32,000 nucleotides of DNA, from NCBI GenBank assembly GCA_016720745.1, contig JADKKA010000006.1, forward strand, positions 152,516-184,515, read 5' to 3'. Of the stretch, positions 1 through 32,000 are shown one piece after another (within the stretch, counting starts at the first letter, position 1; every line of letters begins with the position of its first letter). A program made the position numbers and the translations under genes. Source of the DNA: Chitinophagaceae bacterium. Lineage in GTDB: Bacteria; Bacteroidota; Bacteroidia; Chitinophagales; Chitinophagaceae. The notes below the pieces were generated by a model. It searched no databases and had not been told where the DNA came from. It was given only the letters and a program-made list of their open reading frames with translations.

Positions 1-331
1 CAAGTATCGACCACTGCCCGGTTTCCGGATGGGTGCGATAAAGACTGCCGTCCTTCTCCAGTGTAAATAAATTCTTACCACCTCCCCAGAGCCGGATGCT
101 GTTTCCGTAATGCTGGTCATTCACTGCTGACTTTTCACCGGTACTGAGATTTGTTCGGATAAACTTTCCTGTTGTATCAATGCTGTATAATGCTCCGTTA
201 CAAGTGGTGGCCAGCCGGGTACCCGACCAGTTACCTGATTGACCAATTGGTTTGCTGTTGAATGTTTGTGCAGCGATGCAGGTATAAAAAAACAAACAGT
301 AGAAGAAAAAGGAAGTCTTTTTGCGCGTCAT
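1..331 (-). CDS. Secreted repeat protein, N-terminal part (the gene continues past the window's left edge)
   Basis: Reverse-strand ATG at 329-331 gives MTRKKTSFFFYCLFFYTCIAAQ (Sec signal). It continues open to position 1 with a recurring G-x-LY-x-(I/T) pattern (NGALYSIDTTGKF, DGSLYRTHPETGQW) that suggests a beta-propeller or lectin-like repeat. It is missing from the ORF track because it runs off the edge. Confidence 0.55.
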   Translation of the reverse strand, partial: MTRKKTSFFFYCLFFYTCIAAQTFNSKPIGQSGNWSGTRLATTCNGALYSIDTTGKFIRTNLSTGEKSAVNDQHYGNSIRLWGGGKNLFTLEKDGSLYRTHPETGQWSIL

Positions 332-609
332 CGTCTTGATTTGATTGAGCTAATATCCGTATTTAAGGAGAATTTCTATTGATTATTGTCATGCGAACAC
401 CGATCTTATTATCAGCGTTGATTTTTTAATCCTGCGTCCTGCACTCCCAATGACTTCAGACATCTGTTTACAAATAAACAGACTAACCTTATAAAATTCC
501 CACATTCGGTTTTGTAATTTCCCGATCCTCATCATTTTGAGAAAACTTGGTCACAGGTTGCCGGTAACAATAGTTTAGTGTTGACTGCTTTGGTGTAGCT
601 TGAGCGCAT

Positions 610-2223
610 ATGGAGAGTTTTAAGATTGTGGTTTTCATCATGGCGATCCTGATCAGTCTCACTGCCATTGCCAATAAAAGAAAGCTGCCCTATCCGGTTT
701 TGCTGGTGCTGGCAGGACTGGTCATCGGCTTTGTACCCCACTTGCCCAATCTGGCATTGGATCCCGATATCGTTTTTGTGATCATCCTGCCCCCGCTTTT
801 GTATGATGCCGCATCCAGAACTTCCTGGCATGAGTTCAGGACATCCATACGTCCCATTGCAGCCCTGGCCATCACACTGGTATTTTTTACAACGGTTTCA
901 GTAGCTGTTACGGCACATTACCTGATCCCCGGATTTGAATGGGCACTCGCTTTTATTTTGGGTGCCGTGGTATCACCTCCTGATGCCGTGGCAGCATCCG
1001 GAATTATCAAAGGACTGGGATTAAATAAACAAGTCATCACCATCCTGGAAGGAGAAAGCCTCGTCAATGATGCATCCGCCTTAATTGCTTACCGTTCGGC
1101 GGTTGCTGCAGTAACTACCGGCACTTTTGTATTCTGGAAAGCAGGACTTCAGTTTTTACTGGTAGCCGGTATGGGCATCCTGATCGGTGTACTGGTAGGC
1201 TATGTATTTGTACTGGCCTATAAAAAAATCAGGAATAACCCGGTGGTGGAAACAAGTTTTACTTTATTGTCGCCTTTTATTTCTTACCTCACGGCTGAAC
1301 AGTTTCATATGTCGGGAGTACTGGCAGTGGTCAGTACAGGTTTATTGATTGCCTGGAGAGCACCGGAGGTTTTTTCATTCCGGACCAGGATGCAGGCAAG
1401 AGTCGTATGGGATATACTGGTTTTTTTATTACAGGGTTTTGTATTTATCATGATTGGGTTACAGCTGCCATCCATTATTGCTGATCTTAGTAATTATAGT
1501 TTTATAGAAATGCTGGGTTATGGGCTGCTGATCAGTTTGGTTACCATTACCGTGAGAGTGATATGGGTATTCGCTGGTGCCTGGTGGATGAATTATATGA
1601 AGAAAGGCAGGAAAGAAATGGTTGAAGGACAAAACGATCATTGGAAAAATGTGCTGGTGGTTGCCTGGACCGGAACCAGGGGTGTGATTTCTCTGGCTGC
1701 TGCCCTTGCCTTACCGCTTGTACTGGACGATGGATCCGCTTTTCCCAAAAGGCATTCGATCATATTCCTTTCTTTTGTGGTCATATTTATGACGCTGGTG
1801 GTGCAGGGACTCTCCCTTCCTTTGCTGGTCCGTTTGTTAAAGATCAAGCCACAAAAAGATGCCGGTTCAGAAGACAGGGAACTGCAATTACTACTGGCCA
1901 CGGCCACACTTGAATTTATAGCGCAGGAATACCCTTCCAATAAACCGGACAAAACAAGGGATCTGCTGAAATCGAATTATCAATTATTGGTTTTACAACT
2001 CACAAAAGAAATCCGGATCATTAAAAAAACAGGCGAAGAACCAGTTGAAGGGAATGATCAGCAGCAGGATGCACTCTTAAAGGAGAGATTAAAGATTAAT
2101 CATTTTCAGAGAGATTTACTACTCCACTTGCATAAGGAAGGAGAATTCAGTGATGATGCACTCCGAAAAGCAGAGAGAGAGATGGATATCAATGAATTGA
2201 AGTTGAGCCTGGGGGATCCTTGA
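610..2223 (+). CDS. Na+/H+ antiporter, CPA1 (NhaP-type) family
   Basis: 537 aa. About 400 aa of multi-pass hydrophobic core carry CPA1-like motifs (ILPPLLYDAA, GAVVSPPDAVA, LEGESLVNDASAL, AWTGTRGVISLAAAL), followed by a ~120-aa charged cytoplasmic tail. Confidence 0.9.
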   Translation: MESFKIVVFIMAILISLTAIANKRKLPYPVLLVLAGLVIGFVPHLPNLALDPDIVFVIILPPLLYDAASRTSWHEFRTSIRPIAALAITLVFFTTVSVAVTAHYLIPGFEWALAFILGAVVSPPDAVAASGIIKGLGLNKQVITILEGESLVNDASALIAYRSAVAAVTTGTFVFWKAGLQFLLVAGMGILIGVLVGYVFVLAYKKIRNNPVVETSFTLLSPFISYLTAEQFHMSGVLAVVSTGLLIAWRAPEVFSFRTRMQARVVWDILVFLLQGFVFIMIGLQLPSIIADLSNYSFIEMLGYGLLISLVTITVRVIWVFAGAWWMNYMKKGRKEMVEGQNDHWKNVLVVAWTGTRGVISLAAALALPLVLDDGSAFPKRHSIIFLSFVVIFMTLVVQGLSLPLLVRLLKIKPQKDAGSEDRELQLLLATATLEFIAQEYPSNKPDKTRDLLKSNYQLLVLQLTKEIRIIKKTGEEPVEGNDQQQDALLKERLKINHFQRDLLLHLHKEGEFSDDALRKAEREMDINELKLSLGDP

Positions 2224-2348
2224 GCAGGATGTGATACGAAGGTCAATATCTGTGAATTATATAAGTGCCGGTATCAAGTGTATAATAGTAATCATTAAAA
2301 ATGATACAACTTTGTTAGTGCGCTCATAAAAGCAGCAGGTTTTGGTTG

Positions 2349-2380
2349 GTGCTTCCGGTTTCCGGAAGCACTTTTTTTTT
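2349..2380 (+). terminator. Rho-independent terminator downstream of the antiporter gene
   Basis: GTGCTTCCGG (2349-2358) pairs with CCGGAAGCAC (2362-2371), followed by a T9 run (2372-2380). Confidence 0.7.
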
Positions 2381-2553
2381 GAAGTACATCCTGTTGATTT
2401 CCTGCAAATGCCTGTGAATCCTGCAAAGAATTATAAGCAGCTTGTAATTTATTTCCCGGCCTTCCCCGGATCTTTATTAATCTCCATCTGCTGTTTTTAC
2501 AATGGGGTCTCCCTTTAAAGGCAGTTCATTTTTATTCAATTTAAATCAATTCT

Positions 2554-3126
2554 ATGCCTATTAATTTAGTAAGTCTTGTTCAGCAAAACCTGGGTTATCC
2601 GGCATTAATTAAAATGGATGCGAATACGCAGGAGGCCGTCATTGATACTTCCCTTCCAGCGGAAGATCGCTTTAGTCAGGCAGCCATACCCGCTGTATTG
2701 ATTACCATATATAAATACAGCCGGGCAGATGAAAACGCTGAGAAATTGCTGAAGGATGAAGCTGTTCCCGAATGGATGACCCTGATGCAGGAAAAGGCGC
2801 CCGGGGAAATGATTCAGGTAGTAGCAGACTATGCCGGCATTTCTGCCGAAGAGTCCGGTAACAGGATGAATGCTATTGCTGCAGAATCGGTCCGTTTAAT
2901 AAAACTGGATATAGGGGAGAAGGGAACAATATTAGATCTGAAAAATCTGATGGCCGATCAGCGAAATTTTATTCTTCCTTATTTGCCGGCGGCCATGCAA
3001 CTGGGAGCGATGCTGGATGATTCAACCCTGGATGACAGAACCAATAAAATGCAGGGACCGGTTTCGGGACTCATGCATGCCATCGGAAATAAATTAGCAG
3101 GTTCGGATACAGGCTCAGCCACCTGA
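2554..3126 (+). CDS. Hypothetical protein (190 aa, soluble, acidic)
   Basis: A clean ORF with non-repetitive composition, bracketed by terminators on both sides. I recognise no family motif. Confidence 0.6.
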   Translation: MPINLVSLVQQNLGYPALIKMDANTQEAVIDTSLPAEDRFSQAAIPAVLITIYKYSRADENAEKLLKDEAVPEWMTLMQEKAPGEMIQVVADYAGISAEESGNRMNAIAAESVRLIKLDIGEKGTILDLKNLMADQRNFILPYLPAAMQLGAMLDDSTLDDRTNKMQGPVSGLMHAIGNKLAGSDTGSAT

Positions 3127-3133
3127 ATAAAAG

Positions 3134-3171
3134 AAAAATCCGGTAACCGATTGAACGGCTTCCGGATTTTT
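3134..3171. terminator. Bidirectional hairpin terminator between convergent genes
   Basis: AAAAATCCGG (3134-3143) pairs with CCGGATTTTT (3162-3171), with an imperfect inner extension. A-run and T-run flanks let it work on both strands. It sits between the stop at 3126 (+) and the stop at 3211 (-). Confidence 0.65.
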
Positions 3172-3210
3172 TTATGTTGATATAGGATAGGTTAACTATT
3201 GCTTCTTTAA

Positions 3211-4815
3211 TCAATCATTATACGCCTTTGCATAGGCATCCAGTTCATCTCTGGCAGACTGTCTTTCCAGGATCTCATACAATTCATTAAATCTTTGCCT
3301 GTCGGTGATTGTCCGGTAAGCTAGTTTGGCAAGCTGTAGTCTGTTGCTTTCATAGGAAACCAGCAGGATCAGTTTTTTGGTTTGTGCCGACGTGAAGTAA
3401 TTCCCCGATTTATTAAATACTTCAGTGAGCGAAGTCATTTGTTCATTGGGCATGAACTGGCGTTCGATGGATTGATAAAGATTATTGAACTCCATATCAC
3501 TCATTGGATTGATATCCTGCTCACCTGACTGGCGTTTGCTGACATAGATCATCAGTTCACTTCTTTGGGCGGCATTACTGATCAGGCTATACATATCGCT
3601 GAAACGTTCCGGATCAGTTACCCTGTTATAAGCCGATTTGGCCAGGTGTAAACGATGCCCGTTATCAGGTACCAGCTGGATCAGCTGGCTGGCCTGACTG
3701 GTGGTGAAATAATTACTGTTATTATCAAAGGCCGTTGAAATGGAATTCACCTGTGTGGCTACCGGCCATTGTTGCTGAATAGTTGTGTATAGCTGGGTAT
3801 AAGCAGCATCCTCCGTGGGATTTTGATGGGTGATATCCCTGTCGTACCTGTCAACATATGCCGCCAGATTATCCTTACTCGCCTGAGAATTAAAGAGAGT
3901 ATTGACCTGGTAAAAATTACCGGGATCTGTAATGCTCCGGTAAGATAAGCGGGCGAGTTCAAGCCGGTTACTTTCATTATTCGCCAAGGCAATCAGTTTT
4001 TTTGCCTGTGCGGTTGTAAAGTAATTGGAATTGTTATTGAAAGCAGCTGACAGGTAATTGAATTTTATCGTGCTGGACCATTGGCGACTGGCCTCCTGGT
4101 ATATTTCATTGAAGCGGCTATCTGTCATGGCCACCGCATCAGGGTAGGGATCGTCCTGGTAATTGCTGGCATAGTCTTCCAGATCCTGCCGCGATGCCTG
4201 ACTGGAAAATAGATTGTACAATTGGTAAAAATTGTCCTGATCTGTGATTTTACGGTAAGATAATTTAGCCAGTTCCAGTCTGAAACTTTCCGAATTCACC
4301 TGTTGCAGTAACTGTCTTACCTGTAAAGTGGTAAAGTAGCGGTTAGGGTCATCAATGGCATTGGCGATCACTGTTTTCCTTTTGGTTGTAGTATTTTGGA
4401 CCTTTACACTTCTTAAAAGGATGGCGAATGCCTCATCAGTCATGGCGGTGCCATTATTGGCCACATCTTTTTTAGGCTTTTCAATGATTTCAAAACTACC
4501 GTTACCGGTAAGGTTGATTCGCATATTGTATCCCTGCCTGAGGAGGAAAACGGTTCGGGTATTTTCCAGTTTACCACTGCGTTGGTAGGAACGCCTTACC
4601 TGCAGGTTATGCTGCCCCTGCGCCAGATCATAAAGCGTGATAATGGTATTGTTGCCAGCTGATACACTGCTGTTCAGGGTGTAATTCTTGCCATCCAGGG
4701 TGATTTGCGGATTGGTGCTGCTATTGATGTTGATGGTAACGGTGTTGTTGTACTGTTGTGCGGCTACTGATAAACTCAGCAGGCTGACAGATAGAAAAGC
4801 AAAATACTTTTTCAT
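3211..4815 (-). CDS. Secreted protein with four tandem DUF4476-type repeats
   Basis: Signal peptide MKKYFAFLSVSLLSLSVAAQQ, then a ~100-aa beta-rich N-domain. Four ~95-aa repeats follow, each containing NYFT(T/S)xQ(A/V)xxL...(N/E)SNRLxLA(K/R)LSYRxITD...F, which I recognise as the DUF4476 signature. Confidence 0.85.
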   Translation of the reverse strand: MKKYFAFLSVSLLSLSVAAQQYNNTVTININSSTNPQITLDGKNYTLNSSVSAGNNTIITLYDLAQGQHNLQVRRSYQRSGKLENTRTVFLLRQGYNMRINLTGNGSFEIIEKPKKDVANNGTAMTDEAFAILLRSVKVQNTTTKRKTVIANAIDDPNRYFTTLQVRQLLQQVNSESFRLELAKLSYRKITDQDNFYQLYNLFSSQASRQDLEDYASNYQDDPYPDAVAMTDSRFNEIYQEASRQWSSTIKFNYLSAAFNNNSNYFTTAQAKKLIALANNESNRLELARLSYRSITDPGNFYQVNTLFNSQASKDNLAAYVDRYDRDITHQNPTEDAAYTQLYTTIQQQWPVATQVNSISTAFDNNSNYFTTSQASQLIQLVPDNGHRLHLAKSAYNRVTDPERFSDMYSLISNAAQRSELMIYVSKRQSGEQDINPMSDMEFNNLYQSIERQFMPNEQMTSLTEVFNKSGNYFTSAQTKKLILLVSYESNRLQLAKLAYRTITDRQRFNELYEILERQSARDELDAYAKAYND

Positions 4816-4866
4816 ATCGATTATTTTAAAAGGTAAAAAAAGGGCTGGGTCTGGAAGCTACAGGGC

Positions 4867-4962
4867 TCAGCCCTTGTAAGAATAGAAGGTAATGAGGGCT
4901 ATGAGTAATACCAGCGTGGCCAGTATCAGCGCCACCGGGTAATCGCTTCTTTTTTGTTTCAT
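4867..4962 (-). CDS. Possible 31-aa single-pass membrane peptide
   Basis: My own translation: ATG (4960-4962) MKQKRSDYPVALILATLVLLIALITFYSYKG TGA (4867-4869). It has a basic N-terminus and one hydrophobic helix, and lies 51 nt upstream of the DUF4476 gene on the same strand. It is below the ORF-track size cut-off. Confidence 0.25.
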   Translation of the reverse strand: MKQKRSDYPVALILATLVLLIALITFYSYKG

Positions 4963-5314
4963 ATCAATTGATCATTTCGGTATCAGTGATATCTGGTGAA
5001 AAAGGTTTGGATGAACCGATCGCCTTGTCAGACTCTGACATTGCTTAATAAACCAAACACTTTGAGTAGCCAGAATATCAGGAGGATGACCACCACTATA
5101 TTCAAAATGGATTTGATTTTTCTGTCCATCGGAATATACGTGTTGATCAGCCAGAGGACAAGTCCGGCAACAACCAGCGTGATTATAATTGTAAGAATTG
5201 GCAAAATTGACAGTTTTATGATGAGTAGTAAAGATCAGGGTTAAGTATGCTGATCTTGTTACAGCTCCATTAGAATAACTTATAATATTCACAGGTATTT
5301 AGCCGGATTTTCAA

Positions 5315-5340
5315 TAAAAAACCCCGGTAGAAACCGGGGT
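5315..5340 (-). terminator. Rho-independent terminator of the 5380..5733 gene
   Basis: ACCCCGG (5321-5327) pairs with CCGGGGT (5334-5340) around a 6-nt loop. On the minus strand it is followed by a T-run (the A-run at 5316-5320 on plus). Confidence 0.65.
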
Positions 5341-5379
5341 CGTGTTATTGAGAAATATTCGACGTCCTGATATAAATGA

Positions 5380-5733
5380 TTAATTCTTTAAAGCCAGTAA
5401 AAGGCTGTCTTTTATACCTTTTGGGGTGCTCCGTTTTCCGGTTTTTGCCGTAATTGAAGGTTTTTGGCGGCCATCAATCGTAAATAAACTGTCAGACCCA
5501 GGTTGCCTATAAATTATTTCCAAAAGGCTGCCATTCCTGATCACAGATGAACTGGTAACACTTACAATTGGTTCTGCAATATTGGATGCCCCGTCAATAA
5601 ACTGGCGTTGCAAGGGTATGTAATCAGGTGCTGTATATTGAAGTAAAGTTTGGCTTTTGATATGCTGACCCGAGGTTTTTGCCTTGTAAAAGACAAAAGA
5701 GAGAATACTAATTATCAGAATAAGTGATTTCAT
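5380..5733 (-). CDS. Hypothetical secreted protein
   Basis: The ORF is 5380..5745. The internal Met at 5733 gives a classical signal peptide, MKSLILIISILSFVFYKAKTSGQ. A terminator follows directly. Confidence 0.55.
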   Translation of the reverse strand: MKSLILIISILSFVFYKAKTSGQHIKSQTLLQYTAPDYIPLQRQFIDGASNIAEPIVSVTSSSVIRNGSLLEIIYRQPGSDSLFTIDGRQKPSITAKTGKRSTPKGIKDSLLLALKN

Positions 5734-5944
5734 GAGAAAGTACAAGGCTGATTGTCAATGAGAGAAATAAATTTTTTTAAAATCAGGAAGACAAAGATGG
5801 TTGATCCGTCAGCTGATTTTATTACAGGATGGAGTGTTTAATTTATAATATTCACACTTGCCGCTTAGGATTAATATGATATGTATAAAACATTGGTGCT
5901 GGATTGTCGCAGAATTGTCATGAAATAATGATACCGTTTATTTT

Positions 5945-7684
5945 TTACCCTCTCCCAATATTATCTGCCAGTTCTTCGGGTTCCAATTGGGTAATTCCAC
6001 GCATCTTTCTTTTTTTCAAGGGTATTACTTTCACAGGTGCAGATGATTCCTGCGCCGGAGTATGATTCCATTCTTCGTTTTTTACAGGCTGTGATAATCC
6101 CCGAACGGGCATAGGCATTAGTGGTCTTGATATAGTTTCCCTGATATCAGGTTGCTGCCAGAAGTTCCGGTCTTTGCTACTGGTGGTCTTAGGTACCTGA
6201 ACTGGTTCTTCTTTCCGAATAACCTGTAAAGGCTCATCTATTCCATTTTTATTTCTTTGTTTGTTGACGGGTCCCTGTTTTACCGGTTCTTCTTTACCTG
6301 ATTTATTGGAAGGGGCTCTTTCAGGAGGCAACCTGACTGGTTCAACATTCTTCACGGGTTTTTCTATTTCGCGTTTGCGTTCCTGTTTGGGCGCCTGCTC
6401 TTTTGGGATCTGCCTGGCTGGTTGTTTAGAAGATGGTTGTCTTGATGGTGCTTCATTCTTTACAGGTCTTTCTATAACGGGTTTAGGTACTGGTTGTGCT
6501 TTTTGTGGTTGCCTGACCGGTTGTTCTGTCCTTTGTTGCTTTGGTAGATCTGCTTTCCTGATCGGCCTTTCAGTGGCCGGTTGTCTTTCATTTCTTACCG
6601 GCTGTTCTGTTTTCGGTTGCCTTTCCGGAAATGTAGTGGTCGGTTGTTTAGCTGGTTTTTTGTTTTTTTCAGTTCTGTCATTAGCCGGTTGTATAACTGG
6701 CCTTGTTACTGCAGGCTTAGCGGGTTCTGTTGTTTTGGGGAACCGGCCGGGTTGATCATCTCTGTTTCTTTGCTGATCCGTAGCCTGGGTATTTCGATCC
6801 GTTCTTTCTTTTATTTCCGGCGGGCTTTTAAGGGAAGGTTTATTTTTGTCCCGGCTCCGGCTATCTGCATTATTCTTTGTTTGTGGTTTACCGTTATTCC
6901 ATTCGGTTGTTCGCTGCGGAACGGGTTTGCGGCTGATGCCATTTTCTTTTTCAATTTTTGGCCGATAAATATTTAGTCTGTCATTACTGAAGCTTTGACC
7001 AGGTTTATCTCTTTGTCCAATCAGAGCAGGTTTAAAAGAAGTTCCCGTGTATCGTTGCACTTCATCCCGGTCGGGGCCTTTGTTGTATCGGCTCCTGCTG
7101 TCAGGCTCACCATAATAATTATTGATAACATAAGAATTATTGATGATGGTAGTGTTGCCGGATGTGCTGAGATAGAAGTTGAATATATTTCTTTGTCCAA
7201 AATCCCTTTCGCGTACAAAGCGCCAGTAATTATAGGGTTGGTTATAACCATAGTTGTTCGACCAGCTGATACTGATTTCAGGACCAATCGGCGCCCATCC
7301 ATAATAACCAGCAGATCTTCTCCAGGTCACCCAGCCGGGTCCCCATTCGTCACCGGGTATCCATGCATAACCATAGTAGGGGTCAAAGTACCAGCGTCCG
7401 TAATGGAATGCTGCCCATCCCCATTCATAATCCGAGGTCCAGGTCCATCCTGCATCTGTATACAGCCAGTATCCATTATTACTATAGGGTGCAAAATCGT
7501 CTTCCACATCCGGAATCCAGACATAGCCAAAGTCAGGGTTTTCTACCCATTCTCCATAGGGACTCAGGTTATCATAAAAAAGCTGGAAACTAAATGAACT
7601 TTGTGCAGACAACCGGGATGAACCGGCGCTGATCATTGCACCGGTAAGTGCCAGTGCCAGGAAAAATCGGTGAATCGTTTTCAT
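5945..7684 (-). CDS. Secreted W/Y-rich (YXWGXW / DUF6600-like) protein with a ~350-aa P/K/Q/R-rich disordered tail
   Basis: Signal peptide MKTIHRFFLALALTGAMISAGSSRLSAQ. The N-terminal ~200 aa are extremely rich in W/Y/G, with GYVWIP, GYWLYTDAGWTW, WGWAAFHYGRWY, GYAWIPGDEWGPGWVTW and GYYGWAP. The rest is a low-complexity basic, proline-rich tail. Confidence 0.8.
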   Translation of the reverse strand: MKTIHRFFLALALTGAMISAGSSRLSAQSSFSFQLFYDNLSPYGEWVENPDFGYVWIPDVEDDFAPYSNNGYWLYTDAGWTWTSDYEWGWAAFHYGRWYFDPYYGYAWIPGDEWGPGWVTWRRSAGYYGWAPIGPEISISWSNNYGYNQPYNYWRFVRERDFGQRNIFNFYLSTSGNTTIINNSYVINNYYGEPDSRSRYNKGPDRDEVQRYTGTSFKPALIGQRDKPGQSFSNDRLNIYRPKIEKENGISRKPVPQRTTEWNNGKPQTKNNADSRSRDKNKPSLKSPPEIKERTDRNTQATDQQRNRDDQPGRFPKTTEPAKPAVTRPVIQPANDRTEKNKKPAKQPTTTFPERQPKTEQPVRNERQPATERPIRKADLPKQQRTEQPVRQPQKAQPVPKPVIERPVKNEAPSRQPSSKQPARQIPKEQAPKQERKREIEKPVKNVEPVRLPPERAPSNKSGKEEPVKQGPVNKQRNKNGIDEPLQVIRKEEPVQVPKTTSSKDRNFWQQPDIRETISRPLMPMPVRGLSQPVKNEEWNHTPAQESSAPVKVIPLKKRKMRGITQLEPEELADNIGRG

Positions 7685-7811
7685 GATGTGATGCTCCTGA
7701 CAGAATCAGGTGATGATCGTTAATTATTTGAATGATAAAGATGAATCAGGAAGGGTAACAATTTGTTACACACGCATGCTGAAACATTGTATCATTCACA
7801 TACGATCTGCA

Positions 7812-10169
7812 TCATGATGCTGTTTCCATGAAAACCTGTTTGCCTGTTTGATGGGTTGTTGTCTGACAGGGTGTTTTTTCCAATGCCAGTCTGGCCAGCA
7901 GGCAGCTTACCGTAGATTCGGCGCCCTGATTCAGGTTCACATTATTTTCTTCCAGTCCGTCATAGCAACCACCCGTACAGGGATTGTAGATGATCTGGTG
8001 AAGGTGATTCCTGCCGAGGAACCATTCATAAGCCAGGTTCATTTTATTTTTATATTCTTTGTCCCTGAAAACAGTAGAGAATTTCTTCAGTGCTAAAATG
8101 GTATAGGCCACATCAATGGGTTGTTCTCCTCCCTGCCATACCCTGGAAGATTCCCGGCCCTGGTGCAGCCAGCTGCTGTTGGAGATCACTTTGATGGCTC
8201 CATCAACAAATATTTTTGATAAGAGGAAGTCAAATGATTCCTTGGCTGTTTCCTTGTAAACCAGCTTTCCTGTTGCAAGCCAGGCACAGAGCATAGCTTC
8301 CGGCAGCAGACTGTTAGCATATGTGAGATAGCTTTCGTACCAGTGCCAGTTTTCTTTTTTTTCATGGCGGTACATTTGCAGCAAACGGTTGGCCAGTTCA
8401 ATGATGATGGCAATATCCTGTTCTCTCCTGGTTTCTTTATTGCGGTAATACAATCCTTTGATCACAAAAGCCATGGCACGGGTGGAGTGAATGGCCCCGG
8501 CATTCAATTGTGCGGATGACATCATGGCATCTGCCTCTTCAATGATCTGCAGGGGAAGGATATGTTCAAGGGAGAGCAGGTAACCCAGTGCCCAGATCGC
8601 CCTGCCATTGGCGTCGGCGAGATTCACTTCGTTATTCTGACCACTGAAAAAGCGCTCCTCTTTTACATAGTTCAGGAAATGCCCTTCGGGTTGCAGGCAG
8701 TATTTAATGAATTTAAAATAGATTTTAATGTAGGGAAGACCGGCGGTGTCACCGGTAAGTTCAAAATGCCGGCACATGGCCACCAATGCCCTTGCGTTAT
8801 CGTCCAGTGTATAACCGGATTGGATATCGGGCCGGTTGATCACAGAAAACTGGATCATTCCAAATGAAGTCGTCAGTTTTTTAAAGTGATCCAGGTTCAC
8901 GGGCGGAAGGGAATAGTGAAGCTGCAAATCTCCTTTGCATAATTGTTCAAATAATAATGCATGGGCAATGGCGGTATTTTCCCAGGCGGTGGAGGCTGTT
9001 TGCTGGATGCTGTTGATCCCTGTTTTTTCCCGGAGGGTATCATCTGTAAGTAAATCCACGATGGCCTTACTGAGCTGGGCTGCATTGCCAAAATCAAAGA
9101 TCACATTTCCTTCCTGGGGTAAAACCTCTTTCGCATGCGGAATAGGTGTTGAAATAATCGGGCATCCGCAACTGATGGCATAGGAGAAAGTACCGCTTAC
9201 GGTCTGGTTGGGATCCCGGGAGGAAAATATATAGATATCAGTAAGCTGTAAATAATCTAGTAGTTCTTCCAGTGGCAGGTAAGCATTAATAAAGCGAACA
9301 TGTTCGGTCAGGTTCAATGCTTTTGTTTTTGCTACCAGTGATTCCCGGTATCGTTCACCTTCATTACTGATTACACCGGGATGTGTTTTGCCAATGATCA
9401 GGAACAGTACATCAGGATCCAGTAATACAATGGCCGGTAAGGCCGATAAAGTGGTTTCGATACTTTTTCCGGCACTGAGTAATCCGAATGTAGACAGTAC
9501 TTTTCTTCCGGTCAGCCCGTATTTTTCTTTCAGTAGTTTTTTATCCTTATGTGGCACCAGGTGGGTGCCATGCGGAATCACAGTAATCTTTAAGGCCGGG
9601 ATAGAGTAGTGATGTACCAGCATTTCTTTTGAGTGCTGGGTCATTACAATGATGCCGGCCGCCGTTTTACAAATTTCCTTCACATTCTCCAGTAAGGCGG
9701 TATCCGGTTCTGGAAGTACAGTATGAAAAGTGATTAATACAGGCACCTGTAATGCATGCAGTAATTCATGCAGGGCTTTTTCCTGTTTGGCATAAAATCC
9801 AAATTCATGTTGCAGCAATACCAGGGAAACAGATGGATCATCCTGGATGGATTGATACAGGGCTTTATAGGAAGCCGGATCATCTGTTTGCAACCTGTAT
9901 TGAACTTCAGCAGGGTATTGGTGTTTTTCCACGGCTGTTTCCAGCGCGCAAATCTGCAGCCGGAAACCATGGTTGAATTTGTTTCCCAGCGCCTGTACCA
10001 GGTCCTGGGTATAGGTGGCAATACCGCATTGCCTGGGTGGGTAGGAGCTGATAAAAAGAATGACAGGTTGTGCCGTGCTGGAAATACTATCTCCGTTTTG
10101 CTGACCCCTGTGACTGGATTCCTGCATGAGTTGCCCGGCCTTATTGTATGGATTTTGTATTTTGTTCAT
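7812..10169 (-). CDS. Glycosyltransferase family 4 (group 1) fused to a C-terminal ~380-aa helical, alpha/alpha-toroid-like domain
   Basis: The N-terminal half carries GT4 hallmarks (ILFISSYPPRQCGIATYTQDL; C-terminal Rossmann half with IFSSRDPNQTVSGTFSYAISCGCPIISTPIPHAKE). The C-terminal half (from about aa 410) is helix-rich with spaced aromatic and acidic motifs (DDNARAL, NGRAIWALGYL, WYESYLTYANSLLPEA, NQGAEST), typical of six-hairpin glycan-binding or glycosidase folds. An alternative start at Met15 (10127) would remove the overlap with the upstream gene. Confidence 0.85.
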   Translation of the reverse strand: MNKIQNPYNKAGQLMQESSHRGQQNGDSISSTAQPVILFISSYPPRQCGIATYTQDLVQALGNKFNHGFRLQICALETAVEKHQYPAEVQYRLQTDDPASYKALYQSIQDDPSVSLVLLQHEFGFYAKQEKALHELLHALQVPVLITFHTVLPEPDTALLENVKEICKTAAGIIVMTQHSKEMLVHHYSIPALKITVIPHGTHLVPHKDKKLLKEKYGLTGRKVLSTFGLLSAGKSIETTLSALPAIVLLDPDVLFLIIGKTHPGVISNEGERYRESLVAKTKALNLTEHVRFINAYLPLEELLDYLQLTDIYIFSSRDPNQTVSGTFSYAISCGCPIISTPIPHAKEVLPQEGNVIFDFGNAAQLSKAIVDLLTDDTLREKTGINSIQQTASTAWENTAIAHALLFEQLCKGDLQLHYSLPPVNLDHFKKLTTSFGMIQFSVINRPDIQSGYTLDDNARALVAMCRHFELTGDTAGLPYIKIYFKFIKYCLQPEGHFLNYVKEERFFSGQNNEVNLADANGRAIWALGYLLSLEHILPLQIIEEADAMMSSAQLNAGAIHSTRAMAFVIKGLYYRNKETRREQDIAIIIELANRLLQMYRHEKKENWHWYESYLTYANSLLPEAMLCAWLATGKLVYKETAKESFDFLLSKIFVDGAIKVISNSSWLHQGRESSRVWQGGEQPIDVAYTILALKKFSTVFRDKEYKNKMNLAYEWFLGRNHLHQIIYNPCTGGCYDGLEENNVNLNQGAESTVSCLLARLALEKTPCQTTTHQTGKQVFMETAS

Positions 10170-11202
10170 CCGGCTTCTTATTTAAGAGTAATTCATCAAT
10201 CAATGCACTAAGACTTACGGAAGCAACGGCAATCTGCTCATCTGCTGCACCGTAATAGATATATAAAGTGTCGCCAAACAGGGCAGTGCCGGTGGGGAAG
10301 CACACATTATTTACATATCCCGTGAGTTCCCATTCCTCTTCCGGTTTAAAAAGCGGCTCTGGCAGACGGGCTATTTCGCGGGTGGGGTTATCGAGATCAA
10401 GCAGGGCGGCACAGGCCGAGTATACATAGCCTTTGATGGTATCATGAACACCATGATAAATAATCAACCAGCCGGCAGCGGTTTCAATAGGCGGGCAGCC
10501 TCCGCCGATATAACTTACTTCATGTTCGTATTGAGCTGACAGTACAATATATTGTTCCAGGTGCAGGAAATAATGCTGCCAGAATACCGGAGTCAGTTCA
10601 GAAAGGTCATTCACTGCTACAATCTGTATATCGGGCCTCACCCGATGCAGAAAGACCAGCTGGCCATTGATTCTCCGTGGAAAGAAAATCACGTTTTTGT
10701 CCCAAAGCAGCATTTTCTTTCCGGCCTCTTCGGAACTATGCCGGTGTTCATTATAGCGTAGGTATTTTTCGTTTATAATTTCTTTTGATCCGGCCAGTCT
10801 GCTGAAAGCTTCATAATCAATTTGTGGAACAATCAGTCCCTGCTTTTCAAATTGCTGCAGATCTTTTGATACTGCCAGTGCGCCCAGCGCATTGATGCCA
10901 TCGTAAGCGGTATAACTTAAATAATAGAGGTCATCAATTTTTACAATACGCGGGTCTTCCATCCCTTTTGATTCATAGTCGAACTGCGGAAAAAGTAAAG
11001 GAGAGTCGGATCTTTCGGCTACTGTAAGTGGCCCACTCAGCCGGCAATAACCCACGCTGGAGTAATTGCCTTTACTAACGGCCCGGTAAAAAAGATGTAT
11101 GATATCATTTTCCCTGATTACAGCCGGATTTAGCACGCCTTCGTTTTCAAATACCAGGCAGGTTTTTTCCAGCAGCACCCCATTTTTAATTACGCTCGGC
11201 AT
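10141..11202 (-). CDS. GH130 family protein (DUF377 / PH1107-related glycosidase or beta-mannoside phosphorylase-like)
   Basis: 353 aa with five-bladed beta-propeller motifs typical of GH130: EGVLNPAVI, HLFYRAVS, GMEDPRIVKIDDLYYLSYTAYDG, DKNVIFFPRRINGQ, GGGCPPIETAAGWLIIYHGV, VCFPTG and YIYYGAADE. Confidence 0.85.
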   Translation of the reverse strand: MPSVIKNGVLLEKTCLVFENEGVLNPAVIRENDIIHLFYRAVSKGNYSSVGYCRLSGPLTVAERSDSPLLFPQFDYESKGMEDPRIVKIDDLYYLSYTAYDGINALGALAVSKDLQQFEKQGLIVPQIDYEAFSRLAGSKEIINEKYLRYNEHRHSSEEAGKKMLLWDKNVIFFPRRINGQLVFLHRVRPDIQIVAVNDLSELTPVFWQHYFLHLEQYIVLSAQYEHEVSYIGGGCPPIETAAGWLIIYHGVHDTIKGYVYSACAALLDLDNPTREIARLPEPLFKPEEEWELTGYVNNVCFPTGTALFGDTLYIYYGAADEQIAVASVSLSALIDELLLNKKPDEQNTKSIQ

Positions 11203-11306
11203 GATGATTTATTAAAATTGAAACAGGCAATACCGCTGGTCAGCAGCTGATATCGGTAGCAATGGTATAAGCCTTTTTTAAAAAGCTGATTGATCCGGGC
11301 AGTTGT

Positions 11307-11492
11307 TCAGATCCTGATTTTTTTAATGGCTTCGAGTAAACCAAATGCCTGTAGCAGCCAAATCACTAAAAGAATGGTTACAACCGCATTCAGCAGATTT
11401 TTGATCTTCCGGTCCATGGGGATATAGGTATTGATCAGCCAAAGCAAAACCCCGGTAACGATCAGGACGATGATGATGGTAAGGAGTGGGAT
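11307..11492 (-). CDS. Small two-helix membrane protein resembling the Thivi_2564 family; start codon uncertain
   Basis: My own translation of the open frame between TGA (11523-11525) and TGA (11307-11309): ..TTIPLLTIIIVLIVTGVLLWLINTYIPMDRKIKNLLNAVVTILLVIWLLQAFGLLEAIKKIRI. The WLINTYIPMD..KIK core matches my memory of that small-protein family. The only in-frame ATG (11415-11417) would cut off the first helix, so a non-ATG start is implied. The end coordinate given is a guess. Confidence 0.4.
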   Translation of the reverse strand: MPLLTIIIVLIVTGVLLWLINTYIPMDRKIKNLLNAVVTILLVIWLLQAFGLLEAIKKIRI

Positions 11493-11577
11493 AGTCGTAA
11501 ATTTAAAAGTTGGTAAATATGGTCATTAAAATTGCATTCGGTTTTTGTGGTACAGGAATACTTCGAAACAGCATTTG

Positions 11578-11940
11578 TTATTCATATCCGTCTTTGATAA
11601 TCGTCAGTATCATTTTAAACCGGCCATTGGGTTTGATATAGTTGGAAGCGTGCGCCGGAATGATGATGCCCTGTCCTTTTTCCAGGATATGGGATTTCTT
11701 ATCTATAATTAATTCTGCCTTTCCTTCAATGATCTGGGCAAACTGGTCAAAGGGCGTTGTTTTTTCAGTGAGGCCTTCTCCGCTGTCAAAAGACATAATA
11801 CTGATATTCCCTGTCGATTTTTTGATGATGGTCTTGATCACAACTGCATTGGTTACATATTCAATAATTTCTACAATGATGTGGGAGGTCGATTTTTCAA
11901 GTTCTGCGGTATCCATAGGTATCTTTAAATGGGTTATCAT
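11578..11940 (-). CDS. Cupin domain protein
   Basis: A ~120-aa beta-barrel pattern: SIMSFDSGEGLTEKTTPFDQFAQIIEGKAELIIDKKSHILEKGQGIIIPAHASNYI. I chose the start at the internal Met (MITHLK) rather than the ORF-track 11976. Confidence 0.7.
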   Translation of the reverse strand: MITHLKIPMDTAELEKSTSHIIVEIIEYVTNAVVIKTIIKKSTGNISIMSFDSGEGLTEKTTPFDQFAQIIEGKAELIIDKKSHILEKGQGIIIPAHASNYIKPNGRFKMILTIIKDGYE

Positions 11941-12038
11941 GATATTATGGCGGTATTGTTTTAAAGAAATAAACACCAGCAGCAGTGCAGTCGTACTGAT
12001 AGTAATACATTGCAGCTACTGGTGGTTAAGACGAACTG

Positions 12039-12497
12039 TCAGTTCCGGCGTCTATTCCGGTTCTGCCAGTTGTTATGCTCCGGGTGCTCTTTTATCTTGA
12101 AGTACCTGGAGTCTTTGCTGTTCCTGATAGATTCCTGATTATGATTGTTTTTATAGGTAGCGTATTTGGTCCGGTACATTCCGGCGTTGCGATAGGGGCG
12201 GTTATCATTGACCACTACTTTGTAACCTGAGTATAAGTCGTAGTTACGATACTGGCGGGGAAGGCTGGCACTGAATACCCAGCGACCTCTTTGTTCGTAC
12301 ACATACTGGCGTCTTGACACATTGTAGAATACATCGATCTCTGGTAAATAATAGTACTCTGCCCTGTCATATCCGGATGGACCCCAAACCGGTTGTGACC
12401 CTATATTGGCCCTGATGCTGATGCGGAGCTGGGCCGAAGCCTCCTGGAACAGGATCGATCCAAGGATGAATCCTGATAATAAAAGTATTTTTTTCAT
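12039..12497 (-). CDS. Secreted hypothetical protein, Y/R/N-rich
   Basis: Signal peptide MKKILLLSGFILGSILFQEASAQ. The mature part is rich in Y/R/N (YYYLPEIDVFYNVSRRQYVYEQRGRWVF). I cannot name a family. Confidence 0.65.
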   Translation of the reverse strand: MKKILLLSGFILGSILFQEASAQLRISIRANIGSQPVWGPSGYDRAEYYYLPEIDVFYNVSRRQYVYEQRGRWVFSASLPRQYRNYDLYSGYKVVVNDNRPYRNAGMYRTKYATYKNNHNQESIRNSKDSRYFKIKEHPEHNNWQNRNRRRN

Positions 12498-12558
12498 TTC
12501 TTTTTATTTAGGGTGATGAAGTTGCCGGTATTTGTTTTTTTTCCGTCAACTGATGGTC

Positions 12559-12744
12559 TTACATACCGGCAATGATCTGCTGAATTTCCTTTTTTGTTTT
12601 ACCGAGCTTTTGCTCCAGTTTTTTCATCATCTGTTCTTCTTCACCTGCTTCAAAAAAAAGGTCATCATCTGTAAGAGAATCAAATTTTTGTTTCAATCTT
12701 TCTTTTTGTCGTTTCCAGTTACCTTTTTGTTCTGTTGTATTCAT
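12559..12744 (-). CDS. CsbD-family general stress protein
   Basis: 61 aa: GNWKRQKERLKQKFDSLTDDDLFFEAGEEEQMMKKLEQKLGKTKKEIQQII. This matches the CsbD/YjbJ signature G-x-W-x-x-x-K-G-K-x-K-x-x-(F/W)-x-x-LTDDDL. Confidence 0.85.
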   Translation of the reverse strand: MNTTEQKGNWKRQKERLKQKFDSLTDDDLFFEAGEEEQMMKKLEQKLGKTKKEIQQIIAGM

Positions 12745-12872
12745 TTTATCGTATTTGTTGTGAAAGAATTTTCACATAGTAAAGATGAATATTTAGCCGC
12801 GCGTGATCATTACAGCATTAGGGTAATACATTACAGCTTTCCTACTTCCTGACCGGAAGCAGATGGAATAGA

Positions 12873-13481
12873 TCAGAAAACATTCCGGCTGTCACCATTA
12901 TGGCTCCAGCTGCTTTCTATTAGCCCTGACTTCATTTTTGTCAGTTCCATTTCACAGGAAATTGTCACTTCTTCCCCTGCCATGATACCACCGGTTAATA
13001 AGGGTGATTTAAAGATGAGTCCCCAGTCGGAGCGATTGATAATGCCGTCAACCTGGAAACCACTTCTTACCATTCCGGCATCATCGGTCATTACAGCTCC
13101 AAACCTCATCTTCAACACTACTGTTTTGGAAATTCCATTAATGGTCAGTTTGCCTTCCAGGCGATGGTTACCCTCTTCATCCTGTTTGCCAACTGAAGAA
13201 GCCACAAAACGCATCCGGGGGTGAAAGGCGGTATTAAAAAATTCAGGGCCGCGAAGCTGTTCATCCCTTTCTTTATTCCCGGTATCAATGGAAGCGATAT
13301 CAATCCACATGTCTATGGAAGTAGTGGTAATATTCTCATTGGTGATACTGATCGTTCCGTCAAATATTTTGAATACACCCCTGATCTGTGCAATCATCAG
13401 GTGCCTGATTTTAAAGCCAATCCTGCTATGTTTATGGTCAATCGCCCACTGTTCTGTTTTATGAAAAGTTAGATTTCTCAT
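12873..13481 (-). CDS. YceI-family polyisoprenoid-binding protein
   Basis: Motifs WAIDHKHSRIGFKIRHLMIAQIRGVFKIFDG, IDTGNKERDEQLRGPEFFN and EGKLTINGISKTVVL are typical of YceI. Confidence 0.9.
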   Translation of the reverse strand: MRNLTFHKTEQWAIDHKHSRIGFKIRHLMIAQIRGVFKIFDGTISITNENITTTSIDMWIDIASIDTGNKERDEQLRGPEFFNTAFHPRMRFVASSVGKQDEEGNHRLEGKLTINGISKTVVLKMRFGAVMTDDAGMVRSGFQVDGIINRSDWGLIFKSPLLTGGIMAGEEVTISCEMELTKMKSGLIESSWSHNGDSRNVF

Positions 13482-13500
13482 GAAATTGTGTTTAGGTATT

Positions 13501-13977
13501 TTAATTCACGTACCTGCGGAGTACCCAGGCCATTGTCTCGTGTTCTTCCATGATACCCGTCATGAAGTCGATTGTGCCGGCATCTTTACTTTTTTCACTG
13601 CTGTCGGTAATGTTCTTCCTCAGCTCCTGAATCAGGGATTCATGGTCGCCCAGTAATTCACGGATCATATCTTTTTGAGAAGGGTATTCCTCCGGCGATT
13701 CTTTTAGTCTCGTCTGGGCCAGGAACTCCTGCATGGTGCCAATTGTGTTGCAACCCAGTTTATTGATTCTTTCTGCTACCTGATCAATGGTTTCTTCCAG
13801 TGAACTGTATTGGTCCTGAAATAATTTATGCAGTTCCATAAAATTGTAACCGTTGATGTTCCAGTGAAATTTTCTGGTCTTCACATACAATGTCATTTCA
13901 TCTGCCAGTATCATGGACAATTGCGTTGTACTTTTCTGCAGGTTATTTTCTGTAATACCAATATTAGGTTTCATCAT
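13501..13977 (-). CDS. dps: Dps (DNA starvation/stationary-phase protection, ferritin-like) protein
   Basis: 158 aa with KTRKFHWNINGYNFMELHKLFQDQY and IDQVAERINKLG (ferroxidase-site H/D/E pattern of Dps), then DFMTGIMEEHETMAWVLR. Confidence 0.92.
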   Translation of the reverse strand: MMKPNIGITENNLQKSTTQLSMILADEMTLYVKTRKFHWNINGYNFMELHKLFQDQYSSLEETIDQVAERINKLGCNTIGTMQEFLAQTRLKESPEEYPSQKDMIRELLGDHESLIQELRKNITDSSEKSKDAGTIDFMTGIMEEHETMAWVLRRYVN

Positions 13978-13984
13978 TATTTAA

Positions 13985-14245
13985 TTAAGAAGTGATAGAG
14001 AGTAATTCGGACAGCAGGTGGTCTGGCAGTGGAAGCGGCATCGGTTTCAAGGCTAAAGGCAGCAACTGGCTTTCAGTGGAAAAACTGTTGCTGTTATCCC
14101 TTCTGTTTTCGTTTTGTGTTGGTATTTCTACTGCGACTGATTCCAGTACAGTTTCGATCATGACGGCAATGTCTTCTCCTCCCTTACCTGTATTCAAAAA
14201 TTGCCGGCTCGCGAAAGGGTGGTTTGATGGGGTTAAGGTACTCAT
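13985..14245 (-). CDS. Hypothetical 86-aa protein, first gene of the Dps operon
   Basis: Its stop lies 7 nt upstream of the dps start on the same strand, so the two are tightly packed. Composition is plausible but I see no motif. A mirror ORF of equal length exists on the plus strand. Confidence 0.4.
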   Translation of the reverse strand: MSTLTPSNHPFASRQFLNTGKGGEDIAVMIETVLESVAVEIPTQNENRRDNSNSFSTESQLLPLALKPMPLPLPDHLLSELLSITS

Positions 14246-14393
14246 GGCGTAAAATTTATATCGTTAAGCCGGGTTCATTGAAGGTGGGTTTTATATTAGT
14301 ACTGATCATTATACAGTTATAACAGCTTTTTATAAAATTCACAGATTTTTTCAGCGCAAAAAGCAGGTGCCGGATCTTCAGGCAGGAGGGATA

Positions 14394-14672
14394 TTACCTG
14401 GGCTGTATTTTTGCCCTTCCGGTACGTTGTTCTTCATGAATCAACCAGCCTCTGACAGTTGGAATCTCAGCCGGGCTATATAGCCCCGGATGATTAGTAT
14501 ATGCCCTCCATTCATCTGTATGAATGAATAGCGATGATTGGTTTGTCTCACCCTGCCATTGTATGGAACCGGAAGCAGGCTCCTGTTCGGGCATCAGGAA
14601 ACTACCCCTGTGATGTTGGCGGGAACTCAGGGACAATCGACGTGTATTTATATTAAGAATGGGTGCTGGCAT
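14394..14672 (-). CDS. Hypothetical protein (weak call)
   Basis: 92-aa ORF that overlaps the upstream 68-aa ORF by 20 nt in another frame. No recognisable motif. Confidence 0.25.
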   Translation of the reverse strand: MPAPILNINTRRLSLSSRQHHRGSFLMPEQEPASGSIQWQGETNQSSLFIHTDEWRAYTNHPGLYSPAEIPTVRGWLIHEEQRTGRAKIQPR

Positions 14673-14859
14673 AGTTGGATAGCATAACAGTCAGGGAATC
14701 ATTGTAATCGCTCAATATTTGCTGGTTCATCACCGGTTCATTCATATCAGGGATGGTCACCGGCATCTCTTCCAGAAATTTGTATAATTCCGGATGCTCA
14801 AGCTGTATCAGCATGGTTGTCTGCAGGATCATTTGGGATGACTGTTTCATGCTTTTCAT
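14653..14859 (-). CDS. Hypothetical small helical protein
   Basis: 68 aa with a non-repetitive, helix-like sequence (LEHPELYKFLEEMPVTIPDMNEP), on the same strand as its neighbours. Confidence 0.4.
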   Translation of the reverse strand: MKSMKQSSQMILQTTMLIQLEHPELYKFLEEMPVTIPDMNEPVMNQQILSDYNDSLTVMLSNYASTHS

Positions 14860-14881
14860 AGCTGTTGCCGGCTTTGACGGC

Positions 14882-15214
14882 TTAATGAAAGCTCCTATGC
14901 ATCAGATCGGGAATCGGCCATCTTGTATTTTCATAATGAAAATTAGCTTCGTAACTGGTCACTGTTCGGAGCACTTTCAGTTTCCCATTAATTTTTTGGA
15001 TGAGTTTCCCACTGGGAAACCTGGATTTGTTAATCTCTGTCAGTGCATTTTCGTAACCCAGGATGGCGGCTTCAAAATTTCCGCAATTTTCATTTCTTAG
15101 GGCATCCCTGAATAAAGAGACAGGTATACTTTTTCGGGTGTATAAACTATAGCCGGTGATGGCAGCAGCTACCAGAAAAACAGCAGCGAAAATGAAATAA
15201 ATGAGGATGCTCAT
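14882..15214 (-). CDS. N-terminally membrane-anchored hypothetical protein
   Basis: MSILIYFIFAAVFLVAAAITGYSLY is a transmembrane anchor. A short helical-repeat-like soluble part follows (FEAAILGYENALTEINK). Confidence 0.55.
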   Translation of the reverse strand: MSILIYFIFAAVFLVAAAITGYSLYTRKSIPVSLFRDALRNENCGNFEAAILGYENALTEINKSRFPSGKLIQKINGKLKVLRTVTSYEANFHYENTRWPIPDLMHRSFH

Positions 15215-15296
15215 GGGAGGGACCAGCAGGGGAAAACTGCAGTATTTAAAGTTCAGTCAGTTAGGAAATATTTGTTTACAAGCTTGCCAATCTTTG

Positions 15297-15914
15297 TTAC
15301 ATGATTGCTACAATCAGCCTGTTTAGCTCTCTGGTTTGTACCGGTGGATATTCTCCGATATTTTCCAGCATGGTGCGTCTTTGTTTTTTTAGTTGTTTGA
15401 AGTGAGAAGGCGTTAACCCGGTTACTTTCTTGAACTGGGTGGACAAATGGGCAACACTGCTGTAATGCATCATGTAGGCGATTTCGGTCAGGTTCAGTTC
15501 ATTATACACCAGTAACTCCTTCACCCGTTCTATTTTATGGGCGATGATAAATTTTTCGATCGTGGTGCCCTGTACTGCTGAAAACAGGTTGGCGAGGTAG
15601 GTATAGTCGTATTTCAGTTTTTCACTGAGGTAGACGGAAAAGTTCACAATGAGTGGTTCATCCGAGTAATGTACCAGTTCGATAATAACATTCTTGATTT
15701 TCTGGATCAGTACACTTTTCTTATCATCCATTAATTCAAGGCCAAACTTTAATAGTTTAGTTCTGAATACTTCCTGCTGTTCAGGGGTAATTGTTTCCAT
15801 AATTTCCGCTGATCCCAGTTCGACAAAAGAATAATGTAGTCCCATCCTGGTCAAAACATCCTTTACTACCATTTTGCAGCGGATGCAGACCATATTTTTG
15901 ATGTATAATTTCAA
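15297..15914 (-). CDS. AraC-family transcriptional regulator with an N-terminal HMA-like (MxCxxC) domain
   Basis: The C-terminus is an AraC-type HTH (LNLTEIAYMMHYSSVAHLSTQFKKVTGLTPSHFK). The N-terminus, MKLYIKNMVCIRCKMVVKDVLTRMG, has the beta-alpha start and M-x-C-x-x-C motif of heavy-metal-associated domains. Confidence 0.85.
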   Translation of the reverse strand: MKLYIKNMVCIRCKMVVKDVLTRMGLHYSFVELGSAEIMETITPEQQEVFRTKLLKFGLELMDDKKSVLIQKIKNVIIELVHYSDEPLIVNFSVYLSEKLKYDYTYLANLFSAVQGTTIEKFIIAHKIERVKELLVYNELNLTEIAYMMHYSSVAHLSTQFKKVTGLTPSHFKQLKKQRRTMLENIGEYPPVQTRELNRLIVAIM

Positions 15915-16151
15915 AGTGCGTAATTAATGACAATTGTTGCAGGAAAGATGAAGCTAAAACGCAACAACTAAAATGAGGAAAGATGAAGGTAGTGTATATA
16001 GCTTGGTAAACAGGGGTTTTGAGGCAAATGAATGAATTATAGAAGTATATCAACTGTATTTTATAATGCCGGAGTGAAAAAAATAGTGAATTGTCACTGA
16101 TTTGTGAGTTACTGCAGTTTTTTCTTCTAAAGTGTAGTTAATCAGCAGGAT

Positions 16152-16508
16152 CTATTTAAAGAAGCCAAAAAGACCTTTTGGTTCTTCCATTCCCACCCAA
16201 ACTGCCTCCTCCCGGATTTCTACCGGCCAGTGTTTTAGAAAATAGCCTTCACCGCTCACATTGCGGCCATTGGACATACAGAATTTATAGCGGTGGAGCG
16301 GACAAACCACATTGCCCAGTGCGTCGAGATAACCATGGGCCATTAAACCGCCGGCATGGGGGCATTTATAAGCAAAGGCAAAAACCTGATCCTGCCAACG
16401 CGCAATGCAGATTTTTTTTCCTTTTACTTCCGTTATGGCAATATGATTATCTGCGAAGTCGAGTTCGTTGATGTGGTTCGCTATTTTGGTCCAGGAGAGG
16501 GAAGTCAT
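16152..16508 (-). CDS. Rieske [2Fe-2S] domain protein (NirD-like small ferredoxin subunit)
   Basis: 118 aa with both cluster-binding boxes, CPHAGG (C-x-H) and CPLHRYKF (C-x-x-H), at the canonical spacing. Confidence 0.88.
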   Translation of the reverse strand: MTSLSWTKIANHINELDFADNHIAITEVKGKKICIARWQDQVFAFAYKCPHAGGLMAHGYLDALGNVVCPLHRYKFCMSNGRNVSGEGYFLKHWPVEIREEAVWVGMEEPKGLFGFFK

Positions 16509-16579
16509 TAGTTGATAGTCATTAGTCGTCAGTCGTCAGTCGGCAGTCGGCAGTCGGCAGTCGGCAGTCGGCAGTCTGA
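16509..16579. repeat. Heptanucleotide tandem array (about 10 units, 5 perfect) directly abutting the Rieske start codon
   Basis: Plus strand: TAGTTGA TAGTCAT TAGTCGT CAGTCGT (CAGTCGG)x5 CAGTCTG. The period is exactly 7. The first unit begins one base after the start codon (16506-16508). Confidence 0.9.
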
Positions 16580-16727
16580 TGCGGCTGTCAAGATAAGACG
16601 GGTTGTTGGTTTTTTTGGAGTGAGGGTAAGGAATTTTTTACCGGTGCGGGCAGAGAAATGAGATAAAGAGGATGCGCAGAGGAATGATTCTGTCTGATTG
16701 GTGAATAGGGCTCCTCCTTTTAAACTT

Positions 16728-16767
16728 CTCAACCACTCAACAACTCAACTACTCAACCTCTCAACTA
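16728..16767. repeat. Octanucleotide tandem array (CTCAACNN)x5 ending on the hflX stop codon
   Basis: CTCAACCA CTCAACAA CTCAACTA CTCAACCT CTCAACTA. The last three bases (16765-16767, CTA) are the reverse complement of the hflX TAG stop. Confidence 0.85.
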
Positions 16768-17955
16768 ATACAAAAACTCTGACTTATAAGGGTACCTCAC
16801 CCGATACATGGACCTTACTTTATCAAGAATTGATTTCCTTAGCTGATCAATATTCTTTTTTTCGAGGGCGGAAACAAAAACAGCATTGCCGCCTGTTTCA
16901 TGTTGCCAGCGTTCGTAGAGGTCTTCCAGGATTTCTTTTTTTGTATTTTCTTCCAGCCATTCGTCAAAGGTGTAGGCTTCGTAGAGATCCATTTTATTGA
17001 AGATGGTGAGCACTGGTTTGTCGTGGGCATCCAGTTCATGAAGGGTTTTATTCACCACAGCAATCTGTTCTTCATAAGCGGGATGGGATACATCCACTAC
17101 ATGCAGGAGGATATCTGATTCCCTTACTTCGTCAAGCGTGCTTTTAAAGCTTTCCACCAGGTGGTGAGGGAGTTTGCGGATAAAACCTACGGTGTCGCTC
17201 AAGAGAAACGGCGTGGTTTCAAAAACAACTTTACTGGTTGTTGTATCAAGTGTGGCGAATAATTTATTTTCGGCAAACACATCTCTTTTGCTCAGCAGGT
17301 TCATGATCGTGCTCTTGCCCACATTGGTATACCCTACAAGGGCTACCCTGATAAATTCTCCTCTTTCTTTACGCTGGGTGAAAGATTGTTTGTCAATTTC
17401 TGCCAGTCTTTTTCGCAGCAGTGATATTTTATCCCGGACAATCCTTCTGTCTGTTTCAATTTCTGTTTCGCCTGGTCCTCTGGTACCAATACCTCCGCCT
17501 AATCGTTCCAGGTGTTTCCACATGCCGCGGAGGCGGGGCAGGATATACTGGTATTGGGCCAGTTCCACCTGTGCCCGGGCCTGTGCGGTTTTAGCGCGGC
17601 TGGCGAAGATGTCGAGGATCAGGTCACTGCGGTCAATGGTTTTTATTTCCAGGGCTTTTTCAATATTGTTGATCTGTGCGCCGCTGAGTTCGTCATCAAA
17701 TATGATGATGCGGATATCACGGCCCTGAATATACTGGCGGATTTCTTCCAGTTTACCCTTGCCGACAAATGTACGGCTGTCGGGGTGCGGGAGTTTTTGT
17801 GTAAAGCGTTTAACGGCTACCGCGCCGGCGGTTTCGGCCAAAAAGGCGAGTTCGTCGAGGTATTCGTTGAGTTGTTGTTCGGTTTGGTCTTTGTGTACGA
17901 GACCGACTAAAACGGCTTTTTCTTCTTTTTGAATTTTCTTCTTGGTATCGAGCAT
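16765..17955 (-). CDS. hflX: GTPase HflX
   Basis: 396 aa with an N-terminal HflX domain (LDELAFLAETAGA, IIFDDELSGAQINNIE, TAQARAQVELAQ). G motifs are GYTNVGKST (G1), DTVGF (G3) and NKMD (G4). Confidence 0.95.
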   Translation of the reverse strand: MLDTKKKIQKEEKAVLVGLVHKDQTEQQLNEYLDELAFLAETAGAVAVKRFTQKLPHPDSRTFVGKGKLEEIRQYIQGRDIRIIIFDDELSGAQINNIEKALEIKTIDRSDLILDIFASRAKTAQARAQVELAQYQYILPRLRGMWKHLERLGGGIGTRGPGETEIETDRRIVRDKISLLRKRLAEIDKQSFTQRKERGEFIRVALVGYTNVGKSTIMNLLSKRDVFAENKLFATLDTTTSKVVFETTPFLLSDTVGFIRKLPHHLVESFKSTLDEVRESDILLHVVDVSHPAYEEQIAVVNKTLHELDAHDKPVLTIFNKMDLYEAYTFDEWLEENTKKEILEDLYERWQHETGGNAVFVSALEKKNIDQLRKSILDKVRSMYRVRYPYKSEFLY

Positions 17956-18220
17956 ATAGGGGTTCCTTCGGAGGGTAAAATTAGAGAATAGTGGGGTGGT
18001 GGGGGAATATTTTTTTTATTTATATAATTTTTTGGGGTGAGTAATGAGGTTACGAGGTTTTATTCAGCCTTACTGATATTATTTTCTTTTTTCTTGATAA
18101 AGTGGGACCAGATCTTACTGCCAGATTTTTACTGGCTACAAACTGATGTGCTATCACTATTTAAAAAGCAATTTTATTATTTTTTTGGAGACAAGGGCTT
18201 GAATTTGGAGGTAGCTTTTT

Positions 18221-18940
18221 TAAGAGTCTTTTCTCTACTTACTTTTTTTCTTGATAAAAAAAGTAACAAAAAAATCAAGACGGTTCGAAGCGGAATTTTC
18301 CGCTCTTGGGAAATTGCTGCAGACGAACCGTCGCCCGACGCTCAAAACTTTGCACGGACCTTAATGCGGTAAGTCTTATGCGTGATGTAGTTGAATACAT
18401 TACAGCGCTGATTTTTCGATCTCCGGCCTTATAGAAAACTGAGACGAAATCCAGATCGAAAAATAGGCGCTTGCAAAATTTTACTTTATTTGGAACTCAA
18501 AAGCTATCAGATGCCCTGGCCTTTTAGTTTCTCTCATCGAAGTGTAAAAAGGTTAAAATCTCTGTCCATACGGCCAACTGAAAAAAAACGGGGAAAGGAT
18601 CTTATATAGATTTAGGGCCATTGCTTTACCCTTTGTCTATTAAACAAAGCACTATTTCTTAAATCGGCTATGAGCTTTGAACATAATGAATTTCCATAGC
18701 GCCTATTTTTCGATTTGAACAACATCACAATTTTATACATCGCTGCAAATCGAAAAATCAGCGCAGTAGGATAACCCGCCAAATCACGCATGAAAAATCT
18801 GGCATTAAAGCCCGTGCCAGAGCTTACTTTCCGGGGGCCGGTTCGACTTCGGAAAATTCCAAAGAGAATGAATTTCCCTTTCGAACCGGCTTGATTTTTT
18901 GTTACTTTTTTATCAAGAAAAAAGTAAGGAAAGACTCTTA
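18221..18940. repeat. Imperfect ~720-bp palindrome: two inverted, diverged copies of a multi-hairpin non-coding module
   Basis: 18221-18290 matches the reverse complement of 18878-18940 apart from one 4-nt indel, three A/T-run length changes and a few substitutions. Homology islands continue inward to about 18470 and 18699, and the centre is mostly unique. Details are in the findings. Confidence 0.85.
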
Positions 18941-18979
18941 TTAGGAAAAAGTTTCGTTAGTTCAGCAGTACACTTCTAT

Positions 18980-19014
18980 TTACTTTTTTTATCAAGAAAA
19001 AAAGTAAGGAAAGA
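18980..19014. repeat. Extra copy of the AT-rich hairpin motif found at the palindrome ends
   Basis: TTACTTTTTTT ATCAAG AAAAAAAGTAA GGAAAGA (18980-19014) repeats 18902-18934 (TTACTTTTTT ATCAAG AAAAAAGTAA GGAAAGA). It is also the reverse complement of 18239-18266. Confidence 0.85.
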
Positions 19015-19071
19015 TTTCTTTCTTTACCAAAGACCAAATCATAACAACTTACTTCACATTTGTAAACTTGC

Positions 19072-19108
19072 AAAAAAAAACACAGCTGATGCAATCAGCT
19101 GTGTTTTT
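19072..19108. terminator. Bidirectional rho-independent terminator (ends the OMP gene on the minus strand)
   Basis: CACAGCTGAT (19081-19090) pairs with ATCAGCTGTG (19094-19103). It is flanked by A9 (19072-19080) and T5 (19104-19108), and lies 21 nt past the stop at 19129. Confidence 0.75.
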
Positions 19109-19128
19109 GATATCTTCTTTAAAAAATC

Positions 19129-19857
19129 TTACAACCCACTCAATGTAATCCCAATACTAAACGGCCTTACCACAGGTCCAAAACCATCTTTAAACAATGG
19201 TGTTAACTGGTAACTGCCATATAAACTCACATGGCCATAGCCGATCCGCCCCTGCATACTGATCCTGTTCTTATTGAAGAAATATTTACTGGACTCTTTT
19301 AAAGTATGATCAGCAATGGTAGCAGAAGTACTGCTTTCATACTTGGTATTGCGGGTATGGGCATTAATCAGTAACCCAACCTTCACACCAATCGCCGCCT
19401 TCAGGCCCTTGCCATGTAAAGGATCGGAAGAAAAGCGAAACTCGATCGGAGCTTCCGCATATACCGTGGCCAGTTTGGTTTTTTTATAATTGTTGGTATC
19501 AGAAACATTGGTGAACTGAATCGTACTGGTATTTCTTTTGATGCCCACATCTGTTTGGGAGAACACAATATGATCACTGGCAATACCAGGTCCAAAGGCC
19601 ATACTCAGCTTCGGATTGGTTTTGAAAGGAAAATCCAAAAGGAAATAAACATTAAAACTTTTAGAGAAACCCGATTTATTGATCGTGTCCGGAATCCCGG
19701 CCCAACCGGTATATCCAAACTGGAGCATGAAGTGATCGCTGGGACGATTACTCATATCAATGTTCTGTTTCTTCTTCTTGTCGGTCTGGGGATTGTTCTG
19801 TGCCATCGCAGCAAATCCAAGACATAGTAATACGGGGACGATCAGCGTTTTCTTCAT
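19129..19857 (-). CDS. Outer-membrane beta-barrel protein (porin-family / OmpA-beta-barrel-like)
   Basis: Signal peptide MKKTLIVPVLLCLGFAAMAQ. Amphipathic beta-strands alternate throughout, ending in the aromatic-rich SLYGSYQLTPLF...FSIGITLSGL. Confidence 0.75.
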   Translation of the reverse strand: MKKTLIVPVLLCLGFAAMAQNNPQTDKKKKQNIDMSNRPSDHFMLQFGYTGWAGIPDTINKSGFSKSFNVYFLLDFPFKTNPKLSMAFGPGIASDHIVFSQTDVGIKRNTSTIQFTNVSDTNNYKKTKLATVYAEAPIEFRFSSDPLHGKGLKAAIGVKVGLLINAHTRNTKYESSTSATIADHTLKESSKYFFNKNRISMQGRIGYGHVSLYGSYQLTPLFKDGFGPVVRPFSIGITLSGL

Positions 19858-19963
19858 AAGTCTCGTTAAGGGCGCAAATATATTTTTCTTTGGGTTAAAG
19901 ATTGGTTAATAAGGAGTAATAATTATTATTTTACTAATTTCGCCCCCTTGAGCACACCGCTCA

Positions 19964-20037
19964 GGACCCTTAGCTCAGACGGTTAGAGCATCTGACTCAT
20001 AATCAGAGGGTCGTTGGTTCGATCCCAACAGGGTCCA
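19964..20037 (+). tRNA. tRNA with CAT anticodon; its features favour tRNA-Ile2 (lysidine type) over elongator tRNA-Met
   Basis: Hand-folded cloverleaf: acceptor GGACCCT/AGGGTCC, D arm GCTC/GAGC, anticodon stem TCTGA/TCAGA with loop CTCATAA, T arm GTTGG-TTCGATC-CCAAC, discriminator A, and no encoded CCA. It lacks the initiator GGG/CCC anticodon stem. C4:G69 and C5:G68, plus overall similarity to E. coli ileX as I remember it, suggest Ile2. Confidence 0.93.
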
Positions 20038-20040
20038 CGT

Positions 20041-20067
20041 AGGCTGCAAATACCCGCAGCCTTTTTT
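20041..20067 (+). terminator. Rho-independent terminator after the tRNA
   Basis: AGGCTGC (20041-20047) pairs with GCAGCCT (20056-20062), followed by a T-run. Confidence 0.7.
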
Positions 20068-20170
20068 GTTTCCCGCTTGATACGAATCAAATAATCCGCC
20101 GCCTTTTTTGCCCACTGTGCGGAAATCGTCATGGATTTTCAGGTCCGATATCCTTAGATTTACGCAATCG

Positions 20171-20767
20171 ATGCCGGAGAACGAGAACATTAAACGATTG
20201 CTCACTGCCATTTCAGTCAACAACGACCAGGCTGCTTACCGGGAACTATTCATCCTGTTGCACGCCCGGCTGAAGCAGTTTGCCTATTCCATCCTGAAAT
20301 CAGGAGAGGAAGCAGAAGAGCTTGTGTCTGATGTGTTTATACGCATCTGGCAAAAAAGAGAGCAACTCGAAAATATCAATTCTCCCCTCCTTTATTTTTA
20401 TACCACCACCAAGAACCTGGCCCTCAATCAGCTCAGTAAACAAAAACGACAGGTTAATCTCTCACCCGAAGAATGGCTGGTTCAGGTCAATTCTCTCTAT
20501 TTCGACCCCGAACAACTGATGCTCACCGAAGAAATGTTCCGACAGGTGAAAAAAGCAGTCAATGACCTCCCTCCCCGCTGCCGGCTGATTTTCAAGCTGG
20601 TAAAAGAAGATGGCCTCCGGTACAAAGAAGTGGCCGAATTGCTGCAATTATCTGTCAAAACCATTGAGGCTCAAATGGCTATCGCATTAAGAAGGATCGG
20701 AAAATGCATGCATTTTGAGCTCAAAACGGCGATTCCGGCCAGGGCCCAGACAATTCTTAAAAAATAA
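20171..20767 (+). CDS. ECF-type RNA polymerase sigma-70 factor
   Basis: Region 2 is EELVSDVFIRIWQKRE. Region 4 HTH is LPPRCRLIFKLVKEDGLRYKEVAELLQLSVKTIEAQMAIALRRI. I placed the start at MPENENIK. The ORF-track start at 20108 lies 41 nt downstream of the tRNA terminator hairpin and adds a non-sigma-like leader. Confidence 0.88.
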   Translation: MPENENIKRLLTAISVNNDQAAYRELFILLHARLKQFAYSILKSGEEAEELVSDVFIRIWQKREQLENINSPLLYFYTTTKNLALNQLSKQKRQVNLSPEEWLVQVNSLYFDPEQLMLTEEMFRQVKKAVNDLPPRCRLIFKLVKEDGLRYKEVAELLQLSVKTIEAQMAIALRRIGKCMHFELKTAIPARAQTILKK

Positions 20768-20831
20768 TTAAAATTTCTTTAGGGGTAAGGACCGGTTCCG
20801 GCTGTCTTATGCAGGTATACCCATCAAAACC

Positions 20832-21938
20832 ATGAGCCAGGAGACTTTTTGGATTTTATTGTCGAAAAAACTATCGGGAGAGGCCAGTTTGGAAGAACTG
20901 GTTGTTCTGGAAAATCTGATTCTGGAACATCCCGAATGGCAATTGGCTATTCAAAACCTGGGAGAAATCTGGAAATATCAGCCGAAAAAGGACCAAACCG
21001 AAGAGGAAGACGCGTACATGCTTCATTTACAAAGAATGCAGGAACTGAATGTCCCGTTTGGGAATATGCCGGATCAGACACCGGTAGTTTCCATGTCGGG
21101 ACGAAAAAAGATGAAACGCTGGTATTGGGCCGCAGCCGTACTGCTGGTACTCGCCAGTACCTGGGCCCTGCTGATGAAACCCTTTAAAGGAGGACAAGGA
21201 CAGGAAATGGCCCGGCAGGTGAGCGAAATCACTACCCGGCCCGGCTCCACTTCCAAAGTGGAATTACCGGACGGTTCCATGGTTTGGCTGAATGCAGGAA
21301 GTAAACTGACCTACAATAAAGATTTTGGAAAAGAACTGCGGGAGGTGACCCTTTCAGGAGAAGGATATTTTGATGTAACCAAGATGAAGGACAAACCCTT
21401 TATCATTCATACATCCAATATCAATATCAAAGTACTGGGTACGGCCTTTAATGTAAAAGCTTATCCGGAAGATAAACTCAGTGAAACCAGCCTGATCAGG
21501 GGAAGCATAGAAGTCACGATCAAGAACCGGCCCAATGATAAAATCATCCTTTCCCCCAGTGAAAAACTGGTGGTGGAGAATGATCGGGTGGTTCGCAGAG
21601 GAGTAGTACAGAAACCCGTGGATGCCCCGGTTAGCCCCATGGTACCGATGGTAGCCGTAAATAAGTTAAGGTACAGTCCGGCTGATAGTTCCATTGATGA
21701 AATCGCCTGGATGGATAACCGGCTCATTTTCCGGAACGAAACCATGGAGGAGCTGGCCCTGCGGATGGAAAGAAGATATGCCGTACAGATCCAGATCGAG
21801 GCAGATGAGTTGAAAGAAATGAAGGTCAACGGCATTTTTGACCAGGAGTCAGTTGCCCAGGCCCTCGAAGCCCTGAAAGAAATGATCCCTTCCATCAATT
21901 ATGTGAAAGAAGGGAACCAAATAATTATTAACCGCTAA
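20832..21938 (+). CDS. FecR-family anti-sigma factor (transmembrane sensor)
   Basis: N-terminal cytoplasmic anti-sigma part, a single TM segment (WYWAAAVLLVLASTWALLM), a FecR domain (TTRPGSTSKVELPDGSMVWLNAGSKLTY...LSGEGYFDV) and a C-terminal DUF4974-like tail. Confidence 0.88.
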   Translation: MSQETFWILLSKKLSGEASLEELVVLENLILEHPEWQLAIQNLGEIWKYQPKKDQTEEEDAYMLHLQRMQELNVPFGNMPDQTPVVSMSGRKKMKRWYWAAAVLLVLASTWALLMKPFKGGQGQEMARQVSEITTRPGSTSKVELPDGSMVWLNAGSKLTYNKDFGKELREVTLSGEGYFDVTKMKDKPFIIHTSNINIKVLGTAFNVKAYPEDKLSETSLIRGSIEVTIKNRPNDKIILSPSEKLVVENDRVVRRGVVQKPVDAPVSPMVPMVAVNKLRYSPADSSIDEIAWMDNRLIFRNETMEELALRMERRYAVQIQIEADELKEMKVNGIFDQESVAQALEALKEMIPSINYVKEGNQIIINR

Positions 21939-22156
21939 TTGCTATGCTGTATGAATAAAACAACTGCCAATAACACTTCCTGAAAGGGTAAAAAACGGGA
22001 TTTCGCTGCAACGAAACCCCGTGTGAACAAACAGGTTGTACACCGGGAACTTTAAGACCCCCGGCATTCTTAACCCTTCAACTGTAATTTATGAAAAAAT
22101 CTGAAACAGCTGCTGTTTCACCTAAGGTTCTGTTGTATCTAAAGATTGCCAGAATT

Positions 22157-25100
22157 ATGAAACTCACGGTTGCTTTGCTGATGTTTGCCTGCCTCCAGGT
22201 TTCCGCCAAAGGATGGGGACAGGAACGCATCACACTTAAAATGAACGAAGCGGAAATCAAGAAAGTACTCTTCGCCATTGAGAAAAAAACCGAGTATCGC
22301 TTTCTCTTTACGGAAGAGTCCGTAAAAGGTAAACCCAAAGTAAATCTTGATGTAAAAGAAGCCACCCTTCCGGAAGTACTGGACAGGATTTTGGCTAATA
22401 CCGGTATTTCTTACAAACTGCTGGGCACAAACCTGGTGGTATTGAAAGAACTCGCCGCACTTGCCGAAGTAAATACAAAAGATATACGCATCACCGGAAA
22501 AATTACTGCTGCCACCGGTGAGCCGCTGGCCGGCGTATCCATCCAGGTCAAGGGATCCAGGGTAGGAACCGTAACGGATGCCAACGGTAATTTCTCCATC
22601 AGTGTTCCTGATGATGCCGTACTGGTGATCAGCTCCGTGGGTTATGAACCCCAGGAAGTTTCTGTAAAAGGAAAGACTTCCATCAGTGTTGCCCTGAAGC
22701 AATCTGAAAAAATTCAGGATGCTGTGGTGGTTATTGGTTATGGTTCTGCTGTGAAAAGAGACCTGACCGGATCCATTACAAAAGTAAAAGGAGATGCCAT
22801 CGCTGCACAGCCCAACAGTAACCCCCTCGCCTCCCTGCAGGCCAAGGTAGCCGGTCTCACCATCGTGAATACCGCCATCCCCGGTTCTGCACCCGATGTG
22901 CGCATAAGGGGTACCGTTAGTATCGGTAGTATCCGTCCGGTTTATATCATCGACGGTATTTTCAGTGATAATATGGATTTTGTTAACCCCAGCGAAATCG
23001 AAAGCGTGGAAGTGCTGAAAGATGCATCCTCCCTCGCCATCTTCGGTATCAAGGGTGCCGCCGGTGCGATCCTGGTAACCACCAAGAAAGCAAAGACCGG
23101 ACAAATCAATATCAATTTCAATACGGCTTATGGTACCAAAAAACTGGTTGACAAAATTCAGCTCGCAAACGGAGATGATTTCAGGAAACTCGCTACTATG
23201 GAAGCCCTGAGCCGGGTGGATGATGATCCAAGTGATTTATCCCTGCTGAATTTTGTAAACAATGTAGGCGGACCGGGTATGAATGCTTATACCGGCAATA
23301 CCGACTGGATCGATGCCGTAACCCGTACTGCCAAATTCAGTACCACCAATGTGAGTCTGGATGGAAGCACTGATAAGAACAAATTCCACATGGGGCTGGG
23401 TTATACTTATGATGAAGGCCTGGTAAAACATGTTCGCTACGACCGGATGACCATGAATATCAGCGATGAATTCAAAGTGAATAAGACTTGGAAACTGGGC
23501 TTTACCATCATTGGTTCCAAAGAAAGATTGCCTTACGGCAGCGGTGCTTTGGAAAATGCCCGCCGGATTGTACCGATCGTTTCGGCTGATCCCAAATCAG
23601 TATACACCAAGAATCCATATGGTGTTGATTCTGCCAACTATAACCTGTATTCTTCTGTTCCTATCATTCAGAATTCAGAGACTAACCCGTTGGCTACCCT
23701 GGAGAATAACTGGGATAAGAAAATCGATGACCGTTACCGCTTCGTGGGTAATGTATTCGTGGATATCAATATCACCAAGGACCTGAATTTCCGTCCGACC
23801 TGGTATGCCGATATGAGCTGGCGCAGTAACAGGGAATACACACCGCTGTATGACCTTTATGATCCATCCATGACTGGTGATCAGGTAGTAAGCAGGAATA
23901 CCCTGACAGCCGTTAGACAGGACCTGATCAATACCCGGGCCTTCCAGCAGGATTATATTGCTACTTACAAGAAAAAATTCAATAACCATTCTTTCACCCT
24001 GATGGGCGGCTTTACTACTTATTTCTATAAGTATGAGCAGGCTTCTTCCACGGTTTCACAGAAAGAAGAAGGAAAGAATATCATTCCAAATAATAAACGC
24101 TTCTGGTATATCAATACCGGTTTCGGAGATATCCAGAGCGTGATACCAGCCGGTCAAAGTGAATACACTACCGTATCAGGTCTTGCCCGTTTGCTCTACA
24201 ACTATAAGAACAAATATTATTTCAACGCCAGCTTCCGCAGAGACGGAGCCAGCCAGATCAGCAAAAACTACAAAGACAAATTCCAGAGCTTCTGGGCCGT
24301 TGGTGCTGCCTGGGAAATCACCCGTGAGAAATTCATGGAGAATATGGAAGTGTTCAATTACCTGAAATTAAAAGCATCCACCGGATTGCTCGGTAACTTC
24401 ACTGCCCAGGGCAAGAACTACCCTGCTTACCCCACAATTTCCACTAACTCATCTGCCGTATTTGGTGAAAACCTGGTACCGGTGTATGAGGCAGACTATC
24501 TCTACGATCCCAATCTGCGCTGGGAAACTGTGAATTCTTCTGAAATAGGAATTGAAGCGGAAATGTTCAAAAGCCGTCTGCATTTCGAAATGGCTTATTA
24601 CAGTAAAAAAACACAGGACCTGATCGTGTTGCTCAGACCTTCCGGTATTCTTCCATCCCTGACCAATAACGGATCGATCCAGAACAGTGGTTTTGAATTC
24701 GTGGGCAGCTGGAATCAGAAGATCGGCAATGACATGAGCCTGACCATTGGTGGTAACCTTACCACATTTAAAAACAAAGTGCTGCACCTGGAGTATCCCA
24801 ACAGACCGAATATCTCTTCCAGCGAGCAAACACCTAACCAGGCACAAACCGGTTACCCAATCGGTTATTTCTACGGACTGGTAGCAGATGGATTGTATCA
24901 GTCTTATGCTGATATCCTGGCTTCACCTGTTAACACCATCAATGGTGGTGGTGCCAAGCCCGGCGATATCAAGTACAAAGACCTGGATGGTGATGGCATC
25001 ATCAATGATAACGACAAGCAGATGATTGGAAACCCAACACCTGACTTTACATACGGTATCAATACCACTTTCAAGTACAAAGCATTTGATGTGAATATTG

Positions 25101-25528
25101 ATTTTGCCGGATGTTATGGTAATGAAGTATTCAGGGTATGGGGTACATCAGAGCAAAAGAACTCACTGTACAATTATCCAAAGAATTATACTGAAGGATG
25201 GACAGGAGCGGCTACTTCGAATTTTGTTCCAATCGTGAACCAGAAGCACCTGATCAACCGGGCTCCTTCAACTTACGGTATTGAAGATGGAAGTTATTTC
25301 CGGATCAGGAACCTGAACCTGGGATATACTTTCATGAAACTGCCGAAAGTAACAGGCATCAAAAACCTGAAACTGAGTCTTTCTATCCAGAACCTGAAAA
25401 CCTGGAAGAAGAACCTGGGTTACTCACCTGAATTTGCCGGTGATGCCCTTGGATTTGGTTTGGACTTCGGTAGTGCCGGAAGTGCCCTGCCACGTGTAAT
25501 CACTTTTGGACTGAATGCTAATTTTTAA
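22157..25528 (+). CDS. SusC/RagA-family TonB-dependent outer-membrane transporter with an N-terminal STN signalling domain
   Basis: Signal peptide MKLTVALLMFACLQVSAKG. STN domain (ITLKMNEAEIKKVLFAIEKKTEYRFLF...ISYKLLGTNLVVL), a carboxypeptidase-regulatory-like domain (ITGKITAATGEPLAGVSIQVKG...TDANGNFSI), a plug (VVVIGYGS..KRDLTGS) and a barrel ending in a terminal F. Start chosen at the internal Met; the ORF track begins at 22091. Confidence 0.93.
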   Translation: MKLTVALLMFACLQVSAKGWGQERITLKMNEAEIKKVLFAIEKKTEYRFLFTEESVKGKPKVNLDVKEATLPEVLDRILANTGISYKLLGTNLVVLKELAALAEVNTKDIRITGKITAATGEPLAGVSIQVKGSRVGTVTDANGNFSISVPDDAVLVISSVGYEPQEVSVKGKTSISVALKQSEKIQDAVVVIGYGSAVKRDLTGSITKVKGDAIAAQPNSNPLASLQAKVAGLTIVNTAIPGSAPDVRIRGTVSIGSIRPVYIIDGIFSDNMDFVNPSEIESVEVLKDASSLAIFGIKGAAGAILVTTKKAKTGQININFNTAYGTKKLVDKIQLANGDDFRKLATMEALSRVDDDPSDLSLLNFVNNVGGPGMNAYTGNTDWIDAVTRTAKFSTTNVSLDGSTDKNKFHMGLGYTYDEGLVKHVRYDRMTMNISDEFKVNKTWKLGFTIIGSKERLPYGSGALENARRIVPIVSADPKSVYTKNPYGVDSANYNLYSSVPIIQNSETNPLATLENNWDKKIDDRYRFVGNVFVDINITKDLNFRPTWYADMSWRSNREYTPLYDLYDPSMTGDQVVSRNTLTAVRQDLINTRAFQQDYIATYKKKFNNHSFTLMGGFTTYFYKYEQASSTVSQKEEGKNIIPNNKRFWYINTGFGDIQSVIPAGQSEYTTVSGLARLLYNYKNKYYFNASFRRDGASQISKNYKDKFQSFWAVGAAWEITREKFMENMEVFNYLKLKASTGLLGNFTAQGKNYPAYPTISTNSSAVFGENLVPVYEADYLYDPNLRWETVNSSEIGIEAEMFKSRLHFEMAYYSKKTQDLIVLLRPSGILPSLTNNGSIQNSGFEFVGSWNQKIGNDMSLTIGGNLTTFKNKVLHLEYPNRPNISSSEQTPNQAQTGYPIGYFYGLVADGLYQSYADILASPVNTINGGGAKPGDIKYKDLDGDGIINDNDKQMIGNPTPDFTYGINTTFKYKAFDVNIDFAGCYGNEVFRVWGTSEQKNSLYNYPKNYTEGWTGAATSNFVPIVNQKHLINRAPSTYGIEDGSYFRIRNLNLGYTFMKLPKVTGIKNLKLSLSIQNLKTWKKNLGYSPEFAGDALGFGLDFGSAGSALPRVITFGLNANF

Positions 25529-25549
25529 CTGATTAAAACATCCGACAAC

Positions 25550-27100
25550 ATGATAAAGATTGCAAACAATTTCAACAAGCTGCTGATCGGTGCCCTGCTT
25601 GCGGTACCGGTTCTGGGCGGGATGTCTGGTTGTAAAAAATTTCTTGACAGACAACCCCTCTCAGCTACCCAGGACGATCTGAGCCTGGGTGCCCTTGAAG
25701 GGAAAGCACTGGCGCTCTATGGAGCTGTCCGCAATTCAAAAGCGGATCCCTATTGTGGGGATGGATTTCAAAGTATTCCATGGGTTGCCATGAACGGTTT
25801 CCGTTCAGATGATGCCGAGATTGTAGCTGACCCCGGTGCTTCGGCCTGGCGCCAGACCTACGATAATTTCCAGTACACCAAAGATGACTGGGGTGCTGGT
25901 TTGTACTGGGATAAGCACTATATTTTTATTGGCCTTTGTAATGATGTAATGGATGAGGCAGCAAAAGGTGGCTACACCGATCCTGCTTCACTCACCAACA
26001 TTGCTGAAGCTAAATTCTTCAGGGCTTATTCTTATTTTGATCTGGTAAGAACTTTTGGTGATGTCCCCAAGATTGATTTCAAAATCAATACGCCGACTGA
26101 TGGGCACAAAGCAAAATCTCCTGCCGCACAGATCTATGCATTTATCGAGTCAGACCTGACTTATGCGGAGCAATACCTGCCACAGGCATGGGGCGCTACC
26201 TTCTCCGGTCGACTGAATAAAGCAGCAGCAAGAACCTTCCTGGCCAAAGTAAAATTGTACCAGCAGAAATGGGCTGAAGCACTCACACATTGCAAACAGG
26301 TAATGGCCAGCCGTCAGGGTGGTGCAGCCGCTCCATTGTATACACCGTACTGGAAAATTTTCAAAAAAGAAGGTGAACTCTGCGAGGAGTCCATTTTTGA
26401 AATCCAGGCACATAAAGAAGCCGGTGATGGCGACCGTTACTGGAGCCGCCTCGGTCAGTGCCAGGGTGTTCGCGGTGCTTCCGGAAGCCCATGGGATCTG
26501 GGATGGGGATGGAATACACCTACAGCTTCTCTGGAATCCAGCTACGAAGCCAATGATCAGCGGAAAGCAGCGACCATTCTTTATTCCAACCAAAGTGACG
26601 GAGGCAGCAGCACCGGAGGATACGGGCAAACCATACCAAACCTGACCAATGCCCTCTACTGGAATAAAAAAGTGTATAACCTTTTCACTGAATACCAGGC
26701 TGCCGGTTTAGGTACACCTAATAACGAAGCACAGAATACCTGGGTCAATCACCGCGTATTCCGTATGGCGGATATTTACCTGATGGCTGCAGAAGCAGCT
26801 AATGAAGTTGGCGGAGCACAAAACCAGGCCGATGCCGTTACCTGGGTCAACATGGTAAGAACCAGGGCCGGTCTGACCAATATTGCTTTTGTTAGTCAGT
26901 CACAAATGCGTGCTGCCATCAAACAGGAAAGAAGAGCTGAATTTGCAATGGAGTTTGAAAGATTCTTTGACCTGGTCAGATGGGGTGATGCAATCACTGT
27001 GCTGGGGCCAAGCGGATATGCGAATAAACACCGTTATTATCCAATACCCAATTCAGCACTGAACGGAAACCCTAGTCTTGTACAGAATCCCGAATGGTAA
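25550..27100 (+). CDS. SusD/RagB-family nutrient-binding outer-membrane lipoprotein
   Basis: Lipoprotein signal ...LGGMSGC. TPR-like helical SusD motifs (AKFFRAYSYFDLVRTFGDVP, RMADIYLMAAEA, ERRAEFAMEFERFFDLVRWG) and a C-terminal YYPIP..........NPEW. It starts 21 nt after the SusC stop. Confidence 0.92.
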   Translation: MIKIANNFNKLLIGALLAVPVLGGMSGCKKFLDRQPLSATQDDLSLGALEGKALALYGAVRNSKADPYCGDGFQSIPWVAMNGFRSDDAEIVADPGASAWRQTYDNFQYTKDDWGAGLYWDKHYIFIGLCNDVMDEAAKGGYTDPASLTNIAEAKFFRAYSYFDLVRTFGDVPKIDFKINTPTDGHKAKSPAAQIYAFIESDLTYAEQYLPQAWGATFSGRLNKAAARTFLAKVKLYQQKWAEALTHCKQVMASRQGGAAAPLYTPYWKIFKKEGELCEESIFEIQAHKEAGDGDRYWSRLGQCQGVRGASGSPWDLGWGWNTPTASLESSYEANDQRKAATILYSNQSDGGSSTGGYGQTIPNLTNALYWNKKVYNLFTEYQAAGLGTPNNEAQNTWVNHRVFRMADIYLMAAEAANEVGGAQNQADAVTWVNMVRTRAGLTNIAFVSQSQMRAAIKQERRAEFAMEFERFFDLVRWGDAITVLGPSGYANKHRYYPIPNSALNGNPSLVQNPEW

Positions 27101-27130
27101 TTCATAAAATCAACAAAAACGGATTATATC

Positions 27131-28018
27131 ATGAAAATGACATTCAACAAAATCCTGGTGGCCCTGCTTGCCTTTACTGCGATTGCCGGTTGCCAGAAGA
27201 TGAAAAAGCCCGAATTGGGTGATTATCCAAAGGATGCAAATCCTGCCAACGGACCATTAAAATTCTATGCAGCTTTTGATGGTACTACTGCTAATCCATT
27301 GATGAATGCAGTAGACAGTATCCGGGCTACCTTTCCTTCTGATAATCCATTTACCACCATCGACGGCGTAAGGGGTAAAGGAATTACAGGGGTAAATCAG
27401 AAATTCATTAAATACCCTTCTTTCAATGCCTGGGCTTCCAGCAGCAGTATGAGTATTTCTGTTTGGTTTAAGCAAAACGGACAAACAAAGAATAACAATG
27501 GCACCAATGGACCAGCTTATATCCTTTCCATGAGAGCCAAAAAGAAACCCGATAACTCGGATTATCATTGGAGCAATGCGGTTGGCTTCCTCTTCCTGGA
27601 AGGAAATAATACCGCCTGCGCTATAAAAAGCATGTTTGTGAGTCCTTCTAACCCAAGCGATCCCAACAGTGGTGCCGCTGATTCCTGGTTTACCTGGGAA
27701 GGTGGTCAGATGATTGCCGGATTATGTGATAATAACTGGCACCACCTGGTGATGACCTATGACGAAACCAACAGTACCGTTAAATTGTATATCGATGGCG
27801 TTCAGAATCCCAATGTAAAAACATGGGGCGGACATGGTGCATTGCGCCTGTCAACCACCTGGGTTTCTGAATTCCGTATTGGTGCCGGTCCTTCTACCAG
27901 CTATGCTTCCGACGATTGGCTGGCTTGTACTTTCAAAGGTGGTTTGGATCAGCTGAGACTGTACAGCAAAGTGTTGTCACAGACAGAAGTGTCTGCGCTC
28001 TTTGCCGGTAAACAATAA
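27131..28018 (+). CDS. LamG / concanavalin-A-like lectin domain lipoprotein (candidate surface glycan-binding protein)
   Basis: Lipoprotein signal LLAFTAIAGC. LamG-type jelly-roll motifs: SISVWFK, WHHLVMTYDETNSTVKLYIDG, EFRIGAG and GGLDQLRLYSKVLSQTEVSALF. Confidence 0.75.
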   Translation: MKMTFNKILVALLAFTAIAGCQKMKKPELGDYPKDANPANGPLKFYAAFDGTTANPLMNAVDSIRATFPSDNPFTTIDGVRGKGITGVNQKFIKYPSFNAWASSSSMSISVWFKQNGQTKNNNGTNGPAYILSMRAKKKPDNSDYHWSNAVGFLFLEGNNTACAIKSMFVSPSNPSDPNSGAADSWFTWEGGQMIAGLCDNNWHHLVMTYDETNSTVKLYIDGVQNPNVKTWGGHGALRLSTTWVSEFRIGAGPSTSYASDDWLACTFKGGLDQLRLYSKVLSQTEVSALFAGKQ

Positions 28019-28055
28019 CAATGTAGTCGTTTGTTTTAAGCAGCATAAGCAACAA

Positions 28056-28085
28056 AGGGCTGAACGTCTTGTTTCAGCCCTTTTC
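28056..28085 (+). terminator. Hairpin plus T-run after the LamG gene
   Basis: AGGGCTGAA (28056-28064) pairs with TTCAGCCCT (28073-28081), followed by TTTTCATCTTTTTT. It lies 24 nt before the next start codon. Confidence 0.6.
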
Positions 28086-28108
28086 ATCTTTTTTAAAAGG
28101 CTGTTCCA

Positions 28109-31100
28109 ATGAAGTGGTTTAACAGTAAATGGCCTCTTTTTATTTTGTCTGCCGGTTTCCTCCTGCTTCAATCCGGCTGCCAAGGCAGGAAAACACCTGC
28201 CCTTTTTGAACAGCTTTCCTCCTCAACTACAAATATCAAATTTGAGAATACATTGCCCGAAAGGGAGATGCTGAATATTCTCTACTACCTCTATTTTTAT
28301 AACGGTGGCGGGGTATCTACCGGTGATATCAATAATGATGGCCTCGTAGATATTTATTTTACCGCCAACAGCAAAGGGAATAACAAGCTCTACCTGAATA
28401 AAGGAGATTTCAAATTTGAAGATATCACTGCAAGTGCCGGAGTAGCCGGTACGGCCGACTGGTGTTCAGGTGTTACCATGGCCGATGTAAATGCGGATGG
28501 CTACCTGGATATTTATGTCGCGGCCAGTAGCGGTCATCATGGACTAACAGGCCGGCACCAGCTTTTTATTAATAATAAGAATAACAGTTTTACGGAAAAG
28601 GCGGTGGAGTACGGACTGGATTTTTCCGGCTTCGGTACACAGGCTGCTTTTTTTGATTATGACCGGGATGGTGATCTGGATTGCTACCTGCTGAATCATT
28701 CCCAAAAGCCCAATTCCAATATTCAGGATACTATATTCAGACATACACCGGATTCATTGTCCGGCGACCGTCTCTATCGCAATGATATAGCAGTAACAGG
28801 GAAGTTTACGAACGTGTCGGCTGCAGCAGGGATCTATCAAAGCAGCCTGGGTTATGGACTGGGCATTGCAATCGCCGATTTTAATCAGGATGGCTGGGAC
28901 GATATTTATATCGGCAATGATTTTCATGAGAATGATTATTACTACCTCAACCAGGGTAATGGCCGCTTCAAAGAATCCGGAGCTGACCATTTCCGGCATT
29001 ACAGCCGTTTCAGCATGGGAAATGATGCCAACGATTTTAATAACGACGGACAAACAGATCTCATCACCGTGGATATGCTGCCCCCCGACGAAAAAGTATT
29101 GAAGACCTACGGCAGTGATGAGAACCCGGATACTTACAAATTCAAACTGATGGGTCACGGGTACCAGGATCAGTATTCCAAAAACTGCCTGCAACAGAAT
29201 AATGGATTGGGAGAAAGCTATAGCGAAACAGGATTGCAAAGCGGTATTGCCGCTACCGATTGGAGCTGGGCACCGCTATTTGCAGATTTTGATAATGATG
29301 GAAATAAAGATCTTTTTATTTCCAGTGGGATTGTAAAAAGACCGGTTGATCTGGACTATATCCGTTTTGTTTCTGATCTGGTATTGAAAAATGATGTAGG
29401 TACTTCCACCAAATATGACAAAGTAGCGATTGAAAAAATGCCCGATGGTGCCTCCCATCCCTATTTTTTCAGGGGAGATGGAAAAGGCCAGTTCACCGAT
29501 ATGAGCCAAAACTGGGGCACCGGCTCCATGAAAGGATTTTTCAACGGGGCTTCCTATGCGGACCTCGATAACGACGGGAACCTGGATATGGTGATCAATA
29601 ACCTGAATGCACCTGCTACTATCTTAAAAAATAAAGCGCCAAAGAAATACACGGTGGATATTTCGTTTATCGGCAATACCGCTAATACCTATGGTATTGG
29701 TGCAAAAGCCTGGCTTTTTTCCGGTTCCACCATGCAATACCAGCAGCTAAGTTCCAGCCGGGGATTTCAGTCTTCCTGCGATCCCAAACTGCATTTCGGT
29801 GTTGACAGCATCAGGTACATTGACAGCATCCTGATCGTTTGGCCCGATCAGAAATTCCAGCGAATCAGGAATGTGCCAGCCAAAGGACTGATCCAGGTGA
29901 AACAAACGGATGCTGGTGGTGTATTTGATTACCCCAGCTTCTTTCCGCCAAAGCCACCCGTGCTGGAAGAAATCAGCAGCCAGGTTCGTTTAAACTGGAA
30001 GCACCAGGAGAATGAATTCCTGGATTATAATAATCAATACCTGATTCCTCACCAGCAATCGACCCGCGGACCCAAAATAGCAGTGGCCGATGTGAATGGT
30101 GACGGTTTAGATGATTTTTACCTCTGTGCTGCTGCAGGACAGAGCGGACAACTCATGATTCAAAACAGCAGCGGCGGATTTCAAACAGATAGCATTCCTT
30201 TTAATAAGGCAAGAGCCAGTGAAGAAGTGGATGCCATTTTTATTGATGCGAACAAAGACGGATTCCCCGATCTCTATGTAGCCAGTGGTGGTAATGAGTG
30301 GGCCAATGGTGATAGTCTGCTATCTGATCACTTCTATCTCAATAACGGGAAGGGTAAATTCACCGTACATAATGAACTGATACCGCTCCTGCTTAAAAAT
30401 AAATCCTGTATCAGCACAGCTGATATTGATAAAGACGGTGATGCCGATCTTTTTGTAGGCGTACTGGCAGATGCCACACAATACGGAAGCCCCCAAAGTT
30501 CCTATCTGTTGCTGAATGAGGGTAGTGGTAGTTTTAAATTAGCACCCTCCGGTATCTGGAGGCCGGATAGCCTTGGTATCGTTACCAGTGCCGTATTTAC
30601 AGATATCAATAATGACAGCTGGCCCGACCTCGTACTGGCCGGTGAGTGGATGCCGTTGACTGTCTTCATTAATAATAAAGGCAGTTTTGCCAGTCACCCT
30701 GTGGATGGCAGTACCGGTCTGTGGCAAAGTCTGTATCCCGCCGATGTGAATGGAGATGGATTCGTCGATATCCTGGCCGGGAACTGGGGACATAATAACA
30801 AATTTGTTGCGGGTAAGAACGGGCCGCTGAAGTTATATGTGAAGGACTTTGATAAAAACGGTTCTACAGAACAGGTCATGGCTTATACCATTGATGGAAA
30901 GGAGTATACCTTCCTGGCCAAGGATGAACTGGAACGTTCTTTGCCGGTATTAAAGAAAGCCTACCTGAATTATAGTGATGTGGCAGGAAAGACCGTGAGT
31001 TATATGTTTTATGATCTGTTCAATAATTATCGTGAACTCAAAGCAGAGCAGCTGGGGTCCTCCTGTTTTATCAATGACGGAAAGGGAAATTTTGTGCGTA

Positions 31101-31408
31101 CCAGTCTTCCTGCTCAACTGCAAATGGCACCTTTGATGAGTTTTGCATCAATGCCGGGGAACAACCTGCAATTTGTCACCGGTGGAAACTTTTATGGCGT
31201 GGTACCTTATGAAGGAAGATATGATGCCCAGCCAATCAGCATCTTCAGGTATGATGCAAAGGATAAGCATATGCAGTTCCTGCAACCCGTAACTGGGAAT
31301 GATGCAGAAGTAAGGGATTTGAAATGGTACAGAGGCCCTGCTGGTGAATACCGATTACTGGTGGCTGCTAATAATGGCCCCCTGCGATTATATCGACAAA
31401 AGAATTGA
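28109..31408 (+). CDS. FG-GAP/VCBS repeat protein with a central ASPIC/UnbV domain (CRTAC1-like), lipoprotein
   Basis: Signal LLLQSGC. There are many FG-GAP/VCBS calcium-binding repeats (DINNDGLVDIY, DVNADGYLDIY, DYDRDGDLDCY, DFNQDGWDDIY, DFDNDGNKDLF, DLDNDGNLDMV, DVNGDGLDDFY, DIDKDGDADLF, DINNDSWPDLV, DVNGDGFVDIL). The central ASPIC/UnbV-like segment is IGAKAWLF..QYQQLSSSRGFQSSCDPKLHFGVD....ILIVWPDQKFQ. Confidence 0.88.
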   Translation: MKWFNSKWPLFILSAGFLLLQSGCQGRKTPALFEQLSSSTTNIKFENTLPEREMLNILYYLYFYNGGGVSTGDINNDGLVDIYFTANSKGNNKLYLNKGDFKFEDITASAGVAGTADWCSGVTMADVNADGYLDIYVAASSGHHGLTGRHQLFINNKNNSFTEKAVEYGLDFSGFGTQAAFFDYDRDGDLDCYLLNHSQKPNSNIQDTIFRHTPDSLSGDRLYRNDIAVTGKFTNVSAAAGIYQSSLGYGLGIAIADFNQDGWDDIYIGNDFHENDYYYLNQGNGRFKESGADHFRHYSRFSMGNDANDFNNDGQTDLITVDMLPPDEKVLKTYGSDENPDTYKFKLMGHGYQDQYSKNCLQQNNGLGESYSETGLQSGIAATDWSWAPLFADFDNDGNKDLFISSGIVKRPVDLDYIRFVSDLVLKNDVGTSTKYDKVAIEKMPDGASHPYFFRGDGKGQFTDMSQNWGTGSMKGFFNGASYADLDNDGNLDMVINNLNAPATILKNKAPKKYTVDISFIGNTANTYGIGAKAWLFSGSTMQYQQLSSSRGFQSSCDPKLHFGVDSIRYIDSILIVWPDQKFQRIRNVPAKGLIQVKQTDAGGVFDYPSFFPPKPPVLEEISSQVRLNWKHQENEFLDYNNQYLIPHQQSTRGPKIAVADVNGDGLDDFYLCAAAGQSGQLMIQNSSGGFQTDSIPFNKARASEEVDAIFIDANKDGFPDLYVASGGNEWANGDSLLSDHFYLNNGKGKFTVHNELIPLLLKNKSCISTADIDKDGDADLFVGVLADATQYGSPQSSYLLLNEGSGSFKLAPSGIWRPDSLGIVTSAVFTDINNDSWPDLVLAGEWMPLTVFINNKGSFASHPVDGSTGLWQSLYPADVNGDGFVDILAGNWGHNNKFVAGKNGPLKLYVKDFDKNGSTEQVMAYTIDGKEYTFLAKDELERSLPVLKKAYLNYSDVAGKTVSYMFYDLFNNYRELKAEQLGSSCFINDGKGNFVRTSLPAQLQMAPLMSFASMPGNNLQFVTGGNFYGVVPYEGRYDAQPISIFRYDAKDKHMQFLQPVTGNDAEVRDLKWYRGPAGEYRLLVAANNGPLRLYRQKN

Positions 31409-31421
31409 CAAACTGAATCAA

Positions 31422-32000
31422 TGAATATGAAGAGAATGAATAGTTCGTTTATTTTACTGGCAGCAATATTTACCGTACTCACCGGAGGTGATTGCTCTAA
31501 AAAAGGCAGCCCCGATCCAACGCCTAATCCCAACCCTGTGCCTGCCACCAATGACGTGGAAATGTGGCTGACCAAAGCTGATCAGTCTGCCTTATTACAA
31601 AAACAATCGACAGTCCTCTCATTCGGCACTACACCCAATGTGTTCGCCAACATTGAAGTGGACTCTGCCACCAGCTATCAGTCAGTGGATGGTTTTGGTT
31701 ATACCCTTACCGGTAGCAGTGCTTACCTGATCAACCGGATGGGGACCAATGAAAAAACAGCATTGCTCAACGAAATATTTGGTACTGGCAGCGGATCAAT
31801 TGGGGTGAGTTATATCAGGGTCAGCATCGGCGCTTCCGACCTTAGTCCTTCTGTATTCAGTTATAATGATATGCCTGCCGGACAAACTGATCCCACCCTG
31901 ACCAATTTCAGTTTGTCGCAGGATCTTACTGATCTGGTGCCGGTTTTACAACAGGTACTGACCATCAATCCATCTATTAAAATCATGGGTTCCCCCTGGA
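31422..32000 (+). CDS. Glycoside hydrolase family 30 lipoprotein (glucosylceramidase / beta-1,6-glucanase-like), N-terminal 193 aa; continues past the window end
   Basis: My own translation: MNMKRMNSSFILLAAIFTVLTGGDC (lipobox), then VEMWLTKADQSALLQKQ..IEVDSATSYQSVDGFGYTLTGSSAYLI..IGVSYIRVSIGASD..IKIMGSPW. This pattern is typical of the GH30 N-terminus and the start of its TIM barrel. Confidence 0.8.

Follow-up and report, generated by a model that had tools for sequence, protein, structure and literature searches.

A 720-bp imperfect palindrome beside hflX and an undescribed repeat family of Chitinophagaceae: a possible modular DNA repeat of the BIME/REPIN type

The REP (or PU) elements of Proteobacteria are thought to be mobilised by RAYT/TnpA-REP. 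To our knowledge repeats of the REP, BIME and REPIN types, which have been well studied in Proteobacteria, have barely been described in Bacteroidota. The Correia elements of Neisseria and the pneumococcal BOX are dispersed, non-coding and modular, with a possible effect on the transcription of their neighbours. A REP is defined as an imperfect palindrome of about 20-65 nt with a conserved tetranucleotide (GTAG or CGTC) 5' of the foot of the hairpin, and REPs, BIMEs and REPINs are intergenic, non-coding, found as inverted doublets and in arrays, and show compensatory changes in their stems (PMC3733652, PMC6006769). The HuH-Y1 genes of TnpA-Y1 subclass 2.6, mostly found in Bacteroidetes, are flanked by atypical hairpins that are also copied elsewhere in the genome (PMC6006769).

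The window analysed here, 32,000 nt of contig JADKKA010000006.1 from a Chitinophagaceae bacterium, contains between an OMP gene and hflX a stretch that an earlier note had described as a 720-bp imperfect palindrome. Repeat search, gapped alignment of the arms and BLAST all bore this out: window positions 18221-18940 form an imperfect palindrome in which two ~250-nt arms, ~75% alike, enclose a ~225-nt asymmetric centre. The repeat search gave the inverted pairs 18352-18480/18689-18817 (129 nt, 71%), 18258-18337/18832-18911 (80 nt, 74%) and, at the outer ends where the note had placed inverted arms, 18221-18234/18927-18940 (93%). Gapped alignment of the left arm with the reverse complement of the right gave a mean column identity of 75% over ~250 nt, and BLAST of the gap against contigs of the same species recovered the arm-to-arm match at E = 5e-19. 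The inner islands of homology named in the note also held: GCACGGACCTTAATGC (18352-18367) matches the reverse complement of 18802-18817 with two mismatches, and ATGCGTGAT is, as read off the sequence, the reverse complement of 18783-18791. The inverted repeat extends slightly further than had been proposed, to about 18215 and 18950; a 17-mer, AGCGCTGATTTTTCGAT, occurs four times inside the element, and the 28-nt AT hairpin recurs exactly for a third time beyond the original span, at 18980-19007. The parts of the element and the flanking genes are these:

16765-17955, minus strand: hflX.
18083-18101, left flank: degenerate half of the H1 end motif (TTTCTTTTTTCTTGATAAA), from the repeat search; probably a remnant of another unit or linker.
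18215-18238: proximal portion of the linker (…TAAGAGTCTTTTCTCTAC), the outermost stretch of the inverted repeat, from the repeat search and arm alignment.
18239-18266: hairpin H1-L, consisting of TTACTTTTTTT, a CTTGAT loop and AAAAAAAGTAA (helix 1, two compensatory pairs).
18250-18279: the Px pairing (helix 2) of the H1-loop CTTGAT (18250-18255) with ATCAAG/TCAAG (18274-18279) across an A-run.
18279-18332: H2-L, in which the stem GACGGTTCG (18279-18287) pairs with CGAACCGTC (18324-18332), with small GGAA/TTCC hairpins inside.
18352-18367: conserved block of the L arm (GCACGGACCTTAATGC), a hairpin with a conserved loop.
18404-18471: H4-L, the invariant imperfect hairpin AGCGCTGATTTTTCGATCT…AGATCGAAAAATAGGCGCT (helix 5, 99.5% paired).
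18472-18698: the asymmetric centre, which sets the polarity of the unit, from comparison of copies.
18699-18764: H4-R, where the invariant hairpin recurs in inverted orientation, with GTAG after it at 18766-18769.
18798-18821: hairpin of the R arm, TCTGGCA-TTAAAGCCCG-TGCCAGA, the counterpart of 18352-18367.
18837-18890: H2-R, in which the stem GCCGGTTCG (18837-18845) pairs with CGAACCGGC (18882-18890).
18902-18927: hairpin H1-R, consisting of TTACTTTTTT, ATCAAG and AAAAAAGTAA.
18928-19015: an inverted linker, beyond which lies one more H1 hairpin (18980-19007), equal to the reverse complement of H1-L at 28/28 positions.
19076-19108, minus strand: the OMP gene's own intrinsic terminator, outside the repeat and at the edge of the inserted stretch.
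19129-19857, minus strand: the OMP_b-brl_2 gene.

The imperfect hairpin H4 measures 66-68 nt. Its TG/AG 2x2 mismatch is fixed, TTAC/CTAC adjoins it and GTAG lies 3' of the hairpin on each strand. Among copies of the element helix 2 of Px shows A-T to C-G changes, and in other copies the A-run within Px holds an optional GC hairpin. The centre is in part conserved among paralogues (CTCAAA, CCTCTCATC, GTCC…GGCC, GGGGAA) and in part hypervariable. As had been noted, both arms carry the same elements in the same order, but they are not equivalent, as every copy has a fixed polarity with separate L and R arm types. The gap contains no credible ORF, again as first described: ORFs are not kept among the copies and have no Pfam match, and in the centre the short ORFs of either strand are likewise not kept and non-triplet indels occur. 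Gene callers place spurious ORFs of 92-111 aa on the element. At both outer ends a hairpin precedes an outward-facing T-run; on the plus strand CTTGATTTTTTGTTACTTTTTT, after H2-R, looks like an outward-facing terminator. A simple terminator scan does not call the outer ends because the H2 loop is long. Given a stable hairpin and an outward T-run at both ends, transcription leaving the unit should stop, and a further role of the element is probably to terminate or insulate transcription between hflX and the OMP gene.

The palindrome has relatives elsewhere. At least nine full or partial copies were found in one group of wastewater Chitinophagaceae, and the sister MAG JADJDJ01 has five loci with at least seven full copies and a further two to three partial ones, often in tandem. 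A hairpin-pattern search gave nine matches in five stretches of JADJDJ01 and two in another MAG, and 13 metagenome stretches also match. The check for dispersed copies proposed in the earlier note thus finds many, in the sister genome and in metagenome contigs, and so speaks for a repeat element rather than for one conserved locus. The distinct full-length copies (n=14) are 66-91% alike, with a unit length of about 710-740 bp, and score two to three times higher against one another in the same orientation than in the palindromic orientation. Tandem units are joined by conserved linkers, whereas mini-derivatives retain the ends alone. The inverted H1/Px end motif and the proximal linker are present in every copy, including the elements of Chitinophaga sp., which have one full arm only and a hairpin plus T-run at both ends. 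At both gathering and permissive thresholds Rfam gave no match to a described RNA family for the window or six other loci, the only hit to pass in the window being tRNA-Met. Searches of viral contigs with two element patterns gave no matches, nor did the phage collection. Pattern hits in MAGs of Acidobacteriota and Deltaproteobacteria (L020, L022, L024) and in L040 look like chance or coding matches, and none fits the arm model. The family is an undescribed, lineage-restricted, non-coding repeat that is both dispersed and clustered. Window positions 18215-18950, together with the outlying 18083-18101 and 18980-19015, are one copy of it. The best reading of the family, which in our judgment is about as likely as not, is a BIME/REPIN/MITE-like modular palindromic DNA repeat with ends that resemble outward-facing terminators.

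Inverted repeats that flank a ~225-bp centre upstream of hflX are also what an inverton (an invertible promoter switch) would show. We consider that reading most improbable: the arm-centre-arm order is the same in 14 of 14 family members, ten metagenome contigs of the same species are collinear at 99.7-99.8% identity with the centre never flipped, and the surroundings contain no recombinase gene. We give the same very low probability to a neutral inverted duplication that arose only once, which is excluded by a multi-copy family with conserved blocks.

The element-bearing stretch is an insertion into an OMP-hflX spacer that is otherwise ~70 bp long. The spacer measures 68-76 bp in relatives with HflX proteins 89-92% identical and ~1.17 kb in a relative at 97% HflX identity and in JADJDJ01. 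The insert is absent only in distant relatives, where its borders are not alignable; in close relatives the region is present and its blocks are conserved, in keeping with a real element by the reasoning of the earlier note. The orthologous copy at the hflX locus is 98.3% identical in the R arm and 96% in the centre, versus 75-83% at third codon positions. Conservation in excess of that of silent sites fits selection on this copy, such as a functional RNA or a regulatory locus would experience; recent recombination between alleles, however, would look identical. The JADJDJ01 copy at this locus has lost only the half of one arm that would be promoter-proximal in an sRNA gene, the remainder being intact. 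Across the copies there is no constant neighbouring gene. The neighbours are unrelated housekeeping genes (HflX, OMP, TonB-C, MnmE, S26, S46 and M1 peptidases, and an MBL-fold protein), and at the loci examined no transposase or RAYT gene adjoins a copy. An unannotated 223-aa ORF by the L019 array resembles another beta-barrel OMP.

The folding energy of either strand lies 12-13 sd under that of shuffles, and the minimum-energy fold of the single sequence pairs the two arms (z-scores -12 and -13), as would be expected of one ~720-nt transcript or of a DNA cruciform with the arms paired as a giant imperfect hairpin. The alignment of homologues points elsewhere. Of its cells 95.8% were paired, and at 8 pairs (49 cells) both partners had changed; the covariation score was 0.121 versus 0.044 for shuffled alignments (0/500 as high) and <=0.025 when slid. 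The compensatory changes fall within arms. Pair 99/150 is A-T in 13/13 L arms and C-G in 14/14 R arms, so that over the 27 arms it would mismatch between arms, and pair 103/146 (T-A, G-C or A-T) covaries within L arms but is fixed in R arms; both patterns argue that arm-to-arm pairing is not maintained. Moreover, the Chitinophaga sp. elements possess only one full arm. Hence, selection keeps the local hairpins of each arm and not a 720-nt foldback, and the giant hairpin is very unlikely. The best-conserved parts of the element are the internal hairpins rather than the termini. The stems are almost purely Watson-Crick palindromes and fold equally well whichever strand is read, with G·U-type pairs at about 1% on either strand; counted by strand these number 9 vs 7 in L arms and 8 vs 5 in R arms, a balance from which strand inference gives no answer.

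Local hairpins kept by selection could also belong to RNAs. On the main rival reading the element might be a divergent cassette in which two paralogous genes each encode a structured sRNA of about 200-230 nt, with promoters in the centre, transcripts running from H4 to H2 or the added GC hairpin and a U-run, and arrays that are tandem gene families. We hold this only tentatively. Every arm read outward ends in a stable hairpin directly before a (C)TTGAT-T-run, the optional GC hairpins, whether in L or R arms, stand immediately before the T-run, and the Chitinophaga sp. elements terminate likewise at both ends. Blocks outside the stems are conserved, the hairpins carry compensatory changes, silent sites are less conserved than the hflX copy, sister lineages have the element at the same loci and the truncated JADJDJ01 arm lost only its promoter-proximal half. 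The same outward hairpin plus T-run, which looks like the 3' end of a gene, and the conservation of the hflX copy count against a DNA repeat, as does H1/Px, whose arrangement makes steric sense for a pseudoknot in RNA of the inward strand. The Bacteroidetes -7 box has the consensus TAnnTTTG, and L arms have AAATTTTG a few bases before H4, with 5/6 of the fixed positions. However, the better conserved R arms carry GAATTTCC in its place, and the region has no full match to a Bacteroidetes promoter: the pattern TTTG-N17-21-TAnnTTTG had no match in the gap and a sigma-70 scan was uninformative. The stems show no wobble strand bias and almost no wobble pairs, and no Rfam family matches. A transcript that ended in the T-run would exclude the 3' halves of H1 and Px and thereby leave their covariation unexplained. 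The end motif is also ~90% identical in unrelated repeats where it stands in another order, and the mnmE locus shows rapid mosaic turnover. It is a doubtful but possible proposal that each arm is a structured-RNA gene of a new class (~200-230 nt) that begins at H4 as a protein-binding platform, ends in an end motif shared across Bacteroidota and occurs as divergent pairs in tandem arrays. If the arms are transcribed genes, the family would instead be a new, large structured-RNA family hitherto unseen in Chitinophagaceae, with perhaps 15-20 genes in the genome. Among the readings first offered, the repeat element is the one best supported, and structured ncRNA survives in the form of two separate arm transcripts, not as one long hairpin or a cruciform.

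We return to the DNA-repeat reading and to how copies arise and are lost. The copy in L032 equals L033a as far as H4-R and L033b beyond, which shows that copy number changes by homologous crossover within the invariant H4 hairpin. At mnmE, identity is 72-86% for the element and 83-94% for third codon positions of the flanks, and similarities among centres link the window to L021b and L035, and L011 to L019a. Sister lineages carry at one and the same locus copies that are mosaics of different paralogues. In this lineage, which is abundant in activated sludge, the element marks recombination hotspots of the genome, and assemblies are likely to go wrong at its arrays.

These data also bear on the suggestion of a MITE with ~70-bp terminal inverted repeats, that is, a deletion derivative of a DDE insertion sequence mobilised in trans by cut and paste. 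That label was apt in that the element occurs in many copies, codes for nothing, stays under 800 bp and ends in inverted repeats; both ends persist in its internal-deletion derivatives, outgroups show it to be an insertion and the L027 element is flanked on both sides by AAACAT. This 6-mer is the one possible target-site duplication, however, and none was convincing at array ends or single copies. Neither an autonomous element nor presence/absence polymorphism was found: no parent insertion sequence with the same ends occurs in about 300 kb of loci, and the five loci compared between close relatives are occupied in both lineages. The only nearby transposase gene (IS1595-family, L021) has unrelated 26-bp ends and is inserted in an H1 loop. 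The internal hairpins exceed the ends in conservation. Regular tandem arrays with conserved linkers, and a likeness among copies of only 66-91%, suggest an old structured family and not a burst. A classical MITE is accordingly unlikely. The lack of target-site duplications and of a clean empty site among close relatives also counts against the broader DNA-repeat reading.

The family is laid out like BIMEs and REPINs, on a scale ten times larger. Its members are intergenic, non-coding, self-folding imperfect palindromes in which two distinct unit types are inverted around a spacer, and the doublets stand in arrays with conserved linkers; compensatory stem changes, a conserved mismatch in the hairpin, GTAG by the hairpin foot and a variable copy number complete the likeness. 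The arms, however, are ~250 nt long with multiple hairpins rather than 20-40 nt, the spacer is ~225 nt rather than 20-100, and there are about ten copies per genome rather than hundreds. GTAG lies 3' of the hairpin rather than 5' as in REPs, the outer hairpins are followed by T-runs and no RAYT gene lies beside the copies examined. Dispersal, non-coding content, inverted ends, internal-deletion derivatives and modularity are shared with MITEs, foldback elements, Correia and BOX, from which the family differs in the lack of target-site duplications and, in the loci examined, of a parent insertion sequence, in being much larger than Correia or BOX, in its regular arrays and in conservation that is higher internally than at the ends. 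With sRNA families it shares paralogous copies, some in tandem, a hairpin plus U-run at one end and conserved unpaired blocks, but it has no full promoter consensus, wobble-strand signature or Rfam relative, is palindromic at every scale and turns over as a mosaic.

The unit runs from H1/Px through an L-type arm (H2, H3, H4), the centre and an inverted R-type arm (H4, H3, H2) to an inverted H1/Px, and units are joined head to tail by conserved linkers, following the logic of BIME/REPIN doublets at ~ten times their size. On the DNA-repeat reading we infer that the family spread in the form of DNA, mobilised in trans by an enzyme with folded hairpins as its target. H4, invariant and asymmetrically mismatched, would together with the adjacent GTAG be the strongest candidate for the enzyme site, and the family may now persist mainly by recombination and gene conversion. 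No candidate for a mobilising enzyme was present in the sequence examined. The TnpA-Y1 subclass 2.6 enzymes of Bacteroidetes are a plausible partner for H4, a lead taken from their published description, and the family supplies concrete hairpins for testing such orphan HuH-Y1 enzymes.

Sites of other recombination systems were considered as well. Integron attC sites have the core sequences GTTRRRY and RYYYAAC, and the element contains no GTTRRRY core. IS200-IS605 ends have both subterminal hairpins on the same strand, a form that was set aside since the mismatched H4 faces lie on opposite strands in the two arms. By eye, IHF-site and attC-core readings of the end motif were also rejected. In the plasmid collection only the 45-nt end motif matched. 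This motif recurs in other repeats of Bacteroidota: it is 87-97% identical in Persicobacter, where it is multi-copy, and in an Aureibacter plasmid, in which it sits in the cas7d-cas5d spacer and which is also the sole viral-contig record matched. In Persicobacter the motif has a different palindromic insert at the same point.

The repeat lies in the 1173-bp non-coding spacer between hflX and an outer-membrane beta-barrel gene (OMP), and a repeat search of the window, which comes from a Chitinophagaceae MAG, resolved it into three inverted pairs:

16765-17955, minus strand, hflX, its protein called HflX in NCBI sources
19129-19857, minus strand, OMP_b-brl_2 beta-barrel gene
18352-18480 and 18689-18817, inverted pair of 129 nt, 71% complementary
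18258-18337 and 18832-18911, inverted pair of 80 nt, 74% complementary
18221-18234 and 18927-18940, inverted pair, 93% complementary

The earlier note had described an imperfect palindrome of inverted arms. This was borne out by these pairs, by the 75% mean column identity (~250 nt) of the left arm to the reverse complement of the right when aligned with gaps, by an arm-to-arm BLAST match (E = 5e-19) and by folding 12-13 standard deviations better than shuffles on either strand, confirming a palindrome far beyond chance. The sequence islands that it had named are present, and the 28-nt AT hairpin has a third exact copy at 18980-19007, just beyond the span that it gave. Beside the repeat, a tRNA-Met (19964-20038) and then an ECF sigma factor, a FecR-type anti-sigma factor and a SusC/SusD pair (20108-25528) form a typical Bacteroidota polysaccharide-utilisation locus.

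Ten same-species metagenome contigs encoding an identical HflX have spacers 99.7-99.8% identical to, and collinear with, that of the window. Hence, no centre is flipped in these contigs, which speaks against an inverton, and we consider an inverton or a neutral duplication extremely unlikely. A relative with a 97% identical HflX has a spacer of ~1178 bp, whereas in those with HflX proteins 92%, 91% and 89% identical the OMP-hflX gene order is unchanged and the spacer is just ~70 bp. The 1.1 kb was thus gained by insertion in the ancestor of a small group of relatives. The empty sites, at which the OMP stop codon and the hflX ATG are ~70 bp apart, are:

3933-4000 of relative locus L013
3925-4000 of relative locus L014
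3933-4000 of relative locus L016

The ~70-bp spacer of these insert-free relatives ends in a GC hairpin (CCCCCCGG…GGGGGG plus TTTTATTTT) that abuts the hflX start codon. Of this empty-site upstream sequence the window (17956-17990) retains only TAATTTTAC, close upstream of hflX, and hence the insertion must have given hflX a new upstream region.

When 185,579 species genomes were scanned for the exact pattern of the innermost hairpin (GCTGATTTTTCGAT-N15-45-ATCGAAAAAT), there were nine matches in five stretches of one sister MAG, Chitinophagaceae bacterium Aved_18-Q3-R54-62_MAXAC.105 (JADJDJ01), and two in an "uncultured Chitinophaga sp." MAG. Three matches in other phyla were rejected as family members because no other part of the element matches, and two of the three are apparently inside coding sequence. 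In metagenome contigs, a similar scan matched 13 stretches, of which nearly all came from wastewater. By BLAST and nhmmer the matches are full-length copies of ~710-740 bp, centre included, and 14 distinct ones were collected (pairwise identity 66-91%). The dispersed copies that the earlier note proposed to seek in host relatives thus exist in number, in JADJDJ01 and in metagenome contigs. The ~230-bp centre, which that note took to be mostly unique, recurs in full-length copies elsewhere and is partly conserved, partly hypervariable. As each copy scores far higher against the window in one orientation (for example, 381 versus 237 bits), the unit has polarity although it is palindromic.

Alignments of 14 units (A2) and of 27 distinct arms (A3) gave the order of the unit from the outside inward:

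Linker, outermost, before H1
H1, TTACTTTTTTT-CTTGAT-AAAAAAAGTAA
A-run, inward of H1, in some copies with an extra GC hairpin, CCCGATAGCTATCGGG or CCTGCCTGCCGGCAGGCAGG
TCAAG, between A-run and H2
H2, 9-bp GC-rich stem around small GGAA/TTCC hairpins
Conserved block, inward of H2, GCACGGNCCTTAATGC
H3, variable hairpin
H4, GCGC-TG-ATTTTTCGAT…ATCGAAAAAT-AG-GCGC
Centre, ~225 nt, asymmetric, part conserved and part hypervariable, then the other arm, inverted

Each unit has one L-type and one R-type arm. Nearly all 27 arms, and the Chitinophaga sp. modules too, have one and the same H4 stem sequence, 2x2 mismatch included; the H4 loop is freely variable, and (C)TAC/GTAG adjoins the foot of the hairpin. 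Pairs were counted on A3 for H1, Px (H1 loop CTTGAY with RTCAAG), H2, H2b and H4: 95.8% of cells are paired, eight pairs (49 cells) changed on both sides, and the covariation score is 0.121 versus 0.044 in shuffles, of which 0/500 scored as high, and ≤0.025 with partners slid. The compensatory changes fall within arms, as in H2, which reads GACGG[T/G/A]TCG…CGA[A/C/T]CCGTC in L arms and is fixed in R arms, and pair 99/150 is A-T in 13/13 L arms and C-G in 14/14 R arms. Hence, local hairpins are kept rather than the 720-nt foldback predicted by single-sequence folding, and we consider such a giant foldback very unlikely.

Some units stand alone and others are arrayed head to tail (2.5 units at locus L019, two each at L033 and L021, 1.5 at L026), and array units are joined by conserved linkers of ~55 or ~100 nt between H1-R and H1-L. 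Mini-derivatives consist of H1-L, a GC hairpin and H1-R alone, some with a small part of H2 as well (locus L018 and the left flanks of L032 and L033). The flanks of L032 and L033 are 99.3% identical, with one unit in L032 and two in L033; the L032 unit equals the first L033 unit as far as H4-R and the second thereafter, and is a crossover product with the exchange inside the invariant hairpin. Between JADJDJ01 and the metagenome relatives all five comparable loci are occupied in both, and copy numbers and paralogue types differ. The centre of L011 resembles that of the first L019 unit, and the window's centre those of the second L021 unit and L035. Rates of change are uneven: the hflX-locus spacer is more conserved than silent sites and the mnmE-locus element is not.

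Identities at the hflX locus (window versus JADJDJ01) and the mnmE locus (L018 versus L029)
hflX, third codon positions of flanking genes: 75-83%
hflX, left flank: 94%
hflX, L arm: 95.9%
hflX, centre: 96%
hflX, R arm: 98.3%
hflX, right flank: 91.4%
mnmE, third codon positions of flanking genes: 83-94%
mnmE, element: 72-86%

The JADJDJ01 hflX copy (L023 around 6608) has a clean 122-bp deletion of 18352-18473, the left-arm H3 and H4, and an additional 18-nt GC hairpin in the A-run; elsewhere the 1.1-kb spacer keeps 91-98% identity, well over the silent-site 75-83%. From these alignments, the uneven rates and the deletion point to recombination and gene conversion among copies and alleles, and the mixed conservation suggests neither purifying selection nor neutral decay at a steady rate. 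At the mnmE locus, one relative has an extra ~2.9 kb adjoining the repeat copy (L029 1593-4495 versus L018 1590-1832), which carries 250-aa and 573-aa ORFs of unknown function and no transposase.

The absence of a credible ORF from the gap held up, as no ORF is conserved among the copies. Public gene calls place 92-aa and 111-aa ORFs on the repeat:

18037-18372 of the window, plus strand
9584-9862 of comparison locus L001
1518-1853 of comparison locus L003

These have no Pfam hit, are of low complexity and are not retained among copies, and are probably spurious. The element body matched nothing in phage genomes and viral contigs. The neighbours of the copies are unrelated housekeeping genes. 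A small outer-membrane beta-barrel gene has its 3' end toward the repeat at two loci (L019 2427-3098 and window 19129-19857, both minus strand), probably by coincidence given the unrelated genes at the other three. The sole transposase near any copy is an IS1595-family gene in L021, where a 4.17-kb transposon (2559-6728) with perfect 26-bp inverted ends (AGGTAACTATATACCTGTTAGACCAC) carries the transposase plus Bro-N-like and P63C-domain ORFs. This transposon thus has ends of its own, and it has itself landed in an H1 hairpin, at the loop CTTGAC, which is duplicated. The MITE-like reading of the earlier note gains from the dispersed copies, but no target-site duplications were found flanking them, and a classical DDE MITE is improbable.

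The stems are almost purely Watson-Crick, with G·U-type pairs at ~1% and equal on either strand. A diverged RNA family normally has many wobble pairs, on one strand only, and hence the near-absent, strand-balanced G·U pairs argue for DNA. The Rfam search that had been proposed, run at gathering and permissive thresholds on the window and six other loci, gave no family for the element. At every scale, from hairpins to arms and linkers, the design is palindromic. As in BIMEs and REP dimers (PMC3733652), units of two types take alternate orientations and are joined by conserved linkers. The palindromic design, the alternating unit types, the mosaic copies and the recurrence of the end motif in another order all argue for DNA. 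Our preferred reading, held with evenly balanced confidence, is a lineage-restricted modular palindromic DNA repeat of the BIME/REPIN/MITE kind, unusual among these in its size, heterotypic arms and outward terminator-like ends.

The main rival, possible but rather doubtful, takes the arms to be structured sRNA genes with divergent transcription. In the outward direction, every arm finishes with a stable hairpin and, directly after it, a long T-run; the optional GC hairpins stand exactly before the T-run in both arm types, and the two Chitinophaga sp. elements, in which a single full arm is combined with a short end opposite, have textbook hairpin-plus-T-run ends outward on both sides. The conservation of the hflX-locus copy above silent sites also favors sRNA genes, as does the H-type pseudoknot topology of H1 plus Px, which is sterically plausible on the inward strand. 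However, the terminators face outward, in conflict with that strand, the G·U pairs show no strand bias, and no Bacteroidetes-type promoter is evident; a 5/6 match to the -7 box occurs just before H4 in L arms and is lacking in R arms.

As a DNA repeat, the element would now be shaped mainly by recombination, and the invariant mismatched H4 would likely be the recognition site of a putative trans-acting enzyme. Bacteroidetes genes of TnpA-Y1 subclass 2.6 reportedly have atypical hairpins on their flanks, with further copies in the genome (PMC6006769), and this subclass is a candidate for the enzyme acting at H4.

The 45-nt H1/Px end motif recurs in another bacterial order at 87-97% identity, many times in Persicobacter sp. 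JZB09 (4-8 times in each replicon) and once on an Aureibacter plasmid. In Persicobacter the CTTGAT|TTTTT point of the H1-type motif, with GCCTTGAT on one side and TTTTTGTTTCG on the other, holds a different GC-rich palindromic repeat of ~190 nt:

about 1340-1549 of Persicobacter stretch L043
about 1340-1549 and 1707-1779 of Persicobacter stretch L044

An unfilled end motif lies 160 nt from a filled one, and the two resemble an occupied and a vacant insertion site. In Aureibacter tunicatorum plasmid pAT6 (L041 2496-2544) the motif lies on the sense strand of the 240-bp cas7d-cas5d spacer of a type I-D CRISPR-Cas operon.

What the first reader, a model, noticed from the sequence alone, without database searches (positions are those of the whole stretch)
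18279..18890. Hairpin stems are conserved between the two arms while their loops are unrelated but equal in length (34 nt); one base pair shows a compensatory change
**16-mer hairpins**
- Each arm holds a hairpin of two 16-mers: GCGCTGATTTTTCGAT (18405-18420) with ATCGAAAAATAGGCGC (18455-18470) on the left, and GCGCCTATTTTTCGAT (18699-18714) with ATCGAAAAATCAGCGC (18749-18764) on the right.
- All four 16-mers are preserved exactly between the arms.
- The two 34-nt loops (18421-18454 and 18715-18748) share no similarity.
- Local pairing is 14/16, with one mismatch and one T-G. The long-range pairings 18405-18420/18749-18764 and 18455-18470/18699-18714 are 16/16.

**GGTTCGA hairpins**
- The left arm has GACGGTTCG (18279-18287) paired with CGAACCGTC (18324-18332).
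- The right arm has GCCGGTTCGA (18837-18846) paired with TCGAACCGGC (18881-18890), again with a 34-nt loop.
- The A-T pair on the left is replaced by a C-G pair on the right, so both strands of the stem changed together.

Conserved stems, a compensatory change and divergent loops of fixed length argue for selection on structure, or on four 16-bp protein-binding boxes, rather than a decaying duplication.
Basis: seen in the sequence. Interest (0 to 1): 0.7.

Follow-up and report, generated by a model that had tools for sequence, protein, structure and literature searches.

The report
Paired-hairpin repeat element in Chitinophagaceae
The hairpins belong to a roughly 690-base non-coding cassette, present in many copies in a few wastewater Chitinophagaceae bacteria, whose hairpin stems are kept by natural selection; it most likely encodes two outward-facing small RNAs and matches no described RNA family.

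Summary
The four 16-mers are exact, and both hairpin types exist. The stems are under selection. Two details are wrong. The two 34-nt loops are drifted homologues: 19/34 bases match once one loop is reverse-complemented. The left GGTTCG hairpin has 9 bp and a 36-nt loop.

The region is one copy (window 18238-18928) of a multi-copy, non-coding cassette. It has an L-type arm, a 211-bp asymmetric centre and an R-type arm in inverted orientation.

At least 14 elements were found in one Chitinophagaceae MAG and in metagenome contigs. A single diverged arm occurs in Flavisolibacter.

Species whose HflX is 89-93% identical have an empty site at this position.

Between orthologous copies, synonymous sites are 58% identical. 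The 16-mers are 64/64 identical and the terminal hairpins 93-94%. The P1 loops are 62-71% identical, with no indels.

Covariation supports both hairpins and an AT-rich end hairpin.

Outward-facing T-runs, two independent GC-hairpin insertions in front of them, and promoter-like TTTG motifs in the centre point to two divergently transcribed, paralogous ~210-240-nt sRNAs. Transcription itself is not shown.

There is no Rfam match. It is a candidate new sRNA or repeat family of moderate interest.

The parts
18238..18928 (.). One complete copy of the repeat element: L arm, asymmetric centre, R arm.
   Evidence: Full-length, collinear alignment to six other copies at 74-82% identity. nhmmer finds two divergent arms here and in 13 other places, always 210-215 bp apart.
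18238..18479 (-). L-type arm, the proposed outward sRNA gene 1. Read on the minus strand: P1 hairpin, conserved middle, terminal hairpin, T-run, AT hairpin.
   Evidence: nhmmer E = 8e-71. L arms form their own clade: L-L identity 0.80 against L-R 0.67.
18690..18928 (+). R-type arm, the proposed outward sRNA gene 2, with the same order of parts on the plus strand.
   Evidence: nhmmer E = 7e-73. R-R identity 0.79.
18405..18470 (-). P1 hairpin of the L arm: two 16-mers plus a 17th pair, a conserved 2x2 internal loop and a 34-nt loop.
   Evidence: Covariation at pairs 10/64, 17/57 and 20/54. The loop is 34 nt in 25 of 26 arms.
18699..18764 (+). P1 hairpin of the R arm.
18279..18332 (-). Terminal G+C-rich hairpin of the L arm (GACGGTTCG / CGAACCGTC, 36-nt conserved loop).
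   Evidence: 99.6% paired across 29 arms. Pair 148/191 occurs as UA 20, GC 5, AU 2, CG 1. 93% identical to the orthologue.
18837..18890 (+). Terminal G+C-rich hairpin of the R arm (GCCGGTTCGA / TCGAACCGGC).
   Evidence: 94% identical to the orthologue.
18267..18278 (-). T-run after the L terminal hairpin (TTGATTTTTTTG on the minus strand): proposed terminator tail.
   Evidence: In four other L arms the palindrome CCCGATAGCTATCGGG is inserted immediately before this T-run.
18891..18901 (+). T-run after the R terminal hairpin (TTGATTTTTTG): proposed terminator tail.
   Evidence: One R arm (L121, starting at 8560) carries a different GC palindrome, CCTGCCTGCCGGCAGGCAGG, at this same position.
18239..18266 (.). 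AT-rich end hairpin of the L arm (TTACTTTTTTT-CTTGAT-AAAAAAAGTAA).
   Evidence: 3 matches against 0 expected. Compensatory variants occur in other copies: TTACTTTTTGG/CCAAAAAGTAA and TTTCTTTTTTGT/ACAAAAAAGAAA. 98% identical to the orthologue.
18902..18927 (.). AT-rich end hairpin of the R arm.
18480..18689 (.). Asymmetric centre of constant length, the proposed divergent promoter region. On the minus strand, TTTG lies at 18501-18498 and TTTG at 18477-18474 ahead of the L arm. On the plus strand, GAATTTCC lies at 18688-18695 ahead of the R arm.
   Evidence: The spacing between arms is 210-215 bp in all 14 pairs. Conserved islands are seen. There is no consensus RNA fold. The promoter reading is inferred from the Bacteroidota -33/-7 consensus, which I hold from general knowledge. 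It was not tested.
18980..19007 (.). Solo copy of the AT-rich end hairpin in the right flank, probably the remnant of a neighbouring tandem copy. A partial copy lies at 18083-18101.
   Evidence: Tandem arrays and truncated copies are seen in L035, L121 and L122.
17990..19128 (.). The roughly 1.1-kb inserted intergenic block between the OMP gene stop and the conserved hflX leader. It is absent from relatives. The left boundary is approximate.
   Evidence: The empty sites in L129, L130, L131 and L134 have only about 40-76 bp here.

Best explanation
The finding is one copy of a lineage-specific, non-coding cassette kept by host-level selection. The cassette most likely carries two paralogous structured small-RNA genes, transcribed outwards from a shared 211-bp central promoter region.

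Each proposed RNA is about 210-240 nt and has this layout:
- It starts at or within a few bases of a 5' hairpin, P1. P1 has a 17-bp stem of nearly invariant sequence, a conserved 2x2 internal loop and a 34-nt loop. The loop is free in sequence but fixed in length.
- It continues through a sequence-conserved, apparently unpaired middle of about 70 nt.
- It ends in a G+C-rich hairpin followed by a U-run and an AU-rich hairpin.

The invariant stem sequence and the fixed geometry suggest that P1 is a docking site for a protein.

The cassette spreads as a whole unit, by tandem duplication and rare insertion at new intergenic sites. Truncated copies decay.

**Shown:** the family, its anatomy, insertion polymorphism, purifying selection, hairpin covariation and absence of coding capacity.

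**Inferred:** transcription, the transcribed strand, the promoters, protein binding, and any target or function.
For: **Family and anatomy**
- Fourteen L/R arm pairs have a constant 210-215 bp centre.
- 29 distinct arms are aligned in A6.
- Every complete element has one L-type and one R-type arm, and there is no conversion between them.

**Selection at a resident locus**
- Four-fold degenerate sites are 58% identical.
- The 16-mers are 100% identical, the terminal hairpins 93-94% and the ends 92-98%.
- The P1 loops are 62-71% identical.

**Indel-free evolution**
- The P1 loop is 34 nt in 25 of 26 arms.
- The distance from P1 to the terminal hairpin is 192 nt in 22 of 26 arms.

**A folded single strand**
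- Compensatory changes in both hairpins exceed all 500 shuffles and all slid registers.
- They include within-family singletons: G-C to A-U in L119, A-U to U-G and UU/AA to CG/CG in L133.
- The AT hairpin also has compensatory variants.

**Outward strand**
- A T-run follows the terminal hairpin on the outward strand only.
- Two unrelated GC palindromes were inserted independently just before that T-run.
- The only two one-step wobble states seen in the stems are U-G on the outward strand.
- Tandem copies are only 52-90 bp apart, which leaves no room for inward promoters.
- Truncated copies, and the Flavisolibacter homologue, keep one arm plus its centre-proximal side.
- TTTG...TTTG motifs resembling the Bacteroidota -33/-7 boxes lie just upstream of L-arm P1.

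**Exclusions**
- No frame is open in most arms.
- There is no Rfam match.
- A precedent for multi-copy paralogous sRNAs in Bacteroidota exists: FopS (PMC11697453).
Against: - There is no expression data, so transcription is an inference.
- The promoter-like motifs are imperfect. The spacer is about 16 nt, whereas I recall about 19 nt as typical. The R arm has TTTC instead of TTTG, and the motif is absent upstream of the Flavisolibacter arm.
- The inward strand folds slightly better: in 22 of 26 arms overall and 25 of 26 for P1. This stems from one shared feature, the internal loop.
- The terminal hairpin has a very large loop and a 4-nt gap before the U-run, so it is an atypical terminator.
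- The AU hairpin lies beyond the proposed 3' end yet still covaries.
- A 34-nt loop that drifts in sequence but never changes length is unusual for an RNA. It would fit a DNA spacing constraint equally well.
- The 70-nt middle and the inner loop helices show no covariation.
Confidence: 0.45

Rival explanations
1. It is a DNA-level cis element. The four 16-bp boxes, and perhaps the GGTTCG half-sites and the AT palindromes, are binding sites for a protein or protein complex. Their spacing is fixed (boxes 50 bp apart start to start, centre 211 bp), for example to organise or repress two divergent promoters or to form an architectural nucleoprotein complex. The spacers are free in sequence but locked in length.
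For: - Lengths are exactly conserved although the loop sequence is near neutral.
- The boxes are conserved in sequence, not merely in pairing.
- The boxes occur nowhere else in the window or in the related loci.
- The outer four GCGC pairs never vary.
- In Flavisolibacter both boxes carry the same 1-nt insertion. Co-evolution with a binding protein could produce that.
Against: - Single copies within one lineage change both paired positions together, as in L119 and L133, while the presumed protein stays the same.
- The two boxes of one arm always differ at the same two positions, giving a conserved mismatch. This is expected for a folded hairpin and not for equivalent half-sites.
- No DNA-binding protein gene is linked to any copy.
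Confidence: 0.2
2. It is a non-autonomous mobile element: a foldback or MITE-like element with long inverted arms. The hairpins are recognised, as double-stranded or folded single-stranded DNA, by a transposase or recombinase encoded elsewhere in the genome.
For: - It is multi-copy and intergenic, with no coding capacity, inverted arms and hairpins at both termini.
- It is absent from the same site in relatives.
- Tandem and truncated copies exist.
- Short-read contigs break at it.
- The L133 locus has an R-type arm where the window has an L-type arm. This suggests a second insertion or an inversion.
Against: - Resident orthologous copies are under strong purifying selection, which a selfish element does not receive once it is inserted.
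- No target-site duplication could be defined.
- No transposase lies near any copy.
- The most conserved parts lie at the inner ends of the arms, not at the tips.
- Copies are 74-82% identical, so there has been no recent burst.
- There are no hits in phage, plasmid or viral collections.
- Mobility and an RNA function are not mutually exclusive.
Confidence: 0.2
3. It is a decaying inverted duplication with no function. The identical 16-mers are chance survivors or products of recent gene conversion.
For: The two arms are only about 66-75% identical overall, and the loops have drifted.
Against: - 64/64 box positions are identical between orthologues whose neutral sites are 58% identical.
- The boxes are kept in 29 arms and recognisably in another genus.
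- There is covariation.
- There is no excess similarity between the arms of one element.
Confidence: 0.02
4. It is an invertible promoter switch (inverton) of the Bacteroidota type. The exact 16-bp inverted repeats would be recombination sites, and the centre would flip between them.
For: There are perfect long-range inverted 16-mers around a promoter-like centre, and the phylum is rich in invertons (the phylum background is my own knowledge).
Against: - In all 14 elements the centre has the same orientation relative to the L-type and R-type outer arm parts.
- Four independent assemblies of the window locus agree in orientation.
- No recombinase gene is nearby.
- The arms are far longer than inverton repeats.
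Confidence: 0.03

Closest known systems
FopS / GibS multi-copy paralogous sRNAs of Bacteroides (PMC11697453)
   Same: Both are Bacteroidota, with a dozen or so dispersed, mostly intergenic non-coding paralogues per genome. Each copy is a unit with its own promoter and a 3' terminator hairpin. Sequence blocks are conserved across paralogues. Spread by duplication or mobile DNA has been proposed.
   Different: - FopS RNAs have a single-stranded 5' seed followed by a terminator. Here the 5' end is a long, invariant hairpin with a 34-nt loop.
- This RNA would be about twice as long.
- The genes here come as obligatory divergent L/R pairs.
- There is no sequence or Rfam match.
- Expression, RbpB binding and targets are unknown here.
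MITEs and other structured intergenic repeats (Correia elements of Neisseria, BOX/RUP, ERIC, the Porphyromonas gingivalis MITE of PMC4596501)
   Same: All are non-coding, multi-copy, intergenic units with inverted arms that can fold. They show presence/absence polymorphism. Some members are known to carry promoters or terminators (the last point is my own knowledge).
   Different: - The arms here are about 240 bp and only 66% alike, with fixed L and R identities.
- No target-site duplication or parent IS was found.
- Resident copies are under purifying selection with covarying stems.
- Lengths are conserved exactly.
Subterminal hairpins of IS200/IS605 elements and their PATE derivatives
   Same: Both have imperfect hairpins with conserved mismatches near the element ends, and TTAC and TTGAT motifs close to the ends. 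The target motifs of IS608 and ISDra2 are recalled from my own knowledge.
   Different: - In that family both hairpins are read on the same strand and the element is not inverted-symmetric. Here the mismatch-defined strand flips between the arms.
- The loops there are a few nucleotides long, not 34.
- No TnpA or TnpB gene was seen.
Bacteroidota invertible promoters (invertons)
   Same: Exact inverted repeats flank a promoter-like intergenic segment in the same phylum.
   Different: No orientation polymorphism was seen in 14 elements. There is no adjacent recombinase. The repeats here are parts of 240-bp structured arms.

Membership tests
Any Rfam 15 RNA family | A covariance-model match at or above the family's gathering score. 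| tested here: not met
   The only hit at gathering threshold in the window is tRNA-Met at 19964-20037. A permissive scan of 17900-19200 gave only sub-threshold chance hits.
Multi-copy paralogous sRNA family (FopS-like) | Several dispersed non-coding paralogues per genome. | tested here: met
   At least 6.5 copies at three places in MAG JADJDJ01, and more on metagenome contigs.
Multi-copy paralogous sRNA family (FopS-like) | Each copy is transcribed from its own promoter. | not testable with these tools
   Only motif-level hints are available (TTTG...TTTG before L arms, GAATTTCC before R arms). There is no RNA data.
Multi-copy paralogous sRNA family (FopS-like) | A Rho-independent terminator at the 3' end. 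| tested here: inconclusive
   On the outward strand a G+C hairpin is followed by TTGATTTTTTG. Canonical GC hairpins were inserted there in five arms. The native hairpin has a 34-36-nt loop, and the simple terminator scan did not call it.
Multi-copy paralogous sRNA family (FopS-like) | A single-stranded 5' seed shared by the paralogues. | tested here: not met
   The 5' part is the P1 hairpin. The conserved unpaired stretch lies in the middle instead.
MITE / foldback non-autonomous transposon | Terminal inverted repeats, no coding capacity, many copies. | tested here: met
MITE / foldback non-autonomous transposon | Presence/absence at orthologous sites. | tested here: met
   The site is filled in the window, L125, L126, L128 and L133. 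It is empty in L129, L130, L131 and L134.
MITE / foldback non-autonomous transposon | Target-site duplication at the ends. | tested here: inconclusive
   The empty and filled sites are too diverged to align base by base. The insert also includes extra repeat modules.
MITE / foldback non-autonomous transposon | A related autonomous element with matching ends. | not testable with these tools
   No transposase lies near any copy. Whole genomes could not be scanned.
Inverton (invertible promoter) | Both orientations of the segment between the repeats occur. | tested here: not met
   All 14 elements and four assemblies of this locus have the same internal orientation.
IS200/IS605-type ends (PATE) | Left-end and right-end hairpins are read on the same strand. 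| tested here: not met
   The conserved mismatch pattern sits on opposite strands in the two arms.
Chromosomal replication origin | A cluster of DnaA boxes. | tested here: not met
   There are no TTATCCACA-like boxes in the region. The window holds 3 one-mismatch matches against 10 expected.
Protein-coding gene or small ORF | An open frame conserved among copies. | tested here: not met
   The best frame is stop-free in only 11 of 26 arms. A 35-codon frame in some R arms is broken in others.

The most novel reading that the evidence does not exclude
The cassette could be a new class of host-domesticated, self-duplicating regulatory module in Chitinophagaceae. In this reading it makes an obligatory pair of distinct structured RNAs, L and R. 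Their invariant, mismatch-bearing 5' hairpins with length-locked 34-nt loops would dock a dedicated, still unknown protein. Alternatively the same hairpins could act as folded DNA. Either way it would be a ribonucleoprotein or nucleoprotein system with no described counterpart.
Probability: 0.2. Interest if true: 0.7.

Novelty: new variant of a known kind. Interest (0 to 1): 0.5.

Why it matters
If the arms are transcribed, this is an undescribed family of structured small RNAs in Chitinophagaceae. This group is abundant in activated sludge and soil, and almost nothing is known about its RNA regulation.

The element has an unusual signature. Stem sequences are invariant, loops drift but keep their length, L and R partners are fixed, and resident copies are selected. 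That signature points to a specific protein partner and makes the element a well-defined target for experiments.

It also shows how a non-coding cassette can insert between two housekeeping genes (the OMP gene and hflX) and then be retained.

In practice, the element breaks short-read assemblies in these genomes.

Tried and rejected
- **Rfam.** Scans at gathering and at permissive thresholds found nothing relevant. ARAGORN found only tRNA-Met.
- **Replication origin.** No DnaA boxes are present.
- **Protein coding.** No frame is conserved. A small ORF in the centre and a 35-codon frame in some R arms are not conserved.
- **Structure in the centre.** Only weak consensus folds were found on either strand.
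- **Extra helices.** No covarying helices were found in the middle of the arm. The inner GGAAA/TTTCC helix is only 80.7% paired with no covariation.
- **Linked genes.** Neighbours differ at every locus: hflX, mnmE, TonB_C, peptidases, a Bro-N/P63C phage-like gene and a metallo-beta-lactamase-fold gene. The mnmE neighbour in L010 is not an hflX orthologue.
- **Phage or plasmid origin.** There are no matches beyond the AT-rich end in two Cytophagales plasmids, one of which lies between cas genes. This was judged to be low-complexity similarity.
- **First genome-wide pattern.** It was too loose.
- **RNA-guided transcription.** A link to dCas12f/sigma-E systems (PMC13472631) was considered because an ECF sigma/FecR/SusCD locus is adjacent. 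No dCas12f gene is present, and the ECF sigma pairs with an ordinary FecR.
- **Literature.** A search for the box sequences found nothing relevant.
- **Strand choice by folding energy.** The result is not independent across arms, because it comes from the shared internal loop.

Full report
**1. Setting**

The finding lies in a 1,173-bp gap with no plausible gene.
- On one side is an hflX-type GTPase gene (16765-17955, minus strand). On the other is an OMP_b-brl_2 outer-membrane protein gene (19129-19857, minus strand).
- Further along are tRNA-Met and an ECF sigma/FecR/SusC/SusD locus.
- The organism is a Chitinophagaceae bacterium. HflX is 100% identical to proteins labelled as coming from Chitinophagaceae MAGs.

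**2. The observation**

The four 16-mers are exactly as described. Each long-range pair is a perfect reverse complement. The pattern occurs 4 times in the window, against 0.21 expected. Both P1 loops are 34 nt.

Two details need correction.
- The loops are not unrelated. In the inverted register they share 19/34 bases (p = 5e-5). Only the direct comparison gives 8/34.
- The left GGTTCG hairpin has 9 bp and a 36-nt loop. The right one has 10 bp and a 34-nt loop. Their loops share 23/36 bases.

**3. What the region is**

The span 18238-18928 is an imperfect inverted duplication with blocks of high conservation.

It is one copy of a repeated element.
- A loose pattern scan of species-representative genomes found six and a half further copies. 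They lie at three places in one Chitinophagaceae MAG from activated sludge (JADJDJ01), and two and a half of them are in tandem.
- A stricter scan of metagenomes found nine contigs. Two of them are the window locus itself, at 98.5-99.2% identity.
- A profile of the arm finds 14 pairs of divergent arms. Their starts are always 210-215 bp apart.
- Full-length copies align collinearly in only one orientation, at 74-82% identity. The element therefore has polarity.

Each complete element has an L-type arm, an asymmetric centre and an R-type arm.
- L and R arms form separate clades: L-L identity 0.80, R-R 0.79, L-R 0.67.
- Arms of the same element are no more alike (0.66) than arms of different elements. 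There is no gene conversion between arms, and the unit duplicates as a whole.

A single diverged arm occurs in a Flavisolibacter MAG, a different genus (nhmmer E = 2e-15). It has the same order of parts:
- an AT hairpin;
- a GCGGGTTCG/CGAACCCGC hairpin;
- the middle;
- P1, with a 3x3 internal loop and a 31-nt loop.

Nothing similar exists in the phage, plasmid or viral collections. No Rfam family matches.

**4. It is an insertion**

- In four relatives with HflX 89-93% identical, the OMP gene is followed within about 40-76 bp by hflX. Only a small GC hairpin lies between them.
- The window and L128 (HflX 97% identical) have about 1.17 kb there.
- A 95% relative, L133, has an R-type arm facing hflX where the window has an L-type arm. 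Its contig ends inside the element.
- Besides the element, the insert contains solo copies of the AT-rich end hairpin. These are probably relics of neighbouring tandem copies.
- No target-site duplication could be defined.

**5. It is under selection**

The window and L128 carry orthologous copies. The table gives identities.

| Part compared | Identity |
|---|---|
| Four-fold degenerate sites of hflX and the OMP gene (n = 253) | 58% |
| The four 16-mers | 64/64 |
| Terminal hairpins, including their loops | 93-94% |
| T-run plus AT hairpin | 92-98% |
| Arm middles | 79% |
| P1 loops | 62-71% |
| Centre (with conserved islands) | 66% |

- The arms contain no indel, whereas the flanks and the centre do.
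- Across 26 arms the P1 loop is 34 nt in 25. The distance from the start of P1 to the end of the terminal hairpin is 192 nt in 22 and 191 nt in 4.
- This is not a coding constraint. No frame is open in most arms.

**6. Hairpins are real**

These counts come from 29 arms.
- P1 is 99.3% paired and the terminal hairpin 99.6% paired.
- Six pairs changed on both sides. 30 cells carry double changes, against 9.5 ± 1.9 in shuffles.
- No shuffle and no slid register reaches the observed covariation.
- Examples in P1: U-A to C-G at the 17th pair in five arms; G-C to A-U in L119; A-U to U-G in L133.
- Examples in the terminal hairpin: pair 148/191 occurs as UA 20, GC 5, AU 2 and CG 1. In L133 two adjacent U-A pairs became C-G and G-C.
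- The AT-rich end hairpin also has compensatory variants.
- The 2x2 mismatch in P1 is itself conserved.
- The inner helix of the terminal loop and the arm middle show no covariation.
- The paired changes occur in single copies, while all other copies in the lineage keep the consensus. This favours a folded single strand over equivalent double-stranded protein boxes.

**7. Which strand**

Both strands fold well (z = -3.7 to -5.5). The inward strand is slightly more stable in most arms. That comes from one shared feature: the internal loop reads U-G/G-A on that strand.

The signals favour the outward strand.
- The terminal hairpin is followed by TTGATTTTTTG only on the outward strand.
- Four L arms carry CCCGATAGCTATCGGG, and one R arm carries the unrelated CCTGCCTGCCGGCAGGCAGG. 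Both are inserted exactly in front of that T-run, which makes canonical terminators.
- The two one-step wobble states seen in the stems are U-G on the outward strand.
- Tandem copies are only 52-90 bp apart.
- Truncated copies, and the Flavisolibacter homologue, keep one arm with its centre-proximal flank.
- L arms are preceded by TTTG, then about 16 nt, then AAATTTTG, ending 3 nt before P1. This resembles the Bacteroidota -33/-7 promoter, which I know from general background. The tRNA-Met gene in the window has a similar TAATTTCG box.
- The R-arm motif (GAATTTCC) is weaker. The exact promoter pattern is not enriched in the window.

**8. Interpretation**

The best-supported model is a host-retained cassette of two divergently transcribed, paralogous structured sRNAs. 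Each begins with the invariant P1 hairpin and ends at the terminal hairpin and U-run.

The invariant stem sequence, the conserved mismatch and the length-locked loop suggest a protein partner. Function and targets are unknown.

Flanking genes differ at every locus and are oriented either way. The arms are therefore not leaders of particular genes.

The rivals are:
- a DNA-level protein-binding architecture, which the fixed spacings would suit;
- a MITE-like or foldback mobile element, which fits the insertion polymorphism but not the selection on resident copies;
- an inverton (no orientation variants were seen);
- a decaying duplication (refuted).

Mobility and RNA function may both be true.

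**9. Comparison with known systems**

- The closest functional analogue is the FopS/GibS multi-copy sRNA family of Bacteroides (PMC11697453). It shares copy number and the self-contained unit, but differs in structure, size and pairing.
- The element resembles MITEs in distribution and IS200/IS605 ends in having imperfect hairpins. It fails defining features of both, as set out in the membership table.

I rate it a new variant of a known kind: a candidate structured sRNA or intergenic repeat family. It has unusual architecture and narrow taxonomic range, and its interest is moderate.

Noticed in passing
L002, L012, L016, L022, L030 and about 40 further loci (Nitrosomonas halophila, Nitrosomonas sp. 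ANs5, Endozoicomonas, Methylococcales and other Gammaproteobacteria MAGs): This is a highly repeated palindromic element of about 150 nt, starting AGAATAGCGATCGTAGCGAGGGCGAAGC...GGGATTTTTCGAT, followed by a conserved 37-nt loop and then ATCGAAAAATCC... It shares only the 10-nt core with the window's hairpin. Its loops are conserved and its stem continues outwards. It looks like a separate MITE or REP-like family spread across several proteobacterial orders.
   Followed up: partly
L017:7360-7700 (Flavisolibacter sp. MAG DATMIF01): A single, diverged arm of the family sits between two convergent genes. One of them ends ...EAYISIEEFCAFTGLREERVAAFLT and looks like a small DNA-binding or excisionase-type protein. 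The arm's tail (AT hairpin plus the first half of the terminal hairpin) is duplicated in tandem.
   Followed up: partly
window 17956-18015: The roughly 55 nt just upstream of the hflX start codon (ATATTCCCCCACCACCCCACTATTCTCTAATTTTACCCTCCGAAGGAACCCCT) are 100% identical between the window and L128, although neutral sites are 58% identical. Relatives without the insert have a CCCCCC...GGGGGG hairpin there instead. This may be a constrained hflX leader.
   Followed up: no
window 18792-18896 (plus strand) and the equivalent part of other R arms: A stop-free frame of about 35 codons (MKNLALKPVPE...FPFEPA) runs through the R-arm middle and terminal hairpin in several copies. It lacks a start or is interrupted in others, and it is absent from L arms. 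It was judged accidental.
   Followed up: yes
L010:1612-1650, L035:1100-1130, L111:1672-1700, L121:8790-8819: Short GC-rich perfect palindromes (CCCGATAGCTATCGGG; CCTGCCTGCCGGCAGGCAGG) are inserted at exactly the same position of different arms. A similar CCTGCCGGCAGGCAGGCAGG follows the end of element L035a. They may be small mobile terminator-like palindromes of these genomes.
   Followed up: partly
window 19076-19108: A strong symmetric terminator (AAAAACACAGCTGAT-GCA-ATCAGCTGTGTTTTT) lies right after the OMP gene. It belongs to the inserted block. It replaces the ancestral arrangement, in which a single hairpin lay between the OMP gene and hflX.
   Followed up: partly
L132:1-127, L133:1-20, L119:1-160: Short-read contigs of related strains end inside or right next to the element. 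It therefore acts as an assembly-breaking repeat in these genomes.
   Followed up: no
window about 19860-19960: Gene orientation and AT skew switch sign here: minus-strand genes lie to the left and plus-strand genes to the right. No DnaA boxes are present. This is probably just a divergent gene boundary at the tRNA-Met gene.
   Followed up: partly
L129:5485-7199: In the 92% relative with an empty site, a tyrosine integrase, an HNH endonuclease and a type I restriction-modification gene lie just downstream of the hflX/Rieske genes. This neighbourhood is therefore a hotspot for inserted DNA in the lineage.
   Followed up: no
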